Assembly (NCBI GenBank): GCA_023257815.1
Contig: JALRBJ010000002.1
Coordinates: 18,787 to 82,786 of the forward strand
Reading direction: 5' to 3'
Length of the DNA stretch: 64,000 nt
Source of the DNA: Candidatus Saccharimonadia bacterium
Lineage (GTDB): Bacteria > Patescibacteriota > Saccharimonadia > Saccharimonadales > Saccharimonadaceae
In this document: one piece after another, positions 1 through 64,000 of the stretch
Numbering within the stretch: position 1 is the first letter of the stretch
Layout of the letters: each line of letters starts with the position of its first letter
Made by a program: the position numbers and the translations under genes
Notes under the pieces: model-generated
Told to the model about the DNA's origin: nothing
Database searches by the model: none
Seen by the model: the letters and a program-made list of their open reading frames with translations, nothing else

Positions 1-835
1 TATTAGGTTTTTGCTTTATCAGCGATGTATCGACATGTTCGTTTTTTAGGTTAGCCATGGAATCATCACCCGCCTTGTCGTCGCCCAGCCACGTGAGTAA
101 CCCAACGTTAAGCCCCAATCGTGCACACGATACTGCAGCATTTGGCGCCGGCCCAACTGATTGAACCACCTCTACTTCTTCGTACGGAGGACGACCGCCA
201 AACGGTATCTTGACCCAACTGCGGCCGGCATCATCTTCTTCAACCTTGGCCACGTCCTCGGATAACTTAATAAACGCGTCTGTAAATATGTCGCCAATCA
301 TAAGTAGTGATGGAGCTTCATCTGTAGATTCTGGTTTTTGTAGGGCTTTATCGATTTCTTCATGACCTTCATCGTGAACCGGTTTTAAGCCTACCTGTGC
401 AGCTAAATGGTGTACTAGCTCATCGGAAGTTCGATCATGTTCCGCATAGCGCTTGATTATCTCTATGCGTAAGTTACGTTGAGCGTGTCCAGTGCTACGA
501 GATTCAAATGGTAGCTGATGGTGTGAATTTTCAATTACGTCTAGAAGATTGAATGAAACAGGTCCTTCATCAAAAGGAAGCAGTACATATTGTGTATTTG
601 CAAGTTGGGCTAAATCACCCTTTTGGACAATCGCTATAAGCGCATGGTAAAGCTCTTCGGCCGACGTATCAGCTGGATCAATACCGGCTGAACGCATTAC
701 AGCATGTGCTCGTTCTGTAATATCTGCAATCAAGCGGGTATCGACACCGCTATTAGCACTGGCCTTTTCTAAATCTGAAATTGTGCGTGTGAACAACGGG
801 TGATCGCTTTCAAGTAGTGACGCTAAGAATTTCAT
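1..835 (-). CDS. PfkB-family carbohydrate kinase with ~190-aa N-terminal extension (N-terminal part only; continues beyond window start)
   Basis: Not in the ORF track because it is truncated. Reverse-strand ATG at 835-833 follows GGAGGGG (837-843). The frame MKFLASLLESDHPLF... stays open to position 1. The last ~90 aa (GDIFTDAF...VGPAPNAAVSCARLGLNVG...GDDKAGD) resemble the N-terminal region of ribokinase/PfkB kinases. Confidence 0.55.
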   Translation of the reverse strand, partial: MKFLASLLESDHPLFTRTISDLEKASANSGVDTRLIADITERAHAVMRSAGIDPADTSAEELYHALIAIVQKGDLAQLANTQYVLLPFDEGPVSFNLLDVIENSHHQLPFESRSTGHAQRNLRIEIIKRYAEHDRTSDELVHHLAAQVGLKPVHDEGHEEIDKALQKPESTDEAPSLLMIGDIFTDAFIKLSEDVAKVEEDDAGRSWVKIPFGGRPPYEEVEVVQSVGPAPNAAVSCARLGLNVGLLTWLGDDKAGDDSMANLKNEHVDTSLIKQKPN

Positions 836-842
836 ACCCCTC

Positions 843-1820
843 CTAAAATACTTTTTCATTAAGCGGCATATCATGTAGCTTAGTATTACTGTGCAGAATG
901 CCTGTCTTTGCACCAATTTTCGTTACAACCGATGTTGAGTTTGCACTGGCAAAAACGATTGCTTCTTTCAAAGATTTTGCCTGTACCCACTGACTTAGAA
1001 AACCAGAGCCAAACGCATCCCCAGCACCAGTTCGATCAATTACTTTTACATCCTGATACATACCAGCTCTTACGATGGTCTTGCCATCAGTAGCAACTAC
1101 ACCATTCGGGCCGTCACTTACAACAACTACAGAAACATAGTTAAGAAGATGCCTCGCAAGCTCTTCACTGTCGCTTCCTTCAACGATTTGCATAGCTTCT
1201 TCTTTATTTACACTGAGAATTGTTACGTCAGCAAGTAAGCCTTTTAGTTTGTCGGGCTGCTTTAGTTCACCTTTACCTGGATTAAAGAAAATTTTCATGC
1301 CCTTATCGTTTGCCTGATGAAAAATATGAGAAAGTGCATCCATACTTCCAGCCATACTTGATACATACAGCCATTCGGCCTCAACTTCATCTAGGTTGAA
1401 CTGCTTCATATCATAATGGGTACTTGCACCCCTATACGTTAAGATAGTCCGCTCTCCATTCGGTGCAAGCAGCAGTACTGAATACCCTGTATTCAACGTC
1501 TTTGAGTACGATACAAACCTCGTATCAACTCCTTCGTTATCAAGGTCATCAAGCACAGCCTGACCAGCAGGATCATGGCCGATTGTACCCATAAAATGGG
1601 CATGTAGCCCCTGGCGTGCGAAGGTTACTGCTGCATTTGTAGCACCACCACCGGTAGAAAAATTGATCGTATTGACATCGGCTTTCCCGCCCATTTCAAG
1701 CTGCATAACCTGTTCATGCAAAGTCTTATCTGTCACGGGTTTGAACTCATCACTATGGCTCAAAAAAACGTCTTGTACCGCAGCACCAATCGATAGAATT
1801 GAAGGAATATGCCCACTCAT
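843..1820 (-). CDS. PfkB-family sugar / sugar-phosphate kinase
   Basis: 325-aa ORF. GGGATNAAV near the N-terminus and DRTGAGDAFGSGF near the C-terminus match the two PfkB/ribokinase signature regions. Confidence 0.85.
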   Translation of the reverse strand: MSGHIPSILSIGAAVQDVFLSHSDEFKPVTDKTLHEQVMQLEMGGKADVNTINFSTGGGATNAAVTFARQGLHAHFMGTIGHDPAGQAVLDDLDNEGVDTRFVSYSKTLNTGYSVLLLAPNGERTILTYRGASTHYDMKQFNLDEVEAEWLYVSSMAGSMDALSHIFHQANDKGMKIFFNPGKGELKQPDKLKGLLADVTILSVNKEEAMQIVEGSDSEELARHLLNYVSVVVVSDGPNGVVATDGKTIVRAGMYQDVKVIDRTGAGDAFGSGFLSQWVQAKSLKEAIVFASANSTSVVTKIGAKTGILHSNTKLHDMPLNEKVF

Positions 1821-1850
1821 TAATTCAAATTATACCACTTATGGTTAATC

Positions 1851-2759
1851 TTATATTGCCTTGCCAGCCGAGCCAAAGGCATTTATTTTTTCTTCAACCA
1901 CCGCCTGTACGGCTTCGTAGACCGTTGGCATTAATTTTACTACCGCATACTCTTTAGGATTATCGGCCAAGACTTTTTCAAGACTTGTACGGAATACGTA
2001 TCGCATATCGCTATTAATGTTAATTTTACTTACGCCAATCTTGGCCGCTTCCTCAAAGTAGTGGAGCGGTGTACCAGAACCGCCATGCAGTGATATCTGA
2101 CAGCCGATTGACTCACGAATTCGAGTTAACAGCTCAAGGTCAAGCTCTTTAGGTACCGGATATTTACCGTGTAAATTGCCGACAGCCGCAGCAAATGTAT
2201 CTATACCAGTTGCTTCAACAAATGCTTTGGCGCCTTCGGGTGTGCTAAATGTCTTTTTAATCGCCTCGTAGTCAATCTCTTCTTCATGTAAGTTCGAGGA
2301 GCCGCCAAAATAATGCGGCTCACTCTCTACCAAAGCCCCGGTGAATTTTGCATATTCAACCACTTCTTTAGTTTTTGCGATAATTTCTTCTTCTGAAGCA
2401 TTATGATCGGCCTGGGAAATATCTATATGAATGAACTCGTAACCAGCATCAATTGCACGTTTGCAGTTTTCGACGGTCGGGCTGTGGTCAAGGTTAATAT
2501 ACATCTCAACCCCGTATTCGTCCTTGTAGTTATCTACCATGTCGCGCACATTCTCAAGACCCAGCGCTTCAACCTCACCATCACTTACTTCTACCAACAC
2601 CGGACTATTCAATTTTTGTGCCGCACGCGCAATTGCAATCAGTGTTTCCTGATTATCAATATTAAACGCTCCCACCGCAAATTTTTGCTGGCGCGAACGC
2701 TGCATCAAATGCCGTGCCCTCGTAGTATTATCGCGAATTTGCCTTATGCTATGACTCAT
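1851..2759 (-). CDS. fba: Class II fructose-bisphosphate aldolase family protein
   Basis: 302-aa ORF with class II aldolase motifs (INLDHS, ISLHGGSG). Sits between the kinase and transketolase genes. Confidence 0.85.
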   Translation of the reverse strand: MSHSIRQIRDNTTRARHLMQRSRQQKFAVGAFNIDNQETLIAIARAAQKLNSPVLVEVSDGEVEALGLENVRDMVDNYKDEYGVEMYINLDHSPTVENCKRAIDAGYEFIHIDISQADHNASEEEIIAKTKEVVEYAKFTGALVESEPHYFGGSSNLHEEEIDYEAIKKTFSTPEGAKAFVEATGIDTFAAAVGNLHGKYPVPKELDLELLTRIRESIGCQISLHGGSGTPLHYFEEAAKIGVSKININSDMRYVFRTSLEKVLADNPKEYAVVKLMPTVYEAVQAVVEEKINAFGSAGKAI

Positions 2760-2766
2760 ACTTTTA

Positions 2767-3765
2767 TTAATACCCTTTCTTATACTGCGGAGCGCGTTTT
2801 ATGAATTCAATTATCTTTTTTGCAATGCTTTCTCCATCAAGTTCAAATGCCTCGATGACTTCGCGCGGCGTACCACTCTCTCCATAACGATCTTCCACAC
2901 CAAGGCGCTTGATTGGAACAGGCAGTTCCTCACTTGTGAGCTCTACAATCGCTCCGCCAAGTCCACCTGCAATCTGAGCTTCTTCAACAGTTGCACCACG
3001 GCCAGTTTTTTCTAAACTCTTCAGCACCGTTTTATTGTCAAGTGGTTTAATAGTTGGAACATGTACTACTTCAGCGTTAATACCTTGCTTGGCTAAAATT
3101 TCTGCAGCCATTAAAACCTCGTAGGTCATAGTGCCAGTACCAAACAAACTAATGTCCTTACCTTCGCGTAGTACATACGCCTTGCCTATCTCGAACGGCG
3201 ACTCAAGAGTACTAAAAATCGGTACTTTATCTCGCGCCAGACGCAGGTAGCTCGGCTTACCATTTTTGGCTATGGCCACTGTGGCTTTTTCGGCTTCGAT
3301 ACTATCACCAGGCGCAATCACCACCATGTTCGGCATTACGCGCATTAAAGCAATATCTTCAAGCATCTGGTGGGTCGCACCGTCTGGGCCTGTGTATAGG
3401 CCAGCGTGTCCGCCCACTACTTTAACCGGCTGATCATTCAACGCGGCAGTTGTTTTGATTTGCTCCCAGTTTCGACCAGGACTAAATGCAGCATAGCTTG
3501 CGGTAAATGGTATCTTGCCCGCCCGTGCCAAGCCGCTCGCAACGGTCACTAGATTTTGCTCAGCCACACCAACTTCAATATAACGCTTTGGAAAAGCTTC
3601 TTTAAACAAGTGCATTTGTACGCTTTCAGTTAGATCAGCACACAGCGCAACTACATTTTTATCCAGCTCACCAGCCTTCTTTAAACCACGCCCAAAACCG
3701 GCTCGGTTAGCTTCACGTTCCACATCGGAGTTTGCGTAGTTGGGGTTCAAGTTGAAGCTACTCAT
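2767..3765 (-). CDS. tkt: Transketolase, C-terminal (pyrimidine-binding) subunit
   Basis: 332-aa ORF homologous to the Pyr and C-terminal domains of transketolase. Overlaps the N-terminal subunit gene by 4 nt. Confidence 0.9.
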   Translation of the reverse strand: MSSFNLNPNYANSDVEREANRAGFGRGLKKAGELDKNVVALCADLTESVQMHLFKEAFPKRYIEVGVAEQNLVTVASGLARAGKIPFTASYAAFSPGRNWEQIKTTAALNDQPVKVVGGHAGLYTGPDGATHQMLEDIALMRVMPNMVVIAPGDSIEAEKATVAIAKNGKPSYLRLARDKVPIFSTLESPFEIGKAYVLREGKDISLFGTGTMTYEVLMAAEILAKQGINAEVVHVPTIKPLDNKTVLKSLEKTGRGATVEEAQIAGGLGGAIVELTSEELPVPIKRLGVEDRYGESGTPREVIEAFELDGESIAKKIIEFIKRAPQYKKGY

Positions 3766-4622
3766 TGGTGTTCGCCCCTAATTTTGCCACGTAATGTTCT
3801 AAGTTCATGAAGAGCTTCCTTGGCTTGTTCGTGATTTGGCGGCATACCATGCCAGCGATAATCGTATTCCATGAAATCAACACCCTTACCAGGTATCGTA
3901 TGGGTAATTACCACGCTTGGTCGATTAGTAATCGCTTTTGCCATTCCTATCGCATCCTGAATTGATTCGATATTATGGCCGTCAATCTCTTGCACGTGCC
4001 AGCCAAAACTCTGCCACTTACCTCGCAAATCTTCTAGCGGCATCACGTCTTCGGTATTACCATCAATCTGTATGTTATTTCGATCAACAAATACAATAAG
4101 CTGACTTAATTTGTATTTGCCAGCAAACATAGCAGCTTCCCAAATGTTACCTTCATCCAGTTCGCCATCACCCGTTACACAGTAGACAAAGCGATGTTTT
4201 TGATCATCAAGATACTGCAAGCTATAGGCCACACCTGCAGCCTGGCTAAGTCCGCTCCCCAGCGGACCACTTGTATTTTCTAGGCCTGGTAATTTTGTAC
4301 GTTCAGGATGACCCTGCAAACGCGAGCCCAATTTACGCAGTGTAAGCAACTCTTTCTTGTCAAAGAATCCCGCCTCGGCCATGGCAGCGTACTGCACAGG
4401 TACGCAATGACCGTTCGACAGAAAAAAGAAATCGCGGTCGTTCCACTCTGGTTTCTTTGACTTATAATTCATCACCCCAAAGTAAAGAGTTGCAATCAAG
4501 TCAGCTAGCCCTAAAGGCCCCGCCGAATGGCCACTGCCCGCTTCTTCAAGCATGGTTATAATATCACGACGTATTGTAGTCGCCTTTTGTTCAATCTGCC
4601 TAATTGTAAGTTGCCCACTCAT
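3762..4622 (-). CDS. tkt: Transketolase, N-terminal (TPP-binding) subunit
   Basis: 286-aa ORF with GHSAGPLG and GDGELDEGNIWEA thiamine-diphosphate-binding motifs. Confidence 0.9.
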   Translation of the reverse strand: MSGQLTIRQIEQKATTIRRDIITMLEEAGSGHSAGPLGLADLIATLYFGVMNYKSKKPEWNDRDFFFLSNGHCVPVQYAAMAEAGFFDKKELLTLRKLGSRLQGHPERTKLPGLENTSGPLGSGLSQAAGVAYSLQYLDDQKHRFVYCVTGDGELDEGNIWEAAMFAGKYKLSQLIVFVDRNNIQIDGNTEDVMPLEDLRGKWQSFGWHVQEIDGHNIESIQDAIGMAKAITNRPSVVITHTIPGKGVDFMEYDYRWHGMPPNHEQAKEALHELRTLRGKIRGEHQ

Positions 4623-4649
4623 TACTGTTATTGTAGCATGAGCGGTTTA

Positions 4650-5297
4650 TTAAATAACGCTATGCTTATTAATTTCTGCTACAAGAGCATTATAGGATGC
4701 AGCTGGATCAGCGCTCTTAGCAATTGCACCACCAACATTCAATACGTCAACCCCACCTTGGGCTAATCCAAAGGCATTATCTAGATTAATGCCCCCATCC
4801 CAACCAATCTCAATATCTTGCCTGATCGCACGAATTAATCGCACCTTTTCTAGCTGCATTAAGCTAGCAGTACCACCATAATGACCAAGATCACCACTGA
4901 ATATCATTACGTGATCTACTTGCTGGATTAAAGTAGCCACTGTTGATGGCACCGTAGAGCGCTGCAAGGCAATGCCAGCCTTTAGGCCGGCGGATTTGAT
5001 TTTTTGTATGATTGGCAGCAAATCCTCTTGAACCTCGGCATGAAAGATAATTAGGTCAGCTTTCAAAGCAATTAACTGATTGACGTACTCGGATGGACGC
5101 GCAACCATAGCATGGATGTCAGCATGCCAACCTTGTGGCCACCAGGCTTCAGAGGCACTAATAGTAAAGGTTGGGGCAAATTCACCATCTGAAATATCAA
5201 CATGGACACGAGTGGCTAATTGATGAATCTTTTCCATCATTTCCTTATACTGGTCAGTTGTTTCCGCAAGAACAGCTGGTGCAATTACAGCAGGCAC
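4650..5297 (-). CDS. rpe: Ribulose-phosphate 3-epimerase-like protein
   Basis: 215-aa ORF. HVDISDGEFAP and WDGGIN resemble RPE TIM-barrel motifs. Pentose-phosphate gene context supports the call. Confidence 0.65.
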   Translation of the reverse strand: MPAVIAPAVLAETTDQYKEMMEKIHQLATRVHVDISDGEFAPTFTISASEAWWPQGWHADIHAMVARPSEYVNQLIALKADLIIFHAEVQEDLLPIIQKIKSAGLKAGIALQRSTVPSTVATLIQQVDHVMIFSGDLGHYGGTASLMQLEKVRLIRAIRQDIEIGWDGGINLDNAFGLAQGGVDVLNVGGAIAKSADPAASYNALVAEINKHSVI

Positions 5298-5299
5298 GT

Positions 5300-5752
5300 T
5301 TAAGCAAACTCATCAATCTGCGCATTGCGGCGCTTATACCTTGGAGCGTTAGCAAACGGTGTACTAAGCCATGTTTCGATAATACCCTTCCAAGCAGAGT
5401 CATCATTTTCTAAGATTCGAGCCGGTAAACATAGTACGTTACTATCATTATCATTACGAGTCATCTTTGCTTCGTAGGCATCCCATATGACTGCTGCACG
5501 AATACCACGGAATCTATTGGCCGCAATTGCCATCCCTTGACCACCACCGCAAATCAAAATTGCCCGTGGGTCTTCGCCTATATCGCCAATAACCTTTGTT
5601 GCAGCTAATTGAGCAAAATCAGGAAAATCATCCGCAGGGTCAAGTTCTTGATCCCCCACGTCTTCTACGTCGTAATCATGCTTCGCAAGGTAAGCAAACA
5701 CTTTTTCTTTCATGTGAAAGCCTTGATGATCTGCTCCAAGATATATCTTCAT
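5300..5752 (-). CDS. rpiB: Ribose-5-phosphate isomerase B
   Basis: 150-aa ORF. GADHQGF and CGGGQGMAIAANRFRGIRAA are typical RpiB/LacAB motifs. Confidence 0.9.
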   Translation of the reverse strand: MKIYLGADHQGFHMKEKVFAYLAKHDYDVEDVGDQELDPADDFPDFAQLAATKVIGDIGEDPRAILICGGGQGMAIAANRFRGIRAAVIWDAYEAKMTRNDNDSNVLCLPARILENDDSAWKGIIETWLSTPFANAPRYKRRNAQIDEFA

Positions 5753-5794
5753 ATGTTTATAAGTATAAGCAGGATGTTGGTAGGTGTAAAGCTA

Positions 5795-5823
5795 TTGACA
5801 AATTATATATAAATTGATATAAT
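5795..5823 (+). promoter_or_regulatory. Sigma70-type promoter, TTGACA-N17-TATAAT
   Basis: Exact consensus -35 (5795-5800) and -10 (5818-5823) with a 17-nt spacer, about 65 nt upstream of the GC-rich ORF at 5889. Confidence 0.55.
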
Positions 5824-5888
5824 CACTTTCACGTTACACCTCTCCGTCATACGACCGAGGTGCGACTGCACCTCAGATAGGAACTACT

Positions 5889-6353
5889 ATGTTCATCACC
5901 AATGTGTTGCTCGCCTGCGTAGCGTCGCTGCTCGTCCTGATCTTCTGCGCGTTGATCATCAAGAAGCCGCCGACACCCACCCAGCCTGATCTGGTGCTGA
6001 TCAACCTCCTCAACGATGCCATCGAGGGCTTCGGCAAGGCCGCCCAGCACCACATCGACGTGTCGGCCGTCGTGAAGCTCGTGCAGCAGCTCGATGCCGA
6101 CCCGAACGCGCTGGAGCTGATCAAGTCCTACCCCGAAACAGTACGTGCCGCCGCCTGGCTGCACTACATCAACACACTGGGGGCCGACTTGCGGCGCGCG
6201 CAGCAGCGGTTGTCGGAGTCGCACGCGGGTAAGGGATACGTCGAACCCGTTCCGCAATACATCGATCGCGACCAAGCGCGTGTCGATGCCCTCCGCACCA
6301 AGCTCGACAAGGCCGTCGAGGCATCAGGGCAGACTGGTCTGCGTCCCGTCTGA
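5889..6353 (+). CDS. Hypothetical membrane-anchored protein encoded on a GC-rich insert
   Basis: 154-aa ORF with an N-terminal hydrophobic helix (FITNVLLACVASLLVLIFCALII) followed by a helical soluble part. Codons end almost exclusively in G/C, unlike all neighbours. It is antisense to the surrounding operon. No family recognised. Confidence 0.5.
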   Translation: MFITNVLLACVASLLVLIFCALIIKKPPTPTQPDLVLINLLNDAIEGFGKAAQHHIDVSAVVKLVQQLDADPNALELIKSYPETVRAAAWLHYINTLGADLRRAQQRLSESHAGKGYVEPVPQYIDRDQARVDALRTKLDKAVEASGQTGLRPV

Positions 6354-6360
6354 AGCGCAG

Positions 6361-6388
6361 CTGGCAGGGAGATTCGTCTCCCTGCCAG
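6361..6388 (+). terminator. Perfect 12-bp GC-rich hairpin with TTCG loop
   Basis: ctggcagggaga-ttcg-tctccctgccag lies 8 nt after the stop of the 5889-6353 ORF. There is no U-tract, so function as a terminator is inferred only. Confidence 0.5.
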
Positions 6389-6422
6389 CACAGCACAACT
6401 TTTCACCCGATCTAGGGTGTTT

Positions 6423-7442
6423 TTATTTTTCTAGATGCTTCGCAACATCAGCTACGAGCTCAACAACACGATTACTGTAGCCCCATTCGTTGTCGTACCA
6501 TACACAAACTTTTATAAGATTCCCTCCAACAACCTTGGTTAGAGGAAGGTCTACGATACCTGAGTGGCTATTACCAATCAAATCGCGGCTAACCAGTTCA
6601 TCTTCGGAGACAGCCAGAATACCTTGGTAAAATGGTTCGCTTGCCGCCTTCTTAAACGCGTTATTAACTTCCTCAACTGTCACGTCTTTAGATAGTAGCG
6701 CGGTCACATCACTTATTGACACAACGGATGTTGGAACACGAAACGCATGGCCGTCAAACTTTCCTTTGAGCCCAGGTAATGCCTTAGTTACTGCAATTGC
6801 CGCACCGGTTGGCAGCGGTACAATATTTTCTGCCGCATTACGACCCTCACGGAGTGTCTTACTCGGCGCATCCTGCAAAGCCTGACTTGCCGTATAGCTA
6901 TGAACAGTGGTCAGAAGCGACTTCTCTACACCAAACTCAGCATCAAGTATTGCCATAACCGTCGCAACAGAGTTAGTCGTACAGCTGGCATTGTTCACAA
7001 TAACACTTGAATTAGCGATTGCATCGTCATTGGCACCGATTACAAGAGTGTCAACTTCCTCACTTTTGCTCGGACCGCTTATTACTACTCGTTGTGCGCC
7101 TGCCTTTACGTGTAAGCCGGCGCCTTCTGCATCAGTAAAACGTCCAGTAGATTCAATGACTACATCAATCTCTAAATCTTTCCAAGGAAGCGCAGCTGGA
7201 TCTTTTTCGGCTAACACCTTTACCGTATGACCATTCACCGTTATACCACCATCATCGCTAGCACTTACATCATGGCCATACGTACCATAGTTACTGTCAT
7301 GCTTAAGAAGATACGCAAGGGTATGGTTATCGGTTAGATCGTTGATTGCCACAATTTCTAAATCGCTACGTTCAAATGCTATCTTAAATACATTTCGGCC
7401 AATGCGCCCAAAGCCGTTAATGGCAATTTTGGTTTTACTCAT
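6423..7442 (-). CDS. gap: Glyceraldehyde-3-phosphate dehydrogenase
   Basis: 339-aa ORF with INGFGRIGR NAD motif and the SCTTNS active-site motif. AAGGAG lies upstream of the start. Confidence 0.95.
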   Translation of the reverse strand: MSKTKIAINGFGRIGRNVFKIAFERSDLEIVAINDLTDNHTLAYLLKHDSNYGTYGHDVSASDDGGITVNGHTVKVLAEKDPAALPWKDLEIDVVIESTGRFTDAEGAGLHVKAGAQRVVISGPSKSEEVDTLVIGANDDAIANSSVIVNNASCTTNSVATVMAILDAEFGVEKSLLTTVHSYTASQALQDAPSKTLREGRNAAENIVPLPTGAAIAVTKALPGLKGKFDGHAFRVPTSVVSISDVTALLSKDVTVEEVNNAFKKAASEPFYQGILAVSEDELVSRDLIGNSHSGIVDLPLTKVVGGNLIKVCVWYDNEWGYSNRVVELVADVAKHLEK

Positions 7443-7509
7443 TGTGCTTACCCACTCCTTATATGTTGTTTCAGGTTATGTTGCTTATGATTATACAGGA
7501 AAATTATAA

Positions 7510-7548
7510 CGGGTGAACCCAAGGCGTAGTATGCCCTGGGTTCACCCG
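7510..7548 (-). terminator. 12-bp-stem GC-rich hairpin in the gap upstream region
   Basis: cgggtgaaccca...tgggttcacccg with a 15-nt loop. On the minus strand it is followed by GTTATAATTTT. It lies between a micro-ORF and the gap SD. Confidence 0.4.
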
Positions 7549-7587
7549 CTTAGGTGGATGGGTGGAACCGGTAGAGGATCAGCCGGC

Positions 7588-7632
7588 TCACTCGTCGGCG
7601 CCGTTGAGTGCCTCACAGCCGTTGAAACTCAT
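7588..7632 (-). CDS. Candidate 14-aa micro-ORF (MSFNGCEALNGADE)
   Basis: The ATG follows GAGGAGGTG with a 6-nt spacer. It is GC-rich and is followed ~40 nt later by the 7510-7548 hairpin. Coding status is unproven. Confidence 0.2.
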   Translation of the reverse strand: MSFNGCEALNGADE

Positions 7633-7677
7633 TCTCATCACCTCCTCTCATCCTTAGCCTTAGTATATAATAAGATT

Positions 7678-9195
7678 ATGAAAAAAAGTGAGGTGCTAGA
7701 GGCAGCCAAGCCTCACTACAATCCAGAGCAACTTCTTGAGCTCGAACATGCTATTGATATCGCCACGAAAGCTCACCGCGGCCAAAAACGTCACAGCGGT
7801 GAGAGTTACATTATTCACCCATTACACGTTGCGGCTACCTTAATTGAGTGGGAAATGGACATAGACTCCGTGCTCGCGGGGGTGCTACACGACACGGTTG
7901 AAGATACCGATTTAACATTTGAGCAAATCGAATCGTTATTCGGTCACGATGTTGCTTTTTTGGTAGATGGCGTTACTAAAGTTTCTAAGGTACGCAGTGG
8001 AATGCGTGATCTTGAGAGCTACTTACCAGCCACAAAAGATAACTTAACCAAGCTTATGATCGCTGTTGGTCGCGACGTTCGAGTATTAATCATCAAACTA
8101 GCCGATCGCTTACACAACATGCGCACTTTGGAACATATGTCACCTGAAAAACAAAAGAAGATAGCACGCGAAACCATGGAAGTATTTGCGCCACTAGCCG
8201 ACCGACTGAACATGGGACGTACCCGTGTGCAGCTAGAAGAATTGAGCTTTCGTTATATGATGCCCAAAGACTTCAGTCGTACGAAAACACTTATGGATGC
8301 AAGGCTTAAGCGAAGCCAGCGAAAACTTGATAAGGTTCGTAGCGACGTTGCTAATCGCTTGAATGAAGAGAAGATCGAATTCGAAATGGACGGCCGCGTA
8401 AAGAGCGTTTATAGCTTATTCAAAAAGCTTGATCGGGTAGAAGGCGATATTGAACGCGTTCACGACCTTATTGCACTTCGTATTATCGTTGACGACTTGT
8501 CTACCTGTTACCTTGTACTTGGTGTCTTGCACGAACTTTTCACACCTCTTTTCGATCGTATCAAAGACTACGTTGCCAAACCAAAGCTCAACGGATACCA
8601 AAGTCTTCACACTACAGTACAAACAAATGCCGGACAGATTATTGAGTTTCAGGTGCGTACACGCGAAATGCATGAGTATGCCGAACGTGGGCTTGCCGCA
8701 AGCTTCCACTATAACGAAAGCAAGCTTACTGATGCGTATCGCAAGGGATCGTTAGCAGCCTTGCCCGCAAACCTAGCGTGGATTCGAGAATTACAAGATG
8801 CAGCTTCGCAGGCCGGAGCCGGCAAGCAGTTTAACGCTAAAAAATTCCGCATGAACTTGTTTAACGATCGAATTTTCGTATATTCACCAAAGGGCGATAT
8901 TTGGGACCTGCCCAAAGGAGCATACGTGCTAGACTTTGCATATCGTATTCACTCAGACGTGGCAGCCCATGCCAGCGGTTTTAAAGTCAATGCTGTTATG
9001 AAACCATTCAGTTACCAGCTGCAGCATGGCGATACAGTCGAAATTCTTACTAGCAAAACGGCCATTCCTAAGGCTACATGGAAAGAATTCATTATTACCA
9101 ATCATGCCAAAGAGAAGTTACGACTGCAATTGTCGCGTCAGAACCGTAATTTATTTGGTGCTGTGACAGAACGATTCCGAAAAGCCAGAAAATAA
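7678..9195 (+). CDS. rel: Bifunctional (p)ppGpp synthetase/hydrolase (RelA/SpoT homologue)
   Basis: HD hydrolase domain (HPLHVA...HDTVEDT), RelA/SpoT synthetase domain and TGS-like C-terminus (GDTVEILT). Start chosen at MKKSEVLEAAK, because the upstream part of the tracked ORF crosses the GC-rich hairpin region. Confidence 0.9.
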   Translation: MKKSEVLEAAKPHYNPEQLLELEHAIDIATKAHRGQKRHSGESYIIHPLHVAATLIEWEMDIDSVLAGVLHDTVEDTDLTFEQIESLFGHDVAFLVDGVTKVSKVRSGMRDLESYLPATKDNLTKLMIAVGRDVRVLIIKLADRLHNMRTLEHMSPEKQKKIARETMEVFAPLADRLNMGRTRVQLEELSFRYMMPKDFSRTKTLMDARLKRSQRKLDKVRSDVANRLNEEKIEFEMDGRVKSVYSLFKKLDRVEGDIERVHDLIALRIIVDDLSTCYLVLGVLHELFTPLFDRIKDYVAKPKLNGYQSLHTTVQTNAGQIIEFQVRTREMHEYAERGLAASFHYNESKLTDAYRKGSLAALPANLAWIRELQDAASQAGAGKQFNAKKFRMNLFNDRIFVYSPKGDIWDLPKGAYVLDFAYRIHSDVAAHASGFKVNAVMKPFSYQLQHGDTVEILTSKTAIPKATWKEFIITNHAKEKLRLQLSRQNRNLFGAVTERFRKARK

Positions 9196-9197
9196 TC

Positions 9198-9605
9198 CTA
9201 GGTATCTTTGGCGACATACTCTCGCACCTGGTCCTCGAAAAAGCCCACATGCGTTAACTCACGAACAGGAAGCCATTCGAACTTGTCATGTTCAGAATCC
9301 AAAATAACCTTTGGCTGCTCTTGAAATCCGGTAACTTCATAGAAATCTGTCTGGACCCGCTTGCCGTACGCTTCTACTACTCTGCTATCAATAAGCACTA
9401 CCTTCATACTGCCAACATCAAGTCCAATTTCTTCTCTAACTTCTCTGATTAAAGCATCGATTGATTGCTCATCGGCTTCAAATGTACCTCCTGGTAAATC
9501 TGACGTAAATGGCACGTGAGGATGCGAGGCGCTCCTCCGCAGAACAAGCACATTACCCTGGGGGTCGCGCAGTATCGCCTTAGCCGCAGATTTATCAACA
9601 GTCAC
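9198..9605 (-). CDS. NUDIX hydrolase
   Basis: 135-aa ORF with Nudix box GGTFEADEQSIDALIREVREEIGL. Confidence 0.8.
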   Translation of the reverse strand: MTVDKSAAKAILRDPQGNVLVLRRSASHPHVPFTSDLPGGTFEADEQSIDALIREVREEIGLDVGSMKVVLIDSRVVEAYGKRVQTDFYEVTGFQEQPKVILDSEHDKFEWLPVRELTHVGFFEDQVREYVAKDT

Positions 9606-9614
9606 AGAAGAATC

Positions 9615-10145
9615 TTACTTGTTATTCCAACGCTCAATACATTCTTTAATGATCGTCTTTGCTTCTTCAATGTCACCCCAACCTTTAACGATTGTCTTGC
9701 CAGGTTTTTTAAGGTCTTTGTAGTGAGTAAAGTGATGCTCTACTTTGGCTTTCCAGGTTTCGCCTAGGTCATCAAGTGAGTTGCACCAGTCACCAATATT
9801 ACGATCGTCAGCAGCACGCACAACTATCTTATCGTCAACTTCACCATCATCTTCAAACTTCATCACACCAAGAATCTTAGCTTCTAGCCACACACCCGTT
9901 GGTAATGGCTCATCACACACAACCAATGTGTCGAGTTCATCACCGTCCTCATCAAGCGTCTGGGGAATAAACCCGTAGCTTACTGGTTTTGCAAAAATCG
10001 CCGGCTCCACACGATCCAACATAAACGCTGCACGCTCCCGATCCCATTCAACTTTGAGCATTGAACCTTGCGGAATCTCAACAACCGTATTTACAAATCC
10101 ATCATCAACTGAGCCTGGTGTTAATACTTGATTAAAATCAGCCAT
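9615..10145 (-). CDS. ppa: Inorganic pyrophosphatase (family I)
   Basis: 176-aa ORF with DGDELDTLV and DDKIV acidic motifs typical of soluble PPase. Confidence 0.9.
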   Translation of the reverse strand: MADFNQVLTPGSVDDGFVNTVVEIPQGSMLKVEWDRERAAFMLDRVEPAIFAKPVSYGFIPQTLDEDGDELDTLVVCDEPLPTGVWLEAKILGVMKFEDDGEVDDKIVVRAADDRNIGDWCNSLDDLGETWKAKVEHHFTHYKDLKKPGKTIVKGWGDIEEAKTIIKECIERWNNK

Positions 10146-10221
10146 TTATTTCTCCTTGTTTAGCAAGCTAATTGTCTTTATTAAAGTATAACGGATTATC
10201 ACATTGATATATACTAAATTC

Positions 10222-11208
10222 ATGTCTTCTCCCAAACTACTGGCCACCCCTGACTATATCCAGGAGGCAATCGAAGCGATTACAAATGCAAAGCATCGCG
10301 TGATGTTTATGTCGCTTATGTTCACCGATGATGATGTGACTGATGATTTTGTAGATGCACTTGAGGCAGCCGCCCTGCGTGGTGTTAGTGTTAAAATTGC
10401 AGCCGACGTGTTTACCTATGGTGAACTTGGAGGTCACTTCTTACCATTTAAATTCTTTACTAAAAAGTCACGCGAAACCACATCATCTGTTCGCGAGCTT
10501 ACTCAAAAGGGCGTTGTATTCAATTGGCTTGGTCGATTCAGTGCAACACCCGTGAACGGTCGCACCCATATTAAATGTCTTATCGTCGATGATATTGTGT
10601 TTTCTTTTGGTGGTGTAAATCTATACGGCAAAGATATTCTTGGTAATAACGACTACATGTTCCTATGCAAGGATGCTCGCCTCGCAGACGACCTAACTCA
10701 CGAATTCAATCAAATTACTAAAGCCGATACTAATCATCACGCCTACCGTAGTCATAAGTTTTCATATGATGACAATCTAGTTCTTACCGATGGCGGATTC
10801 CAAGGAGATTCAATCATATACCGTAGGGCATGCGAACTTGCGAAGCAGGCCGATGAAATTCTGCTGGTTTCACAGTATTGCCCAACTGGTAAACTTAGTC
10901 GAATTATTAAACAGAAAAAATCTCGCTTGTACTTTAATCCACCACAACTTGCGGGTGCACTTAATAAACTAGTCATAAAAGTTGGTATCTTTTTTTCGGG
11001 ACATACTACACTCTATTCGCGTAATCGTTATTTACATGCCAAATTTATAATCTTCACAATGCCAGATGGTAGCAAAACCGCTCTTACAGGCTCACACAAC
11101 TTTGTGTATGGTGGTGTTTTACTTGGAACACGCGAAATTGCACTCGAGACCAAAGACCCAAAGATTATTAGCCAACTAGAGAAGTTCTTTAGGCAGAATG
11201 TCGCGTAA
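10222..11208 (+). CDS. Phospholipase D-like domain protein (two HKD motifs)
   Basis: HIKCLIVDD and HAKFIIF HxK motifs. ATG at 10222 chosen over the upstream TTG at 10204. Confidence 0.7.
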   Translation: MSSPKLLATPDYIQEAIEAITNAKHRVMFMSLMFTDDDVTDDFVDALEAAALRGVSVKIAADVFTYGELGGHFLPFKFFTKKSRETTSSVRELTQKGVVFNWLGRFSATPVNGRTHIKCLIVDDIVFSFGGVNLYGKDILGNNDYMFLCKDARLADDLTHEFNQITKADTNHHAYRSHKFSYDDNLVLTDGGFQGDSIIYRRACELAKQADEILLVSQYCPTGKLSRIIKQKKSRLYFNPPQLAGALNKLVIKVGIFFSGHTTLYSRNRYLHAKFIIFTMPDGSKTALTGSHNFVYGGVLLGTREIALETKDPKIISQLEKFFRQNVA

Positions 11209-12133
11209 GCTCATCTAGATATTCACGAATTGCTAGCGCAGCACTTGCACCTTCACCAACAGCACTCGCAATTTGCATAGTAGCACCACTTCGTACGTCA
11301 CCACTAGCAAATACACCCTTCATCGAAGTTTCAAGATGTCGATTTGTTTTAATTAATTTTTGCTCATCCAGTTCGATATCACTTGATTGCAAAAATCCAG
11401 TATTTGGGTTTAGTCCCACGAACACAAACACCCCATCAGTCTCGAATTCAACTGCTTGACCATCCTTATGAGCTTTAACGCTCGTAATCTTGTTATCAGT
11501 TGCAACAATTTCATCAGTTGTGGTGTTCAAATGCACGGTGATCTGTCCTGCATCAACATATTTTTGCAGTTCTTCTTGCAGAACCTCGCTAGCTTTTGGA
11601 GTACTGCGTACAAGCAAGTCTATATGTGAACTAAATCGTGTTAAGAAAATAGCTTCCTGAAATGCTGAGTTCCCACCACCGATTACCACCAAGCGTTTAT
11701 CTTTATAAAATGCACCGTCGCAGGTTGCACAGTAGTGAACGCCGCGTGCGTAATACTCAGCTTCACCAGGCACACCAATCTTGTTATAGTCGCTACCGGT
11801 TGCAATGAGTACCACACGTGCCTCAACTGGTTGGCCGTCTACAATTACTGTCTTTGTCGCACCATTATCTTTAATTTCAGACACTTCACCTAGTTCAATT
11901 TCAGCACCAAATCGCTCAGCTTGAGCTTGTAGTTGCGATGCCAAACGCATACCTTCAATACCATCTGGAAACCCAGGATAATTATCTACTTTGTCTGTAA
12001 TAGCGGCCATGCCACCAACCACAGCTTTTTCGTAAAGTACGGTATCAATATTTTCTCTCGTCGTATACACTGCAGCGGCTAGGGCACTTGGACCAGCGCC
12101 AACCATCACAACATCACGTATATTATCCGCCAT
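11189..12133 (-). CDS. trxB: Thioredoxin-disulfide reductase
   Basis: 314-aa ORF with GAGPSAL FAD motif, CATCDG redox centre and GGGNSA NADPH motif. Confidence 0.9.
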   Translation of the reverse strand: MADNIRDVVMVGAGPSALAAAVYTTRENIDTVLYEKAVVGGMAAITDKVDNYPGFPDGIEGMRLASQLQAQAERFGAEIELGEVSEIKDNGATKTVIVDGQPVEARVVLIATGSDYNKIGVPGEAEYYARGVHYCATCDGAFYKDKRLVVIGGGNSAFQEAIFLTRFSSHIDLLVRSTPKASEVLQEELQKYVDAGQITVHLNTTTDEIVATDNKITSVKAHKDGQAVEFETDGVFVFVGLNPNTGFLQSSDIELDEQKLIKTNRHLETSMKGVFASGDVRSGATMQIASAVGEGASAALAIREYLDELTRHSA

Positions 12134-12740
12134 AGCTTTGCATTAACTCCTTTGGTACTTCTACTTCCTTAGGCGTTGGAATAACCATAAGAATGAACTT
12201 TAAAGGGGTATTAGGTGGAATGTCTGCACCCTTATCTTGATCTTTATATGCCTTTGCAGATGGGATCGTTAGTTCGCGAATACCACCAATTTTCATTCCA
12301 ATCACGCCTTCATTCCAGCCTTCAATCAGGTTGCCGCCAGCAATTGGAGCCTTTAGCTTGTCGCCATCAATTGATTGATCGAATACTTTACCCTTCGGAT
12401 TCCAACCAATGTAATACGCGCTATATTGGGTATCTTTTTTTATCTCCTCACCATCACCAACAACTAAGTCTTTTGTAGTAAGTTCCGTAACACTAGTGCT
12501 ATCGAATGATGCCGGCATAGCCTTATACTCTGCAATTTTAGCGTAGTACTTTTTTGATAATTCATCATTTTGAGCTTGAACTTTTTGCTGATATTCAGCA
12601 TACAGCTTTTGCAAACGGCTAGAATCAGCCTTTTCATTTTCTGGTGCTAGAATCATTGCGATAAATCCAGCAAGTGTGCCAATAGTCATAACGATCGCAA
12701 TGATCCAGATGCCCGTTCGTTGAGCAGTCGATGTAGCCAT
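12123..12740 (-). CDS. FKBP-type peptidyl-prolyl cis-trans isomerase, membrane-anchored
   Basis: The C-terminal FKBP domain reads FDQS...GNLIEGWNEGVIGMKIGGIRELTIPSAKAY. There is an N-terminal TM helix. Start taken at MATSTAQ (12740), preceded by AAGGGGAG; the tracked ORF extends to 12809. Confidence 0.8.
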   Translation of the reverse strand: MATSTAQRTGIWIIAIVMTIGTLAGFIAMILAPENEKADSSRLQKLYAEYQQKVQAQNDELSKKYYAKIAEYKAMPASFDSTSVTELTTKDLVVGDGEEIKKDTQYSAYYIGWNPKGKVFDQSIDGDKLKAPIAGGNLIEGWNEGVIGMKIGGIRELTIPSAKAYKDQDKGADIPPNTPLKFILMVIPTPKEVEVPKELMQSYGG

Positions 12741-12792
12741 ATCTCCCCTTGATTTTTTACTTTTAAAGTAATTTGTTACTTGTATTAGTATA

Positions 12793-15348
12793 TCAAATAA
12801 CTTCGGCATTAAGCGTAGTTTTTGCGTTCTTCACTGCCCAATCTATAATCGGGCGAACTTGACTGTCACTCAACGTCTGTTCGTAACTAGTAATCCGGAG
12901 TCGTAACGTAATGGTTTTAAATGCTCGGTCGTTTTCTGACTGATAAATACCTATGGGCGAAATTTTAACGTCGACATCTTTGCTTTTAGCAAGCGCACTC
13001 TCTACAACATTAACCAACGCTTCATACGCCACATCAGATTTCACCTTAAACGATACATCTTGCATAACACTTGGATAACGGCTAAGTGGCTGGTAATCAG
13101 CATTCGTCATTGTAAAACTATCAAGACGCACTTCAAAACCTGATGAGAATACAGGCAATTTAAAGGAACGCTTTGTGGCTTGATTAAACTCACCTACAAC
13201 ACCCCAAACTTGATCATCTTTTACGACTACTGCTGAGCGCTTAGGATCATACGGAGCCGTCAATTGCGCTCCCCGCACATCACTATCTATAGCAAAATTC
13301 GTAAGTGGTACAAAGTTGACTGCGTCTAAATGAAGAACCTGTTCTAGATAGTTACGGGCGTAGTAAAAAGGTGCTCCAATGGGTGCTTGCTTATCATTGT
13401 ACGCAAGCACAAGACTCACATGATCATCCTCGTTCGGTACGTCAGGCTCATCCTGATCCATTTCGCCCTTAAAATGCACTTTGTTCAGCTCAAATAAAGC
13501 AAACTTATCGTAGCCAGCCTTGCTGTTCATATGAATCTTGTCTAACAAACTTGGCGTTAGTCCGATTCGGTAGTACTGCAGTTCAGGGCTGAGAGCATTT
13601 GATAATTGGTACGCATGGACTGGATCTTGCCCAGCTCGGGTCAGCGTCTTTTCGTGCACAAAGCTATATGTCAAAACTTCATTTGCACCAGCTTTTGAAA
13701 GAGCCTCACGAATACTTTGTTTAAGCTCACGTTTTGTATTTTTTGGCGTTGGGATCATACTGCGTTGCGGTAATTCCCGCGGTAACTTATCAAAGCCATA
13801 GAGCCGCCCAACTTCTTCTACAATATCTTCAGCTTGTTGAATGTCGGTTCGCCAAAACGGCGGCTTAATTGTCATATTCGCACCGTATACAGCATTCCTG
13901 TTGTCTCTAACGGTAATAGATCCATCGTCATTGAACCTTGTACCTTCGTATTCAACAGCCCCTCCACCTGCATCAATTACTTGGAACTCTACGTTTTTAA
14001 GCAACTCAGCAATCTTTGAATCGTTCGGTATACCGCCAAGCCGATCTTGGATAAATCGTCGAGACACACTAACCGTCGATGTGTCCCAAAGCATGTTTAT
14101 TTTTTCATCAAATACTCTGCCGAGCTCTGCGTTAGTAGTATCAATAATAGATTTAATAAGCAGGTTCATAATGTGATCGTTCTGAAGGGGTGACTGACCT
14201 TTATTAAACCTTGTTAATGCGTCAGTAAATACGCCATGTCGCATAGCCGATTTTCGTACAGCATACATATCAAAAGTTGCGACTTCAAGCACGGTACTCT
14301 TCGTATTCTCATCAACTTCACTGTCACCACCGCCCATGATTCCACCCAGGCCAATAGCGCCTTCGCCATCAGCGATTACAATATCGTCTTTGGTAAGTTC
14401 GTATGTCTTATCATTAAGTAGCTTGATACTCTCGCCTTTTCTGGCCATTCGCGCACCGATTTTTTTACCACGAATTTTATCGTAGTCGTACGCGTGGGTT
14501 GGCTGAGCAGTAAGCAACATTACGTAATTTGTCACGTCAACAATATTATTAATTGGCTTGCCACCCATTGCCACAAGTGCGCACTGCAGCCACAGTGGGC
14601 TTGGTTTTATTTCAATATTTTTCAAACTAGCAAACATAATGCGTGGTACTTTTTCGTGAGCATCATTAAACACTTCAAGCTCTAAGCCATCACCGCCCTC
14701 AAATTTCACTTCATTCGTATACCAGTCAGGACTTATAAATTTCTGATTATGGATACCGGCAATTTCACGTGCCACACCGAGCTGACCAAATAGATCAGGC
14801 CTGTGTGTAAACATCTTATTCTCAATATCAATAATTGTGTCATCCAAACCAAATGCTTTAGCAAAACTTTCACCAGGTTTTATTGCAACATCATTCGGCT
14901 TCCATTCACTTGGATCAATTTCTAGAATCCCTTCGTGACTATCACCAATACCAAGTTCTTTCGCACTCGCCAGCATGCCATTGCTCATTACTCCGCGCAG
15001 TTCACGCGCATCAAGTACAAATGGTTCTTTATCCTCATATGTTGATGGTACCGTGCTGCCAGGTTTTAGCCACACTACAAAGATCCCTTCGCGTACGTTC
15101 GGCGCACCACACACAACTTGCACATTTTCGCCTGTTCCGGCATCGATCTCGCAAACAGAAAGCTTATCAGCATTCGGGTGCTTTTCGCACTTTACTACTT
15201 TCGCGATCGTTGCATCCTCGTAGCGCTTTCCAAGATCAATTACTTCTTCAACTCCACCAAGTTGTGCATTAATCTTCGCTACAAGCTCATCTACTGATGG
15301 CAAATCAAAATCTATGTATTGCTTAACGGTATTTAAACTAACTTTCAT
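12793..15348 (-). CDS. pheT: Phenylalanine--tRNA ligase beta subunit
   Basis: 851-aa ORF with an N-terminal tRNA-binding domain plus B3/4, B5 and FDX-ACB-like regions typical of PheT. Confidence 0.9.
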   Translation of the reverse strand: MKVSLNTVKQYIDFDLPSVDELVAKINAQLGGVEEVIDLGKRYEDATIAKVVKCEKHPNADKLSVCEIDAGTGENVQVVCGAPNVREGIFVVWLKPGSTVPSTYEDKEPFVLDARELRGVMSNGMLASAKELGIGDSHEGILEIDPSEWKPNDVAIKPGESFAKAFGLDDTIIDIENKMFTHRPDLFGQLGVAREIAGIHNQKFISPDWYTNEVKFEGGDGLELEVFNDAHEKVPRIMFASLKNIEIKPSPLWLQCALVAMGGKPINNIVDVTNYVMLLTAQPTHAYDYDKIRGKKIGARMARKGESIKLLNDKTYELTKDDIVIADGEGAIGLGGIMGGGDSEVDENTKSTVLEVATFDMYAVRKSAMRHGVFTDALTRFNKGQSPLQNDHIMNLLIKSIIDTTNAELGRVFDEKINMLWDTSTVSVSRRFIQDRLGGIPNDSKIAELLKNVEFQVIDAGGGAVEYEGTRFNDDGSITVRDNRNAVYGANMTIKPPFWRTDIQQAEDIVEEVGRLYGFDKLPRELPQRSMIPTPKNTKRELKQSIREALSKAGANEVLTYSFVHEKTLTRAGQDPVHAYQLSNALSPELQYYRIGLTPSLLDKIHMNSKAGYDKFALFELNKVHFKGEMDQDEPDVPNEDDHVSLVLAYNDKQAPIGAPFYYARNYLEQVLHLDAVNFVPLTNFAIDSDVRGAQLTAPYDPKRSAVVVKDDQVWGVVGEFNQATKRSFKLPVFSSGFEVRLDSFTMTNADYQPLSRYPSVMQDVSFKVKSDVAYEALVNVVESALAKSKDVDVKISPIGIYQSENDRAFKTITLRLRITSYEQTLSDSQVRPIIDWAVKNAKTTLNAEVI

Positions 15349-16048
15349 TGTTTATCCAATCTGCAAGCTTTTTATAATAATCCTGTAATTGCTGCTCACT
15401 GACGTTACTCTTCCCAAATCCATGCTGAAAGCCAAGAGCCTCCCATGTATCTGCATTAAAGGCCTTCGCAAACGGTGTTGTTGCAACAGGTGGACAGACG
15501 TTGTCAAACTCATGAGTCACCAGTAAGGTACGACCCTTGACAGAGCCAGTGTGAGTAAAAAGCCAGTGGTCTATATAATTATCAGGGTTTCTACGATAAT
15601 CATCTGAGTGAGCATCTTTCATGTCACCAATTTTTGTATATAAAGTTTCTTCCGGATAGCTTGCTGGCACACGAAGAATAAGATTCTGGAACGTACGAAA
15701 TTTCGTAAGATACGTAGCGTGAAATCCGCCATAACTAGTCCCTAGTACTGTAATTTTCTTTTGACTATAGTGCTCAGCAAGCCAATCGAAAGCAGCCACT
15801 ACATCTGAAAAATTATCAGCCCTTGATAGATCATCAAGATTAAACGGGCTCTTGCCATGACCAACATAATCAAGTACCAGTGCCGAGTATCCAGTATTCT
15901 CAACCAATGATGCCACTAACTCTTCATATTTTTTCTTAGTAGATGTAAAGCCAGGAAGCACAAGCAATACTTGGTCTTTGGGCGTCTCATACCAATCAGC
16001 AAAAAGTATATAACCAGTGTTCTGAATCTTTACTTCTTCGTATTTCAT
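15338..16048 (-). CDS. Alpha/beta hydrolase
   Basis: 236-aa ORF with nucleophile elbow GTSYGG. Overlaps the pheT start by 11 nt. Confidence 0.6.
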   Translation of the reverse strand: MKYEEVKIQNTGYILFADWYETPKDQVLLVLPGFTSTKKKYEELVASLVENTGYSALVLDYVGHGKSPFNLDDLSRADNFSDVVAAFDWLAEHYSQKKITVLGTSYGGFHATYLTKFRTFQNLILRVPASYPEETLYTKIGDMKDAHSDDYRRNPDNYIDHWLFTHTGSVKGRTLLVTHEFDNVCPPVATTPFAKAFNADTWEALGFQHGFGKSNVSEQQLQDYYKKLADWINNES

Positions 16049-16119
16049 CTAAAATAACTCCACAAAAACTAAGTTACACCCTATAATTTCCTCTTCATTG
16101 ACTTTTTCTCGACTAGCTT

Positions 16120-16464
16120 TCATACCTTAACCCTCAAAAAAATCATTTCATGTTCATCGTCTGTTGGGTTATGAATCTTATGCTCAATATTTGCAGGAAA
16201 AACGAACACATCACCTGCGGCGTAGCCATATTCACCGTCCCTATCATTTACAATCCCATCACCTTTAACTACAACCATCACTTCATCAATAGAATCATGG
16301 GTGTGCCAATCAAAAGTTGCCTTTGCAGGAAGATATCCGTGCGTGAGAGCTTCTAGATTATTACCAACCGTATAGCTAGGATCGGCATATACTTTTCTGG
16401 ATCCGCTGCCTCCGTGTGCATCCTCTTTTGGTATATCATTTGCTTTGCGCTTTATAATTTTCAT
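16120..16464 (-). CDS. Cupin domain protein
   Basis: 114-aa ORF with cupin motif 1 (WHTHDSIDEVMVVVKG) and motif 2 (GDVFVFPANIEHKIHN). Confidence 0.6.
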   Translation of the reverse strand: MKIIKRKANDIPKEDAHGGSGSRKVYADPSYTVGNNLEALTHGYLPAKATFDWHTHDSIDEVMVVVKGDGIVNDRDGEYGYAAGDVFVFPANIEHKIHNPTDDEHEMIFLRVKV

Positions 16465-17645
16465 ACGATCCCTGCCAAAGCTTCTTTAACCGCGGTATAA
16501 ATAACTTCATGCCCTTCAGCGTTCGGATGAAGTCCGTCCGGTAAAATTTCACGTTCACCCTGCACATTATTTATTAGCTGCCAAAGCGGAACAAATGTAG
16601 CACTAGCTTGAGCCGCACATTCTTTAAGAATGTCTTCGTATTCTTTTAGGCGTTGATTATCGTAATGTAAAGTCGCATCCCAAGCGGCAGGCTTTAACCT
16701 CTCGTCAACACATGCCGTGCATCCAAGTACAACTACACCACCAAATGATTTTGCAATATTGATAATCTTACTTACATTATCAGCAAAATCAACTTCATTT
16801 ACACGACGGACTCCAACTTTCTCGTAGCTATCGTTTACACCTATCGCAAGAATCGTGAATAAATCTGTATCGTCTTTAGAACGTGCTTTGGTTTCAAATT
16901 CTATGCGACTCAGAACTTCCTCGCTCGTATGGCCACTAACGCTGAGATTGATAACATTAACCCCGTTTTTCCCCGCAAGTTCTTCTGTAAAATAGTGGCG
17001 CTGAAGCCGTTGCACCCATCCGCCATTAAGTTCATCATAAAAGCCTTGTCCGATACTATCGCCGAATATTAAGATTCTTAGACTTTTCATTTTACCTCCA
17101 GGATAATATCTCTGAGGAGTGGAAATTCTGTATAATGGTAGATTCTGGCTTCTTGATCCAAAATGACCCTCATTTTTCACTATCTGTATGCCGCCGAGTT
17201 TATCGAACATGATACGCCCCTGTTTATCATCACACCCCCATGGATCATCAACAGAGTTGATAAACACAAAGTCTTTTGAGCTCTCTTTGATCTTGAGCCA
17301 GTCGTAAGAAGATTGAAGTACTGGATCATTAGTCTCACCCTCAAGTCGCATTGAATATCCCGCAACAAGTAGACTTAGCTTTACTCTCGTATTTAAACGT
17401 TCAAGAATACTCAATATAAGTGGAGCTCCGGCCGAATGGCCAACAAGGATAGTCTCTTTGTTAAATTCATGGTGCTCAAGGACTTTCGGTAAGAACGTTG
17501 CTATATCCTCATGATTAATCTCCGGATAATGAGGCACATCTACGTCGTAGCCATTTTTCTTAAGCTCATCTTCAAGCCAAGTGTACCAATAATACTCATC
17601 ATTCGGTGAACAATCAGTGCCATGGAATATAATTACGTTTTTCAT
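16461..17645 (-). CDS. Fusion protein: serine hydrolase (YdeN/RBBP9-like) plus SGNH/GDSL hydrolase
   Basis: 394-aa ORF. The N-terminal half carries GHSAG. The C-terminal half starts with the block I motif IFGDSIGQGF and ends with DGLHPN. Confidence 0.6.
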   Translation of the reverse strand: MKNVIIFHGTDCSPNDEYYWYTWLEDELKKNGYDVDVPHYPEINHEDIATFLPKVLEHHEFNKETILVGHSAGAPLILSILERLNTRVKLSLLVAGYSMRLEGETNDPVLQSSYDWLKIKESSKDFVFINSVDDPWGCDDKQGRIMFDKLGGIQIVKNEGHFGSRSQNLPLYRISTPQRYYPGGKMKSLRILIFGDSIGQGFYDELNGGWVQRLQRHYFTEELAGKNGVNVINLSVSGHTSEEVLSRIEFETKARSKDDTDLFTILAIGVNDSYEKVGVRRVNEVDFADNVSKIINIAKSFGGVVVLGCTACVDERLKPAAWDATLHYDNQRLKEYEDILKECAAQASATFVPLWQLINNVQGEREILPDGLHPNAEGHEVIYTAVKEALAGIV

Positions 17646-18692
17646 TTAGAACTGCCTCAAAAAGTCTAATTTTGCACTTTCAAAATGACGAACGTCTTCG
17701 ATACCATACTTCATCATCACCAATCGATCAACACCGCAACCAAACGCGAATCCTGTATATTCATTTGGATCAATATCGGCCGACTTCAAGACATTCGGAT
17801 GAATCATGCCGCAGCCAAGTAGTTCAATCCAGCCTTCGCCACTACAAACTTTACAGTCAGGGTTTTTACCTTCACAAAACGGACAGCTCAGTGCAAATTC
17901 AAAACTTGGTTCAGTAAATGGGAAATAGTAGGGATTCATACGAACATCAAGCTTTTTGCCGTAATATTCTTCCAAAAAGCTCTGTAGTGTTGCAACCAGC
18001 ATACCTGCATGAACATTTTTTGCCACATATACGCCTTCGGCTTGGTAGAACGTATGTTCATGGCGTGCATCAAGGTCTTCGTTACGAAAAACACGATCTG
18101 GTGAAATTACGGCTATTGCCTCGTTGTTCGCTAAGTTACCACGATATTTTTTAAGTATGCGATTTTGCATTGTTGACGTGTGAGGTGGTGCAATCAATGG
18201 CTCGCCATCTTTATCCTTTTCAACAGTCATAAACGTATCCCAATCGTCACGCGCAGGATGGCCTTTTGGGAAGTTTAAACTTTCAAACACATGGTACTGA
18301 TCGTCAAGTTCTCGACTCTCTTCAATCAAAAATCCCATTCGTTCAAAGATATTCGAGAGTGTACTGATCTCTTGCATAAGTGGATGAATTGAGCCATTTT
18401 CGCTCGGCAAAAATTCAGGTGCATTAGCGTTAAAATCCATAGGTGCTGTTACATCAATTGGCGGCAGTTCTTCTGCATTGTTTGATTCGGCCGTTACCAT
18501 AGCCTTTAGCTCAACAGACAATGCATTGATAGCCTGGCCAAACCCTGCACGCTCACGTGGTTCTAAAGTTGGAATACGCGCAAATAAGTCTTTAAGTTCG
18601 GGTGCTTTTAAAATATCACTCTTTTGCTCGAGCGTTTTATATCTTGCTAAAAGTTCCTCGCGTACAGACGCGACTAATTCGTCTAGATTCAT
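17646..18692 (-). CDS. pheS: Phenylalanine--tRNA ligase alpha subunit
   Basis: 348-aa ORF with class II aaRS motifs (HPARDDWDTF, FRNEDLDARHEHTFYQAEG, GFAFGCGVDRL). Confidence 0.9.
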   Translation of the reverse strand: MNLDELVASVREELLARYKTLEQKSDILKAPELKDLFARIPTLEPRERAGFGQAINALSVELKAMVTAESNNAEELPPIDVTAPMDFNANAPEFLPSENGSIHPLMQEISTLSNIFERMGFLIEESRELDDQYHVFESLNFPKGHPARDDWDTFMTVEKDKDGEPLIAPPHTSTMQNRILKKYRGNLANNEAIAVISPDRVFRNEDLDARHEHTFYQAEGVYVAKNVHAGMLVATLQSFLEEYYGKKLDVRMNPYYFPFTEPSFEFALSCPFCEGKNPDCKVCSGEGWIELLGCGMIHPNVLKSADIDPNEYTGFAFGCGVDRLVMMKYGIEDVRHFESAKLDFLRQF

Positions 18693-18710
18693 CTGTAAAA
18701 CAGTATACCG

Positions 18711-18950
18711 CTAGCGTGAGGCCACCACAAGCCATATCAGGGTAGCAACTACGACGATAATAATCAGTATCCAGAGCCACGCTAGACTAGTCGTCGTTTT
18801 GGTTTTTTCTAAATACGCCGAATCGTCTACGCCATCTGGTCGATCATGATCAGCTTCGAGTGATTTCTTTTTTGCTTTTTCGGCAAGTTCAGCAGCAATC
18901 CGCTTTTGTAATTCGGATCGTTCGCTGTCTTGTTGCATGAATAGTGCCAT
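18711..18950 (-). CDS. Small membrane protein
   Basis: 79-aa ORF with a charged N-terminal half and a C-terminal TM helix (LAWLWILIIIVVVATLIWLVV). Confidence 0.45.
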   Translation of the reverse strand: MALFMQQDSERSELQKRIAAELAEKAKKKSLEADHDRPDGVDDSAYLEKTKTTTSLAWLWILIIIVVVATLIWLVVASR

Positions 18951-19033
18951 CAGTATTTATTGTACACCCTCTTAACTCTTTTATAGCTTGTGCTATACTG
19001 GTGGCATATTTCTATTAAAGGAGGGAATATTCC

Positions 19034-19864
19034 ATGGCAACCAAGAAAACGGCCGCGTCGACCCGTAAAACGACCAAGAAACCGGCCTCATCAGCCAAGA
19101 AAACAACAACTAAAGTAACAACCGTTAAGGCATCTGCTGCCCCAGCTCGTGTTAGCAAGACTACTCGCTTTACATTAAGTCGAGCGCCCCTACTAGCTGG
19201 CTCAGTTGCAGAATTCCTTGGTACATTTATGTTAGCAGCTGTGGTAGTTATCACATCTGGCCAACCGCTGTTTATTATGTTTGCGCTGCTCGCCATTCTA
19301 CTTGTAGTAGGCGGTGTATCAGGTGGACACTTTAACCCAGCAATCACCATTGGTGCGCTTGCAACGCGTAGGATTACACTTGCACGTGCTGCCGCATACA
19401 TTGGTGCTCAAGTACTCGGTGGTCTACTAGCACTCGTTGTACTTAACGGATTCATCAGCGCTGCCCCAGAAGTAAGTCAACAAGCACAAGCCTTCGGTCA
19501 AGCCGCACCAAGTCTATTTAGCCCACAAGCAATTACCAAGGGCAAGGAATGGGTTGTTCTAGCTGCTGAATTACTAGGAGCAGTACTATTTACATTCGGT
19601 GTTGCAACTGCAATGCGTAAGAAGTCTGAAGTTACTCGTGCAATTACAGTTGCTGGATCACTTTACGTAGCCTTGTTTATTGCAAGCACAGCTGCTAGTT
19701 ACGTTGGCACAAGCGCCGTGCTTAACCCAGCAGTTGCTACTGCACTACAAATCTTCAAGCAGTTTGAGCTATGGCCTGTAATGGTTTACGCGATTACTCC
19801 ACTTGTTGGTGGTGTGCTTGGTTTCGCACTAAGCGACCTACTAAAAGACGAGTCAGAAAACTAA
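19034..19864 (+). CDS. MIP-family channel (aquaporin/glycerol facilitator) with Lys/Thr-rich N-terminal tail
   Basis: Two NPA boxes (HFNPAITIG and LNPAVA) and an AAAGGAGGG SD. The first ~45 aa are low-complexity and basic (TKKTAASTRKTTKKPASSAKKTTTK). Confidence 0.8.
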   Translation: MATKKTAASTRKTTKKPASSAKKTTTKVTTVKASAAPARVSKTTRFTLSRAPLLAGSVAEFLGTFMLAAVVVITSGQPLFIMFALLAILLVVGGVSGGHFNPAITIGALATRRITLARAAAYIGAQVLGGLLALVVLNGFISAAPEVSQQAQAFGQAAPSLFSPQAITKGKEWVVLAAELLGAVLFTFGVATAMRKKSEVTRAITVAGSLYVALFIASTAASYVGTSAVLNPAVATALQIFKQFELWPVMVYAITPLVGGVLGFALSDLLKDESEN

Positions 19865-19883
19865 TACTCTGCTCAGTCCTTGT

Positions 19884-19916
19884 AAAAAACCTCGCTTCTA
19901 AAAGCGAGGTTTTTTA
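19884..19916. terminator. Bidirectional intrinsic terminator
   Basis: aaaaaacctcgctt-ctaa-aagcgaggtttttt lies between the convergent aquaporin and rmuC genes. Confidence 0.8.
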
Positions 19917-19920
19917 CTAT

Positions 19921-20994
19921 CTACTCACCATTAGATGGCTTATCAAGAGCTAGTGGATCTACGCTACTTTCACCATTAGCAATCTTAACGATATCTTTAT
20001 CAACTTTACCAAGCTCTTTGTGGGCAGCGTTAAAGTGATTAATGGTTGTTCCAAGTGACGCACCTAGTTTTTGCATATATGTTTCGAACTTTGCAATGTG
20101 CGTACCAAGCTTCCCAACTCTTATTTGAATATCTTTCGCTTGTTCTTCAATCTGCAAACTACGCAATCCTTGCAGTACAGTTTGGAGATACGCCATAAAG
20201 CTGGTTGGACTCACAATAATCACGCGCTTGTCGCGAAAAGCATACTCAATCAAATCGCGCGAGCTACCCCCCTGACCAACGTTGTTAATCAATAAATCAT
20301 AGTACAAGGATTCGGATGGTATAAACATAAAGGCAAAATCCATCGTTTTCTCACTCGGGCGAATATACTTTGAGGTCTCATCTATTCGCAGCTTCAAATC
20401 ACCTTTGACTTTTTGAAGGTAATCTTCACGCTCCTTACCACTCGCCTCTATCATACGGTTATAGTTTTCAAGGCTGAACTTGCTATCGATAGAAAGTATT
20501 TGACCTTTCTCAAGAAAAATCACCGCATCCACAATTTCACCATCTGCGAATTTATATTGCATCTGGAATTGGCCAGGTGGTAAAACATTGTCGAGTACAG
20601 ACTCTAAATAATACTCACCAAACACACCACGTTGTTTTGGATTACTCAAAACATTCTGTAAGGTCTTAAGTTCATCGGCAACATCAACTACACGGCGATT
20701 TGTTTCATCTAATTTAGCAAGTCTCTGCGTTACGTCAGCTACAAGTTTTGCACTTTCAGTTAACTGTCTTTGCACCGACTGTTGCATAGTGGTATTGCTA
20801 CGCTCTAAACGATCCCCCATAGTTTGCTGCAACTGGCCGATCGAACGCGACAGTTCAGTTACGTCAGTTTTCATGAGCTCAACCGCGCTTGATTGCTTAA
20901 GCTCTTTCAAGCGTTGATTCAGCATATACACAACAATCGCAAACCCAAATACAACCGCAACTACTACCAAAATTACAAGTAAATCTTGTGTCAT
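19921..20994 (-). CDS. rmuC: DNA recombination protein RmuC
   Basis: 357-aa ORF with an N-terminal TM helix, a coiled coil and a C-terminal RmuC nuclease-like region (FAFMFIPSESLYYDLL). Confidence 0.8.
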   Translation of the reverse strand: MTQDLLVILVVVAVVFGFAIVVYMLNQRLKELKQSSAVELMKTDVTELSRSIGQLQQTMGDRLERSNTTMQQSVQRQLTESAKLVADVTQRLAKLDETNRRVVDVADELKTLQNVLSNPKQRGVFGEYYLESVLDNVLPPGQFQMQYKFADGEIVDAVIFLEKGQILSIDSKFSLENYNRMIEASGKEREDYLQKVKGDLKLRIDETSKYIRPSEKTMDFAFMFIPSESLYYDLLINNVGQGGSSRDLIEYAFRDKRVIIVSPTSFMAYLQTVLQGLRSLQIEEQAKDIQIRVGKLGTHIAKFETYMQKLGASLGTTINHFNAAHKELGKVDKDIVKIANGESSVDPLALDKPSNGE

Positions 20995-21024
20995 GCTAAT
21001 GATTATACAGGAAGTAGTGTCAAG

Positions 21025-21516
21025 CTAAGCACCAAGTGCCAAGCGAGCAAGCACAACAACCAGCGCAACAGCAACAACACTAATCACCAAACTGGTTGGC
21101 TGTACTAACCATGCAAATAATGCGTATGCAGTAGCAATTAAAAGCGTCATAACGATGGCTGCTGTAATAAGTGGCATGACTGCAACTAAACTAAACGCGC
21201 CCCATACACTTAATGCGATCCCTATGATTGCCAAAATCGGACGATAAATACGCTCCCTCACAAGCAACGTCAAACCAATAAACGAACCGATAATCACCGC
21301 TACGCCAGCCGCAATCTCATCTTTACTTTCACATCGCGCCAGGGCTACACCCTCGCGACACAATACCGGCTCAAATACAAAACGCTCTAGTACAGCGTAA
21401 AGTGCACATGTTACCAAACCTACAATCAAGCCATATATAAACACCGTAATTAGTGTTCGAACGCTCATCGTTGCCCACGCCGCGTGAGGATCTCTTGCCT
21501 CAATTACTCTTGCCAC
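21025..21516 (-). CDS. Hypothetical integral membrane protein
   Basis: 163-aa ORF with about four hydrophobic helices. No family recognised. Confidence 0.45.
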   Translation of the reverse strand: MARVIEARDPHAAWATMSVRTLITVFIYGLIVGLVTCALYAVLERFVFEPVLCREGVALARCESKDEIAAGVAVIIGSFIGLTLLVRERIYRPILAIIGIALSVWGAFSLVAVMPLITAAIVMTLLIATAYALFAWLVQPTSLVISVVAVALVVVLARLALGA

Positions 21517-21533
21517 GGGTTCGCTCCTCTTGT

Positions 21534-22055
21534 TTAGGATATTTTACCAGCTTTTGATGGTTTAGACCATTGTTTTATCCGTCCCGATTTTGATGCAGGT
21601 TCACGTTGTAGATACCAGCCAACGCCAAGACAAGCAATTGCCACACCACCCAAGACATCGAGTGGGCTATGAACAAGTGCGAGTACGCGCCCGAGCGCGA
21701 CTAGCAAAGTAAGCATTGTAAGCACGCTGGTTAGTAGCTTATGTTTTGTCTCAAACCATACTGCCAAAGTGATCGTAGTGCAAAATAATACGTGGTCGGA
21801 TGGAAACCCGGGGTTGTTAAGATATGACGCCCCAGCACTTGCTCCTATTAGCTCAAAAGGGCGTTGCAACTCGGGTTGATAGATTGCTCCAATTAGTTTT
21901 GCAAACAAATAAGCCGTTAGTCCAGCCATGAAGATACGGCAGTATGCCCTATAACGATGCTTATCCTCCAATTTAAATAGCAGTGCATATAGCCCGATCA
22001 ACACTACAGGTAGTACGGCGCCATCAGCTAGAATTTTTACAAGTACTTCGTACAT
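21534..22055 (-). CDS. PAP2-superfamily phosphatase
   Basis: 173-aa membrane ORF with PAP2-like motifs GFPSDHV and HSPLDVLGG. Confidence 0.55.
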   Translation of the reverse strand: MYEVLVKILADGAVLPVVLIGLYALLFKLEDKHRYRAYCRIFMAGLTAYLFAKLIGAIYQPELQRPFELIGASAGASYLNNPGFPSDHVLFCTTITLAVWFETKHKLLTSVLTMLTLLVALGRVLALVHSPLDVLGGVAIACLGVGWYLQREPASKSGRIKQWSKPSKAGKIS

Positions 22056-22103
22056 ACTTGGTCTATTATACGCCTGGTGCCGTGGTTTGATACAATAATT
22101 TGT

Positions 22104-22643
22104 ATGGCAAAACCACCTAAGAAAACTTCTAATGCAACGTTGAATCGATTGCGCGCCGCCGTGCTTGGTGCAAATGACGGTATTGTGTCTACTTCAAGTG
22201 TTGTCATGGGCGTTGCAGGTGCAAATGGCGACTCGCGAGCTCTTTTTACGGCTGGACTCGCCGCTTTAGTCGCCGGTGCATTATCAATGGCCGTAGGTGA
22301 ATATGTGTCGGTTAGTTCACAGCGTGATGCCGAGAAAGTCAATCATACACTTGGTCATCATGATGATGACTTCACTAATCCTTACCAAGCCGCTACTGCA
22401 TCATTTCTTGCTTTTACTTTAGGTGGATTAGTGCCTTTCATTGCCATAATTGCGGCACCAAACGGAGTAAAAATTCATGCGACAGTCATAGCAGTAACAC
22501 TCGCTTTGATTCTTACTGGATATTACAGTGCAGTTGTTGGTGGAGCTTCAAGACTACGAGCGGTTAGTCGAGTGATCGCAGGGGGGCTAATTGCCATGGC
22601 TCTCACCTATTTTGTAGGTGTGGCTTTCGGAACAATTCTATAA
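22104..22643 (+). CDS. VIT1/CCC1-family iron/manganese transporter
   Basis: LRAAVLGANDGIVSTSSVVMGVAGA is the typical VIT-family N-terminal motif. Start taken at MAKPPKK. Confidence 0.75.
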   Translation: MAKPPKKTSNATLNRLRAAVLGANDGIVSTSSVVMGVAGANGDSRALFTAGLAALVAGALSMAVGEYVSVSSQRDAEKVNHTLGHHDDDFTNPYQAATASFLAFTLGGLVPFIAIIAAPNGVKIHATVIAVTLALILTGYYSAVVGGASRLRAVSRVIAGGLIAMALTYFVGVAFGTIL

Positions 22644-22692
22644 CGGGCGTCTTCAGTTAATCTTCAGTATTACTGTGTAAAATCTGAATCAT

Positions 22693-22971
22693 ATGAAATG
22701 CCCAAACGATCAAACCACACTACTCATTAGCGAACGTCAAAATATAGAAATCGATTACTGCCCCGAATGCCGCGGCGTATGGCTTGACCGCGGGGAACTC
22801 GACAAATTGATCACAGCGAATAATGCCACACCATCCCAATCTTTTGATTACAATCAAAACACAAAGTCACCAGAGGTAGGTGCAGGACATCGATATGAAT
22901 CATCCTATAATTCTCACAATCCCAAGAAGAAAAGTCGCGAATCATTTCTTGGTGACTTATTCGATTTTTAA
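22693..22971 (+). CDS. TFIIB-type zinc-ribbon protein
   Basis: 92-aa ORF with CP...CPEC plus GVWLDRGELDKLI, as in the zf-TFIIB family. Confidence 0.6.
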   Translation: MKCPNDQTTLLISERQNIEIDYCPECRGVWLDRGELDKLITANNATPSQSFDYNQNTKSPEVGAGHRYESSYNSHNPKKKSRESFLGDLFDF

Positions 22972-23504
22972 GCAGCACTCGTAATAGTATCAAGGAGTTT
23001 TTGGGCTCGTTTTATAACCGCATTCGACTTGTGATTCAATTGAACTTCTAACAGGGCTCGTAGAGTTGCGTTGGTAATATCACCTTTTGCAGCAAAATAG
23101 GCAAGAGTTTTCATTGAATTGACTGCCACAATCCAGTCGACGTCAGTTGACTCAAGCCGCTGCTCCAGCCATGCTAGTGCTTGCTTTTTTTGATTAGTGT
23201 TCAACTTAACCTGCATATAAATTTCTGCAATGTGCCACTGAATTGATGGCTGAGTTCGATCGGATAAGTCTTTTTGCAATCTATCAACATATGGCTGTAT
23301 CCAATCAGAATGGCTACGACATATCTTTTCAAATGCATCAACCGCTCGCATTCGCACCCATGCATCGTCGTTACTAACTATCGTTTGATAGAGTTCTTCA
23401 AGACGAGAAGGTTCGTTAAGCACCAGCTCAATTACTTCATTAGCCCGTCCAAGCGAGTTCTTCTTTCCATCTTCGGCCAACATGGCCGCAAATGCTTCAT
23501 GCAT
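22968..23504 (-). CDS. HEAT-like helical repeat protein (possibly DNA alkylation-repair-like)
   Basis: 178-aa all-helical ORF (AWVRMRAVDAFEKI...). Only weak resemblance to AlkD-type repeats. Confidence 0.35.
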   Translation of the reverse strand: MHEAFAAMLAEDGKKNSLGRANEVIELVLNEPSRLEELYQTIVSNDDAWVRMRAVDAFEKICRSHSDWIQPYVDRLQKDLSDRTQPSIQWHIAEIYMQVKLNTNQKKQALAWLEQRLESTDVDWIVAVNSMKTLAYFAAKGDITNATLRALLEVQLNHKSNAVIKRAQKLLDTITSAA

Positions 23505-23558
23505 AGTACATATTGTAACAAATCACAACAGGCGATAGCCGTAGTATCGTTTTACGTG

Positions 23559-24173
23559 CTAAGACTTTGATGCAATTGAATCAATTCGCTCTAGAAGCTT
23601 TTTGCATGTCGTGTGCACAACACTGCCTAGCCCTAAAATAGGGCTCACAACTGGGTTAAAGCCTTCGATGCTAAATTTGTCTCTTATTTCGTGTAAAATC
23701 ATTTGCTCATCTGTGCCGCCATCATGATCGAAATGTCGCGAACCAAGTTTATTCGCAGCAAAGCTAATCACATCTTTATAGGAGTAATGGCCTGCTTCAG
23801 TGCAAAGGATAGGCAAAGCTAAAAAATCGTGCCTATTAAACCTCTGATTGCCATTAAACTCTTTGTGTGGACAAATCATCGTTTTACTGGGAGCATTAGC
23901 TATGACCGGAAATTCATCAAGGTGACTATGATACGTACTACCAAGAAATACTACTTCGAACCTGATCTTACGACTATGCTTATTCTTTAATTCAGGTATA
24001 TCCTTTAGGAGTGTCCCAAATATTCCGTTAGTATCAGACAGCAATATGTCACGAATAAGCCCTGCGGCTTCAATCGCATCAAATATACCACCGCTTTTGA
24101 TTGCCTTTCCAAGCTGCTCGGTTTTGTACCTAAATAGGCCGATTAATTCGGACTGACTTCTGCTATAGGTCAT
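23559..24173 (-). CDS. Hypothetical protein
   Basis: 204-aa ORF, no family recognised. Divergent from the TPR gene across an 80-nt spacer. Confidence 0.5.
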   Translation of the reverse strand: MTYSRSQSELIGLFRYKTEQLGKAIKSGGIFDAIEAAGLIRDILLSDTNGIFGTLLKDIPELKNKHSRKIRFEVVFLGSTYHSHLDEFPVIANAPSKTMICPHKEFNGNQRFNRHDFLALPILCTEAGHYSYKDVISFAANKLGSRHFDHDGGTDEQMILHEIRDKFSIEGFNPVVSPILGLGSVVHTTCKKLLERIDSIASKS

Positions 24174-24253
24174 TTGTTTATTATAGCAATTCCCCTACTT
24201 TCAAAACCGTAAGTGCTTCTTAAATATGGGTCTACCCTCTATACTTACTTGCA

Positions 24254-25534
24254 ATGAATGAGATTCCGCCGGCTATTGCAGACAAATTAGATAGTCTTTG
24301 GAATATTGCTGTAAAAGCAATCCAAAGTAGGAATTTTGATAGAGCCGAGAAAGCACTTAATGTAATCCTGAAGATTGATAAACACAATGCCACGGCCTAC
24401 AATCGACTTGGTATTATATATGCGCGCAAACGAGAATATAAAAAAGCTATACGCTCCTTCAAAAAGGCAAGTAAACTTGAACCATCGGCTGCTTCGTCGC
24501 ATAACCTTGGTTTAATTTATTATGAAGTTGGCAATTATAGAAAAGCTCAAAAGAATTTTGAAGTATCACTCGATATTGATTACAATTTAGCCTCAAGGCA
24601 TGTGGCGCTCGCCAAAGTTTACGAGAAACTAACCGAAAAAGACAAAGTACTGTACCACCTTGAAGAGGCTGTTAAACTAGAACCTACTAAAGAGTTGCAG
24701 ATTATCTATGTTGATGCGCTTGATCGATACGGTAAGTACAATAAATTCTCTAAAGAGATAATAGAAGCGCTGCGATATAACGAACAACCGTGGCACTACG
24801 CGACTATTAACGAATACCCCGTTCTACTGGAAAATTTAGAATACTCACACCTTAGCCTGCAGCGCCTGGTATTTAGCAAGCCAAGCAAAAGATTGACTCC
24901 CAGGTCAAAAAACGCACGCTTCCTAGCTATCGCATATCTTCATAATCTTTCAGCAGCAAACTACTTGCTTCGAAAAAACTACAGTATTGCAACAACCAAT
25001 ATTGCACGCAGCATGTACGAGATCAGCCTTAAGATCCAGTATGGGCTGAGTGCAAAATCAAATAGAGTGTTTGCAAGCATTGAACTAAGTGCACTTAATG
25101 GCAAAATAAATGCGAACCAACGCCTATTAAAAACGCTACCTGTTACTAATCCGATGTTCAGTCAGAAAGTTCAAGAAAATAAAAAAAGTATTAACGCCCG
25201 AAAGGCTTTGCATCGAAAATACGTTAACCTACAAAATGCACCCAGTCTTAGAAAAATCGCACTTGAACTAGATGGTGGCGTACCTGGTAAGAATTATTTC
25301 TTGTATGAAAAGCTGTACGAGAAAGGATCAGACATCCTTCATGCAAATGGCGAATCATTAAGTCAAACTATTACACTGGCTAAAACACGCCACGCTGGCA
25401 GTTTTGTCGACTCTTACGAATTACTAAAAACGCTTGATGAACTAACCAATGATTTAGGGAATCACTATTCTAAACTCCCCGAGCTAAGCCAAAAAGCAAA
25501 AACTGATTTTGGTAAGTCGCTTCAAAAGGACTAG
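24254..25534 (+). CDS. TPR-repeat protein with uncharacterised C-terminal domain
   Basis: 426-aa ORF. The first ~160 aa hold about four TPR units (AYNRLGIIYARKREYKKAIRSFKKASKLEP...). The remaining ~260 aa are unassigned. Confidence 0.65.
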   Translation: MNEIPPAIADKLDSLWNIAVKAIQSRNFDRAEKALNVILKIDKHNATAYNRLGIIYARKREYKKAIRSFKKASKLEPSAASSHNLGLIYYEVGNYRKAQKNFEVSLDIDYNLASRHVALAKVYEKLTEKDKVLYHLEEAVKLEPTKELQIIYVDALDRYGKYNKFSKEIIEALRYNEQPWHYATINEYPVLLENLEYSHLSLQRLVFSKPSKRLTPRSKNARFLAIAYLHNLSAANYLLRKNYSIATTNIARSMYEISLKIQYGLSAKSNRVFASIELSALNGKINANQRLLKTLPVTNPMFSQKVQENKKSINARKALHRKYVNLQNAPSLRKIALELDGGVPGKNYFLYEKLYEKGSDILHANGESLSQTITLAKTRHAGSFVDSYELLKTLDELTNDLGNHYSKLPELSQKAKTDFGKSLQKD

Positions 25535-25625
25535 TTTTGTTCTAGAAATGAAAGGAGGGCCCAAAGGCCACGGACGCGTGAACGTCCTCTCCTTCCGAGC
25601 CCTCAGAGAGGGTGGGTACAAGATA

Positions 25626-25970
25626 TCAGATGGTGAAGTCAACATCACCATACAATTCCTTGTACTTGGCAATCACCGCTTGCTTGATCCAGTCGGGTGC
25701 CGCTTGATACCAAGGTATCTCACAAGCTCGCTTCAGCCTCTCAATATCAAGGTGAAGCTCCTCATGGATCATCCTGCGAAACTCTTGTTCCTGTTGATCA
25801 GCCAGCCAATCTTGGTAGGCTTCCTCCCAGGCACGGTAGAGCTCATCCACGTCATGCTCAAGCTTATGGATGGCGCAAAGCCCATCACGCTTCAAGTAGA
25901 ATCCAACGATCCTTACCGGAAGCTCTGGTTCGCAGAGTACACAAGTTGGAGTGTGCGGGATCTTACGCAT
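25626..25970 (-). CDS. Hypothetical protein on a compositionally shifted segment
   Basis: 114-aa ORF (MRKIPHTPTCVLCEPELP...). AAAGGA lies 6 nt upstream of the ATG. G+C is visibly higher than the flanks. The overlapping + strand ORF looks like low-quality sequence. Confidence 0.45.
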   Translation of the reverse strand: MRKIPHTPTCVLCEPELPVRIVGFYLKRDGLCAIHKLEHDVDELYRAWEEAYQDWLADQQEQEFRRMIHEELHLDIERLKRACEIPWYQAAPDWIKQAVIAKYKELYGDVDFTI

Positions 25971-26153
25971 GAGAAATCCTTTTTTTCGATCCGATGATCT
26001 GGACGATCAGGTGGTACTGGGTGTACAACGTCTGCCTGATACGATTCTCATGTAGTGCTGTGATGCTAGGTGCTAAAGGTCATGGAGATCGAAGTTGTAT
26101 CCGCTCTTCACACGACATTCACCCCCCTTCTCTAAAAATAGGTGAATAAGTTT

Positions 26154-26182
26154 ATTATACCATACTTATCTAATTAAATCAA
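26154..26182 (-). promoter_or_regulatory. Sigma70-type promoter, TTGATT-N17-TGgTATAAT (minus strand)
   Basis: The reverse complement reads TTGATT, a 17-nt spacer, then an extended -10 TGGTATAAT. This would give a ~175-nt leader to the ATG at 25970. Confidence 0.45.
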
Positions 26183-26301
26183 CTAACTGACTGGTAATCT
26201 AACTTAATACAGCCTATTGAATCTACTTAGACTCTCTAACCTTAGTCATCAATTTTAAGTTCGATACATACTGTTGGCAATTAAGGCTTGGATAAAGACT
26301 C

Positions 26302-26544
26302 ATGTATTTCATGTGTTTATCAACGAATGACAGGCCGTCTTTATCGCTAGTTGAGTACATAGTACGAGTGTTATACTCCATACTTTTGGCCATCTTTGTT
26401 AACTCATTACGTAACTTAATGCCTTCTTCAGACTTGAAGAATGTACTTGATCTTGTATTGATATCGGCCTCTTTACTCGCTATTGCTATCGGATTTCATT
26501 ATATCATAAATATTGTAAAAAAATCCACAATACCGCATACTTAA
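26302..26544 (+). CDS. Possible small membrane protein
   Basis: 80-aa AT-rich hydrophobic ORF with no obvious SD. Weak call. Confidence 0.25.
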   Translation: MYFMCLSTNDRPSLSLVEYIVRVLYSILLAIFVNSLRNLMPSSDLKNVLDLVLISASLLAIAIGFHYIINIVKKSTIPHT

Positions 26545-26568
26545 TTACTGACCGATTGGAGGATAAAG

Positions 26569-26655
26569 ATGGCAAAGAAAAGAAACAGGCATAGCGCCGA
26601 TATAAAACGAGCGCGAAAACGAAAGCTCAAATCAAATAATCAGCATAACGCGTAA
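26569..26655 (+). CDS. Candidate 28-aa highly basic peptide (MAKKRNRHSADIKRARKRKLKSNNQHNA)
   Basis: GGAGG lies 6 nt upstream of the ATG, and the stop is followed directly by the 26662-26688 terminator. Below the ORF-track size cutoff. Confidence 0.35.
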   Translation: MAKKRNRHSADIKRARKRKLKSNNQHNA

Positions 26656-26661
26656 CTAATA

Positions 26662-26688
26662 AATATGACCCACGACGGGTCATATTTT
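26662..26688 (+). terminator. Intrinsic terminator
   Basis: aatatgaccc-acgac-gggtcatatt followed by TT. Confidence 0.6.
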
Positions 26689-26710
26689 AATAACAATGCG
26701 CACTTCGAGG

Positions 26711-27004
26711 CTACTCAGTATCGTCAACTATGGTAACTTTATCTGACCATCCCTCGCCGCTCTCATCAGGTGTAATGCCTGCATCAAAAAGGTAGATAGT
26801 TCGTTCTACAGTTCCAGATCCAAGCCGTACCTTCGCGTTAGCCGTCCAGCGGTCATCGGTTTCACCGTCATACGTTGCTTCACTTGTGAACGTACCCGTT
26901 TGCACCACCTCTCCCCCAGGAACGTAAGTTATAAATCTTACCCCTGGTTCTACGTCATCCTTTGTAATAGCACTCTCAACTCTTGGGTGGTGGTTTCTAG
27001 TCAT
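26711..27004 (-). CDS. Hypothetical protein
   Basis: 97-aa acidic ORF that looks beta-rich. No family recognised. Confidence 0.45.
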   Translation of the reverse strand: MTRNHHPRVESAITKDDVEPGVRFITYVPGGEVVQTGTFTSEATYDGETDDRWTANAKVRLGSGTVERTIYLFDAGITPDESGEGWSDKVTIVDDTE

Positions 27005-27317
27005 AACCTTAAATAAACCACTATAGGCTTAGTTTCGCAAGCATAGGCTCTTTGGTTAAAGATACGTTATACATCTCGAGCAGGGGAATTTATCTTGAGG
27101 AAAAGCATTAAATATACAACTCTCGATGCTTTCGGACCGCAGATCCTCGTAGGTACTTAGCGCAACGGCGTCACGGGGTTACCTACAGAGGACCACACAG
27201 CAAAGGTCTTCACCGATGAACTGTGTGATGAAGTAATCATAACAGATGTATAGAATAAATAAAAAAGCCTCGCGAATAAAGCCTTTTTATCGTGTTTCTG
27301 CCTAACTACAACAAATG

Positions 27318-27611
27318 CTATGTCAGAGTTGCAAAAAAATATTCTACTTCTTCAGCCGACTGAAAGCCAAAAAGTTCAGCAACCTGTATAGCGTCTTTTG
27401 GATCTGCACCTGTAGTATCACATATAACATCAAGTATGGTAGCTGCTACCGCTGGATCATCGCACGCCATATCAACAAAATCACAACCGTTTGGCTTAAT
27501 ACCGTCCTCAATACCATCCAAAAAATCCTCTACAGGATGTGACCTTCTTGGCAAGCCCAACTTGTCTGGAGATATGTCTAGCCTACTTGTTCGGCCTACT
27601 TCTGCGCTCAT
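27318..27611 (-). CDS. Hypothetical protein
   Basis: 97-aa acidic ORF. No family recognised. Confidence 0.45.
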   Translation of the reverse strand: MSAEVGRTSRLDISPDKLGLPRRSHPVEDFLDGIEDGIKPNGCDFVDMACDDPAVAATILDVICDTTGADPKDAIQVAELFGFQSAEEVEYFFATLT

Positions 27612-27756
27612 AAAAAATATTAAACTCTATTATGTAATACAATGCAACATGCACAGCTTTGTTTTATTTCATTCGCTACGCCGAACTACCTGATACTTTT
27701 GTTTCACAAAAATTGATCGGGGGGTCGGATCACTCAAGCAACGGGCAAATAAAATA

Positions 27757-27772
27757 CCGACCAGATGGTCGG
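27757..27772 (-). terminator. Hairpin plus U-tract downstream of tRNA-Gln
   Basis: ccgacc-agat-ggtcgg. On the minus strand it is followed by TATTTTATTT. Confidence 0.55.
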
Positions 27773-27780
27773 AACTTTAT

Positions 27781-27854
27781 TTGGCTGGGGATGAGGGATT
27801 CGAACCCCCGATCATGGGACCAGAACCCACTGCCTTACCACTTGGCCAATCCCC
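27781..27854 (-). tRNA. tRNA-Gln (anticodon CUG), CCA encoded
   Basis: Hand-folded cloverleaf: acceptor TGGGGAT/ATCCCCA, D arm GCC/GGC, anticodon stem GTGGG/CCCAT with loop TTCTGGT, T arm GGGGG-TTCGAAT-CCCTC, 3' GCCA. Confidence 0.85.
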
Positions 27855-27907
27855 AGTACTATTTGGTCTGGTACAGTGATAAATTGTACCCTAAAACACG
27901 CCTTACC

Positions 27908-28369
27908 TCAAGAGGAGGCTTCGTGACGAAAGCGCGTATCAATAATTACCACGCTTAACAATAACCCTAGAAGCGCGCAGGCCCACAACACAGCCATGAT
28001 TCCACCTGGCATTTGCACAAACGTTGACAGCAACGCGCTATTTGATGCATGGGCGCTTGTAAGCGCAGCTATGAGCCAAAAAGTGCTTACTACACCACCT
28101 GCAAGTGCGCTTATCCCCCGCATCAATGGGCTAAGGTACATACCAAGCAAATACGGCAAGGCCAAGAGTTCTAGAATAACAAGAAGGGCTGCTAAGATTT
28201 CAACAGCTTGGTAGCTCATAATGGGCAAAACTACCGACAACACGCTAGCAAAGTCTTCGTACTTAAATAATTGTGCCACTAGCATAACGGTAATCATACT
28301 CACACACAGCAGGGCTATAATTTTAGTAGATTTTGTGCGGGCTGTACCGTAAGATCCGATTATTTTCAT
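27908..28369 (-). CDS. Integral membrane protein (MauE/DoxX-like)
   Basis: 153-aa ORF with four hydrophobic helices. Family assignment is tentative. Confidence 0.45.
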   Translation of the reverse strand: MKIIGSYGTARTKSTKIIALLCVSMITVMLVAQLFKYEDFASVLSVVLPIMSYQAVEILAALLVILELLALPYLLGMYLSPLMRGISALAGGVVSTFWLIAALTSAHASNSALLSTFVQMPGGIMAVLWACALLGLLLSVVIIDTRFRHEASS

Positions 28370-28541
28370 CTGTTATTTATTATAGCGCGCATAAACCGCT
28401 ACGTGGTGTTGTTATTTTCATCATTACGCTTGCGCTTTTTATAGCAAAGTATTAAAGTGATGTTCAGCGACATTACAAAAATAAAAACTCCAAACAAAAA
28501 TGTAATCGATCGCTCTACGATAAATCCACCACAACTTTAGA

Positions 28542-28560
28542 AGAGGGGCTCAGCCCCTCT
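28542..28560 (+). terminator. Orphan terminator-like hairpin
   Basis: agaggggc-tca-gcccctct followed by ATCTATTTTT on the + strand. No annotated + strand gene lies upstream. Confidence 0.3.
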
Positions 28561-28637
28561 ATCTATTTTTGAACTAAATTCAAAAATAACCACTCCCCCT
28601 AAAGTTCGCCTACCGGCTCATTGAGCAAGCCTACCTG

Positions 28638-29291
28638 CTATGAAGCTTTTCTACTATTTTGCTGGCGCCATTTGGCGATTTCGCCGTGATGACCACTCAG
28701 GAGCACATCTGGTACGCGCATACCTTGAAACTCCTCGGGGCGGGTAAACTGTGGGTATTCTAACGTTTCGCCGTCCGAAAAACTTTCAATTTCAGCACTA
28801 GTTGCTCCGCCCAATACCCCAGGAATTAAACGCACAATACTATCAATAATCGTCATGGCTGGCAGTTCCCCACCTGTCAGTACATAGTCACCGACACTCA
28901 GCTCTTGATCTACTAGGCTTACGATTCGCTCATCATAGCCTTCGTAGCGGCCACATATGAATATATAGCCGTGTTCATTAGCCGCATATTCTTTTGCCAA
29001 GGACTGCTGCCATCGTTCGCCCCGTGGAGTCATCAGTAGCACTTTCGCAGTTGAGTCTATCTGCTTTGCGTGCTCAACAGCCGCAAATAGCGGTTCTGGC
29101 TTGAGCAACATACCATCACCACCGCCATAGGGGGTATCGTCAACCTGCTTACGGGGGCCCAAACCGAATTGACGTAAATCAATTGTAGATAGTTCGGCCA
29201 GTTCACCGTTTTGAGCCTTCCACATCATGGAACTACCAAACACACCCGTGAACATGTCTGGAAACAACGTTATTACTTGAAACTTTCTCAT
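28638..29291 (-). CDS. trmD: tRNA (guanine37-N1)-methyltransferase
   Basis: 217-aa ORF with typical TrmD sequence (DDTPYGGGDGMLL, GRYEGYDERI, GDYVLTGGELPAM). Confidence 0.9.
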   Translation of the reverse strand: MRKFQVITLFPDMFTGVFGSSMMWKAQNGELAELSTIDLRQFGLGPRKQVDDTPYGGGDGMLLKPEPLFAAVEHAKQIDSTAKVLLMTPRGERWQQSLAKEYAANEHGYIFICGRYEGYDERIVSLVDQELSVGDYVLTGGELPAMTIIDSIVRLIPGVLGGATSAEIESFSDGETLEYPQFTRPEEFQGMRVPDVLLSGHHGEIAKWRQQNSRKAS

Positions 29292-29312
29292 CTGTTACTA
29301 GCCTAACAGCTA

Positions 29313-29341
29313 TTGACTTTTTTGTCTATAAGTGTTAATAT
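29313..29341 (+). promoter_or_regulatory. Sigma70-type promoter, TTGACT-N17-TGtTAATAT
   Basis: -35 at 29313-29318 and extended -10 at 29333-29341, about 60 nt upstream of the ATG at 29405. Confidence 0.45.
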
Positions 29342-29404
29342 CTATTTATAAATTGCATATCGAGATAAGATGTGCAATGGTGCATCTTAGAAAGTTAGGT
29401 CACG

Positions 29405-29659
29405 ATGATTGGGATCGTTATCTTTGGTCTTGTAACAGCCGGCGCAGGCATCTTACTGATGTTGTGCATCAGTACCGACCACGATGGAGTTTTACTTTTT
29501 ATCGCCGTAGTACTAGTTGCAGGCGGCATAGCTCTTATTCTTGGCGTAGCTGTCGAGAACAGCATCACGGTCAACAAGACGTGTATGCAGCAGCAAACAA
29601 GACCTCACCACCACAACAAATCCATGAACAGGGATACCTTCGACCACGAAGCCCTGTGA
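29405..29659 (+). CDS. Small two-TM membrane protein on a GC-shifted segment
   Basis: 84-aa ORF with two hydrophobic helices and a His-rich tail (TRPHHHNKS). Antisense to the surrounding rpsP...trmD genes. Confidence 0.4.
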   Translation: MIGIVIFGLVTAGAGILLMLCISTDHDGVLLFIAVVLVAGGIALILGVAVENSITVNKTCMQQQTRPHHHNKSMNRDTFDHEAL

Positions 29660-29957
29660 GGTGATGCTGAGCTACGACGAGGAAGCTCTATCTCGCCGGC
29701 GTGCAGGTCGTGGCTACGCCCGAGGTACTAGAGGCTATTTGCAAGAAATAGCCCGCCATAAGCCCTCTGAAGGAAGCTCGCTGTTGAGTTGCAATACGCA
29801 CTCCGGCTTGTAGCTCCTTCAGGGGGCTTTCTTCATTGCAAATAAAAAACGCCCTGATTTTCGGACGTTTTTTATCACATATAAGGCTCTCAAACCTGTA
29901 GGTTTGCTCGCATAGAGCTTCTTTTTGAGTTCTCGCAGTTGTTTGAACTAATGCTTA

Positions 29958-30371
29958 TTATATATCGAGGTCATCTAGCTCGGCAAGCTCTTTACGAGTA
30001 TTTTTTGCCAAATCTGATTCATTGTTTTCCACAGTCTCATCTGTTGATTCATCCACATCCTGGCTTGAATCGTCGTTTGATGTGCTAGTGTAGTTTTCGC
30101 GTTCATCATCGTTGTTAACGATTTTGAGGTTGTAGCGAGCATCGTTCTTTGTACCTAGAGCACGCAACAGGGTACGTAGACTCTGCGCAGTCATGCCACG
30201 TTTACCGATTACACGACCTAGATCGTCTGGATTGACTGTTAGTGTAAGCAAGACGCCCTTTTCATCAATAATTCGCTCAATGACTACGTCATCGGGATGT
30301 CCAACTAATGATTTTACGATGTACTCAACGAACTGCTGATCAATTGTTGACATATTTCCCTCCTCAGCCAC
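29958..30371 (-). CDS. KH-domain RNA-binding protein (YlqC-like) with acidic C-terminal tail
   Basis: 137-aa ORF with GRVIGKRGMTAQSLRTLL (GXXG KH motif). Sits in the usual position downstream of rpsP. Confidence 0.7.
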   Translation of the reverse strand: MAEEGNMSTIDQQFVEYIVKSLVGHPDDVVIERIIDEKGVLLTLTVNPDDLGRVIGKRGMTAQSLRTLLRALGTKNDARYNLKIVNNDDERENYTSTSNDDSSQDVDESTDETVENNESDLAKNTRKELAELDDLDI

Positions 30372-30438
30372 TACCAGTATTCATTTTATTGTACCATGTT
30401 GCTTGAGCTAGGATAGCAACTTAAGATAATTTCCTACT

Positions 30439-30465
30439 AAAATGGCCCCTAGATGGAGCCATTTT
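30439..30465 (-). terminator. Hairpin plus U-tract after rpsP
   Basis: aaaatggc...gccatttt. On the minus strand it is followed by TTTTAG. Confidence 0.45.
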
Positions 30466-30483
30466 AAAGCTAAAACACTTTGA

Positions 30484-30879
30484 CTACTCTTGAGCTGCTT
30501 CGGTAGAAGTATCTTCGGACGCGGTCTCTTCGACTACTGGCGCTTCCTCAGTAATTTCTTCTTTTGGCTGGTTCTTGCGAAGCTTTTCAAGATTCTTGAC
30601 GTCTTTTTTCTTATCAGCCGTTGGCTCTTTTACCCATTTTGGTAATGAAACTCCGGCAGCCTTTAGTAATTTGACTACACGTGGAGTTGGCTGAGCACCA
30701 TTATTTAGGTACTTCTGAACTGCTTCAACTTGTACGTTGGCTTCTTTGGTGTGTGGATTATAGCTCCCCACGTAAGCAACTACACGGCCACTTGACGGGT
30801 GGCGCTGTGCTTCTTGAACGGCTAATCGGTAAACTGGGTAGCCTTTACGGCCAACTCGTTGCAGGCGAATCGCGAGCAT
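30484..30879 (-). CDS. rpsP: 30S ribosomal protein S16 (with C-terminal extension)
   Basis: MLAIRLQRVGRKGYPVYRLAV is the canonical S16 N-terminus. Confidence 0.9.
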   Translation of the reverse strand: MLAIRLQRVGRKGYPVYRLAVQEAQRHPSSGRVVAYVGSYNPHTKEANVQVEAVQKYLNNGAQPTPRVVKLLKAAGVSLPKWVKEPTADKKKDVKNLEKLRKNQPKEEITEEAPVVEETASEDTSTEAAQE

Positions 30880-30965
30880 AATTAGTAAAACTTCCTTTTA
30901 ATACGTTAGATTTGGTATTGCTACTTTGTACGATTCTACCCTACTTCTAGGATTTCGTCAATCTG

Positions 30966-31682
30966 TTAGGGTAGTTTTCTGCTCTGATACTTTTTTAAAG
31001 CGGCTTTAGCGGCCTCTTGCTGAGCAACTTGCTTTGAATGACCAACACCCTGCGCCATTAGCGTACCGTTCACATACACACCCAATGTAAAGACTTTGTC
31101 GTGATCTGGACCAACTTCATCAAGCACTTTGTACTGTGGTGTTGCACTATCAACTCGCTGCGATACCTCTTGTAAGTGTGACTTTGGATCACGCCAAGTA
31201 CCTTCAGCCAAGATTAATTCTAATTTTGAGGTGATATGTTTGTTAATGAAGGCCTCGGCGTCATCATATCCACGCTCTAGGTAGATTGCACCAATTACGG
31301 CTTCGAACGCATTGGCAAGAATTTGCTGACGCGCACGCTCACTACCTTGCCTTTCGCCTTTACTCATACGTAGTAGTGGTTCATAGCCAAGTTTATCACC
31401 GGCCTCACCAATGCTTTCAGTACGTACCAGTGCTGCTCGCCAACTAGTAAGTATACCTTCTGGCTCTTGGTAATTCTTAAACAGGTAGTCTGTTACTGCT
31501 AACTCAAGGACAGCATCTCCCAAAAACTCAAGGCGTTCATTGTGTTCTTTGGTACTCTTTTTATGCTCGTTTACATAGCTACGGTGCGTAAGCGCTGTAA
31601 TCAAAAGCTCAATGTTAGTAAACTCAAACCCAAATGCCTGCTTGGCAAATTCCTGATATGGTGCAGTTGGCATGCCGCTCAT
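30966..31682 (-). CDS. rnc: Ribonuclease III
   Basis: 238-aa ORF with the ERLEFLGDAVL signature and a C-terminal dsRBD. Confidence 0.9.
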   Translation of the reverse strand: MSGMPTAPYQEFAKQAFGFEFTNIELLITALTHRSYVNEHKKSTKEHNERLEFLGDAVLELAVTDYLFKNYQEPEGILTSWRAALVRTESIGEAGDKLGYEPLLRMSKGERQGSERARQQILANAFEAVIGAIYLERGYDDAEAFINKHITSKLELILAEGTWRDPKSHLQEVSQRVDSATPQYKVLDEVGPDHDKVFTLGVYVNGTLMAQGVGHSKQVAQQEAAKAALKKYQSRKLP

Positions 31683-32180
31683 CTATAAGTTCTCCTGACG
31701 TATACGTTTCATGGCGAGTAACATCAATTTACCAATGTCTTCATATTCAATTGCATCAAGTGCATCATGAAACTTAAACCACTTAATACCGTTCATCCAT
31801 TCTTCTTTCTGAATGGCGTTCGTATCGCCTTTAGCCCTAACTAAATAAATCTGAGTTGTCATAAGTACCAATTTATCGATGCGACGGTAGCGAAAATGAA
31901 TCTTACCAAGCCAGCCTAATATATCAACCTGTTTTAGGCCCGCTTCCTCACCTATTTCACGCCGAGCGGTTTCTTGTGCAGTTTCACCTTCTTCAATATG
32001 GCCTTTCGGTATTGTCCAGCGATCCTTCGCATCTTGAATAAGCAAGATCTCAATCTCATTATCGTTATTACGACGGAATACTATACCTCCAGCGGTAGGT
32101 TCACGAACGATTTCTTGAATTGACGGCTTACGACCGCGATTAAAATATTTCTTAAATTTATCAGCTATTGGCTGTTGCAT
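31683..32180 (-). CDS. NUDIX hydrolase
   Basis: Nudix box GHIEEGETAQETARREIGEEAGL. Start taken at MQQPIADKF (32180). The longer tracked ORF runs deep into nusB. Confidence 0.7.
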   Translation of the reverse strand: MQQPIADKFKKYFNRGRKPSIQEIVREPTAGGIVFRRNNDNEIEILLIQDAKDRWTIPKGHIEEGETAQETARREIGEEAGLKQVDILGWLGKIHFRYRRIDKLVLMTTQIYLVRAKGDTNAIQKEEWMNGIKWFKFHDALDAIEYEDIGKLMLLAMKRIRQENL

Positions 32181-32625
32181 TTGGCTGATCCTCTGTTTCG
32201 ACAAGCGTTCGGTAGGCGGTACCAAGCACACCGTTAATGAACTTACTTGAATTATCGGAACCAAATGCTTTGGCAAGCTCAACAGCCTCATTAATCACTA
32301 CTTTGGGTGGAACTGATGCAGCTTTGTATAAAAGCTCGTAAAGCCCGATCCGCAGGACGTTACGATCAATCCGAGCAATTTGATCAAGTGGCCAACCTGG
32401 AGCCATTGGCTGTAACTTTTCATCAAGTTCAGTTTGATGCTTAAGTACGCCATCTACAAGTTCGTTAACGAATGCTGTGTCATCAATAGCTTCTTTGTAG
32501 CGCTCTATATTACGGTCGAGTATCTCGTTTAGGTCAAGATTCTTATCCTCCGACTGATGACGAAACTCGTACTCATACAATGTTTGTAGAGCAACAATTC
32601 TTCCTAAGTGTCGGTTTGATGCCAT
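32161..32625 (-). CDS. nusB: Transcription antitermination factor NusB
   Basis: 154-aa ORF with a typical NusB helical fold sequence (RIVALQTLYEYEF..., INEAVELAKAFG). Confidence 0.85.
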   Translation of the reverse strand: MASNRHLGRIVALQTLYEYEFRHQSEDKNLDLNEILDRNIERYKEAIDDTAFVNELVDGVLKHQTELDEKLQPMAPGWPLDQIARIDRNVLRIGLYELLYKAASVPPKVVINEAVELAKAFGSDNSSKFINGVLGTAYRTLVETEDQPNATANS

Positions 32626-32694
32626 TTCGATTTGGTTCTTTCTGATTTAGTACAATGCCCACCAACCCCTATAACGGGGTAAGATACGACAAGA

Positions 32695-32838
32695 TTATTT
32701 TTGCTTGCCTGTTTCGCGCTTGGTGGTGCGCACCTTTACCGGTGATTTTGCGTTAACTGCACGTGCAAGCTTAAGACGCAGATGACTGCGACGAAGTCCG
32801 GTTTTACGCGGGCTTGACTGTTTCTTTGGCTGAGCCAT
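32695..32838 (-). CDS. rpmF: 50S ribosomal protein L32
   Basis: 47-aa ORF missing from the track (below the size cutoff): MAQPKKQSSPRKTGLRRSHLRLKLARAVNAKSPVKVRTTKRETGKQK. The N-terminus matches the L32 pattern MAxPKxKxSxxRxxxRRxH. Confidence 0.75.
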   Translation of the reverse strand: MAQPKKQSSPRKTGLRRSHLRLKLARAVNAKSPVKVRTTKRETGKQK

Positions 32839-32915
32839 GAAATGTTCTCCTTTTCAGGTTGGTATAAACTTAAAGCCGATTATACCCGAAAAACATTGTT
32901 TTCTCAAGAGGTTAG

Positions 32916-35342
32916 TTATACGACAATATTCACTAAACGACCAGGCACGTACACAACCTTTTTTGGCTGCTTGCCATCAAGGAACCGCTGTACATTCTCG
33001 TTTGTCATTGCAGCAGTAGTTGCGTCATCCTGCGTAGAATCTGCCGAAAGCTCAATTGTTGCGCGCAGCTTACCATTCACCTGGACTGCAACTGTTATCA
33101 CGCTTGCCTGGGTAAGGGCATCGTCCCATGTAGGCCACTCAGTGGTATCAAGCGGCCCATCGTGGCCAAGCTGTTGCCATAATTCTGCAGTCATGTGCGG
33201 TGCAAATGGTGCTAGTAGCTGTACGAGGGTTTCGATATGAATCTGCCAATCAGATGTAAAACCGGTCGTTTTCGCCTTGTATAATTCGTTTACGTACTCC
33301 ATAAGTGCAGCAATGGCCGTATTAAAACCTAACGAATGATAATCACGTGTAACCTTTTTGATCGTCTTGTGACGCAGAGCTTCTAAATCATCTTGCTTAC
33401 CGGCTTCTTGTGGTGAAGCCCCTAAATATTCCTGAGCTAACGTCCACACGCGGTTAAGAAAACGATATACGCCGCCGATCCCCTGGCTACTCCAAGCTGA
33501 ATCAAGTTCAATCGGTCCCATGAATAGTACATACGTTCGCAGCGTATCAGCACCATACCCTTGGTCAATAATATCGAGCGGATCAATCACATTACCAAAG
33601 CTCTTGCTCATCTTGCGGCCGTCTTCGGCATTCACATAACCATGGTATACCAGCTTCTTGACTGGCTCACGTACGTCAACCAAGCCCATCTTCTTAAACA
33701 CATGGCTCCAAAAGCGAACATACAATAGGTGAGCAACTGCGTGATCGCCGCCAACGTAATAATCAAGGGGTGCCCAATAATTGGCCTTTTCAGGATTCCA
33801 CGCTTGCTTGGCATTGTTTGGATCAGTGTAGCGGAGCAAGTACCAACTTGAGCAGGCATACCCATCCATTGTGTCAGTCTCTCGCTTAGCTGGCTTACCA
33901 CACTCAGGACACGTTGTGTTAACCCAGTCCTCAACACCGGCTAAAGCTGAGCCACCCTCACCTTTTGGCGCATACTCTTTAACTTCTGGCAATACAACGG
34001 GTAAATCAGCCTCTGGAACAGCTACCGCACCATGCTCGTCGCAGTGAATAATCGGAATTGGCGCGCCCCAATAACGTTGACGACTAATCAGCCAGTCGCG
34101 CATCTTATAGGTAATTTTGCTTTTACCGACACCTTGTTCTTTAAGCCAAGCAACAATGACCTCTCGCGCATCGCTAGTAGGCGTACCATCAAAAGCACCA
34201 GAATTTTGCAATGTACCTTCACTAATTATCACGCCATCGTCATTCTTCACACCATCAATCACATTCACCACGGGTAATGAAAACTTTTCAGCAAACGCCA
34301 AATCACGCTCATCGTGCGCAGGAACAGCCATAACTGCACCCGTTCCATAGCCACCAAGCACGTAATCAGCTACCCAAATAGGAATCTTTTCACCAGTTGC
34401 TGGATTAATAGCATGACTACCTGTAAAGACGCCTGTTTTTTCTTTACCTTCATTCATTCGATCAATTTCAGACTTTTTTAGAGCATCGGCAACATAGTTT
34501 TCAACAACTTGTTTTGTATCCTCATTCACCAACTTATTAACCAGCTGGTGTTCTGGAGCAATCACCATAAACGTAGCACCAAAAATTGTATCTGGACGAG
34601 TTGTAAATACCGTTAACTCTTCATTTTGGCCATCAATAACAAAGGTAATCTCGGCGCCCTCACTCCGCCCAATCCAGTTTGTTTGAGCTGTCTTAATCTT
34701 TTCTGGCCAATCAAGGTCTGGAATTTCTGCAAGCAAATCATCTGCATAGTCAGTAATTTTGAAGAACCATTGTTTCATGGAGCGTTTTTCAACTTCATTA
34801 CCACAGCGCCAACATTTACCGCCTTCAACCTGTTCATTTGCAAGTACAGTTTTGTCTACAGGACACCACCACTGCATGCTTTGTTTTTGGTAGGCAAGGC
34901 CTTGTTTAAAGAATTCAGTAAATACCCACTGTGTCCACTTGTAGTAATCAGGGTCAGATGTATTAATCTCGCGTGACCAGTCAATCGATACACCCATGCG
35001 TTTGAATTGGCGCTTAAAATTAGCGATGTTTTCGACTGTCACCTTAGCTGGTGCCTTACCCGTTTTGATTGCATAATTTTCGGCGGGCAAACCAAATGTA
35101 TCCCAACCCATTGGATTGAGTACATTGTACCCATGAGTTCGATAAAAACGAGCTATCGTATCGACGATGGTATAGCTAAAAGCGTGCCCCGAATGGAGAC
35201 CACTCGCGCTTGGATACGGGAACATTCCCGATACATATAATTTTGGTTTGGTTGAGTCTTCGTTAACTTCGTAGCGCGACTGGTCTTCCCAAATCTTTTG
35301 CCATTTAGTTTCGAGCTCGCTTGGATTAAAGCGTTTCATCAC
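32916..35342 (-). CDS. leuS: Leucine--tRNA ligase
   Basis: 808-aa ORF with a HIGH-type motif (PYPSASGLHSGH), KMSKS and a CP1 editing domain. Confidence 0.95.
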   Translation of the reverse strand: MMKRFNPSELETKWQKIWEDQSRYEVNEDSTKPKLYVSGMFPYPSASGLHSGHAFSYTIVDTIARFYRTHGYNVLNPMGWDTFGLPAENYAIKTGKAPAKVTVENIANFKRQFKRMGVSIDWSREINTSDPDYYKWTQWVFTEFFKQGLAYQKQSMQWWCPVDKTVLANEQVEGGKCWRCGNEVEKRSMKQWFFKITDYADDLLAEIPDLDWPEKIKTAQTNWIGRSEGAEITFVIDGQNEELTVFTTRPDTIFGATFMVIAPEHQLVNKLVNEDTKQVVENYVADALKKSEIDRMNEGKEKTGVFTGSHAINPATGEKIPIWVADYVLGGYGTGAVMAVPAHDERDLAFAEKFSLPVVNVIDGVKNDDGVIISEGTLQNSGAFDGTPTSDAREVIVAWLKEQGVGKSKITYKMRDWLISRQRYWGAPIPIIHCDEHGAVAVPEADLPVVLPEVKEYAPKGEGGSALAGVEDWVNTTCPECGKPAKRETDTMDGYACSSWYLLRYTDPNNAKQAWNPEKANYWAPLDYYVGGDHAVAHLLYVRFWSHVFKKMGLVDVREPVKKLVYHGYVNAEDGRKMSKSFGNVIDPLDIIDQGYGADTLRTYVLFMGPIELDSAWSSQGIGGVYRFLNRVWTLAQEYLGASPQEAGKQDDLEALRHKTIKKVTRDYHSLGFNTAIAALMEYVNELYKAKTTGFTSDWQIHIETLVQLLAPFAPHMTAELWQQLGHDGPLDTTEWPTWDDALTQASVITVAVQVNGKLRATIELSADSTQDDATTAAMTNENVQRFLDGKQPKKVVYVPGRLVNIVV

Positions 35343-35412
35343 TGGTCAGTATAGCATTTAGAGTAGATTATCGACAGAGCTTTGAGCGCACTTCATGGAT
35401 AGAGATGCATAT

Positions 35413-36702
35413 TTATTTAGTTAAGCCAGAAAAGAACTCTGATTTTGTATGTATCCATTCAGGCGATTGGCGCACAAGCTGTTGATTGTCTTCAGGTGAA
35501 TGAAGCAGCTCTTTTACCGCCTCTTCTGCATACACATCACCCTGTGATCCTTTTGCCAAAATAACTGCTTTTTCTTCCATAACTTTGTGTACAAAAGCAC
35601 CAGCATCAATAGCACTCTTAAACGAACGAACTTGGCAACCACGTGCCCGTGCAGCTGGTGCCAGATATTTTTCGGCTTCGGTACCAATTGTAACTACCCA
35701 TGACAGCAAAGCTGGGTCGCATAAGCTACCTAATTTCTCGTGTTCATCTGCCGATAATTCACCAAGTTCATTCATGCTGCCTAAAATTGCTATGCGCTCA
35801 GGTGCTTGTAGCTTATACAATGTTTGTAGCGCAGCCGCAGCCGCAGCGGGGCTAGAGTTGTAGGTATCATCAATCAAAATAGAGCCCATCATCCCACGCA
35901 GTAAATTCATACGACCCTTAACAGGAACAACGTCTTCTACACCTGCAGCTATTTCGGTTGGATTCATGCCCAGTTTTGCAGCCACGGCAACCGCACCAGC
36001 AACCGAACGTAGGCTATGCTCACCTATTACCCGAATATCCGCTGGATAGGTTTCGGCGTAGCCAGATATGACAAGCCAAGCTTGAAACCCATGCTGAACA
36101 TCAAAATCTTTTACTTCTATCCTATATTCAGCCGCAGCCGTGGTTCCATATGTATCAATGTTTTGATTTGTTAATAAATCGGCAAACCTACCGTCAATAT
36201 CGTCACGATTAATAATTGCTAATTCACTAAAGTTAGCTAGCGACAGCTCTTCCTGTGCAACCGTTTCAATAGTGCCAAAGGCATGCATATGCTCCTGCGA
36301 GACAGCAGTTACTACACCGATAGATGGTCGTAAGTACGTTCCAAAATGTGCAATTTCACCAGGATGATCCGTACCGAGTTCTTGCACTATTACATCTACG
36401 TCGGCTGGTTGTCGCACGCGTTTTTGCACTGCCATCAGAACCTTTAGCCAGGCAATCACGCTATGGACTTTCCCTACCGGATATTCAACTCCCAAGATAC
36501 CAAGCGGGGCGCTCATTTCCGTATTGTGGTTGCTATCCTCCATACGCACCCGATATTTCTTAGCAAGTACCGTCGCTATAGCGGTCTTGGTGCTGGTCTT
36601 ACCAACACTGCCAGCGACTGCTACCAGCTTTACTTCAGGGTGCTTTTTAAAATATTGCTTTACGTAGTATTCAAGCCGTTTTTGAATGAAATCTTTAAAC
36701 AT
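35413..36702 (-). CDS. murF: UDP-N-acetylmuramoyl-tripeptide--D-alanyl-D-alanine ligase
   Basis: 429-aa Mur ligase with P-loop GSVGKTSTK and the MurF-type DDTYNSSP motif. Confidence 0.8.
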   Translation of the reverse strand: MFKDFIQKRLEYYVKQYFKKHPEVKLVAVAGSVGKTSTKTAIATVLAKKYRVRMEDSNHNTEMSAPLGILGVEYPVGKVHSVIAWLKVLMAVQKRVRQPADVDVIVQELGTDHPGEIAHFGTYLRPSIGVVTAVSQEHMHAFGTIETVAQEELSLANFSELAIINRDDIDGRFADLLTNQNIDTYGTTAAAEYRIEVKDFDVQHGFQAWLVISGYAETYPADIRVIGEHSLRSVAGAVAVAAKLGMNPTEIAAGVEDVVPVKGRMNLLRGMMGSILIDDTYNSSPAAAAAALQTLYKLQAPERIAILGSMNELGELSADEHEKLGSLCDPALLSWVVTIGTEAEKYLAPAARARGCQVRSFKSAIDAGAFVHKVMEEKAVILAKGSQGDVYAEEAVKELLHSPEDNQQLVRQSPEWIHTKSEFFSGLTK

Positions 36703-36761
36703 AAGTTATATCTTAATAATACGGTATGCAGCATGATTATAAAACCTGCAGACTAAGTGGC

Positions 36762-36790
36762 TTGATAACGAATACGTTGTTCGCTATAAT
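36762..36790 (+). promoter_or_regulatory. Sigma70-type promoter, TTGATA-N17-TATAAT, for tRNA-Gly
   Basis: -35 at 36762-36767 and -10 at 36785-36790. The tRNA starts 22 nt downstream. Confidence 0.55.
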
Positions 36791-36811
36791 TACTCCCTGT
36801 AAACAACCTAT

Positions 36812-36887
36812 GCGGGTTTAGCTCAGTTGTTAGAGCGCTTCCTTGCCATGGAAGAGGCCAGGAGTTAGAGTCTCCTAACCCGCACCA
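36812..36887 (+). tRNA. tRNA-Gly (anticodon GCC), CCA encoded
   Basis: Hand-folded: acceptor GCGGGTT/AACCCGC, D arm GCTC/GAGC, anticodon stem CTTCC/GGAAG with loop TTGCCAT, T arm AGGAG-TTAGAGT-CTCCT, ACCA end. Confidence 0.85.
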
Positions 36888-36928
36888 TTGAAATCGCCTC
36901 GTAATGCCGGGGCGTTTTCAATTGGCGC

Positions 36929-37546
36929 TTAGTCTAGCCGGTTGGCAAGCTCGTCTTCGATATCGCTTAGCGAATCTTTATAATCCATATAATCGTCCAA
37001 AAAATCAGCATATTTTGGCAAGCTACCGAATAATTCAACAACAGGTTCAGGATTGAGCCACTCAGGCGGACCTAAATAATATGAATGAATACTTGAGTAA
37101 GGATACGCTTTCCAGCCCTTAGGATTCAAATGAATATACCGACTAACATGCATAAGATATGACTCTGATGAAATTAGAGACGCCTTATACCGACTTTCAA
37201 ATAGCGCACCCGATGACTTATATTTCTTGTTGAAATACATGCTATAGCTGGTCATAATCCCCCGCATAAGCCGACTCATTGAACCTTCTGTTTTTTGATA
37301 GAGCAATAAGTGAAAATGGTTACCCATCTGGCAGTAGCAAAGCAAGTCAATGTCGCTGCGCAAATGCGCATATGGCTTACCGTATAGGTCGCTAGCTGGC
37401 TCGATAGATAAATGTCGTGCGAACAAATTGGTAAATGTCTCAAAATCTTCATCATCACGAAATATCTTCTTTCGTCCATGTCCACGGGCATAGACATGAT
37501 AATAGCTATTCGGAGCATCGATCTTTACAATATTTCGACTTGGCAT
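36929..37546 (-). CDS. REP-associated tyrosine transposase / IS200-like HUH (Y1) transposase family protein
   Basis: 205-aa ORF with YHVYARG...IFRDDEDF, HUH motif GNHFHLLLY, then FESRYKASLI and RYIHLNP. This is the typical COG1943/Y1_Tnp layout. Confidence 0.75.
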   Translation of the reverse strand: MPSRNIVKIDAPNSYYHVYARGHGRKKIFRDDEDFETFTNLFARHLSIEPASDLYGKPYAHLRSDIDLLCYCQMGNHFHLLLYQKTEGSMSRLMRGIMTSYSMYFNKKYKSSGALFESRYKASLISSESYLMHVSRYIHLNPKGWKAYPYSSIHSYYLGPPEWLNPEPVVELFGSLPKYADFLDDYMDYKDSLSDIEDELANRLD

Positions 37547-37574
37547 AATACACTTATACCATAATTATTTCAGC

Positions 37575-37599
37575 TAGAGGGTTCGTCCTTCTATTCCTT
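37575..37599 (+). repeat. 25-nt hairpin repeat, copy 1 (tagagggttcgtccttctattcctt)
   Basis: 24/25 identical to 39626-39650. Contains a short stem-loop AGARGG-TTCGT-CCTTCT. Lies 29 nt from the RAYT start codon. Confidence 0.7.
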
Positions 37600-37741
37600 A
37601 TCCCTTCTGCTCTGGAGCGAGCAGACTCTTGAAGGGTTCGGCCAACTCACCTCGAACTGGGTCTTCTTCGATGTAGATTTTCTGCCAGATGCGCCTTTAC
37701 CTTATGGCAAAACAGCAGTGTAAATAGTACAATCGGAACAG

Positions 37742-38287
37742 ATGAAAAGAATATTGTATGTTCGTCATGGCGAAAGTACGGCCAATGTTAACGGTGTTGC
37801 TGGCGTGAGTGATGCACAACTTACCAAAATGGGTGTGGAGCAGGCAAAAATCGCAAGTCAACATCTCAAGAATGAGGGCGTTACTACTATCGCTTGCTCG
37901 CCGTTCATTCGTGCGCGACAAACTGCCGAGATTATTGCTGTGGAGCTGGGTATTCCGGTGTATGAACTTGTTACGATTGACGATCTACAAGAGCGATACC
38001 TCGGCGAGTTTGAGGGAACAACTGGGCGACCGCCAGAGTTCTTTCTCAATTCGGACAATGAGGGTGGTATTGAGTCGCGTCAACACATGATTGATCGTGC
38101 CACGAGAGCCATTGAAAAGTTGAAAGAAATTACTGAGGAACGTGGCGGCACAACTCTTGCTATTGCTCATGGGCAGATTGGCTATTACACGACACAAGTT
38201 TCTAAAGGGCGTACTCGTTTTGAGGACTTTGACTCACCCGCTGAAATGAACAATGCAGCGTTCGTTGAAATATGGAGAGAAGAATAG
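37742..38287 (+). CDS. Histidine phosphatase family protein (phosphoglycerate-mutase-like)
   Basis: 181-aa ORF with the RHGESTAN catalytic motif at the N-terminus and a conserved later AHG. Confidence 0.8.
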   Translation: MKRILYVRHGESTANVNGVAGVSDAQLTKMGVEQAKIASQHLKNEGVTTIACSPFIRARQTAEIIAVELGIPVYELVTIDDLQERYLGEFEGTTGRPPEFFLNSDNEGGIESRQHMIDRATRAIEKLKEITEERGGTTLAIAHGQIGYYTTQVSKGRTRFEDFDSPAEMNNAAFVEIWREE

Positions 38288-38289
38288 AA

Positions 38290-39036
38290 ATGACCCAAGA
38301 ACTTACGGCAGAGCAGCCGGCAAACCCAGAAATATTAGAGCAACATCCGGTTATTGTGGTAGATATTGACGGCGTGCTCTTTGATACACCGCAACATGCT
38401 GTTAACCGCTGGAACGCAAAACATGGCACAACTTACGTGGTGGAGGATATTTTCGATCATAACGCCAAGCACAATAAAGAGCGAGGCGTAGGTCGCCATT
38501 ATCATGATGATGGTTCAGAAATTGACCCAGTAACTGGTGAAAGGTTCGACGATATATTTTATGGAGCACAGAAAGACATCGCCAACTATTTGCTTATGCC
38601 TGGTGCACGTGAGGTGCTTGCGAGACTAAAAAGGGAGTACGGTGCGTCGGTCCACGCACTTACTGCTAGAGATAAAAGTAACCTTGAGGATGCGACTCTC
38701 ACTGCGCTTGGTGAGCATTTTGGTGTTGGCGAAGCCGAGGAGCATTTGATAGACGAACTTCACTTTTCTGGAGACCCTGATTTTATAGGTGAAACACAAG
38801 CCGATAAAGGCACAATACTGCGAGATAAACTCGGCGCGCATATCATGGTAGAGGACAGTATCGCAAATGCTAAAAGCTCTAAGAAAGCTAACGTAGCTAC
38901 TTTTGTATTGAGTCGAGCGTACAATCAGACAGGACACGACTGGTCGTCAGAGGAAACCGCTCCTGATTGGAACACACTCTACCGCCTCATCTCGAAATCA
39001 CTTGACGAGCAAGGTTTTAGAAAAGTTCGTCGGTAG
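38290..39036 (+). CDS. HAD-superfamily hydrolase, 5'(3')-nucleotidase-like
   Basis: DxDxV motif VVDIDGVLFDT. Start taken at MTQELTAEQ, preceded by GGAGAG; the tracked ORF begins at 38272. Confidence 0.5.
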   Translation: MTQELTAEQPANPEILEQHPVIVVDIDGVLFDTPQHAVNRWNAKHGTTYVVEDIFDHNAKHNKERGVGRHYHDDGSEIDPVTGERFDDIFYGAQKDIANYLLMPGAREVLARLKREYGASVHALTARDKSNLEDATLTALGEHFGVGEAEEHLIDELHFSGDPDFIGETQADKGTILRDKLGAHIMVEDSIANAKSSKKANVATFVLSRAYNQTGHDWSSEETAPDWNTLYRLISKSLDEQGFRKVRR

Positions 39037-39135
39037 TCTTTATTCAAAAATGAAAACAGACTCACTGAAAGGGCTACGGCGCTCGTAGAAAACGACGTAG
39101 CGTTACCCTACAGCAAGCCTGCTTTCAGTGAGCCT

Positions 39136-39432
39136 TTACACTCTTGAGAGGCTCTTCAACTCTTTCCGCACGACAGCACGGACTTGGTACTTGAACTCAT
39201 CGGCGATGAGGCGTTTGATGTTCTTTGCAAACCAGGCGATGAACTTGATGACACCATACACGATGAGGCAGGAAGTCATCAGAGAATCAGCGATTTGAAA
39301 GCATTTGCTCACCGAGTTCCACGAGAGAACCCACGAGACGATCCATAGCCAATCGTTGAGAATGTAAACGACCCCAAATGGCGAAGTGGCGAAATGCTCC
39401 CACTTCTCATACAGCTTTTTCAAGTTTTCCAT
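39136..39432 (-). CDS. Small membrane protein
   Basis: 98-aa ORF, Trp-rich, with two hydrophobic helices. GAGAGG SD, own promoter, and G+C above the local background. Confidence 0.45.
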   Translation of the reverse strand: MENLKKLYEKWEHFATSPFGVVYILNDWLWIVSWVLSWNSVSKCFQIADSLMTSCLIVYGVIKFIAWFAKNIKRLIADEFKYQVRAVVRKELKSLSRV

Positions 39433-39477
39433 TTTGAACCTCTCAGGAACGATAAGCCATCTTGACTTATTAGCTTG

Positions 39478-39506
39478 ATTATAGCATAAATTATATGGCT
39501 ATGCAA
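39478..39506 (-). promoter_or_regulatory. Sigma70-type promoter, TTGCAT-N17-TGcTATAAT (minus strand)
   Basis: The reverse complement of 39478-39506 has an extended -10. It lies ~45 nt upstream of the ATG at 39432. Confidence 0.5.
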
Positions 39507-39595
39507 GTACATCCCTTCCTTATCTGTGCAGGACGAGCAAACTTGTGTGCTAGGCGACATGGCTTAATTCGGACACCTTATTGGAAATAGAGAAA

Positions 39596-39613
39596 TAGAG
39601 GGGTTCATCCTTC
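39596..39613 (+). repeat. Degenerate copy of the hairpin repeat (tagaggggttcatccttc)
   Basis: Shares TAGAGG-GTTCRTCCTTC with copies 1 and 3. Confidence 0.5.
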
Positions 39614-39625
39614 AACTAGAAGAAT

Positions 39626-39650
39626 TAGAAGGTTCGTCCTTCTATTCCTT
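39626..39650 (+). repeat. 25-nt hairpin repeat, copy 3 (tagaaggttcgtccttctattcctt)
   Basis: 24/25 identical to 37575-37599. Followed by a second ttctattcc unit. Confidence 0.7.
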
Positions 39651-39879
39651 CTATTCCCTAACGCCCGCTTACGCAGGTTTGTATGCGGCTGCTTTTTTTG
39701 CGTAAGCACCACATCAAAAATGTGTAATAGGGCGTTCATTATTAAGGTCTAAGCTCTTTTATTGTATAGTAAATAGCCCTTTGCTGACACTCCGAAGCGG
39801 CAAAATTTAAAATGAATCGATAACACTTAATGCTTATGCTTTGAAGTCTTGGGAAATGGTTGTTTAATTATTAACAGAT

Positions 39880-42800
39880 ATGAAAGTGCCGAAGTTTAAT
39901 TTCATTCGTGACGAACCACTCGATAAAAATAGCGAGTCATTTTTCAATTTCTATCACTCAGCAATTGCACCTGCACTAGTTAAAATTCTCAAGTCAACCT
40001 CAGCCCCCCATACAATCGGCATCTTTGGGTCATGGGGTACTGGTAAAAGCACGATAATCAATATGTTGAAAAGTGATACAAGACTCAAAACACCCATCTT
40101 TATATTCGACGCATGGAAATATCAAGAGGACTCATTACGAAGGACATTCCTTATTAAGTTAGTAGATTTCCTCAAGAGTAATGAAGTTGGAATAGATTTT
40201 GACGACAATTTCTTGAGCGACATGTATCATGCAACAGAGCAGAGAGTAGACGTTCCAGTTGAGGACGGTAAAATCTCATCAAAAGTACGTTCTTGGATTA
40301 AGAAGAACATACTATTGTCCCTACTCGTCCTGCTAGTTATCGCTACGATAATCGTAATTCTCTTAGCACCTCAATACCCTGGTTTGAAAATGGTAGACGA
40401 TATACTCAAATATCTGTCTTCCATTACAATTGTGGCACTATTTGCCAGTACTTTTCTTGGAAGGGTCTTCGAACGAGTTGGCGACATATTGCTGCAAAAC
40501 TCAAAAACCACTAAAAATTCAATGATGAACATCACCTTCAAAGATAAATTGAATTCTCCTGAAGAATTTGAAGAAAAATTCAAAGACATTCTTCTTAAGT
40601 TGGGAAAAACAAAACTAATAGTTGTCTTCGACAATATAGACCGCGTTCAAGGTGATGTAGCTGTTTCAATGATTTCAACGATTAAAACATTTATGGAACC
40701 CAACAATAAATCACGGGTTGTCTTTATCATTCCATGCGACCCCGATGCAATAGATGAACAGATAGCCCAGTTCTACACAGGAGACAAGGACACAGCTGCG
40801 GGCTACCAATCCTCGGAATATCTGAGAAAAGTATTTAACTTAATAATTTGGCTGCCAGACTATATAAATACAGACCTTGAGGAGTACACTTCAAGGTGTC
40901 TCGAAGCAACTGGCGAAATAAGCTCGCTACTCAACACTGGTAATGTTGTTCTCGTAATCAATTCAGCATTCTCCAAGAACCCACGTGAGATTATTCAGTT
41001 TGTAAATAATCTAACCGCTCTAACAATTGCCGCACACAGTTCAGGAGTAGCAAGTCATATTGTCAATAACATTGCATACTTAGCCAAAACGCAGGTTATT
41101 AAACAAAAGTTTCCAACTGGCTATAAACGACTTCAAAATAGCTGGAATAATCCCGAAGCTATTTATCAAGCTGAACCCATTACTCCCGAAGAAATCGCAC
41201 TGAAAGAATTCATGCTGGCAACAAGTAGAATTACTGCCGAGGACGCTGAGCCATTTATTTATTTTAAAGACCCTCTAGGTGCTCGTGGCCTAAAAGATTC
41301 TAATAGTCTTTTGAACGCATTACTTGAAAGTAATCCCGAAGCTATAGCGGAGCAAGTGAAGATAGAGTCGAATAATGCAGCAGTTGCTAAGTTCACGCTC
41401 GATGTAATGAATAAATATAAAGGAATTCCAAAGGCGTTAGTTGCTATCTATAATGTTCAGTTCAAGAATATATACGACATCATACCTGAAGCATACAAGA
41501 GTAGGTATTTAGATAACTTAGCGAAACTCGTTGATACTCATTTGTGGAGTCGTTTTTCTGAACTCGATACAGATATGACATTTCGTCTAATAAGTGAGGC
41601 GAATCTTGATAAAGACTTAGCTCAAGCCCTGAAAACTCGATATTTAAACACACTGAAGCCACTTGATGAAAGTAAAAAGAATACTACCGAAATACTCAAG
41701 AAAATTGTTGCCAACATTAGAGATAGGAAGACTCTATTCAACACTCAAGAGATTTCTGACGTTAGAGAGAATATAGAGTCAAACTCAGCACTTGCAAATA
41801 ACGCACTAGACTTATTCACTAGTCAGGAATTGCAAGAACAGTTTATAGAGGAAAATCTGTTCTTAAGTTTTGTTCAGTCAATAGACTCAACTAATGTGAA
41901 TTCTCGCATGAAGCAGGTAGCGTCTTATGCTGAGTACATAAAGTCACATGGCCTTATGCCAGATGTATCAGATGCATTTTCTAAGAGTATCGAAAAGGAC
42001 TTTCAAAATAATCCTTCCCAAGCAAAGCACCTAGTACCATACACTTCAGCTCTGGGTACTCTAATAAAACTCGATAGAGAAGAGATTAAGAAAGACGGCT
42101 ACCAAGCACGGTTAACACTCATTCACAGCAGTCTTATGAACGCCCTTAGTGTTGCAGAGGACGAAAGTGTAACGGCAAACATACTTATTGGCTTATGGTG
42201 GCTACACGGGTCAACTCAAACACATGATGACACAATTGTTAATACAATTGCGACTCAAATGGCTTCATTGGGGATTGGCGGAATTCAGACATTCTTTAGC
42301 TATTGGGACAAGCCAACGAAAGAGAATATCGTTAGACATACTCAGCCAACCCTCCTGCAACGGGCTGTGGCAGATGCAAGTATTCTTGAATACATCTACG
42401 AGATTGCAGATATAGATAGCAAAAAAGCTATCGTTACTCACCTTATCAAAAATAAACCTCGTCCTGATGAGTCAACTATTGATTTTCTAAGTGCCAAAAC
42501 TGATGCTTCCAATATAGAAGAAGTAACGTCGGCTATTCGTGAATTGCAGCGAGCAAATGCATTCATAGATGAAGGGTACGTAAATCTCGCTTTACAGAAA
42601 CTTAGAAAAAATAGCTCTAGAGAGAGTAAGGATTCGATAATCCAGCTCATGCGAGAGTTTCTAAGACAAGAAGATTCTTCAAATATGGCTACTGGTCTGC
42701 GATTCATTAAAGAGGAGAAATTTCTATCATCTGAAGACAAAAAGGAACTCGCCGAAGAAGTTCTTGAGTATCTTGAATCAAGAAACGGCACAGTAAATGC

Positions 42801-43134
42801 TGAACAATTAGACCTTCTCAGCTTTATTACCACCCATTTAACAAGCACAAGCTACCATCGCAGGTTGTCACTTTTGGCATTAAGCTGGTTAAAACTTGCA
42901 TCGACAGCAGATATTGCTGAATCCATATTTAACTACCTAAATCAATTAAAGGTACGGTTTAAAGCCTATGAAACTGAAATCAGAGAAACATACCAGCACG
43001 TCTCCGTACAAGCAGAATCAGAAATAAAGAAGAAATCCATAGAATTACTACCTAGTCTTCGAACTCCGAGGCCAGCAAAGCCAGAGAAGGCATTTTGGGA
43101 AGAAGTTAATAACTATTACTCATCTGAGGATTAG
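39880..43134 (+). CDS. KAP-family P-loop NTPase (membrane-inserted), 1084 aa
   Basis: Walker A GSWGTGKST (aa 50-58). Two hydrophobic helices at about aa 143-163 and 180-197. Walker B-like LIVVFDNID (aa 246-254). About 800 aa of helical C-terminal region follow. TM helices inserted inside the NTPase domain are the KAP hallmark. Confidence 0.8.
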   Translation: MKVPKFNFIRDEPLDKNSESFFNFYHSAIAPALVKILKSTSAPHTIGIFGSWGTGKSTIINMLKSDTRLKTPIFIFDAWKYQEDSLRRTFLIKLVDFLKSNEVGIDFDDNFLSDMYHATEQRVDVPVEDGKISSKVRSWIKKNILLSLLVLLVIATIIVILLAPQYPGLKMVDDILKYLSSITIVALFASTFLGRVFERVGDILLQNSKTTKNSMMNITFKDKLNSPEEFEEKFKDILLKLGKTKLIVVFDNIDRVQGDVAVSMISTIKTFMEPNNKSRVVFIIPCDPDAIDEQIAQFYTGDKDTAAGYQSSEYLRKVFNLIIWLPDYINTDLEEYTSRCLEATGEISSLLNTGNVVLVINSAFSKNPREIIQFVNNLTALTIAAHSSGVASHIVNNIAYLAKTQVIKQKFPTGYKRLQNSWNNPEAIYQAEPITPEEIALKEFMLATSRITAEDAEPFIYFKDPLGARGLKDSNSLLNALLESNPEAIAEQVKIESNNAAVAKFTLDVMNKYKGIPKALVAIYNVQFKNIYDIIPEAYKSRYLDNLAKLVDTHLWSRFSELDTDMTFRLISEANLDKDLAQALKTRYLNTLKPLDESKKNTTEILKKIVANIRDRKTLFNTQEISDVRENIESNSALANNALDLFTSQELQEQFIEENLFLSFVQSIDSTNVNSRMKQVASYAEYIKSHGLMPDVSDAFSKSIEKDFQNNPSQAKHLVPYTSALGTLIKLDREEIKKDGYQARLTLIHSSLMNALSVAEDESVTANILIGLWWLHGSTQTHDDTIVNTIATQMASLGIGGIQTFFSYWDKPTKENIVRHTQPTLLQRAVADASILEYIYEIADIDSKKAIVTHLIKNKPRPDESTIDFLSAKTDASNIEEVTSAIRELQRANAFIDEGYVNLALQKLRKNSSRESKDSIIQLMREFLRQEDSSNMATGLRFIKEEKFLSSEDKKELAEEVLEYLESRNGTVNAEQLDLLSFITTHLTSTSYHRRLSLLALSWLKLASTADIAESIFNYLNQLKVRFKAYETEIRETYQHVSVQAESEIKKKSIELLPSLRTPRPAKPEKAFWEEVNNYYSSED

Positions 43135-43175
43135 TCTCGCAATATAAATGACAAAACGATTCAAAGGCGAACCCT

Positions 43176-43313
43176 TCAGTAAATAATCTTTGCAGGAAAC
43201 GGTCTGACCTTTGGTAGTTTGATGCTCATATCTCTTTCAGGCGTATCAGCTACCCATTCATAGAGTTTAAGCAGGTTCTGTAAATGTGCACCAATTTTAG
43301 ATATTTGCCAAAT
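43176..43313 (-). repeat. Degenerate repeat R1 / gene-remnant-like frame
   Basis: The minus-strand frame reads IWQISKIGAHLQNLLKLYEWVADTPERDMSIKLPKVRPFPAKIIY*. It has no usable start and is homologous to R2. Confidence 0.55.
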
Positions 43314-43347
43314 ACGTCGAACTGGCGTTTTTTGATATTATGAAAGT

Positions 43348-43737
43348 ATGAGTGATAAATCAGTATCTGAACAAATTGATGAGATTATTGCACAATATGA
43401 AGGTTGGCAAGAGAAGCTATTAAGGCAGCTACGGTCAATCATTAAGACCGCTGCTCCTGAGATTGTTGAAGAGGTTAAATGGAAAATGCCCAGTAATCCA
43501 AAAGGCTTGCCAGTTTTCTCTCACAATGGAATTGTGTGCATTATTCAAATATTTAAAAACGATATTAAGTTAGTATTTTTCAAAGGTGCGTATTTAGACG
43601 ACCCTAATAAGTTATTCAATGCTCGCCTAAACAGCGAAACGGACCGTGCTATAGAATTCCGTGAAGGCTATGAACTTAATGAGCAGGGCGTCAAAGATCT
43701 AGTTCTAAAAGCAGTAGCGTTCAATTCTAGTAAATAA
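43348..43737 (+). CDS. DUF1801 (YdhG-like) domain protein
   Basis: 129-aa ORF (EEVKWKMPSNPKGLPVFSHNGIVC...KLVFFKGAYL) typical of the YdhG/DUF1801 family. Confidence 0.65.
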   Translation: MSDKSVSEQIDEIIAQYEGWQEKLLRQLRSIIKTAAPEIVEEVKWKMPSNPKGLPVFSHNGIVCIIQIFKNDIKLVFFKGAYLDDPNKLFNARLNSETDRAIEFREGYELNEQGVKDLVLKAVAFNSSK

Positions 43738-43858
43738 TTTTCCCAAACTTTTTGACATTACCTATTTTTGGAAGTTTACATTCACCACCCCCAATCACCC
43801 GTTCAAAAAGTTTAAATAAATTCCGTAGCTCCGCACCAATTTAATTTATTTGTCAAAT
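43727..43858 (-). repeat. Degenerate repeat R2 (decayed copy of R1)
   Basis: The minus-strand frame reads I*QIN*IGAELRNLFKLFERVIGGGECKLPKIGNVKKFGKIIY*. It has two internal stops and overlaps the DUF1801 stop codon. Confidence 0.55.
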
Positions 43859-43935
43859 AAGCCATGAGCGTATTTTTCTTTATCCGACAATAAAAATATA
43901 TCGTTGTAGATCACTATCTAAATCCGAAACACCCA

Positions 43936-44397
43936 CTAACATGCTTTTATTAGCTCAAGATGCTTTTTTCGTTCTTTTTTTACTTCTTCTATATCATCTG
44001 GGTGCATTTTATTCACAAGAGTTACGGCAAAGTCAGTTGCCCATAGCCCATGGTATTTTACATGTGGTCCCGCTGTTAGCTGCCCCATTGTTTTAAAAAA
44101 CCTCGCTTTGATTGGGTCTTCTTCGTCTCGACCGTATTGTGATATAGCAAAGCTGAGATTTCTTGCTTCGTGGTAGTTAGCTTCTCCATTAAGCCAGCGT
44201 TGCATTGCTTCAAAAGCAGCGATTATATCCTTATTTGCCTCAAAGCCTGTCATCTCTATGAGGTGCTTCCCCAGTGCGATGCAAAACTCTACGACTTGTT
44301 GATGACTCTTCGTATCATAGATAGCTATAAAATCATTTCTAAGCTCAGGAACGTCGTCAATTTTGCCAACTGGTCTTTGATAGTCGTATATATTCAT
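43936..44397 (-). CDS. Hypothetical helical protein (possibly immunity-protein-like)
   Basis: 153-aa all-helical ORF. Only a vague resemblance to Imm5-type immunity repeats, so no firm assignment. Confidence 0.5.
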   Translation of the reverse strand: MNIYDYQRPVGKIDDVPELRNDFIAIYDTKSHQQVVEFCIALGKHLIEMTGFEANKDIIAAFEAMQRWLNGEANYHEARNLSFAISQYGRDEEDPIKARFFKTMGQLTAGPHVKYHGLWATDFAVTLVNKMHPDDIEEVKKERKKHLELIKAC

Positions 44398-44572
44398 TAT
44401 CTTATTTTATCACTCCCTTATTTCGTAAGTATTCGCTCCACTTGTAATTCAATTCTACTCGCGTGGCCTATGTGGATCATAAGCTAGTAAATCGACGTTC
44501 TCTGCCTTTACGCCAAAAGGACTCTAGCCCTGCCACAATTCATTAGCCCATACACACTGCTACAATTAATTT

Positions 44573-45178
44573 ATGATTAAAGCATTCTTATTTGATTATG
44601 ATGGTGTCATCACAAAAGGCGTAGATGTTAGTATTCCAGCGCAGCGACTCGCAAAGAGGGCTGATATTTCCGTGGACGAAGCGTCGGATATTATTAAAAT
44701 CATATGGAATGACTACTCCACAGGTAAATCGTCGAAAGACGAGATGTGGAGTAGAATTGAAATGGAACTTGGTAAACATATTGCAGATCACAAGCGTGAT
44801 ATTTGGTTTGGGTGGAATGATTTAAAACCAATTAATTCAATGCTTGAACTCATTCATAAGCTAAAAGCTAAAAACTATCCGGTTGGACTTGTGTCTAACG
44901 TCTTTCAAGAAACAGCTGAGTTAATTAGATTGAACGGTGGATACGAAAACTTTGACTTCACTATTCTGAGTTGCGAAGTAGGCGCTAGAAAACCAGACCC
45001 GCTAATGTATCAATCCGCGATGAAGTATCTTTCAAATATAAAAGCCAACGAGGTGATGTTCTTTGATGATAGACAACATTGCATTGATGGTGCAAAAGAA
45101 TTTGGATTAAATACGTTCTTAGTTACGAATCACAATGAATTAATCATGCAGGTAAATCGAATAGTTAAACAAAGGTAG
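44573..45178 (+). CDS. HAD-superfamily hydrolase (subfamily IA)
   Basis: 201-aa ORF with motif I FLFDYDGVI, motif II VSN and motif IV FFDDR. Confidence 0.75.
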   Translation: MIKAFLFDYDGVITKGVDVSIPAQRLAKRADISVDEASDIIKIIWNDYSTGKSSKDEMWSRIEMELGKHIADHKRDIWFGWNDLKPINSMLELIHKLKAKNYPVGLVSNVFQETAELIRLNGGYENFDFTILSCEVGARKPDPLMYQSAMKYLSNIKANEVMFFDDRQHCIDGAKEFGLNTFLVTNHNELIMQVNRIVKQR

Positions 45179-45287
45179 AGAGTTAAAGGTGTCTCGAGGA
45201 ACTCTTTAATTGTATTTATATAACTTCTGCTTGACCTTGAGTGCTAAAATTATAAAGAGTACAACTTTAAAAAGAGGAGTATGTAAA

Positions 45288-45668
45288 ATGGCAAAGTATG
45301 TTGATGGATTTGTGTTAGTAATACCTAAGGGTAAAGAAACCGAATACGAAGAAATGGCTAAAATGGGGCGGGATTCATGGATGAAACATGGTGCGCTTCA
45401 GTATTTTGAATGTAGAGGCGAAGATCTGAAGCAGCAGGAAATGGGCGATATGAAGTCGCGTGCATACAAAGAAATGGCTGGCGCGACTGACGATGAAAAT
45501 GTCTGGTTTTCTTTTATTGTTTTCAATTCAAAAGAACATCGCGATGAAGTAAACAAAAAAGTTATGGACGAAATGAGCGAAGCCTATAAAGATCAGACTG
45601 ATTTTGAAATGCCGAATGATATGCAGAAAATGGCGTACGGCGGCTTTGAAGTTGCAATTGAAGGATAG
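45288..45668 (+). CDS. DUF1428 domain protein
   Basis: MAKYVDGFVLVIPKG...YFECRGEDL is typical of DUF1428. The start is preceded by AGAGGAG; the tracked ORF begins at 45210. Confidence 0.7.
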   Translation: MAKYVDGFVLVIPKGKETEYEEMAKMGRDSWMKHGALQYFECRGEDLKQQEMGDMKSRAYKEMAGATDDENVWFSFIVFNSKEHRDEVNKKVMDEMSEAYKDQTDFEMPNDMQKMAYGGFEVAIEG

Positions 45669-45748
45669 ATATTGCTGACAGTTTTAGCTACGTCTTGTAA
45701 TACATCATAGTGGTAGTGCTTGCGAATTACCCAATAACTACTCATAAT

Positions 45749-47020
45749 ATGCAGCTAATTATGCCAAGTACCAAAGATCTAGAAGAACGACGAGAATTCC
45801 GTAACCACTTACAAGATGTCGTTACGAGCGAGGAACGACTTGGAAATATTGCCCTTGGTTTGGTGAAAGCAATCCACCGCTTCCCCATTAATGGAGACAA
45901 AAAACAAGCAAGCTTAGAGCTTGTTAGGGCGTGGGTTAATTACGTCAAAGACAATGACGTTCCCGAAGATAATCCATACGCAATCAGGTATCACATAACT
46001 CAATTTGCCGCAAAAGAGCTGGGTGAAGTACATACTTTTGGTGAGTTGCACGAAGTAGACCTAGCTCAATTAATACAAGACGGTGTGTCGTACGAAGAAA
46101 TTTTATCTGCTCATGTATCGCCTGATATTCTTTATGACCAGGATGTTGCAATCGTTGGTGGTGCAGCTCGAATAGCACTGAAGATGCATGCCGGCGTAGA
46201 TATTCGAACCGAACTTCCGATCAATGACATCGATGCAGTTATTACTGCCGAAACAGATGATGTAAGCAAAAAAGCAGATTCATACGGTGTTGATCTTACT
46301 GATACAAAGATTGTTGACGGTGATGTTCGTACTGCTTTAGAAGGCCTAGTTAGTAACGTTGACTGCAGCATTAACCAAGTTGCCATACACAACGGCAAAC
46401 TACTGTTTTCGCAGAAAGCTCTTGAAGATATAAAAGAAGGTACTATTCGTTTATTAGCAAAAAACGACCCTCTATTCGGTGCCGAAGGTGTGATACTTAG
46501 CGATGGTCATACTTACATTAACCGCGTTGGATTCTATAGAGGCTTGAGTTTCTTGCTGCGAGGCAAAGGTGATCGACTAAAAGTATCGCAAGAAAACATA
46601 GACCGAGAAAAAGATTCTATTGGCCGCTACTGGCAAATTCTACTATTTGTGAAGTTACTTCCCATGCAAGATGAAGAGGCACGTTATAAAGCCGTTGGTC
46701 ATTGGCATGACATTGCCCACAGGCTCGGCGTTACTAAAAGCGTAGGACCTGAGGAATTTTTGGCAGAACTCATGAAAAAATTCCCCGATACCAGCGCAGG
46801 AAGCAAGAATACGTACGATGCCGTAGCCCAGGCTCGCTGGATTGTAGAAAGACTGATTAATAGTGCAATTGGTCGACTATATGACACAGAGGAGTTCGTT
46901 AGCCCCGAGACCTACACAGAGGCAGACCTTACTTTATCTGAAACTATAGCCGACTATGATTATCGGTCTTTTTTGAAAGCAGCCCAAGCCGTACACACAA
47001 GCCAGCCAGTGATCAACTAG
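45749..47020 (+). CDS. Nucleotidyltransferase-fold protein distantly resembling the CCA-adding/poly(A) polymerase head domain
   Basis: VGGAARIAL...INDIDAVI resembles GGxVRDxLL...DxD. NVDCSINQVAI...GKLLFSQKALEDIKEGTIRLL resembles RRDFTINAxA...DPxGGxxDLxxGxIR. The start is uncertain (45710, 45749 or 45761). Confidence 0.4.
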   Translation: MQLIMPSTKDLEERREFRNHLQDVVTSEERLGNIALGLVKAIHRFPINGDKKQASLELVRAWVNYVKDNDVPEDNPYAIRYHITQFAAKELGEVHTFGELHEVDLAQLIQDGVSYEEILSAHVSPDILYDQDVAIVGGAARIALKMHAGVDIRTELPINDIDAVITAETDDVSKKADSYGVDLTDTKIVDGDVRTALEGLVSNVDCSINQVAIHNGKLLFSQKALEDIKEGTIRLLAKNDPLFGAEGVILSDGHTYINRVGFYRGLSFLLRGKGDRLKVSQENIDREKDSIGRYWQILLFVKLLPMQDEEARYKAVGHWHDIAHRLGVTKSVGPEEFLAELMKKFPDTSAGSKNTYDAVAQARWIVERLINSAIGRLYDTEEFVSPETYTEADLTLSETIADYDYRSFLKAAQAVHTSQPVIN

Positions 47021-47070
47021 TCCTGAGCACCCCTTTGCGCAATTATTTTTAATAAAACTGTACACAACTA

Positions 47071-47099
47071 TTGACATTTATCACATTATATAGTATTAT
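47071..47099 (+). promoter_or_regulatory. Sigma70-type promoter, TTGACA-N17-TATTAT
   Basis: -35 at 47071-47076 and -10 at 47094-47099, about 50 nt upstream of the ATG at 47149. Confidence 0.55.
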
Positions 47100-47148
47100 T
47101 GGATTGATTCGATGTCTCAGTCATCGAACAGTTCCAGAGGAGATTCAC

Positions 47149-47325
47149 ATGAAGAAGCTCGCCCTCGCGACCGGTGGTCTGGTGGCCGCCAACGTCGTCG
47201 CGAACATCGGCATCAACAAGATCGCTACGACGGGAGGTATCGGCAGGCTGGTCTTCGTGGTCACCCCGTACCTCATCCCCGCCCCGATCAACTACTACCT
47301 CATGGTCAACGGCGACACGGCCTGA
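47149..47325 (+). CDS. 58-aa Gly-rich hydrophobic peptide on a GC-rich insert
   Basis: MKKLALATGGLVAANVVANIGINKIATTGGIGRLVFVVTPYLIPAPINYYLMVNGDTA. GAGGAG lies 6 nt upstream. By my count 53 of 58 codons end in G/C, which is foreign to this genome. Confidence 0.5.
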   Translation: MKKLALATGGLVAANVVANIGINKIATTGGIGRLVFVVTPYLIPAPINYYLMVNGDTA

Positions 47326-47339
47326 GCCGGCGGAACTCC

Positions 47340-47401
47340 GCCCCCGAAAACGGTACCCGAAGTGGTTCAGCCCTTCGTCGAGCCGTTTCGGGGGCCGTTT
47401 T
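47340..47401 (+). terminator. Long GC-rich hairpin plus T-run
   Basis: gcccccgaaaacgg ... ccgtttcgggggc (one bulge, ~29-nt loop) followed by CGTTTTC. Confidence 0.5.
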
Positions 47402-47721
47402 CATAAGATTTTATAGTAAGGTTAAATGAAATAGCTTACTCTCTTGCATTACTATCTACGCTTAGAGACTGCGTTCTTACACATAAACTTTTAGAAAACA
47501 CTATATAATATCATTAAGCCCAAGCGGGCTATAGCCTAAAGCCACTCAGATGAGAAGGTATGGTTAAAAATCTATCAGGAAGTAAAAGCTCGTCGTCAGA
47601 GCACTATTTCCTGATAGTCACATCCGAAAGGATGTGGGTGGCCTAAAAACCATCACTGGCGGCGGGCTTTTAGTTTTGCCGCCAGGAATACTAACTCAAA
47701 GGATCGACAGGAGGATTCTTT

Positions 47722-48108
47722 ATGAATACAAAACAAGCAAAGCCATGGTACAAGAAATGGTGGGTGTGGCTAATTATCATCCTCATACTGATTGGAATTG
47801 GAGGTGCAGCAGGTGGGAATAATGGCGCAAACTCAAGCAGCACATCAGAGATGAAAAGTAATGAAACCGCTCAGCCAGCCAAGCCAAAGTGGGATGTTGA
47901 AGATGCCTACTCCAAAGTAAACGATGGCATGACCAAGGCCGAGGTTGAAGCTGCTGTTGGTAAAACTTCAGATAATTGTAGCGAGAGTAGTATGCAATAC
48001 GTTGGTAAAACCGAGATTTGTACGTACGGCAGCCTAGGCGACAACGGATCAATTACTGTAACCTATCAAAATGACAAGGTGGCATCTAAAGCTAAAACAA
48101 AGTTCTAA
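47722..48108 (+). CDS. Membrane-anchored small secreted protein (DUF3862/BLIP-like C-terminus)
   Basis: 128-aa ORF with a CAGGAGG SD and a TM anchor (WWVWLIIILILIGIGG). The C-terminal part GMTKAEVEAAVG...ITVTYQNDKV is typical of DUF3862-like domains. Confidence 0.5.
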   Translation: MNTKQAKPWYKKWWVWLIIILILIGIGGAAGGNNGANSSSTSEMKSNETAQPAKPKWDVEDAYSKVNDGMTKAEVEAAVGKTSDNCSESSMQYVGKTEICTYGSLGDNGSITVTYQNDKVASKAKTKF

Positions 48109-48130
48109 CAAAACCAGTCATATCAAACAA

Positions 48131-48156
48131 AATCCCGCTTCGCCACAAGCGGGATT
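48131..48156. terminator. Bidirectional intrinsic terminator
   Basis: aatcccgctt-cgccac-aagcgggatt lies between convergent genes. TTTTGTTT follows on the minus strand. Confidence 0.7.
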
Positions 48157-48161
48157 TATGT

Positions 48162-48401
48162 TCAACTCTTCTTTTCTTTGCGCCTGAATGCCCTTAGCAT
48201 GAAGAAAGTTTCTGCAGCTTCAAGCACGGCAATAACCAAGATAAATAACTGAGCATTACCCAACATGTACCTATCAAGATCAATAAGCAAAGAAATGATA
48301 AAGATACATACGATTAATACAAAGACTATTGTTTGTGTGATTATGTATGGCTTTTTGGTTAATTTAACCAAGCCATACGCTTTTACTGTAATTTCACTCA
48401 T
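48162..48401 (-). CDS. Small membrane protein
   Basis: 79-aa ORF with two hydrophobic helices. Confidence 0.45.
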   Translation of the reverse strand: MSEITVKAYGLVKLTKKPYIITQTIVFVLIVCIFIISLLIDLDRYMLGNAQLFILVIAVLEAAETFFMLRAFRRKEKKS

Positions 48402-48468
48402 ATCAGGCAGTATAAACTACCCGCCTAAGCTTTCATAGAATAGTTTTAGATATAGCTATGAAAATATA

Positions 48469-48486
48469 TATTCTAGTGCTAGAATA
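48469..48486. promoter_or_regulatory. Palindromic operator tattctagtgctagaata (putative PadR box)
   Basis: Perfect 8+2+8 palindrome. The 20-bp core tatattctagtgctagaata is identical to the reverse complement of the core of the palindrome at the padR start (50473-50504). It lies in the divergent intergenic region between 48401 and 48555. Confidence 0.6.
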
Positions 48487-48554
48487 ATAAACATGAGCTT
48501 TTTATTACTCAAGCACCTTGAATCTATAAAGAAATCACAGGAGGCACTTACAAT

Positions 48555-48941
48555 ATGAATGTAAAACAATTCTTAAAAGCAACATTATTTGGTTTTTTAA
48601 TTTGGCTAATACCCCTATTAATTTCGTTCGTCTTTTACAATCAGGAACGTCAGTTAGTTATCGATCAAACATTTTTCAAGTCGATCATGGTTATAACACT
48701 TAGTACTGTGGTTATATTGCTATGCAGTAGTTATTTCAAACGACTTAAAGACATGTACTTACGGCAAGGGTTATTTGTTGGGGTTTGGTGGCTTGCAATC
48801 AACTTAACATTGGATGCTGTTATTCTGCTACCTTGGTTGAAGATAGGCTTTGCTGACTACTTCATGCAAACGGGCATACGTTACCTAACTATGCCAATCA
48901 CAACTTTGGGCATCAGCTATCTACTCTCGAAAAGAGGGTAG
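48555..48941 (+). CDS. Integral membrane protein
   Basis: 128-aa ORF with a CAGGAGG SD and about four hydrophobic helices. Confidence 0.5.
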   Translation: MNVKQFLKATLFGFLIWLIPLLISFVFYNQERQLVIDQTFFKSIMVITLSTVVILLCSSYFKRLKDMYLRQGLFVGVWWLAINLTLDAVILLPWLKIGFADYFMQTGIRYLTMPITTLGISYLLSKRG

Positions 48942-48981
48942 ATAGCCGCTACCAGCGAAGTAGTGGTAAGCTCTGCTGACT

Positions 48982-49959
48982 CTAAACAGCTTTAAGAATT
49001 TCTACCGCACTCTTTTCTTGGAGGGAAAGTGCTTTGAGTTTCTGTGATGCCTGGAGCACATAGGTACGCTCACCTGTTTGTGCAACTTTTTCAAATAGTG
49101 CTATTACTTCAGACCAGCTCTTAGCAACATCAATAAACGCTGCGTATGCCTCCCCGATAACTTTGTTGGCCGTTAGTTCATAGGCTTCTTTCAAGAAGTC
49201 TCGGTACAAATTCCTAAACAGCGCACCGCCCGTTCCGGCTCGTTCCATGATCATCGCCGAAGTAGCAAACTCCGTCTGTATATCTTTTGAGCGGTCAAAC
49301 CATTTAATAATTTCTTCACTCGCTTTTTCAATACCGCTTGGACCAAGATTTTTGATTGGTGGGTTGAGATAAACTTTGACGTTTGAACGGATTGCAGCAA
49401 CCGCTGCGTCTTTTAGTGGCGTAGTTTTTCCATCTTTTTCAAGGATGTAGTAAAGATTCCTGGAAGACATTGGTCCTTTTTCGTTGCGCGCCAACTCTAG
49501 GCTCCTTAGCGATGTACTAACTTCAGACCCTTGCTGATTCGTGTCAACTAAAAATGCGTTGTGATCATCGTAGCCCAACATAGCCACATAATGACCAGCA
49601 AAGTGAATTGGATTTGAAAAGTACTCAAGATGATAGCAGTCGAGCTTTAGCCCGACTGCCCTTTCGTCATCAAGTAGTTCTTTTACGCCTTGCCAAGCTT
49701 TAGCAATTGATGAAGTCTCTTTAACTGTTAATCTCAACCTCAAGTTCTTGGCAATGTTTGCAGTTAGTTGATCAGGCTTTACACGGCCACCAATAAATGG
49801 AAAATCCATCGTTTTCATATTCCATACAATAAAGCTCAGACCTTCACCAAGCCCAAATAGCATCGGCTCACTTAATTCAACGTCAATTTGGTTAAGTAAT
49901 GTACCAGTAGCCGTGCTTTCGCAGTGCTGCCCGACATATGGTTTTACGCTTACTTTCAT
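48982..49959 (-). CDS. BtrH_N / DUF4872-type (papain-like fold) protein
   Basis: 325-aa ORF. The N-terminus (HCESTATGTLL...PMLFGLGEGLSF) and the later HYVAMLGYDD recall the BtrH N-terminal domain family. Overlaps padR by 4 nt. Confidence 0.45.
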   Translation of the reverse strand: MKVSVKPYVGQHCESTATGTLLNQIDVELSEPMLFGLGEGLSFIVWNMKTMDFPFIGGRVKPDQLTANIAKNLRLRLTVKETSSIAKAWQGVKELLDDERAVGLKLDCYHLEYFSNPIHFAGHYVAMLGYDDHNAFLVDTNQQGSEVSTSLRSLELARNEKGPMSSRNLYYILEKDGKTTPLKDAAVAAIRSNVKVYLNPPIKNLGPSGIEKASEEIIKWFDRSKDIQTEFATSAMIMERAGTGGALFRNLYRDFLKEAYELTANKVIGEAYAAFIDVAKSWSEVIALFEKVAQTGERTYVLQASQKLKALSLQEKSAVEILKAV

Positions 49960-50474
49960 ACTGTCATCCTTTCTAGCTCTTCATTAATCCAGTGCAACTC
50001 TGATTTAAGAAGCGTTTCACTCAAGCTAAATAATTGCTGTGCTGATCGTGGTACATTTTTTGCCAATGATTGTGCAGCTTGCAAGGCATCAAGATCTGAA
50101 GAAAGTTGCGTTTTGCGCTGCCGTAAGGCGTCTTCAAGATCCGCAGATTCAACAAGATCACTTGAGGCAAGACCTGTCATAATATGCATATTAGCCGGAT
50201 TACGATTTGCGATAAGTTTTTTTGTTTCGTCTTTCAAGACGGCGCTACCCTTGGGCGTAATAGAGAATTGTTTCTTTTCTTTTCCTTGACTCGCGCTACT
50301 CTTAACAAGCTGCTTGCTTTCAAGCTTATCAAGAATGTAGTAAATAGACGAAAAGCCTATATCAGCCCATTTTCGCATGCCTCTTTCGGTAATAACTTTT
50401 TCGATATCATAACCATGATGAGGCTGTTCTGCTAGAATTCCCAGAATAAGATGTTCAGATAATGATAGACTCAT
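49956..50474 (-). CDS. PadR-family transcriptional regulator
   Basis: LILGILAEQPHHGYDIEKVI...SSIYYILDKLESKQLV is the canonical PadR winged-helix sequence. Confidence 0.85.
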   Translation of the reverse strand: MSLSLSEHLILGILAEQPHHGYDIEKVITERGMRKWADIGFSSIYYILDKLESKQLVKSSASQGKEKKQFSITPKGSAVLKDETKKLIANRNPANMHIMTGLASSDLVESADLEDALRQRKTQLSSDLDALQAAQSLAKNVPRSAQQLFSLSETLLKSELHWINEELERMTV

Positions 50475-50504
50475 ATTTATATTCTAGCACTAGAATATAA
50501 ATAT
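50473..50504. promoter_or_regulatory. 32-bp perfect palindrome overlapping the padR start codon (putative autoregulatory operator)
   Basis: atatttatattctag-ca-ctagaatataaatat has 15-bp arms and shares its core with 48469-48486. Confidence 0.65.
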
Positions 50505-50557
50505 AGCAATAAAATGACTATATAACCATGCATTTAAAGAATTCGCTGACTCACTAT

Positions 50558-51664
50558 CTATAGATTTACAAGATGTTCACGTGAGCGAGTTGCCGTCTCA
50601 AGTGCCTCATCAAAAGTTGCAGCAAGCGTGGTTACATGACCAATTTTACGCGCAATACGTGGAGTTTTACCGTATAGATGAAGCTTTGTATCTTTTTCTG
50701 CAGCAATTTTATCAATGCCAGTTCGATCTAGCAGCCCTTCACGAGTACCAAGTACATTTACCATTACGGCAACTGGCGCAACCTGTTCCGTGCTACCAAG
50801 CGGCAACCCTGTAACTGCACGAACATGCTGCTCGAACTGAGAAGTTTTATTTGCTTCTATCGTAAGATGCCCTGAATTATGTACACGTGGTGCGATTTCG
50901 TTGACAATAACCTCACCATTTACTAGAAACATTTCGATCGCGAACACACCAGCGCCATTAAGGTGTTTCAGTACTTCCCTTGCGAGATCCTCTGCTTTTT
51001 TATGAACAGAACTATCAACTTCAGCGGGTGAGATAACTGTGTGGCAAATATTATCTTCATGCACAGTTTCAACAACCGTATATGTTACAACATTGCCCCG
51101 TACATCACGGGCTGCAACAACTGCCAGCTCTTTTTCAAACTCTAGCTTTTGCTGAACATACATTTCAGCGTCTTGAAACTTCTCGGCAATTCGTGGATCA
51201 TCAAGCCTATCAACAACCAGATTACCCCTCCCGTCGAAGCCACCCTTTCGACTCTTAACAACGTAAGGGCCTTCGCCTAATGAGGCACTGGCCTCAAGAT
51301 CTTCGCTGAACGGTGCTACCGGAATACCAAGACTCTGTAAATAACAACTTTGTGTAAGTTTATCTTGAATGATCATTAAAGTTGCAGGATCAGCCTGAAT
51401 GTCATGACCCGCCTCTTGTAGTTCGACTAGTAAGTCGGCTGGAATGTGTTCGATCTCCCACGTTGTAACATCGCTCTCATTTACCAAGCACTCAATTGCG
51501 GCTTCATCTTTAATTCCACCTTCGATTACCTCTGCACCAACTTGACCAGCAGGACAATCTTTTGAATTCTCAACTACTTTTACTTGGAATCCTAGCTCTT
51601 TTGCAGGTGGTACTATCATACGTCCAAGTTGGCCACCTCCTATAATCCCAATTCTTTCAATCAT
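50558..51664 (-). CDS. purK: N5-carboxyaminoimidazole ribonucleotide synthase
   Basis: 368-aa ATP-grasp protein with an IGIIGGGQLGRM N-terminus. Confidence 0.85.
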   Translation of the reverse strand: MIERIGIIGGGQLGRMIVPPAKELGFQVKVVENSKDCPAGQVGAEVIEGGIKDEAAIECLVNESDVTTWEIEHIPADLLVELQEAGHDIQADPATLMIIQDKLTQSCYLQSLGIPVAPFSEDLEASASLGEGPYVVKSRKGGFDGRGNLVVDRLDDPRIAEKFQDAEMYVQQKLEFEKELAVVAARDVRGNVVTYTVVETVHEDNICHTVISPAEVDSSVHKKAEDLAREVLKHLNGAGVFAIEMFLVNGEVIVNEIAPRVHNSGHLTIEANKTSQFEQHVRAVTGLPLGSTEQVAPVAVMVNVLGTREGLLDRTGIDKIAAEKDTKLHLYGKTPRIARKIGHVTTLAATFDEALETATRSREHLVNL

Positions 51665-52485
51665 TACTGGCCACCCCTATTAAACTGTCCCGTAGCGGCC
51701 GCAACCCATGCATATTTATCGGCAACGTAATCAAGCGACTGTCCATCACGGTATAACTGTTTATCGACCATCTGATCCGGATCCCCACCTGGCCAAATTC
51801 GCCATGAATCATTGTCAATAACATCGGCTACGACTATTTCACCCTCTTCTGTAATACCACATTCAATCTTCATATCCACCAGCGTTACATCTTGGTCTTT
51901 CCAGGCTGCTTCAAGTATTCCAAAAGTACTGATCGCAAGTTCTCTTACACGCTGTTGTTGTGCTGGAGCCAAGCCAAATTTTGACTCATCTACTTCATCA
52001 ACATCAAGCATCGTGTCAGGACCAATCGGAGCATCAGCACGATATTGAAACACTTTATCCCCCACTATCTCTAGTAGTGGGTCATGGTTAGCATCATCTT
52101 TCGCAAACATCTCAAACTCAATGTCATCAAAAGTAGACCTGGGCTCTCTGCCTGGATTACGCTTCAAGTATGAACCGAAAGCAACCCGCCTTGTTACTAA
52201 TTCAATTGGTATCATCTCAACAGCCAGAGCACGAAAGGTTCGATCGTCAAAACGACCCACAAAATGCGTTGGAATACCTGCACGCTGCAGTAGCTCAAAT
52301 ACATTTGCCGTTGTCTCGGTGGCAAATTCCGCTTTCCCTGCAATGAGATCTCTTCTTGCGCCATCACCAGCTGTAATATCATCTTTACTTTCAACAAGTA
52401 CCTGGCCTGGCATACTTGATGGCCAGATTCGCTTTGTCTTGCCTTCAGCTAGTGGTAAGTCTGGTATATCAATTCCCTGTTTCAT
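51664..52485 (-). CDS. purC: Phosphoribosylaminoimidazole-succinocarboxamide synthase
   Basis: 273-aa ORF with EGKTKRIW, MIPIELVTRR and LVDMKIECG motifs of SAICAR synthase. Confidence 0.85.
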   Translation of the reverse strand: MKQGIDIPDLPLAEGKTKRIWPSSMPGQVLVESKDDITAGDGARRDLIAGKAEFATETTANVFELLQRAGIPTHFVGRFDDRTFRALAVEMIPIELVTRRVAFGSYLKRNPGREPRSTFDDIEFEMFAKDDANHDPLLEIVGDKVFQYRADAPIGPDTMLDVDEVDESKFGLAPAQQQRVRELAISTFGILEAAWKDQDVTLVDMKIECGITEEGEIVVADVIDNDSWRIWPGGDPDQMVDKQLYRDGQSLDYVADKYAWVAAATGQFNRGGQ

Positions 52486-52628
52486 AGTCTCCCTCGCTTA
52501 TGATCCAATAAATAGAGCTTACTTCCATGCTTACTTCATTACAAGCATAAACTTTTACCAAATTCCTTGTGCTTGTTTGAGCGGTAAAAGTAAGTAATAA
52601 TAACGCTAACTAATAGGAGGTGCAGAAT

Positions 52629-53180
52629 ATGACAAGAATTGGCGGCGAACTACCTAAAGATCATCTACTTGTTGGAGTAACGATGGGTTCCGACTCGGAT
52701 CTTAAGATCATGCGACACGTTGGTAGTACACTCGACGAGTTTGGTGTTCCTTACGAAGAACGCATAATTTCAGCACATCGCACTCCAGAAGCAATGATGA
52801 AATATGGACGCGAAGCGGCACGTCGCGGCCTACAGGTGCTTGTTGCAGGTGCTGGCGGCTCTGCACACTTACCAGGTATGCTTGCATCTGAAACGAGGCT
52901 TCCAGTTTTAGGTGTTGCAATCGAATCCTCACCTGATCCTACAAATGCAGCGCTCGGTTCAATGATTCGCATGCCTAAAGGTGCTCCTCTTGCTACTATG
53001 GGTAAAAATGAGGCCGCAGCCGCAAATGCAGGTCTTGAAGCAGTGCGTATTTTAGCACTATCTGATCCAGAGCTAGCCGAGCAGTATGAAGAATGGATGC
53101 GACGCCAAGCACGAGAAGTGGAAGAAAAAGACCTCCGGCTTCAAAGTGAAGGTGCAGCCGCATACTTAAGCAACACCTAA
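52629..53180 (+). CDS. purE: N5-carboxyaminoimidazole ribonucleotide mutase
   Basis: MGSDSDL, SAHRTPE and AGGSAHLPGM motifs. ATG at 52629 is preceded by TAGGAGG. Confidence 0.9.
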   Translation: MTRIGGELPKDHLLVGVTMGSDSDLKIMRHVGSTLDEFGVPYEERIISAHRTPEAMMKYGREAARRGLQVLVAGAGGSAHLPGMLASETRLPVLGVAIESSPDPTNAALGSMIRMPKGAPLATMGKNEAAAANAGLEAVRILALSDPELAEQYEEWMRRQAREVEEKDLRLQSEGAAAYLSNT

Positions 53181-53224
53181 CTCCTAGTTAGTACAAACCT
53201 ATCACGACTTGATACTATAGAGTC

Positions 53225-53638
53225 ATGGCAGAGCCTAAGACTAAAGTAAATGATGCGAGTGTGGAAGATTTTCTTGGCAGTATAGAGAATGAAACTCGCC
53301 AAAAAGATGGTTTTGAACTTTTAGAGCTTTATAAACGTGTGACTGGGCTTGAGCCAAAAATGTGGGGTTCAAGCATTGTGGGTTTTGGCATGTATCACTA
53401 CAGATCGGGACGTAGTTCGCAAGAAGGTGATTGGCCACTTGCCGCCTTTTCACCGCGCAAACAAAGTTTAACACTCTATGTTGATCCGCAAAATTTTCCC
53501 GACCTACTAAAAGATTTGGGTAAACATACGACCAGCGTCGCTTGTTTATATATTAAAAAGCTTGATGACATTGACCTTAAGGCGCTTGAGAGGTTAGTTA
53601 GCGCTAGCTTTAAGCAAGCTAAAGAAGATTACACTTAG
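53225..53638 (+). CDS. DUF1801 (YdhG-like) domain protein
   Basis: 137-aa ORF with KMWGSSIVGFGMYHY...AAFSPRKQSLTLYV, typical of DUF1801. Confidence 0.7.
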   Translation: MAEPKTKVNDASVEDFLGSIENETRQKDGFELLELYKRVTGLEPKMWGSSIVGFGMYHYRSGRSSQEGDWPLAAFSPRKQSLTLYVDPQNFPDLLKDLGKHTTSVACLYIKKLDDIDLKALERLVSASFKQAKEDYT

Positions 53639-53653
53639 GTGACCGAACAAGCT

Positions 53654-54196
53654 TTAGCTTGCTTCCATTCTTTTAATAATACGCTGCACAGTAAGTGGCG
53701 TACGTGAAGTAATATCTTTGCCAAACTGCTTTTCAAGCCAAGTCATTAAATCAGTCGTCTTTAGGATTGTATTGTCAGTCACGGTAAACAAAACATTATC
53801 AGAATATCCTACAACTACATAGGGTTTATTAGGTGGTTGATATGGTACATCGAATATCGGTTTGGTGGGTTGCTTGAAAAATGTAACTAACAAATAGGAG
53901 CCTTCGGCATGCGTAAGATCGCTAAAAAAGTTAGTCTTCAGTACATTTTGTAATTGATCGTAACTCCGCACAATCGTTGTAGCATGAAAGCCAAGCACTT
54001 TTGGCCAAGCAGCTTCGATTTGATTTTCTAGCTTTTGTACATCACTTTCGGCTGATTCAAAAATGATATTACCACTTGATATAACGGATTGAACGTTTGT
54101 AAAGCCAAGCCCTTCTAAGACGCCCCGTAGCTTATCATTGGTTTTTCGAGGATCACCTGGCCCAATACCACGAATCAGTGCTACATATTTATTCAT
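53654..54196 (-). CDS. DUF1697 domain protein
   Basis: MNKYVALIRGIGPG...VISSGNIIFES matches the DUF1697 N-terminal signature. Confidence 0.8.
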   Translation of the reverse strand: MNKYVALIRGIGPGDPRKTNDKLRGVLEGLGFTNVQSVISSGNIIFESAESDVQKLENQIEAAWPKVLGFHATTIVRSYDQLQNVLKTNFFSDLTHAEGSYLLVTFFKQPTKPIFDVPYQPPNKPYVVVGYSDNVLFTVTDNTILKTTDLMTWLEKQFGKDITSRTPLTVQRIIKRMEAS

Positions 54197-54418
54197 ATAC
54201 TCTTAGTATACAAATGCCTCACTTATTATATTGAAATTACTCTTAATGTAATACTCTACGGAATCAAGCCGTATCTAAGAAAAATTTGTTTAAGTGCTAA
54301 AGATGCGGATGCAGCAATTAGGGTTGAAGCTGCGAGTAGACTAACCAAACGCTCAACGCTTACACTCATCCCAGCTACCTGATTACAGCAAAGTACTCAT
54401 GTTATAATCAATTTAGTC

Positions 54419-55831
54419 ATGTGGTCTGCGAAAAAAATAACTAATAAAGTAGTGATTACTATGAGCCTAGCGGTACTGGCTATAGCTGGCGCCACTTTAC
54501 ATAACTCACCAGTAAGCGCAGCTACGCCGCCAGATAATTGCTTTGATTTCAGCTCAGGAACTATCAATAATTACTATGACAACGAAGACAATAACAATGC
54601 TAATCCTGCTTGTCCAAGAAGTGTTGATATTCCAAGTACGATAGCTGGAACGCCCGTTACCACAATAGGTACTCTTGCGTTTGGCAATAGGCAACTTACG
54701 GCAGTCACTATTCCAAACACAGTGACAGACATAGATGATTTTGCCTTTCGTAATAACCAACTTACATCCATTGTTATTCCTAATTCGGTAACAAATATGA
54801 AGACTTATGCATTTGCGGATAATTTACTTACAAGTGTCACTATTCCAAATTCATTAACAGTCCTTAATCTATCGGTTTTTGAGAATAATGAGCTTACAAG
54901 TGTTAGCATTCCAAACTCCATAACAGATGTTGGCTACCAGGCTTTCAATAATAATAAGCTGACTTCACTCGTTTTGCCAGATTCAGTGACACATATTGGA
55001 GATCTTGCTTTTTCTCGTAATCAACTCACGTCGTTGACACTTAGCGATTATGTCGACACTATTGAGTCTTATGCTTTCGCATATAATCAACTGACTTCTC
55101 TTGATCTTGGCAATAATATCAGCACTATTGGATCGGGTGCTTTCGCGTACAATCAGCTTACAGATGTAATAATTCCTACGAGCGTCTCGACAATCGGAGC
55201 AAATCCTTTTCTTGCTCAAGGAGCCGATGCTGCGGAACTTTCCGTTGGTAACTACAGCTCACTCATGGACATTTACTACACTCGCCTCTATACGGCTGAC
55301 CCTTCTAATCCGGCCAACCTCCAGGATGCTCAACAGTTGTATCCAGAAAGTGGACTTGGTATTGATGTAAACAATGACGGAGATCAACTTGATGACATCT
55401 CTGTTGGAGGTCACATTGTTAACCCAGCACAAGCGACCGTGTCTTATAGAAACACAACAGGAGCCACACTTGCACCAACAGAAACGATAACTGGTACTGG
55501 TCTCAGTAATTATATGGCGAACGACAATGACACAAACAATCTATCTCGTTATTTCCGCCTCGAACAGTCTCGATCATTTACTGCGCCGACCATTGCAGGA
55601 TATAGTATCGTGACACCTTCGAGCCCATACAGCACTACTCTGACAAGCACCAACACTGCTATTAACTTTGTTTACTCAAACCCGTCAAATGATAACGTCC
55701 CGCAAGCACCAGCCACAGGAGTAAGTCGATCATCACTTCTATCAATCAGTGATTTCATAGTCTTTGCTCTTGTAGCCATAGGTTTAATAATTCTCGTCGG
55801 TAATGGTGGTTTTGCTAAAAGAACAAGATAG
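54419..55831 (+). CDS. BspA-type leucine-rich-repeat surface protein with C-terminal sorting signal
   Basis: Signal peptide, then about 8 repeats of ~23 aa (IPNSVTxIxxxAFxxNQLTSV). The C-terminus has APATG, a hydrophobic helix and KRTR. Confidence 0.75.
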   Translation: MWSAKKITNKVVITMSLAVLAIAGATLHNSPVSAATPPDNCFDFSSGTINNYYDNEDNNNANPACPRSVDIPSTIAGTPVTTIGTLAFGNRQLTAVTIPNTVTDIDDFAFRNNQLTSIVIPNSVTNMKTYAFADNLLTSVTIPNSLTVLNLSVFENNELTSVSIPNSITDVGYQAFNNNKLTSLVLPDSVTHIGDLAFSRNQLTSLTLSDYVDTIESYAFAYNQLTSLDLGNNISTIGSGAFAYNQLTDVIIPTSVSTIGANPFLAQGADAAELSVGNYSSLMDIYYTRLYTADPSNPANLQDAQQLYPESGLGIDVNNDGDQLDDISVGGHIVNPAQATVSYRNTTGATLAPTETITGTGLSNYMANDNDTNNLSRYFRLEQSRSFTAPTIAGYSIVTPSSPYSTTLTSTNTAINFVYSNPSNDNVPQAPATGVSRSSLLSISDFIVFALVAIGLIILVGNGGFAKRTR

Positions 55832-55896
55832 ACAATCGATAGCCGTAAAAGCAACAGATTTGAAAATAATCATAATTATGATAAAATATCTATACT

Positions 55897-56676
55897 ATGT
55901 CGCGAGAGGCTTTCGAAAAACAAAATTTTCCAGATTTTGTATACGACCTGCCTTTTGACTGGGGCTCACTACGAATTTCGCGCGGCATTACTGATCATGG
56001 CATCTTTGCCATTAATGTACCCCCTGAAAATGTTGGCGAGGAATTAATAAATCCAAGCTTTGCGTTTGGGGTAAGTATTGTTACCGAACACGAACTTGAA
56101 GCCGCTAAGGCTTATAAAAAGACTACTGATTTAGAGCTTGAAGTTATTGTTACCATATCCGATCAAGATATTGATAAGATGCGTGATATCGCTATCGAAG
56201 TATCAGAAGCTACAGATCAACCAACAATTGATGACAATATGACATATGAACAGGCTAAAAGACAAAAAGGATTAAATGAATTCTTACTTACACAAACACT
56301 ATCTCAGGCGAGCATAGGACTCGGCCAAGAGATTACTCGTCGAGCGTATCACCGAGCAAAACCAAATTTGCAAATTGCAAGTGTGGTAGGTGTTTCCTCT
56401 GCAAACGCAGCACTCCTAGCAATAAATGAAGCCCCTAAACTGATGGATCGCTTAATCGCGATAGGGACACCAACAGCGATAGCACTATCAGCAATGGGTT
56501 TGGTTATTAAAAACATTCGATTATCGCCACGTAAAGCTGGTGACCTTAGTGGTATTACTTACCAACTTATGCACGCACTGCACAGAGACATGTACGCTAT
56601 GCTCTCGCCAGACTTTGCTAACGATAATCTGCAGGATCTATTCAATTTACCTCCAAATCAGTCCGAAGACGACTAG
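55897..56676 (+). CDS. Hypothetical protein
   Basis: 259-aa ORF between the two surface-protein genes. One or two hydrophobic segments lie near the C-terminus. No family recognised. Confidence 0.5.
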   Translation: MSREAFEKQNFPDFVYDLPFDWGSLRISRGITDHGIFAINVPPENVGEELINPSFAFGVSIVTEHELEAAKAYKKTTDLELEVIVTISDQDIDKMRDIAIEVSEATDQPTIDDNMTYEQAKRQKGLNEFLLTQTLSQASIGLGQEITRRAYHRAKPNLQIASVVGVSSANAALLAINEAPKLMDRLIAIGTPTAIALSAMGLVIKNIRLSPRKAGDLSGITYQLMHALHRDMYAMLSPDFANDNLQDLFNLPPNQSEDD

Positions 56677-56772
56677 CCCGCCAACAGAGATAGCGAAAGG
56701 TAGCTCTATTGTAAAAGTTATGCTTTTACAATACCATGAGGTACAGAGATAAAACGCAGCATACTGTGGGGA

Positions 56773-57942
56773 ATGGCGGGAATGATAAAGATAAAATCAG
56801 TACATAAGCTAGTCTGTTTGTTGATTTTTCCTTTGTTTTTTGCTCTGTTTTCTGCTCATAATGCAATTGCTGCTCCTGGTGATATCACGGAATTTGACCT
56901 TCCAGCGGCCGGATCTCAACCATTTGGCATTACGACTGGACCAGATGGCAATCTGTGGTTTACAGAGAGTGGTGGAAATAAAGTTGGTAAGATTACAACG
57001 GGTGGAGTGATAACTGAGTTTGATGTACCAACACCAAGCTCTACACCAGGGGGTATCGCTAGGGGTTCTGATGGCAATCTGTGGTTTGTCGAAAGAACTG
57101 CAGATAAAATCGGACGAATCACAACAGCTGGCGTTGTGAGTGAGTTTGATGTACCAACACCTTCAGCACAGCTTGCCGATATTACCGCAGGACCTGATGG
57201 TAATTTATGGTTTACTGCACCAGGTACTAACAAGATCGGGAAGATTACAACGGGTGGAGTGATAACTGAGTTTGATGTACCAACACCAAGCTCAGCTCCT
57301 GCTTTTATTACTCTTGGTTCTGATGGTAATTTATGGTTTACAGAACAACTAGCGAGTAAGATCGGGAAGATTACGCCTAGTGGAGTAATCACGGAATACG
57401 ATATACCGACAACAGGCAGTATTCCTGGGGGTATCACGGCAGGACCTGATGGTAATCTGTGGTTTACAGAACAGCTTACTAACAAAATCGGCAATATTAC
57501 AACGAGTGGAGTCGTGACTGAATTTGATTTGCCAACAGCTAATTCCTTTGCAAGCGCCATTACTGTTGGTGCGGATGGAAACCTGTGGTTTACTGCACTT
57601 GGTATAAATAAAATCGGGCGAATCACCATAGCTGGCGTTGTGACTGAATTTGATGTACCAACACCAAATGCATACCCTGCTTTTATCACCTCAGGCCCCG
57701 ATGGTAATATCTGGTTCGCAGAAAGTAATGGAAATAAAATCGGGCGTCTTGAAATAGCTTCCGTCGCTCCACCAGTCACTCCTTCAAATCCAGGAGCATC
57801 AACGGTACCAAGCGCACCTTCAACTGGTTACTCGCGAAGTTCGTCAGCCAGCTGGAGCCTTGCTTTGCTACTCATCGGAAGTGCAACTATCTTGTTGATT
57901 GTCAACCTGTATCAAATTCGAAAAGCCTCACGCACGAACTAA
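56773..57942 (+). CDS. Vgb (streptogramin-lyase)-like beta-propeller repeat surface protein with C-terminal sorting signal
   Basis: Signal peptide, then seven ~42-aa repeats (GPDGNLWFTExxxNKIGKITTxGVxTEFxVPT). The C-terminus has APSTG, a hydrophobic helix and RKASRTN. Confidence 0.7.
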   Translation: MAGMIKIKSVHKLVCLLIFPLFFALFSAHNAIAAPGDITEFDLPAAGSQPFGITTGPDGNLWFTESGGNKVGKITTGGVITEFDVPTPSSTPGGIARGSDGNLWFVERTADKIGRITTAGVVSEFDVPTPSAQLADITAGPDGNLWFTAPGTNKIGKITTGGVITEFDVPTPSSAPAFITLGSDGNLWFTEQLASKIGKITPSGVITEYDIPTTGSIPGGITAGPDGNLWFTEQLTNKIGNITTSGVVTEFDLPTANSFASAITVGADGNLWFTALGINKIGRITIAGVVTEFDVPTPNAYPAFITSGPDGNIWFAESNGNKIGRLEIASVAPPVTPSNPGASTVPSAPSTGYSRSSSASWSLALLLIGSATILLIVNLYQIRKASRTN

Positions 57943-57976
57943 ATTCGATTATCCAAAAGACACATACAAGAAAAAA

Positions 57977-57999
57977 CCTCTAACTATAATAGTTAGAGG
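57977..57999. terminator. Bidirectional intrinsic terminator
   Basis: cctctaacta-taa-tagttagagg flanked by an A-run and a T-run, between the propeller gene and tRNA-Phe. Confidence 0.75.
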
Positions 58000-58007
58000 T
58001 TTTTTCT

Positions 58008-58083
58008 TGGTGGCTCCTACTGGACTTGAACCAGTGACACAAGGCTCTTCAGGCCTCTGCTCTACCAGCTGAGCTAAAGAGCC
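58008..58083 (-). tRNA. tRNA-Phe (anticodon GAA), CCA encoded
   Basis: Hand-folded: acceptor GGCTCTT/AGGAGCC, D arm GCTC/GAGC, anticodon stem GAGGC/GCCTT with loop CTGAAGA, T arm ACTGG-TTCAAGT-CCAGT, ACCA end. Confidence 0.85.
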
Positions 58084-58133
58084 ACACATTTTTCATTTGC
58101 ACAACTTATTTTATGCCGCAAGTGGGACGGCCT

Positions 58134-58183
58134 GGCCTCTGCTCTACGAATACTTGCGTTTCACGCAGGAGCTAAAGAGCCAC
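58134..58183 (-). pseudogene. Truncated, interrupted duplicate of the tRNA-Phe 5' half
   Basis: ggcctctgctctac (14 nt) and gagctaaagagccac (15 nt, including 2 nt of 5' flank) are identical to 58052-58065 and 58071-58085. In the copy they are separated by a 21-nt insert (gaatacttgcgtttcacgcag). No anticodon loop or 3' half is present. Confidence 0.6.
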
Positions 58184-58225
58184 GCTCACTCCACTATACC
58201 GTAACAGAGGCCAAATCTCAAGTAA

Positions 58226-58975
58226 CTATTTGTTAAGAACTTTAGAAACCATATTTGTAAGCTCACTCGGAACTACAATCACTGTCTTTTGGCTTGGCTC
58301 TACAGCAATCTTCTCAAGTGTCTGTAACGTACGAATATTAATACCACCAGGAACTTTTGATAGCATGCCTGCTGCATCTGCAACTGCCTGAGCTGCCTGC
58401 TTCTCACCATCAGCTGAGATCACGACTGCCCGACGCTCTCGTTCTGCCTCCGCTTGTTTTGCCATTGCTCGTTTCATATCTTGTGGTAGCTCGATATTCT
58501 GAATCTTAACGTTTTCAACATCAATGCCCCACTTATCGGTCTCGGCATCCACAATTGTTTTAATTTGTTCTGAAATCTCTTCTCGTTTAGATAGAAGTTC
58601 ATCAAGATCAGCATTACCAGCAACATCACGTAGTGCCGCTTGTGCAAATTGACTTGTAGCATACACATAGTTGGTCGTTTCAAGCACAGCCTTTGATGCT
58701 TCAATAACTCGTAAGTACACAACCGCATCAACGCCAACAGTTACGTTGTCTTTGGTGATGATTTCTTGCTTTGGTACATCAATTGGAGTTGAACGAACAT
58801 CAACACGAATGATTCTTTGGAAAATAGGAACAACGATACGAAGACCTGGTTGACGTATACCCGTAAAGCGGCCTAGTGTCAGAACAACACCACGCTCGTA
58901 TTGGTTAACAATCTTAATGCCGCTCAGTACGAGTATGACCAATCCGATAATTACATATAGTAAAAAGTATTCCAT
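58226..58975 (-). CDS. SPFH/band-7 (stomatin/slipin-like) protein
   Basis: 249-aa ORF with an N-terminal TM helix and an SPFH domain (IVNQYERGVVLTLGRF...DVRSTPIDVPKQEIITKDNV). Confidence 0.85.
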   Translation of the reverse strand: MEYFLLYVIIGLVILVLSGIKIVNQYERGVVLTLGRFTGIRQPGLRIVVPIFQRIIRVDVRSTPIDVPKQEIITKDNVTVGVDAVVYLRVIEASKAVLETTNYVYATSQFAQAALRDVAGNADLDELLSKREEISEQIKTIVDAETDKWGIDVENVKIQNIELPQDMKRAMAKQAEAERERRAVVISADGEKQAAQAVADAAGMLSKVPGGINIRTLQTLEKIAVEPSQKTVIVVPSELTNMVSKVLNK

Positions 58976-59005
58976 GTGTACCTCCCTTAGGTTACTTTAA
59001 GTATA

Positions 59006-60034
59006 TCATTGCTCCAGAGCTAAGCTAATAATCTTATCGATCAATTGTGAATACTCTATTCCTTGTTCTGCCCATAATTTAGGGAATTGGCTAATGCTCG
59101 TAAAACCTGGCAAGGTGTTGAACTCGTTAATATATAATGTGCCATCGCTTACCATAAAGAAATCAATCCGTGCCAGCCCTTTGCAGCCAAGCAGCTGATA
59201 CGCCTTGTGTGCTACTTCCTGAATCGCTACTTTTTGGTCATTGCTTATATTTGCCCGTGTGAGAACCTGGGCTTTACTATCTGAAGAATATTTGTCTTCG
59301 TAACTATAGAATTCTTCACCTGGAATAATCTCGCCAACCCCACTTTCGGCATGATATGGTGGGTTACCAAGTACCGCGACTTCGAGTTCCTGACCATCTA
59401 TAGCTTTTTCTATTAACACAGTGCTTGAGTGCTTTAAAGCTTGTATGATTGCAGGTTCAAGTTCAGATTCACTGCGCACTTTGCTAACACCAATTGAGCT
59501 ACCGGCAATCGTTGGCTTTACAAATAGGGTTTCACCTAATTTAGTTTTTAGGTTATCGTACGACGGCATAGAATCGTTGGTGTTATAAACATAGAAAGGT
59601 ACAACATTAATACTGTTTGCACTGAGCAACTGCTTAGTATACAGCTTATCCCAGCAAACGGCACTGGCACCAAGTCCTGATCCAATAACAGGTATGTGTG
59701 CCAGATTTGCGAGACCTTGTATTGAGCCGTCTTCATGCCCATTCTCACCATGCAAAATCGGCAGCAGTACATCAACATTTAACGATTGGTTGCTCTCAGG
59801 TATCGTTACGCTTGAATCACCAAGATTAACTGCTAAATGCTTACCATTGTGATTCTTAAGATCATCCTGCCACTGCTCAAATAGCCACCACTTACCGTTA
59901 CGGTCAATGTAGCATAACAAAACCGTATATTTTTCGAGATTGATCGCCCTATAGACATTGCCTGCACTCATTATAGACACATCGTGCTCGGATGATTCAC
60001 CCCCAAATATCAGTAATACTGTTTGCCGACTCAT
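59006..60034 (-). CDS. ddl: D-alanine--D-alanine ligase
   Basis: LLIFGGESSEHDVS N-terminus, ATP-grasp core, and EFNTLPGFT near the C-terminus. Start taken at MSRQTVLL (60034). Confidence 0.9.
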   Translation of the reverse strand: MSRQTVLLIFGGESSEHDVSIMSAGNVYRAINLEKYTVLLCYIDRNGKWWLFEQWQDDLKNHNGKHLAVNLGDSSVTIPESNQSLNVDVLLPILHGENGHEDGSIQGLANLAHIPVIGSGLGASAVCWDKLYTKQLLSANSINVVPFYVYNTNDSMPSYDNLKTKLGETLFVKPTIAGSSIGVSKVRSESELEPAIIQALKHSSTVLIEKAIDGQELEVAVLGNPPYHAESGVGEIIPGEEFYSYEDKYSSDSKAQVLTRANISNDQKVAIQEVAHKAYQLLGCKGLARIDFFMVSDGTLYINEFNTLPGFTSISQFPKLWAEQGIEYSQLIDKIISLALEQ

Positions 60035-60058
60035 TGTAATTCTAAGTATACTATATCT

Positions 60059-61222
60059 ATGCAGCGTATTCCTTTGGCAGAACAAATGCGACCTAAGACT
60101 CTTGATGATGTGGCTGGGCAGACACACCTACTAGACGATGACGAGATACTACGTAGAATCGTAAAACAGCAGGAACCAGTCAGTCTTATTTTATGGGGTC
60201 CACCCGGAACTGGTAAAACGACGCTCGCAAGAATCATTGCAAGTGAAGTAAATGCTGAATTTATTGAACTATCGGCTGTTACAAGCGGCAAGAAGGATGT
60301 TGAAAAAGTTATTGAGCATGCCAGACAAAACTGGAATCTACAACTTAGAACAATTCTTTTCGTTGATGAAATTCATCGATTCAATAAAGCACAACAGGAT
60401 GCTTTTCTGCCACACGTCGAATCAGGCCTTATAACGCTTATCGGTGCAACGACTGAGAATCCAAGCTTTGAAGTTATTACTCCACTACTCAGCCGTACCC
60501 GCGTTCTGGTGCTACAACCGCTCGCAAAAACCGAAATACTAACAATTTTAAAACGTGCTCTAAAAAATTTAAAAAAGGCCAAGCAAGTTACACCTAAAGC
60601 TTTGGATTACTTAGCTGAGTTATCAGGCGGCGACGCACGTGTTGCACTTGGAAACCTTGAGCTAGCACTCAGTTTTAACGAAAAGGTAACGCCTGAAATT
60701 GTTAAAGCTGCCGCCCAGAAAAAAGTTCCTGGTTATGATAAAAAAGGTGATACGCATTACGATGTTATAAGTGCATTCATCAAAAGTATGCGTGGCAGTG
60801 ATGTTACGGCCACACTTTACTATTTATCACGAATGATTGATGCCGGCGAAGATCCAAAATTCATCGCTCGTAGAATGGTAGTGTTTGCGTCAGAAGACAT
60901 TGGGCTTGCTGGTAACGGTGCCCTTGCGCTTGCTGTGGCAACATTTCAGGCCATTGAACGCGTCGGTCTACCTGAAGCAAATTACAATTTATACCACTGT
61001 GCAGCTGCACTTGCGAAAAGTGAAAAATCACGCGAAATTAGCGACTTGATGAATAACGCAAGATCACTCGCAGAACGATTCCCCGATTCGCCCGTACCAC
61101 TTCATATACGTAACGCCCCTACAAAGCTAATGAAAGACTTAGGGTACGGTAAAGATTACAAATGGCAAGCAGACTTCAAACACGATAAAGGTTTCTTGCC
61201 CGAAGCTATCAACAAAGCTTAG
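60059..61222 (+). CDS. rarA: Replication-associated recombination protein A (AAA+ ATPase)
   Basis: [17 protein letters not shown], Walker [10 protein letters not shown], Walker [12 protein letters not shown] and a MgsA C-terminal domain. Start taken at MQRIPLAE (60059). Confidence 0.9.
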
Positions 61223-61223
61223 A

Positions 61224-62804
61224 CTATTTTTCGGCCAGCAGCGCCGCAAGAACACCATTCGTCCAGCCAAAACCATCTTGCAAAGGATACTCCCCACCTC
61301 CACCAATACCAGAGCCAGTTACGTCGTATTTCTCAACCAATTTATGCCTCTGAGTAAATACTTTCATGTTAGTACGAATCCAACGGTGTTTAATTTCGTT
61401 TGCAAGTTCATGATGACCGTAATTTCGTAAGCTTTCGATCGCTATCCACTGCAAAGGAGCCCAGCCGTTTGGAGCATCCCACTGCTGCTCGTTTGCAGTA
61501 AGTGTTGCCAAGAGGCCGCCTTCTTTAAGAAAATCACGTTCTAGACGCATTGCTACAGCATCAGCTTGTCGCTTGGTTGCAATTCGTACATAGAGTGGAA
61601 ATAGTGCAGCTAAACTTAATTGACCTGTAGGAGCTTGATGATGAAAGTTGTAGTCAACAAAAAAATTTTCTTGGTCGCTCCAACAATATGTCTGAATAGC
61701 ATTAGCTCTACGTGTGGCTAAATTCTGAAACTTGCGCGCCATTAATGGATTCTTAAGTAGGCGATAACTTTCGGCAATCGTAGCCTCAAGTTGATACAGA
61801 AGACAGTTCAAATCAACGGGAATAATGTCAGCTGTGTGTATTGTGCGAATATCGTTAGGATCAGTAAACCATCTAGAACTGAAATCCCAGCCAGACTCAG
61901 CACCTGCACGCAGATGCAAATAGAGTCGATCTGATTCGCGGTTAGGACTTTCATACGCCGTGGCTTTATCTTTGGTTAACGATTCTGGTCGGGGCGTCAT
62001 TTTATTATCGTAGTATCGATTAAGAATCATGCCATTTGGTAATTCAACTACGCGCGCAAACGCTCGATGCTCAGCCTTTGCAAGTTTAGAGCGTCCTTTC
62101 ATCCAGAATCGATACTCACGTTGCATATACGGTAAGTATTCAACAAATGTGCGCGTTCGACCCTTGTGTGAAGCGAGAAGTCGAACCATCTGTGAAAAAA
62201 ATGGAGGCTGTGACCTACTTAAAAAATATGTTCGATTGGCCGTTGGAATATAGCCGAACTTTCGAATCATGAAGGTATAATTTTTCATCATACCCTCAAT
62301 CATCTTCCATCGCCCATCGGCAGCTAGACCAAGCATGATAAAGTAACTATCCCAGTAAAATTGTTCACTAAATCGTCCACCTGGAACAATGTAGGAGTAG
62401 GGCAATGCAATTAACGAACCCCGACTTAAGCGATTACGACGCTCAAGTACATCCCATAAAAGATGTATGTGCTCAGTAATCGTTCGATGTGGATCAGTAG
62501 CAAAATCTTCTTTTTCTTTATGAGGCGCAAATTCATAAAAGTGACGATTAATGAACTCCCTTAAATCAAAGTCCGGGTCATCACGAACCAGCATATATTC
62601 CTGTTGAATTGACCGCATTCTTGCGCGGGGTACTAAGTCGACGAATGTCTTATCGTCGTCATACATTCGATAATCTTGAACCACCTGAAACAATTCACCT
62701 AAGCCTTCGTCGGGGCTCGTACCTACGCGAGCAAGCACACCAGTCGTCTTAACAAGCGCGGTTTTCAGTCGTTCATCTCTTGGTAGTTTGAATCGTCGAA
62801 CCAT
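61224..62804 (-). CDS. treA: Alpha,alpha-trehalase (GH37)
   Basis: Both trehalase signatures are present: PGGRFSEQFYWDSYF and QWDAPNGWAPLQ. First ATG at 62804; the tracked ORF starts at a TTG at 62843. Confidence 0.9.
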   Translation of the reverse strand: MVRRFKLPRDERLKTALVKTTGVLARVGTSPDEGLGELFQVVQDYRMYDDDKTFVDLVPRARMRSIQQEYMLVRDDPDFDLREFINRHFYEFAPHKEKEDFATDPHRTITEHIHLLWDVLERRNRLSRGSLIALPYSYIVPGGRFSEQFYWDSYFIMLGLAADGRWKMIEGMMKNYTFMIRKFGYIPTANRTYFLSRSQPPFFSQMVRLLASHKGRTRTFVEYLPYMQREYRFWMKGRSKLAKAEHRAFARVVELPNGMILNRYYDNKMTPRPESLTKDKATAYESPNRESDRLYLHLRAGAESGWDFSSRWFTDPNDIRTIHTADIIPVDLNCLLYQLEATIAESYRLLKNPLMARKFQNLATRRANAIQTYCWSDQENFFVDYNFHHQAPTGQLSLAALFPLYVRIATKRQADAVAMRLERDFLKEGGLLATLTANEQQWDAPNGWAPLQWIAIESLRNYGHHELANEIKHRWIRTNMKVFTQRHKLVEKYDVTGSGIGGGGEYPLQDGFGWTNGVLAALLAEK

Positions 62805-62843
62805 ACTACAGTCAGTATAGCTGGTTCTGGTTATGCTTCGCAA

Positions 62844-63647
62844 TTACTCTACGTGATGAGTATCTGTAGCATGTTCCTCATGAGGAATAAGTTGGTGAGC
62901 AGATTGAGCCGCCACTCCCACGATGACAATCCCCAAAATCAGTACTAATGTCTGAATGCTGGCAGCTTTACGTTTTGGCTCGGCATGAATCGTTGGAATG
63001 ATATCGCTTGAAGCAATGTAGATAAAGAATCCAGCAGTAACAGCAAGTAATAGACTCTCTGATATACCAAGACTATCACCAAACCCATACACAAGCACCG
63101 CACCAACGATAGTAGCAAGGGCACTTACAAGATTGACAATAAGCACCTTGCGCTTTGGCATCCCTTTCGACAGCATCAAACCAAAATCACCAATTTCTTG
63201 CGGAATTTCGTGTGCAGCAATCGCTAGTGTCGTTACGAATCCAATCGCTGGATCAACCAAGAATGATGCGCCAATCGCCATACCATCTATAAGATTATGT
63301 ACAGTATCTCCAATTACTATGAGACTAACGGTACGTCGGCCAGCCGTATGCGTTGTTTTTTCATCGTCATGATGATGATGAAACCAACTCAAACTTCGTT
63401 CCAGTACAAAGAATAACACCAGCCCAATCAACGCATACAGCAAAATTTGTGCCGCATCACCATGTTCTAATGCTTCTGGCAATAAATCTAAAAATGCAGC
63501 AGCAAGTAGCGCCCCCGCAGCAAACGGCACCGCAAAGCGCTGCAACGTTCGAGCACCTCTTTTGCCATACAGTAAATACACACCACCAACCAGTGATACA
63601 ACGCTGCCCGCAGTGGCAGCAATTAACAACATAAGCCAATCGGCCAT
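62844..63647 (-). CDS. ZIP-family divalent metal transporter
   Basis: 267-aa membrane ORF with HNLIDGMAIG and AIAAHEIPQEIGDFG, plus a His-rich loop (HHHHDDEKTTH). Confidence 0.85.
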   Translation of the reverse strand: MADWLMLLIAATAGSVVSLVGGVYLLYGKRGARTLQRFAVPFAAGALLAAAFLDLLPEALEHGDAAQILLYALIGLVLFFVLERSLSWFHHHHDDEKTTHTAGRRTVSLIVIGDTVHNLIDGMAIGASFLVDPAIGFVTTLAIAAHEIPQEIGDFGLMLSKGMPKRKVLIVNLVSALATIVGAVLVYGFGDSLGISESLLLAVTAGFFIYIASSDIIPTIHAEPKRKAASIQTLVLILGIVIVGVAAQSAHQLIPHEEHATDTHHVE

Positions 63648-63751
63648 ATCGTTTTCTCCTTCTTATTTCGCTATTTTTTAGTCAATAGCACTAGGTCATC
63701 AAATCGAATAGTCAAGTTTCAGTAATTTTATTTTACCACACTCATATATCG

Positions 63752-64000
63752 CTACAAGGCAGATTTTGCCATACGCTTGCGTTCATTGGCGTCTAAGTAA
63801 CGCTTGCGAAGTCGTAGACTCTTTGGTGTAACCTCAAGTAATTCGTCGTCTTCAATAAAGTCGATGCACTGTTCAAGACTAAGCTCGGTAAATGGTGTCA
63901 ATTGTACCGTACCATCACTAGAGCTAGAGCGCATATTAGTGAGTTGCTTTGCTCGGCAAACATTAATTTCAAGATCTTCATGTCGTTGATATAAGCCCAC
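63752..64000 (-). CDS. typA: Translational GTPase TypA/BipA, C-terminal end (partial; continues beyond window end)
   Basis: ...LEQCIDFIEDDELLEVTPKSLRLRKRYLDANERKR matches the conserved BipA C-terminus. Confidence 0.7.
   Translation of the reverse strand: MGLYQRHEDLEINVCRAKQLTNMRSSSSDGTVQLTPFTELSLEQCIDFIEDDELLEVTPKSLRLRKRYLDANERKRMAKSAL

Follow-up and report, generated by a model that had tools for sequence, protein, structure and literature searches.

Our analysis suggests, with a probability of roughly 0.6, that positions 5795 to 6429 of the 64,000-nucleotide stretch of DNA analysed here (the window) are one instance of an expression cassette that is modular, self-contained and specific to a single family of the Saccharimonadales (Saccharimonadaceae, by record titles). 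The cassette would consist of a shell that encloses an interchangeable, always GC-rich ORF (the cargo). In its 5' part, the proposed shell contains a consensus sigma-70 promoter, a leader of about 60 nucleotides with a CU-rich box, and a hairpin (GAGGTGC...GCACCTC) directly 5' of what appears to be the real ribosome-binding site (AGAAAGG). In its 3' part, it usually contains a second GAGGTG box at or just past the stop codon, a GC-rich hairpin whose structure is kept while its sequence varies, and a putative intrinsic terminator. By analogy with the phage cassettes discussed below, the repeated shell sequences and the conserved core genes on either side may provide the homology for the gain, loss and exchange of ORFs. 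Exchange could also run wholly via the flanking core genes, in which case the shell would be just a shared regulatory element. The two hairpins together with the GC-rich body would yield an mRNA that is strongly transcribed, nuclease-resistant and translationally tuned, and the cargos would be strain-variable envelope or accessory proteins.

A GC-rich antisense cassette between rpiB and gap

The neighbours of the cassette are fba, tkt, rpe, rpiB, gap and relA/spoT. The features of the locus are listed below; the functions given for the promoter, leader and terminator are predictions from sequence.

5752, minus strand: start of rpiB
5762..5790, minus strand: promoter-like site of rpiB, TTTACA-N17-TATACT, back to back with the cassette promoter
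5795..5823, plus strand: perfect sigma-70-type promoter, TTGACA-N17-TATAAT, with a TG extended -10
5824..5888, plus strand: 5' leader with a CU-rich anti-SD-like box, a hairpin and a Shine-Dalgarno (SD) region
5837-5845, plus strand: CU-rich anti-SD-like box within the leader, CACCTCTCC
5857-5874, plus strand: leader hairpin, GAGGTGC (5857-5863), loop GACT, GCACCTC (5868-5874)
5878-5883, plus strand: Shine-Dalgarno region, TAGGAA
5889..6353, plus strand: cargo ORF of 154 aa (family X), with an N-terminal TM helix, a basic stretch and a helical domain of about 110 aa
6360..6389, plus strand: 3' GC-rich hairpin, 13-bp perfect stem GCTGGCAGGGAGA/TCTCCCTGCCAGC with a TTCG loop (arms 6360-6372 and 6377-6389, the purine-rich arm being the 5' arm)
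6404..6429, plus strand: intrinsic terminator, CACCC-gatcta-GGGTG (hairpin 6404-6419) followed by TTTTTATTTT (T-run 6420-6429), the T-run overlapping the last codons and stop of gap
6423, minus strand: end of gap, with its stop codon at 6423-6425

A first-pass annotation of this DNA had described a self-contained single-gene cassette, antisense to its flanks, and the putative promoter and terminator within 5795-6429 agree with that description. The exact consensus promoter that it reported is borne out, and is the only perfect TTGACA-N17-TATAAT match in the 64-kb window (0.00 expected). Its suggestion that a native-style promoter drives the compositionally deviant gene also appears to hold. 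Several details need amendment: the leader hairpin is real and lies at 5857-5874 rather than 5858-5875; the perfect hairpin after the stop has 13 bp at 6360-6389 and not 12 bp at 6361-6388; the signals named (a promoter and two hairpins) left out what is probably the true intrinsic terminator at 6404-6429; and the overlapping ORFs in other frames, counted as six, are five at a threshold of 40 aa or more. In relatives, an equivalent hairpin and T-run are found 3' of the 3' hairpin. One arm of the leader hairpin, GAGGTGC, is SD-like and the other, GCACCTC, mimics the anti-SD of 16S rRNA. The predicted fold of the whole transcript is only modestly more stable than those of shuffled sequences (z = -1.9, 20 shuffles). 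The only minus-strand promoter found is that of rpiB, and a search for an antisense promoter inside the unit gave none.

The cassette had also been taken to split a gap/rpiB-rpe-tkt-fba operon. It does lie between gap and rpiB, but the splitting is overstated because rpiB appears to have its own promoter, which a sister genome with no cassette at this site has as well. The corresponding motif, GTATAAGC...TGTAAA, is seen at the empty rpiB/gap junction of genome G350 and also 5' of rpiB at loci L001, L002, L006 and L011; judged from these matches, the site is native to the junction and lies outside the insert. Assembly chimerism is unlikely, since this gene recurs between the same flanks in independent assemblies (L001, L002, L003, L006 and L011) and the exact 154-aa protein is present on three contigs of up to 445 kb. 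Loci L001-L011 derive from activated sludge and freshwater.

That the segment is far richer in GC than its flanks is confirmed by both sliding-window GC and GC3. The GC content of 200-bp windows is 0.62-0.645 over 5900-6399 versus 0.37-0.48 in the flanks, and the ORF at 5889-6353 has 62.6% GC (GC1, GC2 and GC3 of 0.665, 0.387 and 0.826) in a genome of 44.4% GC. Its GC3 lies about 6 standard deviations from the genome mean (0.397, sd 0.072) and is the second highest among 907 greedy ORFs. Translational selection was considered as a cause of the high GC3 and rejected, because none of the 23 genes with a GC3 of at least 0.60 looks housekeeping (judged by product alone) and because the bulk GC3 distribution of the genome is unimodal at 0.39. 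Host DNA captured in the wrong frame was likewise rejected as the source of this ORFan, since the frame in use follows GC3 > GC1 > GC2 and the family is clearly conserved at the protein level.

A shell shared by unrelated ORFs

The leader of the window cassette recurs in front of unrelated ORFs. An alignment (A2) brings together 25 such leaders, and a covariance model (R1) of the leader matches the window copy with E = 3.4e-15. The model has three copies in the same genome and matches in 29 of the 301 genomes of the family, and none in about 240 genomes that represent the order's other families. Matches to the exact leader pattern number 12, in 10 of the 301 genomes, versus 0 in the reversed control. 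Outside these genomes, the leader pattern gave one chance match and no true cassette on viral contigs (IMG/VR), and FinP was the sole Rfam 15 match (19.5 bits versus a gathering score of 45, E = 0.43). In the literature, we found no description of the leader or of GC-rich cassettes in Saccharibacteria. One of the copies in the same genome heads a sibling cassette within the window:

29314..29659, plus strand: sibling cassette, antisense between a KH-domain gene and trmD, with the predicted promoter TTGACT-N17-TAATAT and the variant leader hairpin AGATGTGCA/GTGCATCTT followed by AGAAAG
29351-29409: sibling leader, R1 match G000:C22:48137-48195, E = 6e-6
29405-29659, plus strand: sibling ORF of 84 aa with two TM segments and TGAGGTG at the stop

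The spacing from the leader to the promoter, and likewise to the start codon, is constant. Of 21 other cassettes, 11 have a promoter that matches the consensus at 11-12 of 12 positions and is set at a constant distance 5' of the leader hairpin; in most of the others, the sequence extract ends short of the -35 box. The hairpin itself is paired in 96.9% of cells across the 25 leaders and has a loop of 3 to 9 nt. Its true non-Watson-Crick pairs are 11 G.T pairs, all of which are G.U on the sense strand (the four A.C/C.A pairs stem from a one-base misalignment of two rows), and this strand bias points to a structure at the RNA level. The arms keep their sequence and hardly covary (one compensatory double change); they are as likely to be a binding site for a protein, the ribosome or a recombinase as a purely structural hairpin.

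The 3' part of the shell behaves differently. A perfect hairpin of 11-16 bp is present in 11 of 11 family X relatives, each time with a different sequence; compensatory changes are seen at 11 of 11 pairs (12 cropped hairpins), and none of 500 shuffles reaches the observed score. Near-identical 3' hairpins are found 3' of unrelated ORFs (L056 and L064). In 12 of 21 cassettes, the motif TGAGGTG is found no more than 12 nt from the stop; of 140 TGA-ending genes genome-wide, none has it after the stop.

BLASTP groups the 26 unique cargos behind this one leader into 17 clusters, 11 of which have TM-like segments. The cargos include peptides of 35-53 aa, many proteins of 90-170 aa, and some that are soluble. 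All 26 are richer in GC than their flanks (median cargo GC 0.597 and GC3 0.80, median flank GC 0.496). By these sequence comparisons, the shell is common to 17 or more ORF families that are unrelated to one another, and most of these encode small membrane proteins. Some of the seemingly unrelated cargos may be homologues that have diverged beyond BLASTP; several clusters consist of 3-TM proteins about 110 aa long.

Of 31 leader loci, 16 are in the rpiB/gap slot, and the content of this slot varies within one genus. Checked in sister genomes, the gap-rpiB junction is filled by differing cargos, by tandem cassettes or by nothing: it is empty in G350 (45 bp between gap and rpiB), holds two tandem cassettes in G307 and a pilin-like gene in G377, and carries other cargos in G479, G449, G398 and G464. 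The cassette of G464, the one clear recombinant found, combines the leader of G307 cassette 1 with the ORF of G307 cassette 2, and the join falls within GCACCTC[A/G]GAAAG of the leader.

These observations also bear on a possible, though doubtful, alternative, namely that the leader is a purely cis-regulatory RNA heading a regulon of small envelope proteins, possibly including type-I-toxin-like peptides, that the cassettes are immobile, and that the variability of the slot is ordinary islet turnover. The fixed spacing of the leader, the sequence conservation of its SD/anti-SD-like arms and the TM-like segments in 11 of the 17 cargo clusters, including the 35-53 aa peptides, are all consistent with such a regulon. 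A 5'-3' pairing of the kind known in hok- or AapA-type mRNAs would be possible in L011, where the stop box CTGAGATGC is fully complementary to an altered leader box GCATCTCAG. The same boxes are, however, mismatched in the window copy and in L064, L080 and L089; a general rule of leader-box and stop-box pairing, still hypothetical, was not adopted. In addition, the unit yielded no antisense promoter; family X, which has 154 aa and a conserved soluble domain, does not resemble a toxin; unrelated ORFs have the 3' modules in common too; and the G464/G307 recombinant indicates that the leader participates in rearrangement.

Family X and the composition of the cargos

The 154-aa cargo of the window is predicted to be a membrane-anchored helical protein whose C-terminal domain is cytoplasmic by the positive-inside rule. 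The N-terminal TM helix proposed in the first-pass annotation is backed by an AlphaFold2 model (pLDDT 82.5), in which helices span residues 2-24, 35-70, 83-113 and 122-145. Within the helical domain, H54, Y81-P82-E83, R86, H92, N95 and G98 are invariant. Family X has no match in Pfam, PHROG or PDB sequences and only far-sub-threshold matches in NCBIfam (best E 0.0074). A Foldseek search of the model against PDB and BFVD returned nothing at E <= 1e-3 and generic helical bundles only, the best E-values being 0.18 (PDB) and 0.06 (viral). Matches to CnrX/NccX at E of about 1.2 are a weak lead. The neighbours of family X at non-syntenic loci are mutually unrelated and therefore give no guilt-by-association for its function.

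Searches gave 35 close homologues of family X and, from 1.84 billion proteins, 131 representative clusters at 50% identity. Those that are named, or whose context can be read, all lie in Saccharimonadales-type contigs, barring one MAG labelled Magnetospirillaceae whose contig has about 49% GC. Apart from that label, the only names are Candidatus Saccharimonadaceae/Saccharibacteria, and none among the 35 homologues and 131 clusters is actinobacterial. Family X is, as far as these searches reach, known only from the Saccharimonadales lineage. Its distribution there is patchy: one of 201 genomes across the order has it, as do six of 201 in the family, and four same-genus genomes tested for the protein all lack it. 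A tblastn search of 50,697 phage and 72,556 plasmid records gave no match.

In 17 distinct loci, family X genes have a GC content of 0.55-0.66 and a GC3 of 0.62-0.89, versus 0.37-0.58 GC in the flanks, and the flanks are less GC-rich than the gene at 17 of 17. Fourfold-site identity between copies is 0.37-0.62, where about 0.36 is expected at saturation, and the fourfold sites of all copies keep a G+C of 70-90%. The GC-richness is therefore old and maintained rather than freshly imported, as nearly saturated synonymous sites retain it. For the cargos as a whole, GC-richness has been long maintained independently of flank composition. Family X also occupies the same slot across lineages whose gap genes are about 76-79% identical, and its own identity there, 49-70%, is compatible with vertical descent.

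An unlikely explanation of this composition is that the cargos come mainly from an unseen Saccharimonadaceae reservoir of about 60-65% GC (a plasmid, virus or other element), from which they are repeatedly and recently dropped into shells on the chromosome, so that cargo composition mirrors the reservoir and owes nothing to selection in place. The decoupling of gene GC from flank GC and the very patchy distribution would both follow from such a source, as would a single slot that holds different cargos and the two further GC-rich families of the same genome that behave alike. The reservoir itself, however, leaves no trace in what was searched: GC-rich flanks are present at 0 of 17 context-readable loci, the leader pattern gives no true cassette on viral contigs, and the phage and plasmid collections have no tblastn match. 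The divergence of family X at a shared slot also argues against recent and repeated delivery.

Relation to known systems and significance

The PeSL (promoter-early stem-loop) cassettes of T4-type phages are a known case in which ORFs are reshuffled, lost or gained by recombination at repeated regulatory motifs (Arbiol et al. 2010, PMC2839356; Comeau et al. 2014, PMC4122927). As in PeSL regions, which are hypervariable and in which small ORFs of no mutual relation lie between recurring promoter and stem-loop motifs, the cassettes described here share a promoter, leader and 3' hairpin, occur as tandem units, concentrate in a hot-spot slot and include a recombinant joined within the leader. Unlike PeSL cassettes, they reside on the chromosome of a cellular, ultra-small epibiont, with central-carbon genes on either side; they also have a 5'-UTR SD/anti-SD hairpin with a separate covarying 3' hairpin before the terminator, and their cargo is uniformly GC3-rich. 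Recombination of PeSLs also yields mini-circles, whereas the present cassettes are known from sequence alone.

An autonomous unit of promoter, gene and terminator, of deviant composition and placed between two conserved genes, is likewise what defines a phage moron, and the window cassette has this form. It lies, however, outside any prophage, among central-carbon genes and with no PHROG match; its regulatory shell is homologous across many unrelated cargos; and its deviant composition has been kept over long divergence and is no transient foreign mark. Type I toxin mRNAs (hok/Sok, AapA/IsoA), which combine SD sequestration with a 5'-3' fold-back, resemble the cassettes in their small hydrophobic products (here 35-84 aa), CU-rich anti-SD leader boxes, GC-rich structured mRNA and a 3'-end box complementary to the leader box. 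The cassettes differ in that no antisense RNA promoter was detected, many cargos have 90-170 aa and some are soluble, and the 3' complementarity is imperfect in the window copy. A type I toxin-antitoxin locus would have a small hydrophobic toxin of less than about 60 aa and an overlapping antisense RNA gene; the window cargo has 154 aa, and the only minus-strand promoter found in its unit is that of rpiB. Some sibling cargos, of 35-53 aa, are within the toxin size range and might still be of this kind.

Integron cassettes are similar in being interchangeable single-ORF units at a fixed platform, each followed by a hairpin of conserved structure and variable sequence. One could accordingly ask whether the GAGGTGC boxes and the 3' hairpin are attI/attC-like sites at which a dedicated or co-opted recombinase captures ORFs. 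The GAGGTGC direct repeat at both ends of the cargo, the often bulged, attC-like 3' hairpin, the tandem cassettes at a fixed platform and the G464 junction within the leader box all favour such site-specific capture, which we nevertheless consider very unlikely. The 3' element consists of GAGGTGC and a perfect GC hairpin and has no attC core (no GTTRRRY; RYYYAAC/GTTRRRY core sites are lacking altogether). Integron cassettes are promoterless and lie beside intI, whereas every cassette here has its own predicted promoter and terminator and no adjacent IntI, the single tyrosine recombinase of the genome being on another contig (C15). A loop of 3-9 nt between the leader arms is ill-suited to a recombinase core site, and the pairing signature, with G.U pairs on the sense strand only, points to a role in RNA.

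A bolder extension of the modular-cassette reading, which we regard as speculative and rather unlikely, is that the shell is the visible part of an undescribed capture and expression platform of Saccharimonadaceae, seated mainly at rpiB/gap, in which single ORFs from a GC3-rich pool that is kept apart are exchanged under the guidance of the GAGGTGC boxes and the covarying 3' hairpin. Such a platform would be functionally integron-like without IntI or attC, and its pool would be kept distinct by selection for hyper-stable mRNA or by an unseen GC-rich vector.

Saccharibacteria are epibionts of Actinomycetota, and the first-pass annotation had proposed that the gene was recently transferred from a GC-rich actinobacterial host and inserted behind a native promoter. 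The GC3 > GC1 > GC2 pattern typical of high-GC coding DNA, and the patchy distribution with no protein in four same-genus genomes, fit that proposal; it is nevertheless close to refuted, as the homologues (131 clusters, none actinobacterial) are found only in close relatives of like composition, phage and plasmid collections have no match, flanks are lower in GC at 17 of 17 loci, GC3 is retained at near-saturated synonymous sites without amelioration towards the host genome, the UTR shell accompanies the gene into non-syntenic contexts, and two other cargos are ORFans limited to Saccharibacteria.

An unusual GC content in the genome of a symbiont is routinely taken as a sign of recent acquisition from its host. 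In the present case, an entire class of genes has stayed some 10-18 GC points richer than the surrounding DNA over long divergence and is known from the symbiont lineage only, and compositional calls of horizontal transfer in CPR bacteria therefore need a control of this kind. The leader is a new candidate RNA motif, conserved and lineage-specific; it and a covarying 3' hairpin enclose the genes of 17 or more unrelated small proteins. The slot would be a hypervariable expression site within the central-carbon genes of an ultra-reduced epibiont, in which accessory capacity is scarce, and that capacity probably concerns interaction with the host, exclusion or defence. For the few Saccharibacteria that are cultivable and naturally competent, the slot and its shell may offer genetics a defined site and a natural expression shell.

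The GC-rich gene between rpiB and gap

The window corresponds to C22:18787-82786 (contig C22 of genome G000, which comprises 860 kb in 36 contigs at 44.4% GC), and the features of the segment are as follows:

5300-5752, minus strand: rpiB
5795-5823, plus strand: promoter TTGACA-N17-TATAAT with TG extended -10
5857-5863 and 5868-5874, plus strand: 5' hairpin, GAGGTGC paired with GCACCTC
5889-6353, plus strand: family-X ORF (154 aa), between rpiB and gap
6360-6389, plus strand: 3' hairpin with a perfect 13-bp stem
6404-6419 and 6420-6429, plus strand: canonical terminator, hairpin and T-run
6423-7442, minus strand: gap

In sliding 200-bp windows, GC content is 0.62-0.645 across 5900-6399, as compared to 0.37-0.48 on both sides, and the ORF itself has a GC of 62.6% (GC1/2/3 of 0.665/0.387/0.826). 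GC3 in this genome is unimodal (mean 0.397, sd 0.072; 907 greedy ORFs) and only 23 genes reach 0.60 or more, among which the family-X gene ranks second highest. The promoter is the sole perfect consensus in the window (chance expectation 0.00). Sliding-window GC, GC3 and the promoter scan thus confirm the single GC-rich plus-strand ORF with a consensus promoter described in the first-pass annotation. Both hairpins described there are present, with coordinates shifted by 1 nt; the terminator at 6404-6429 had been overlooked, and the overlapping spurious ORFs number five, not six. The terminator T-run overlaps the gap stop codon. The final codons and stop of gap (...HLEK*; window 6420-6437) come from this T-run, and gap C-termini vary within the genus with the occupant of the slot (AKGIK*, GKNL*, AKSLAK*, SKSL*).

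The 154-aa protein has no sequence match in Pfam, PHROG or PDB, its NCBIfam matches are far below threshold (best E 0.0074), and fold searches gave no match below E = 0.06. Family X is nevertheless a real protein family, with 35 close homologues and, when clustered at 50% identity, 131 representatives, all of about 150 aa with a single N-terminal TM helix and the conserved core SYPETVRAAAWLHYINxLG. The structural model (pLDDT 82.5) places a three- to four-helix domain, containing an invariant His, Glu and His, after the TM helix; this domain is predicted to be cytoplasmic, since basic residues come after the helix (positive-inside rule). A large protein (P0089, 1562 aa, NCBI/ENA) matches positions 73-103 of the family-X profile, the YPETVRAAAWLHYIN core, in eight separate stretches; the core motif thus exists in tandemly repeated form as well.

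The first-pass annotation had read the gene as a host-to-symbiont transfer from Actinomycetota. Our homology searches with the 154-aa product point elsewhere: the named homologues are Candidatus Saccharimonadales, Saccharimonadaceae or Saccharibacteria, with the exception of one MAG labelled Magnetospirillaceae (contig of about 49% GC), and tblastn found no member in 50,697 phage and 72,556 plasmid records. The family is patchy in whole genomes (order, 1 of 201; family, 6 of 201; same genus, 0 of 4). In all 17 distinct loci with readable context the gene is GC-rich (GC 0.55-0.66, GC3 0.62-0.89; flanks 0.37-0.58), with no visible relation between gene GC and flank GC. Fourfold-site identity between copies at conserved residues is 0.37-0.62, where saturation predicts about 0.36, and G+C at these sites stays at 70-90% in every copy. 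Four loci of relatives (L001, L002, L006 and L011) carry the gene at the same rpiB|gap junction, with gap proteins 76-79% and family-X proteins 49-70% identical to those of the window. Because the homologues are lineage-limited, GC-rich in 17 of 17 loci and nearly saturated at fourfold sites, the GC-richness is old and maintained. A fresh import from an actinobacterial host is very unlikely in view of these Saccharibacteria-type homologues and the long-kept GC-richness; homologues in relatives of the same composition are the very outcome that the first-pass annotation had named as refuting its reading.

A shell shared by unrelated cargos

The decisive observation is that unrelated ORFs are enclosed by the same shell as family X. 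Aligning the flanks of family-X members, at syntenic and non-syntenic sites, gives the following order of elements:

1: near-consensus promoter
2: leader of about 30 nt with a CU-rich box (aCCTCTC)
3: hairpin cGAGGTGCG-loop-CGCACCTC
4: AGAAAGG(GG), a 6-9 nt spacer and the start codon
5: CTGAGGTGC at the stop or directly after it
6: perfect GC hairpin of 11-16 bp, 5' arm purine-rich
7: intrinsic terminator after 15-25 nt

G000 carries two further shell copies besides 5795-6429:

Window 29314-29659: second cassette, encoding an 84-aa two-TM protein, antisense between a KH-domain gene and trmD
C22:248-506: third copy, encoding a 35-aa TM peptide, outside the window and 18 kb upstream of its start

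The second cassette has a variant leader (AGATGTGCA/GTGCATCTT, then AGAAAG), matched at E = 6e-6 by R1, a covariance model built from 25 leaders, and TGAGGTG at the stop, after which the 3' sequence is GC-rich and structured for about 200 nt (to 29860). The third copy consists of TTGACA-N17-TATAAT, GAGGTGCGaaggtGCACCTC, the peptide MKRHMTDRQYAIYLLLLIIVVFSILVYSMVRGSGS and a hairpin (GGGCGGGGAGA/TCTCCCCGCCC) that shares its exact stem with L001; the peptide could be a truncated cargo or type-I-toxin-like. A GC-rich gene for a 58-aa peptide at window 47071-47401 has a near-consensus promoter (TTGACA-N17-TATTAT), another leader and a second type of 3' module (CCCCCGAAAACGG...CCGTTTCGGGGGccgttttc). 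This module type also follows leader-bearing cargos in L095, L097, L100 and L108, and an ORF in the G228 slot. Since it occurs with and without the shell leader, the 5' and 3' modules seem to be combined independently of each other.

Among 301 genomes of the family, 10 contain the exact leader pattern (12 matches in total; reversed control, 0), and a metagenome scan adds more true cassettes mixed with chance matches. R1 finds three copies in G000 and matches in 29 of 301 family genomes (1-3 copies each), which represent 12 of 95 genera and include 8 of the 12 same-genus genomes, and none in about 240 genomes of other families of the order. The genomes behind these counts, as behind those for family X, were sampled evenly from larger groups, and all such frequencies are estimates. 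A strict filter requiring promoter, hairpin and ORF retains 26 unique cargos in 17 clusters (relatedness by BLASTP at E < 1e-3), 11 of which have a TM-like segment. All 26 are GC-richer than their own flanks (median GC 0.597 and GC3 0.80, range 0.60-0.90; median flank GC 0.496), and the two tested are ORFans found in Saccharibacteria only.

Of 31 leader loci, 16 are in the rpiB|gap slot, and among the genomes concerned the identity of gap to that of the window falls as low as 64%. Within the genus, the slot contains family X in G000, two tandem units (a 123-aa multi-TM protein and a 128-aa protein) in G307, other cargos in G479, G464, G449 and G398, a GC-rich ORF without the shell leader in G228, and only 45 bp with the rpiB promoter in G350, where it is empty. 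In L002, a second cassette (90-aa product) comes after the family-X cassette. The G377 slot (L029 2443-3177) holds a gene of ordinary GC in operon orientation for a 244-aa pilin-like protein whose N-terminus resembles that of a type IV prepilin (GFTIVELLIVVIVIALLAA); thus, the slot takes shell-less cargo as well.

RNA structure and recombination

Conservation of the 3' hairpin is structural: among 12 hairpins, compensatory double changes occur at 11 of 11 pairs, with a score reached by 0 of 500 shuffles, and 100% of cells are paired. Cropping the hairpins on their own loops inflates this last percentage but leaves the variety of pair types unaffected. Conservation of the leader hairpin is at the sequence level (25 leaders; 96.9% of cells paired, one double change only). 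Its four A.C/C.A pairs stem from two rows one base out of register, and its genuine non-Watson-Crick pairs are all G.U on the sense strand, which favours a role as mRNA structure. We take one arm, GAGGUG, to be SD-like and the other, CACCUC, to copy the core of the 16S anti-SD. The box near the stop is also shell-specific: in 12 of 21 cassettes TGAGGTG lies no more than 12 nt from the stop, but none of the 140 TGA-ending genes of the genome has it directly after the stop codon. In L011, leader box and stop box depart from consensus in a complementary manner (GCATCTCAG with CTGAGATGC), and the two may pair 5' to 3'; this is a hypothesis only, because several copies, including that of the window (CTGAAGCGC), have mismatches. 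For the 601-nt transcript, the fold has a free energy of -233.5 kcal/mol (z = -1.9 relative to 20 shuffles), which is only suggestive of added stability.

Only one clear shell-internal recombinant was found. In G464, the ORF of G307 cassette 2 stands behind the leader and promoter of cassette 1 from G307, with the switch point inside GCACCTC[A/G]GAAAG, so that the repeated leader is probably a deletion/insertion site. No integron machinery was found: there are no attC core sites, and the one tyrosine recombinase of G000 is on a contig other than C22.

GC-rich genes beyond the shell and a modular reading of the cassette

A persistent GC-rich accessory gene class reaches beyond the shell. In G000 it amounts to about 23 genes with GC3 of at least 0.60 (genome mean 0.40), roughly 2.5% of the total; examples are at C3:8109-9818, C11:62940-63452, C11:86274-87926, C35:26.9-31.9 kb, C5:6330-7367 and C36:14850-15221. 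The families of C11:62940-63452 and C3:8109-9818 are patchy (found in 4 and 5, respectively, of 201 genomes from the family) and exceed their flanks by 7-20 GC points in every genome. At least 4 of 16 near-consensus TTGACA-N17-TATAAT promoters in G000 precede GC-rich genes, counting that of the window; the others are at C35:31001-31029, C11:55276-55304 and C4:5461-5489. The short contigs C26 (689 bp, 62.8% GC) and C29 (564 bp, 65.6% GC) contain pieces of ordinary genes, one of them a translational-GTPase-like N-terminus (NIAIIAHVDHGKTTLVD), and appear to be contaminants that came into the bin from a GC-rich organism, not part of G000. A cargo GC3 of about 0.8 might be maintained by selection on the structure or stability of the mRNA, by biased gene conversion at a recombination hot spot, or by residence in a GC-rich vector not yet seen.

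Among described systems, the cassette comes closest to the PeSL units of T4-type phages, where strong promoters and stem-loops border the ORFans of hyperplastic regions and genes are shuffled when these motifs recombine (PMC2839356; PMC4122927). We favour, with a probability of about 0.6, the view that the cassette is a lineage-specific modular expression unit, the shell being both the expression signal and the substrate on which cargos are gained, lost and replaced. The conserved shell would supply the expression signals for the cargo, and its repetition, together with conserved core genes on both sides, would provide the substrate for exchange. The 5' and 3' hairpins and the GC-rich body would give a long-lived, strongly transcribed mRNA, and the cargos may be strain-variable envelope or accessory proteins.

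Follow-up and report, generated by a model that had tools for sequence, protein, structure and literature searches.

The KAP family P-loop NTPases were reportedly described by Aravind, Iyer, Leipe and Koonin in 2004 (Genome Biol 5:R30). KAP NTPases that stand alone and have an uncharacterised C-terminus can protect against phages by up to 6 logs, provided that Walker B and the C-terminal part are intact (PMC13552941, PLoS Biol 2026). The validated set consists of EF_KAP and three metagenomic proteins in which KAP is combined with a "region of unknown function", and abortive infection is reportedly not the mode of action of EF_KAP (PMC13552941). Tmn carries two transmembrane helices in its P-loop domain as well as ARM/HEAT solenoid arms, and it works at the membrane after sensing a phage protein (PMC13001434). 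PifA is reported to have no transmembrane helices (PMC13001434). Exclusion by PifA is triggered by T7 gp1.2/gp10 and involves membrane leakage (Schmitt 1991 and Cheng 2004, as cited in PMC13001434).

The gene analysed here is encoded in a 64-kb stretch of DNA from a Saccharibacteria-like (CPR) genome, called the window below. The ORF (39880..43134, + strand) is complete, with an ATG start and 1084 aa plus a stop codon, and the same protein is found with 100% identity in at least five independent assemblies. Its product is a KAP family P-loop NTPase. The Pfam profile KAP_NTPase (PF07693) matches aa 28–380 over profile positions 3–288 of 293 (E = 5.4e-30, 105.1 bits, with a cut-off of 20 bits), and this domain is present in all homologues listed by the homologue search. 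Walker A, or the P-loop, is GIFGSWGTGKST at aa 47–58 (40018..40053, +), with the core GSWGTGKST at aa 50–58. Walker B is LIVVFDNIDR at aa 246–255 (40615..40644, +). In a family alignment of 54 sequences, G47, W52, G53, G55, K56 and S57 of the former and V249, D251, N252, D254 and R255 of the latter are invariant. A motif scan recovered Walker B in 52 of the 54. The two motifs belong to a conserved N-terminal module, the "engine" (aa 1–470; 39880..41289, +), composed of a conserved N-terminal motif (F8..D11-x-P13), the KAP P-loop core and a helical lid. This module contains 54 of the 56 invariant columns in the alignment. An earlier reading made from the sequence only had proposed KAP membership, to be checked with HMMs, and had placed Walker A at aa 50–58, followed by two hydrophobic helices and then Walker B. 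The significant profile match and the presence of both Walker motifs bear out the family assignment, and the order and positions are correct.

The segment between the two Walker motifs is predicted to form a transmembrane hairpin. Helix 1 is ILLSLLVLLVIATIIVILLAP at aa 144–164 (40309..40371, +), where AF2 places a helix at 144–162. Helix 2 is ILKYLSSITIVALFASTFLGRVF at aa 175–197 (40402..40470, +). Here AF2 gives helices 168–181 and 184–209 in the full-length model and 167–206 in the N-terminal model, with low confidence. The transmembrane calls are based on hydropathy (hydrophobic 19-mers) and AF2 helices. A loop of about 10 residues links the two predicted helices into the hairpin. All 54 aligned members contain a hydrophobic segment between Walker A and Walker B, and 42 of them contain two. 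The hydrophobic insert is at the same time the least conserved stretch of the protein among these members. The stretch ahead of helix 1 has a family-mean net charge of +3.1, consistent with a cytoplasmic N-side. The insert within the P-loop domain, on which the sequence-only reading had based its family assignment, is thus found. Together with the KAP family, the window protein shares Walker A, the strand-2 motif FDAWKY..D..RR, the Walker B pattern hhhhDNxDR, the transmembrane helices that separate the two Walker motifs, an alpha-helical extension at the C-terminus that varies between proteins, and a sporadic phyletic distribution.

The AF2 model of aa 1–470 (pLDDT 79) has the ORC/Cdc6-type AAA+ proteins and the RdrA (RADAR) rings as the nearest solved folds (TMq 0.35–0.44). 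The matches to ring-forming AAA+ ATPases include RdrA at TMq 0.41–0.44, and also BrxC. Sequence similarity of the window protein to RdrA, ORC/Cdc6 or Avs/STAND proteins is not detectable. The STAND/Avs proteins share the logic of an oligomerising NTPase combined with a repeat-type sensor. However, RdrA, ORC/Cdc6 and Avs/STAND have no transmembrane insert, the partner of RdrA is the deaminase RdrB, and the window protein lacks the enzymatic effectors found at the N-terminus of Avs proteins.

The rest of the protein is a HEAT/ARM-like alpha-solenoid (aa 471–1084; 41290..43131, +), a putative sensor arm. AF2 predicts it to be all-helical with pLDDT of about 85–94, and the approximately 700 aa following the KAP domain are all alpha-helical at pLDDT of about 90. 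Foldseek with the C-terminal model returned HEAT/ARM solenoids only (among them SF3B1, CAND1, CRM1 and importin-beta), and no enzyme fold was found in this search. The absence of a recognisable effector, suspected from the letters alone, agrees with this result. The solenoid is confined to the KAP-solenoid family: a search of 1.84 billion proteins gave 48 representatives, each about 1080–1110 aa long and each with the solenoid in the same place. Plasmid-borne and other-phylum KAP proteins align to the aa 1–470 module alone. Between members, solenoid identity is 16–30% where the NTPase holds 50–70%. The nonsynonymous rate of the solenoid is about 3–4 times that of the NTPase core, with purifying selection still acting.

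The KAP-solenoid family is rare, of fixed length, and centred on Patescibacteria. It comprises about 200 clusters at 90% identity, with sporadic members in Bacteroidota, Gammaproteobacteria and Atribacterota. The subfamily differs from the KAP family at large in its fixed architecture of about 1085 aa, its private solenoid of about 600 aa, and its concentration in Patescibacteria.

The window protein has a KAP domain followed by a C-terminal region without a known domain, and its gene is set between its own spacers. It shares with the EF_KAP class the single gene, the KAP NTPase, the membrane helix in the domain and the C-terminus without known function. The EF_KAP class often adjoins serine recombinases, and relatives of the window protein do so at three loci (L006, L007 and L013), though the window gene itself does not. 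EF_KAP differs in having one N-terminal transmembrane helix and one in the domain, a C-terminal region of 322 aa, and Firmicutes hosts. The likeness is one of architecture and, beyond the KAP domain, is drawn from descriptions and not from sequences. The window gene is most likely a further member of this recently recognised class of KAP with a variable C-terminus, not a new kind of system.

The layout of Tmn is near-identical. It is also a single-gene defence, in which the solenoid arms set specificity; a decamer, the RIIB trigger and Mg2+ export have been shown for Tmn alone. The window protein has no match to Pfam YobI (PF20693) and no PADLOC Tmn match at E ≤ 1, and membership of Tmn/YobI is rejected. 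A few distant family members have a secondary PF20693 match in a precomputed table. By analogy, the shared layout supports the view that the window protein may work like Tmn, not that it belongs to Tmn.

Other defence models (QatA, PifA and PDC-S20, in PADLOC and NCBIfam) match mainly the P-loop region and score far under the full-length cut-offs. QatA, with its KAP-type P-loop, has the top PADLOC and NCBIfam score among them, with the best-matching stretch at aa ~18–93. Identity with QatA is rejected. The NCBIfam model gives 70.2 bits against an equivalog cut-off of 600 (best stretch aa 24–83), and the PADLOC model gives 61 bits. Genes for qatB, qatC (QueC-like) and qatD (TatD) are found neither in the window nor among the 25 commonest neighbour families of 16 relatives' loci. 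PifA is likewise a KAP-family NTPase and, as the product of one gene, brings about exclusion at the membrane, but it has another C-terminus, an enterobacterial host and a plasmid location. Orthology is rejected here, too. The PADLOC PifA model (PDLC02361) scores 37.4 bits over the whole protein, with the best stretch at aa 9–103 against positions 6–105 of 720. The label "PifA-like" given in the sequence-only reading therefore holds for the KAP domain and fails beyond it, considering this low score, the restriction of the best stretch to the first ~100 residues, and the reported lack of transmembrane helices in PifA.

The gene lies in a variable interval between two tRNA genes (both from ARAGORN and Rfam). 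Its left border is tRNA-Gly(GCC) (36812–36887, +), 2993 nt upstream of the KAP gene, and its right border is tRNA-Phe(GAA) (58008..58083, −). The distance between them is 21.1 kb here, with the KAP gene, versus 2.6 kb and 1.1 kb in the two sister genomes (L092 and L093), whose flanks are otherwise collinear with the window. The KAP gene is absent from the homologous tRNA-bounded locus of both. In a relative with an 83% identical protein, the only DNA in common with the window is 39825–43289, corresponding to the gene with flanks of some 55 and 155 nt, and the surrounding genes are unrelated to those of the window. The KAP gene is accessory and mobile, not core. This presence/absence comparison at the tRNA-Gly locus agrees with the variable tRNA-adjacent island proposed before, and a strictly syntenic core gene is not what is seen. 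Strong selection had been claimed as well. Against the 83% identical relative, dN/dS is below 0.1 with saturated dS, which indicates purifying selection, but nothing beyond ordinary strength. The GC and GC3 of the gene are only weakly atypical, and a search of the window for an att-type repeat of the 3' end of tRNA-Gly found none.

Within the window, the gene stands alone as the sequence-only reading described. It is separated from its neighbours by 447 nt upstream (39433–39879) and 213 nt downstream (43135–43347); the former figure counts an uncalled 98-aa ORF (39136–39432, −) as a gene, and without that ORF the upstream gap is 843 nt. No GGAGG-like Shine-Dalgarno sequence is present in the 20 nt preceding the ATG. 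A consensus scan detects a promoter-like CTGACA-18-TAAAAT (39784..39813, +) 67 nt before the start codon with 10 of 12 matches, although such sites are not above the chance number in the region. The same kind of scan detects a terminator-like hairpin with a T-run (43314..43338, +) ahead of the gene that follows KAP, as would be expected if KAP is transcribed on its own. The repeats noticed in the flanks are real though modest. The REP-like palindrome TAGARGGTTCGTCCTTCTA is in the upstream spacer (39626..39644, +), and its second copy (37575–37593) abuts the RAYT gene (2 copies observed versus 0.05 expected). A 63-nt direct repeat, 75% identical, at 43252 and 43797 brackets the gene after KAP. 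The RAYT-type transposase (Y1_Tnp, 205 aa; 36929–37546, −) and tRNA-Gly are located as described earlier. Around the KAP gene lie genes for small hydrolases, DUFs and purine synthesis, and a PADLOC scan of the window found no restriction-modification (RM) or other recognised defence gene.

A generic scaffold role was the first to be proposed for KAP NTPases, and it is seen in Kidins220/ARMS. The protein could be a membrane-tethered NTPase scaffold outside defence, which regulates the assembly of a membrane-associated complex of the epibiotic lifestyle, such as pili, secretion, or machinery for attachment and uptake. In favour, solenoids of the HEAT/ARM type serve generally as scaffolds between proteins, the family is centred on Patescibacteria, and the neighbours in the window are not defence genes. 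Besides, one relative (L045) adjoins TraG/VirB4 and T4SS-pilin genes, and another (L008) is near a pilin-like gene. On the other hand, the family is patchily distributed and shows no synteny even between proteins that are 83% identical, the gene is missing from the homologous locus of the sister genomes, no partner gene is conserved across the relatives' loci, and the family is small with members scattered over other phyla. A scaffold function is considered improbable.

A census of neighbours was made at the loci of 16 full-length relatives, as raw counts. RM genes are found within 6 kb of KAP in eight of them (L007, L009, L012, L014, L015, L016, L019 and L021); enrichment of RM is only an estimate, since methyltransferases are common in CPR genomes. 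In five (L009, L012, L014, L016 and L019), the RM gene immediately precedes KAP in the same orientation, and 4–40 nt separate the two. The content varies: HsdM-HsdS in L009, HsdM-S-R in L016, type IIG in L019, and an EcoRI-like methylase with GmrSD_N-HNH in L012 and L014. In L015, KAP is between an SNF2/DUF4391 pair and a pair of a methylase and a Res-endonuclease. Four further loci (L006, L010, L013 and L045) have integrase, recombinase or conjugation genes. In total, 12 of the 16 loci have RM or mobile-element neighbours, and the remaining four (L008, L011, L018 and L031) have neither defence nor mobile-element neighbours. Adjacency to tRNA genes is seen again in L007, L009 and L010.

Such linkage could mean that the protein is a "guard" that monitors an RM complex or phage anti-restriction and fires a second-line response, comparable to PrrC in EcoprrI. 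The window copy would then be an orphan or be served by RM elsewhere. The short same-strand arrangement in five loci, the flanking of KAP in L015, and the three-gene block of L012 and L014, which is kept across Paceibacterota and Saccharibacteria, are in line with this idea. However, the partners come from no fewer than four unrelated types (I, IIG, II plus IV-like, and III-like), which argues against a single specific physical partner. Half of the loci, the window included, have no nearby RM gene. Between L012 and L014, KAP (66% identity) is far better conserved than its neighbours (45% and 35%), and defence genes generally cluster without functional coupling. The guard function is regarded as unlikely.

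The mobile-element neighbours raise a further alternative, that the gene is cargo serving an element by exclusion of competitors or post-segregational stabilisation, and not by protection of the cell. Tyrosine integrases, serine recombinases, an rve integrase, a zeta toxin and conjugation genes adjoin five relatives (L006, L007, L010, L013 and L045), and in L006 a 47-nt 3' fragment of tRNA-Gly is next to an integrase. PifA itself is plasmid cargo (PMC13552941). In contrast, the window copy has no integrase beside it, only the RAYT gene 2.3 kb away. The DNA common to the closest relative is the gene alone, with no element. Neither 72,556 plasmids nor 50,697 phage records contain a family member, only matches to the N-terminal domain. 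Service to an element is operationally hard to tell from defence, and it is considered very improbable.

Because its relatives are located beside RM and mobile-element genes, the window gene is most likely a single-gene anti-phage protein. The KAP-solenoid protein is probably an anti-phage or anti-mobile-element factor of the class with a KAP P-loop NTPase and a variable C-terminal region. The neighbours at 12 of the 16 relatives' loci and the 2026 precedent of stand-alone KAP proteins support this role indirectly, by analogy. It is weakened by the lack of recognised defence genes in the window, the four relatives' loci without defence or mobile-element neighbours, the low scores of the defence models, the weak GC deviation and the missing att-type repeat. 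Abortive infection, one of the options of the sequence-only reading, finds no support in the precedent of EF_KAP, which reportedly works in another way. It can be speculated that the transmembrane hairpin tethers a cytoplasmic ATPase, oligomerising like ORC/Cdc6 or RdrA, to the inner face of the membrane. The fast-evolving solenoid of about 600 residues would bind an invader protein, and this binding would trigger ATP-dependent ring assembly or turnover. The membrane hairpins, ATP consumption, or both might then upset membrane or ion homeostasis, so that infection stalls. Precedents for the membrane step are the leakage associated with PifA and the plasmolysis and Mg2+ export driven by Tmn. 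Hardly any phages are known to infect Patescibacteria, so that the supposed target is hypothetical. A more specific version is that the protein is a Tmn-like immune sensor on a KAP engine, centred on Patescibacteria. Solenoid arms of a membrane ATPase ring would recognise either a conserved phage or conjugation protein or an inhibited neighbouring RM system, and cause the collapse of ions, membrane or ATP. This version is possible but unlikely.

The finding is incremental, as existing annotation already names these proteins "KAP family P-loop NTPase" and stand-alone KAP defence was shown in 2026. The genomes of Patescibacteria (CPR) measure about 1 Mb, and very few defence systems and hardly any phages have been recorded for this group (PMC12366544). 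A single-gene immunity protein of 3.3 kb, moving among CPR lineages and occasionally other phyla with RM modules, would enlarge this small repertoire. The hairpin-split P-loop ATPase with a solenoid parallels the recently solved Tmn on a different NTPase, and thus offers a comparative case of how an ATPase tethered to the membrane converts recognition of an invader into an antiviral response. If the Tmn-like version is true, membrane-inserted P-loop ATPases with solenoid sensors would have arisen at least twice (YobI and KAP), and the protein would provide a first way into the mechanisms by which ultra-small epibiotic bacteria resist viruses.

The KAP gene is located at 39880-43134 (+), and its translation is 1084 aa long. 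Walker A, GSWGTGKST (aa 50-58), and Walker B, LIVVFDNIDR (aa 246-255), are seen in the translation and in the family alignment, and hydropathy places two hydrophobic stretches between them (aa 144-164 and 175-197). These residues are found exactly where the sequence-only reading had quoted them. The profile match that it predicted is also obtained: Pfam KAP_NTPase (PF07693) matches aa 28-380 at 105 bits (E=5.4e-30), well clear of the cut-off of 20. Three of the three defining features tested are present, and the protein is a bona fide member of the KAP family.

No Shine-Dalgarno-like sequence is seen upstream of the ATG, in agreement with the earlier reading. The spacer of 213 nt at the 3' side is as it was described. 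The 5' spacer is 447 nt as described only if an uncalled 98-aa ORF at 39136-39432 (-) is counted; otherwise it is 843 nt. This ORF is oriented divergently from the KAP gene and contains two hydrophobic stretches. It has no Pfam match and is absent from the public gene calls of identical contigs. Immediately past its stop codon is a 14-nt inverted repeat (39058-39071 and 39122-39135). A promoter-like site (39784-39813) and a terminator-like hairpin (43314-43328), both mere consensus matches, are compatible with a putative monocistronic unit.

The family alignment includes 54 full-length homologues (27-83% identity). In this alignment, 54 of the 56 invariant columns are within aa 1-470, the N-terminal module composed of the KAP NTPase and the helical lid. 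They include the N-terminal F8..D11-x-P13, the P-loop, FDAWKY..D..RR, Walker B D251-N252-x-D254-R255, P285-x-D287, and the helical lid. The insert between Walker A and Walker B shows the lowest sequence conservation of the whole protein. A hydrophobic segment is nevertheless present at this position in all 54 homologues, as two separate segments in 42 of them. The stretch ahead of the first helix is basic in the family (mean net charge +3.1), which fits a predicted in-out-in hairpin that would keep the ATPase cytoplasmic.

The AlphaFold2 model based on the family alignment has a mean pLDDT of 82.7. It is confidently all-helical from residue ~330 to ~1080, whereas confidence is low in the linkers flanking the hairpin. 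Foldseek comparison of the full model with PDB and BFVD revealed no effector fold. The matches in PDB are HEAT/ARM solenoids only (SF3B1, CAND1, CRM1, importin-beta, and transportin; E~1e-5), with low TM-scores, and the comparison with both databases adds one giant-virus KAP protein. The solenoid matches indicate a generic alpha-solenoid without an enzymatic fold. A sequence-profile search of PDB with the family alignment gave nothing significant, the top entries, YheS and CAND1, having E-values of ~0.008. When aa 1-470 are modelled separately (pLDDT 79), the structure is nearest to the ORC4/5-Cdc6 AAA+ subunits and to RdrA, the ring-forming ATPase of RADAR defence (TMq 0.41-0.44), and BrxC is also among the matches. 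The resemblance to ORC4/5-Cdc6 and RdrA suggests that the N-terminal module may be an oligomerising ASCE-type ATPase.

A word-indexed search yielded 207 relatives, of which more than 100 are full-length (1066-1122 aa). The relatives with a named source are almost all from Patescibacteria: Saccharimonadales, Parcubacteria, Paceibacterota, Microgenomates, and Niyogibacteria. The scan of GTDB species genomes added full-length members from Bacteroidota, Gammaproteobacteria (27% identity), and Atribacterota (24%). In many further phyla and in archaea, the match is confined to the N-terminal ~420-530 aa. Likewise, tblastn against 72,556 plasmids detected only the N-terminal ~450 aa, in genes annotated as "P-loop NTPase fold", and tblastn against 50,697 phage records detected no match. 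The solenoid (aa 471-1084) used as a query found 48 representatives in 1.84 billion proteins. Because all 48 are either at aa ~470-1090 of proteins of ~1080-1110 aa or fragments, the solenoid is, judging from its sequence relatives, family-specific and unshuffled onto other domains. KAP is not discussed by Kaur et al. 2020 (PMC7159879), and it is mentioned merely in passing in the DGR paper.

The solenoid is only 16-30% identical to those of the relatives, versus 50-70% for the NTPase. In the comparison with the 83%-identical relative, the solenoid has a dN of 0.129 and the NTPase core one of 0.032. The dN/dS ratio stays below 0.1 over the whole gene, but dS is saturated, at 1.3 to over 3. The idea of positive selection in the solenoid was dropped, as such dS values permit only the statement that selection is purifying and the C-terminus is faster. 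The substitution pattern thus points to a functional gene under purifying selection, with a C-terminus evolving faster.

The KAP gene is inside an expanded interval (36888-58007) bounded by tRNA-Gly(GCC) at 36812-36887 on the left and tRNA-Phe at 58008-58083 on the right. MurF and LeuRS of the window have their best named relatives in Candidatus Saccharibacteria and Patescibacteria, and the genome is thus Saccharibacteria-like. Two sister genomes (L092 and L093; MurF 75-77% identical) share the gene order of the window on both flanks, KhpA-S16-RNase III-NUDIX-NusB-LeuRS-MurF on one side and Band_7-Ddl-MgsA-trehalase-Zip-BipA on the other. The presence/absence comparison at the tRNA-Gly locus, proposed in the sequence-only reading, shows that the distance between the two tRNA genes is 21.1 kb in the window versus 1.1 kb in L093 and 2.6 kb in L092. 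The interval appears to be a hot spot of gene gain between two tRNA genes. Another genome, L094 (MurF 83% identical), stops at the MurF gene and is uninformative on the island. The window copy of the interval contains no integrase. A scan of the window for an att-type duplicate of the 3' end of tRNA-Gly, allowing up to 3 mismatches in 27 nt, detected none, and the edges of the island are therefore set solely by the comparison with the sister genomes. Base composition (GC 0.386 for the KAP gene vs. 0.430 for the window, with unremarkable GC3) was rejected as a weak sign of transfer.

The closest relative (83% aa identity), at locus L011, has unrelated surroundings. It is preceded by DUF4396, a CsoR-like repressor, and DUF305 and followed by an ATP-grasp gene. 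DNA similarity between the window and L011 is restricted to 39825-43289, that is, the gene plus ~55 and 155 nt. Given the short intervals of the sisters and the unrelated neighbours in L011, the gene is not a syntenic core gene, which would have refuted the sequence-only reading; it is accessory and mobile. Three loci from different samples encode an identical KAP protein. Past HAD_2, one of them (L003) contains DUF1844 and the others (L001 and L002) contain DUF1428, implying micro-heterogeneity of the island within the population. The protein could also be a non-defence membrane scaffold serving an epibiotic lifestyle, as solenoids are generic scaffolds. This is an unlikely explanation, against which stand the patchy distribution and the absence of synteny and of a conserved partner.

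PADLOC recognised no defence gene in the 64 kb. The island encodes RAYT, His_Phos_1, two HAD hydrolases, two DUF1801 proteins, Imm5-like, DUF1428, and BLIP-like proteins, PadR with BtrH_N, purK-purC-purE, a BspA-LRR protein, and a Vgb-lyase-like protein. The tRNA-Gly and the RAYT-type transposase had been reported as neighbours of the KAP gene, and indeed the Y1/RAYT gene (36929-37546, -) adjoins tRNA-Gly. The 64 kb contain exactly two copies of the REP-like palindrome TAGARGGTTCGTCCTTCTA (0.05 expected), one at 37575-37593, separated by 29 nt from the RAYT gene, and one at 39626-39644, in the 5' spacer of the KAP gene. The two copies flank the His_Phos_1/HAD gene pair, and the latter is contained in a larger imperfect palindrome (~39590-39662). 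The earlier remark on repeat elements in the spacers holds, on a modest scale, for this hairpin at 39626 and for the direct repeat described next. The spacers as such were rejected as dispersed repeats, since their one recurring element of this kind is the 19-25-nt REP-like hairpin, with a single further copy. A 63-nt direct repeat (43252-43314 and 43797-43859, 75% identical) is seen on either side of a DUF1801 gene (43348-43737), and its first copy overlaps in part the DNA shared with L011, which stops at 43289. It could be a cassette boundary or a duplicated terminator region.

An Imm5-like immunity protein (43936-44397, -), a weakly matched BLIP-like lipoprotein (47722-48108, +), and a PadR regulator with a peptidase-like BtrH_N/DUF4872 protein (48982-50474, -) are conflict-flavoured, and none of them is a recognised phage-defence gene. 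A LOOT RNA (RF03000; 47533-47654, +; Rfam 66.7 bits vs. gathering score 46.4) is located in a ~700-nt gap between an unknown 436-aa ORF and the BLIP-like gene. The interval also contains purK (368 aa, -), purC for SAICAR synthase (273 aa, -), and purE for AIR carboxylase (186 aa, +) at 50558-53180. Saccharibacteria usually have no known de novo purine synthesis, and this partial cluster in an accessory region may therefore have been acquired as a metabolic patch. Close to tRNA-Phe, at the right end of the interval, a BspA-type LRR plus MucBP surface protein of 470 aa (54419-55831, +) and a virginiamycin-B-lyase-family beta-propeller protein of 389 aa (56773-57942, +) may be surface/host-interaction and antibiotic-related cargo.

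The neighbours of full-length members were surveyed within ±6 kb at 16 loci (141 ORFs). The top families are MmeI_Mtase, Eco57I, ResIII, N6_Mtase, GmrSD_N, and Resolvase, followed by EcoRI_methylase, Methylase_S, HSDR_N, PLDc_2, HNH, and SNF2. PADLOC agrees, finding type I, II, and IIG RM and DISARM-like components at the loci of relatives. Upstream of the KAP gene are HsdM-HsdS at 4 nt in L009, HsdM-S-R at ~20 nt in L016, a type IIG enzyme at ~5 nt in L019, and MmeI-type RM with a serine recombinase directly adjacent in L007. L015 has SNF2/DUF4391 upstream and a methylase with a Res-endonuclease downstream, and L021 has an MmeI-like methylase and SNF2. In L012 (1276-6589) and L014 (103-5688), an EcoRI-like adenine methylase and a GmrSD_N-HNH nuclease directly upstream form a three-gene block with the KAP-solenoid gene, common to one Paceibacterota and one Saccharibacteria genome. 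Between these two loci, the KAP protein shows the highest identity (66%), and its neighbours show 45% and 35%. Nothing recognisable is nearby in L008, L011, L018, and L031 within ±6 kb.

RM genes are thus within 6 kb at 8 of the 16 loci versus ~5% of genes expected under the assumption of a few RM systems per ~1-Mb genome, a rough estimate that suggests strong enrichment near the family. The tight same-strand linkage to RM genes is what would be expected if the protein were coupled to RM systems as a guard or an accessory. However, at least four unrelated types are represented among the RM partners, and half of the loci, the window included, have no RM gene, so that this role is improbable.

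Other loci carry genes of mobile elements: an rve integrase directly upstream and a zeta toxin in L010, a large serine recombinase in L013, TraG/VirB4 and a T4SS pilin in L045, and two tyrosine integrases and a resolvase in L006. In L007 and L009, the KAP gene is followed by a tRNA gene within 85-240 nt; in L010, it is preceded by one at ~1.8 kb. L006 contains a 47-nt 3' fragment of tRNA-Gly(GCC) at 5518-5564, 96% identical to the tRNA-Gly of the window, for which ARAGORN makes no tRNA call. It is ~130 nt past a tyrosine-integrase gene, and a KAP-solenoid gene with 43% identity is ~4.4 kb away. The fragment resembles the remnant of an att site used by an integrative element targeting the same tRNA. 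Cargo of a mobile element acting for the element itself is a very unlikely role, although hard to tell apart from defence.

Known systems were compared with the KAP protein, and QatA, PifA, Tmn, and PDC-S20 were rejected because of their scores and the lack of partner genes. QatA reaches 70 bits where its cut-off is 600, and QatBCD genes are not nearby. Tmn/YobI has no match at E<=1. An orthologue of PifA is rejected with 37 bits over the whole protein, the best stretch being the first ~100 aa. PifA is reported to have no transmembrane helices (PMC13001434), in contrast to the KAP protein with its predicted hairpin. According to work cited in the same article, PifA causes membrane leakage upon T7 infection. 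The sequence observations made earlier are confirmed overall, and their interpretation as a KAP-family membrane NTPase in an accessory island, as a candidate defence gene, is largely right at that level. The labels "PifA-like" and "abortive infection" exceed the evidence.

A single-gene immunity protein is the best-supported reading, and we infer all that goes beyond domain architecture and genomic association. EF_KAP and three metagenomic stand-alone KAP NTPases with uncharacterised C-termini gave strong phage protection, which requires Walker B and the C-terminal region, and that by EF_KAP is non-abortive (PMC13552941). Tmn, of the YobI family, combines ARM/HEAT solenoid arms with a P-loop domain into which two transmembrane helices are inserted. 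It assembles into a decamer, recognises T2 RIIB, and consumes ATP, and its export of Mg2+ leads to plasmolysis (PMC13001434). In the KAP protein, the membrane hairpin would anchor a ring-forming ATPase at the membrane and the fast-evolving solenoid would detect an invader protein. ATP-driven assembly or turnover would then disturb the membrane, the ion balance, or the ATP pool.

The KAP-solenoid proteins are an uncharacterised, CPR-centred subfamily of a class whose role in defence was demonstrated in 2026. This subfamily is of value for CPR immunity and for an architecture that parallels Tmn, namely helices inserted in the P-loop domain combined with solenoid arms.
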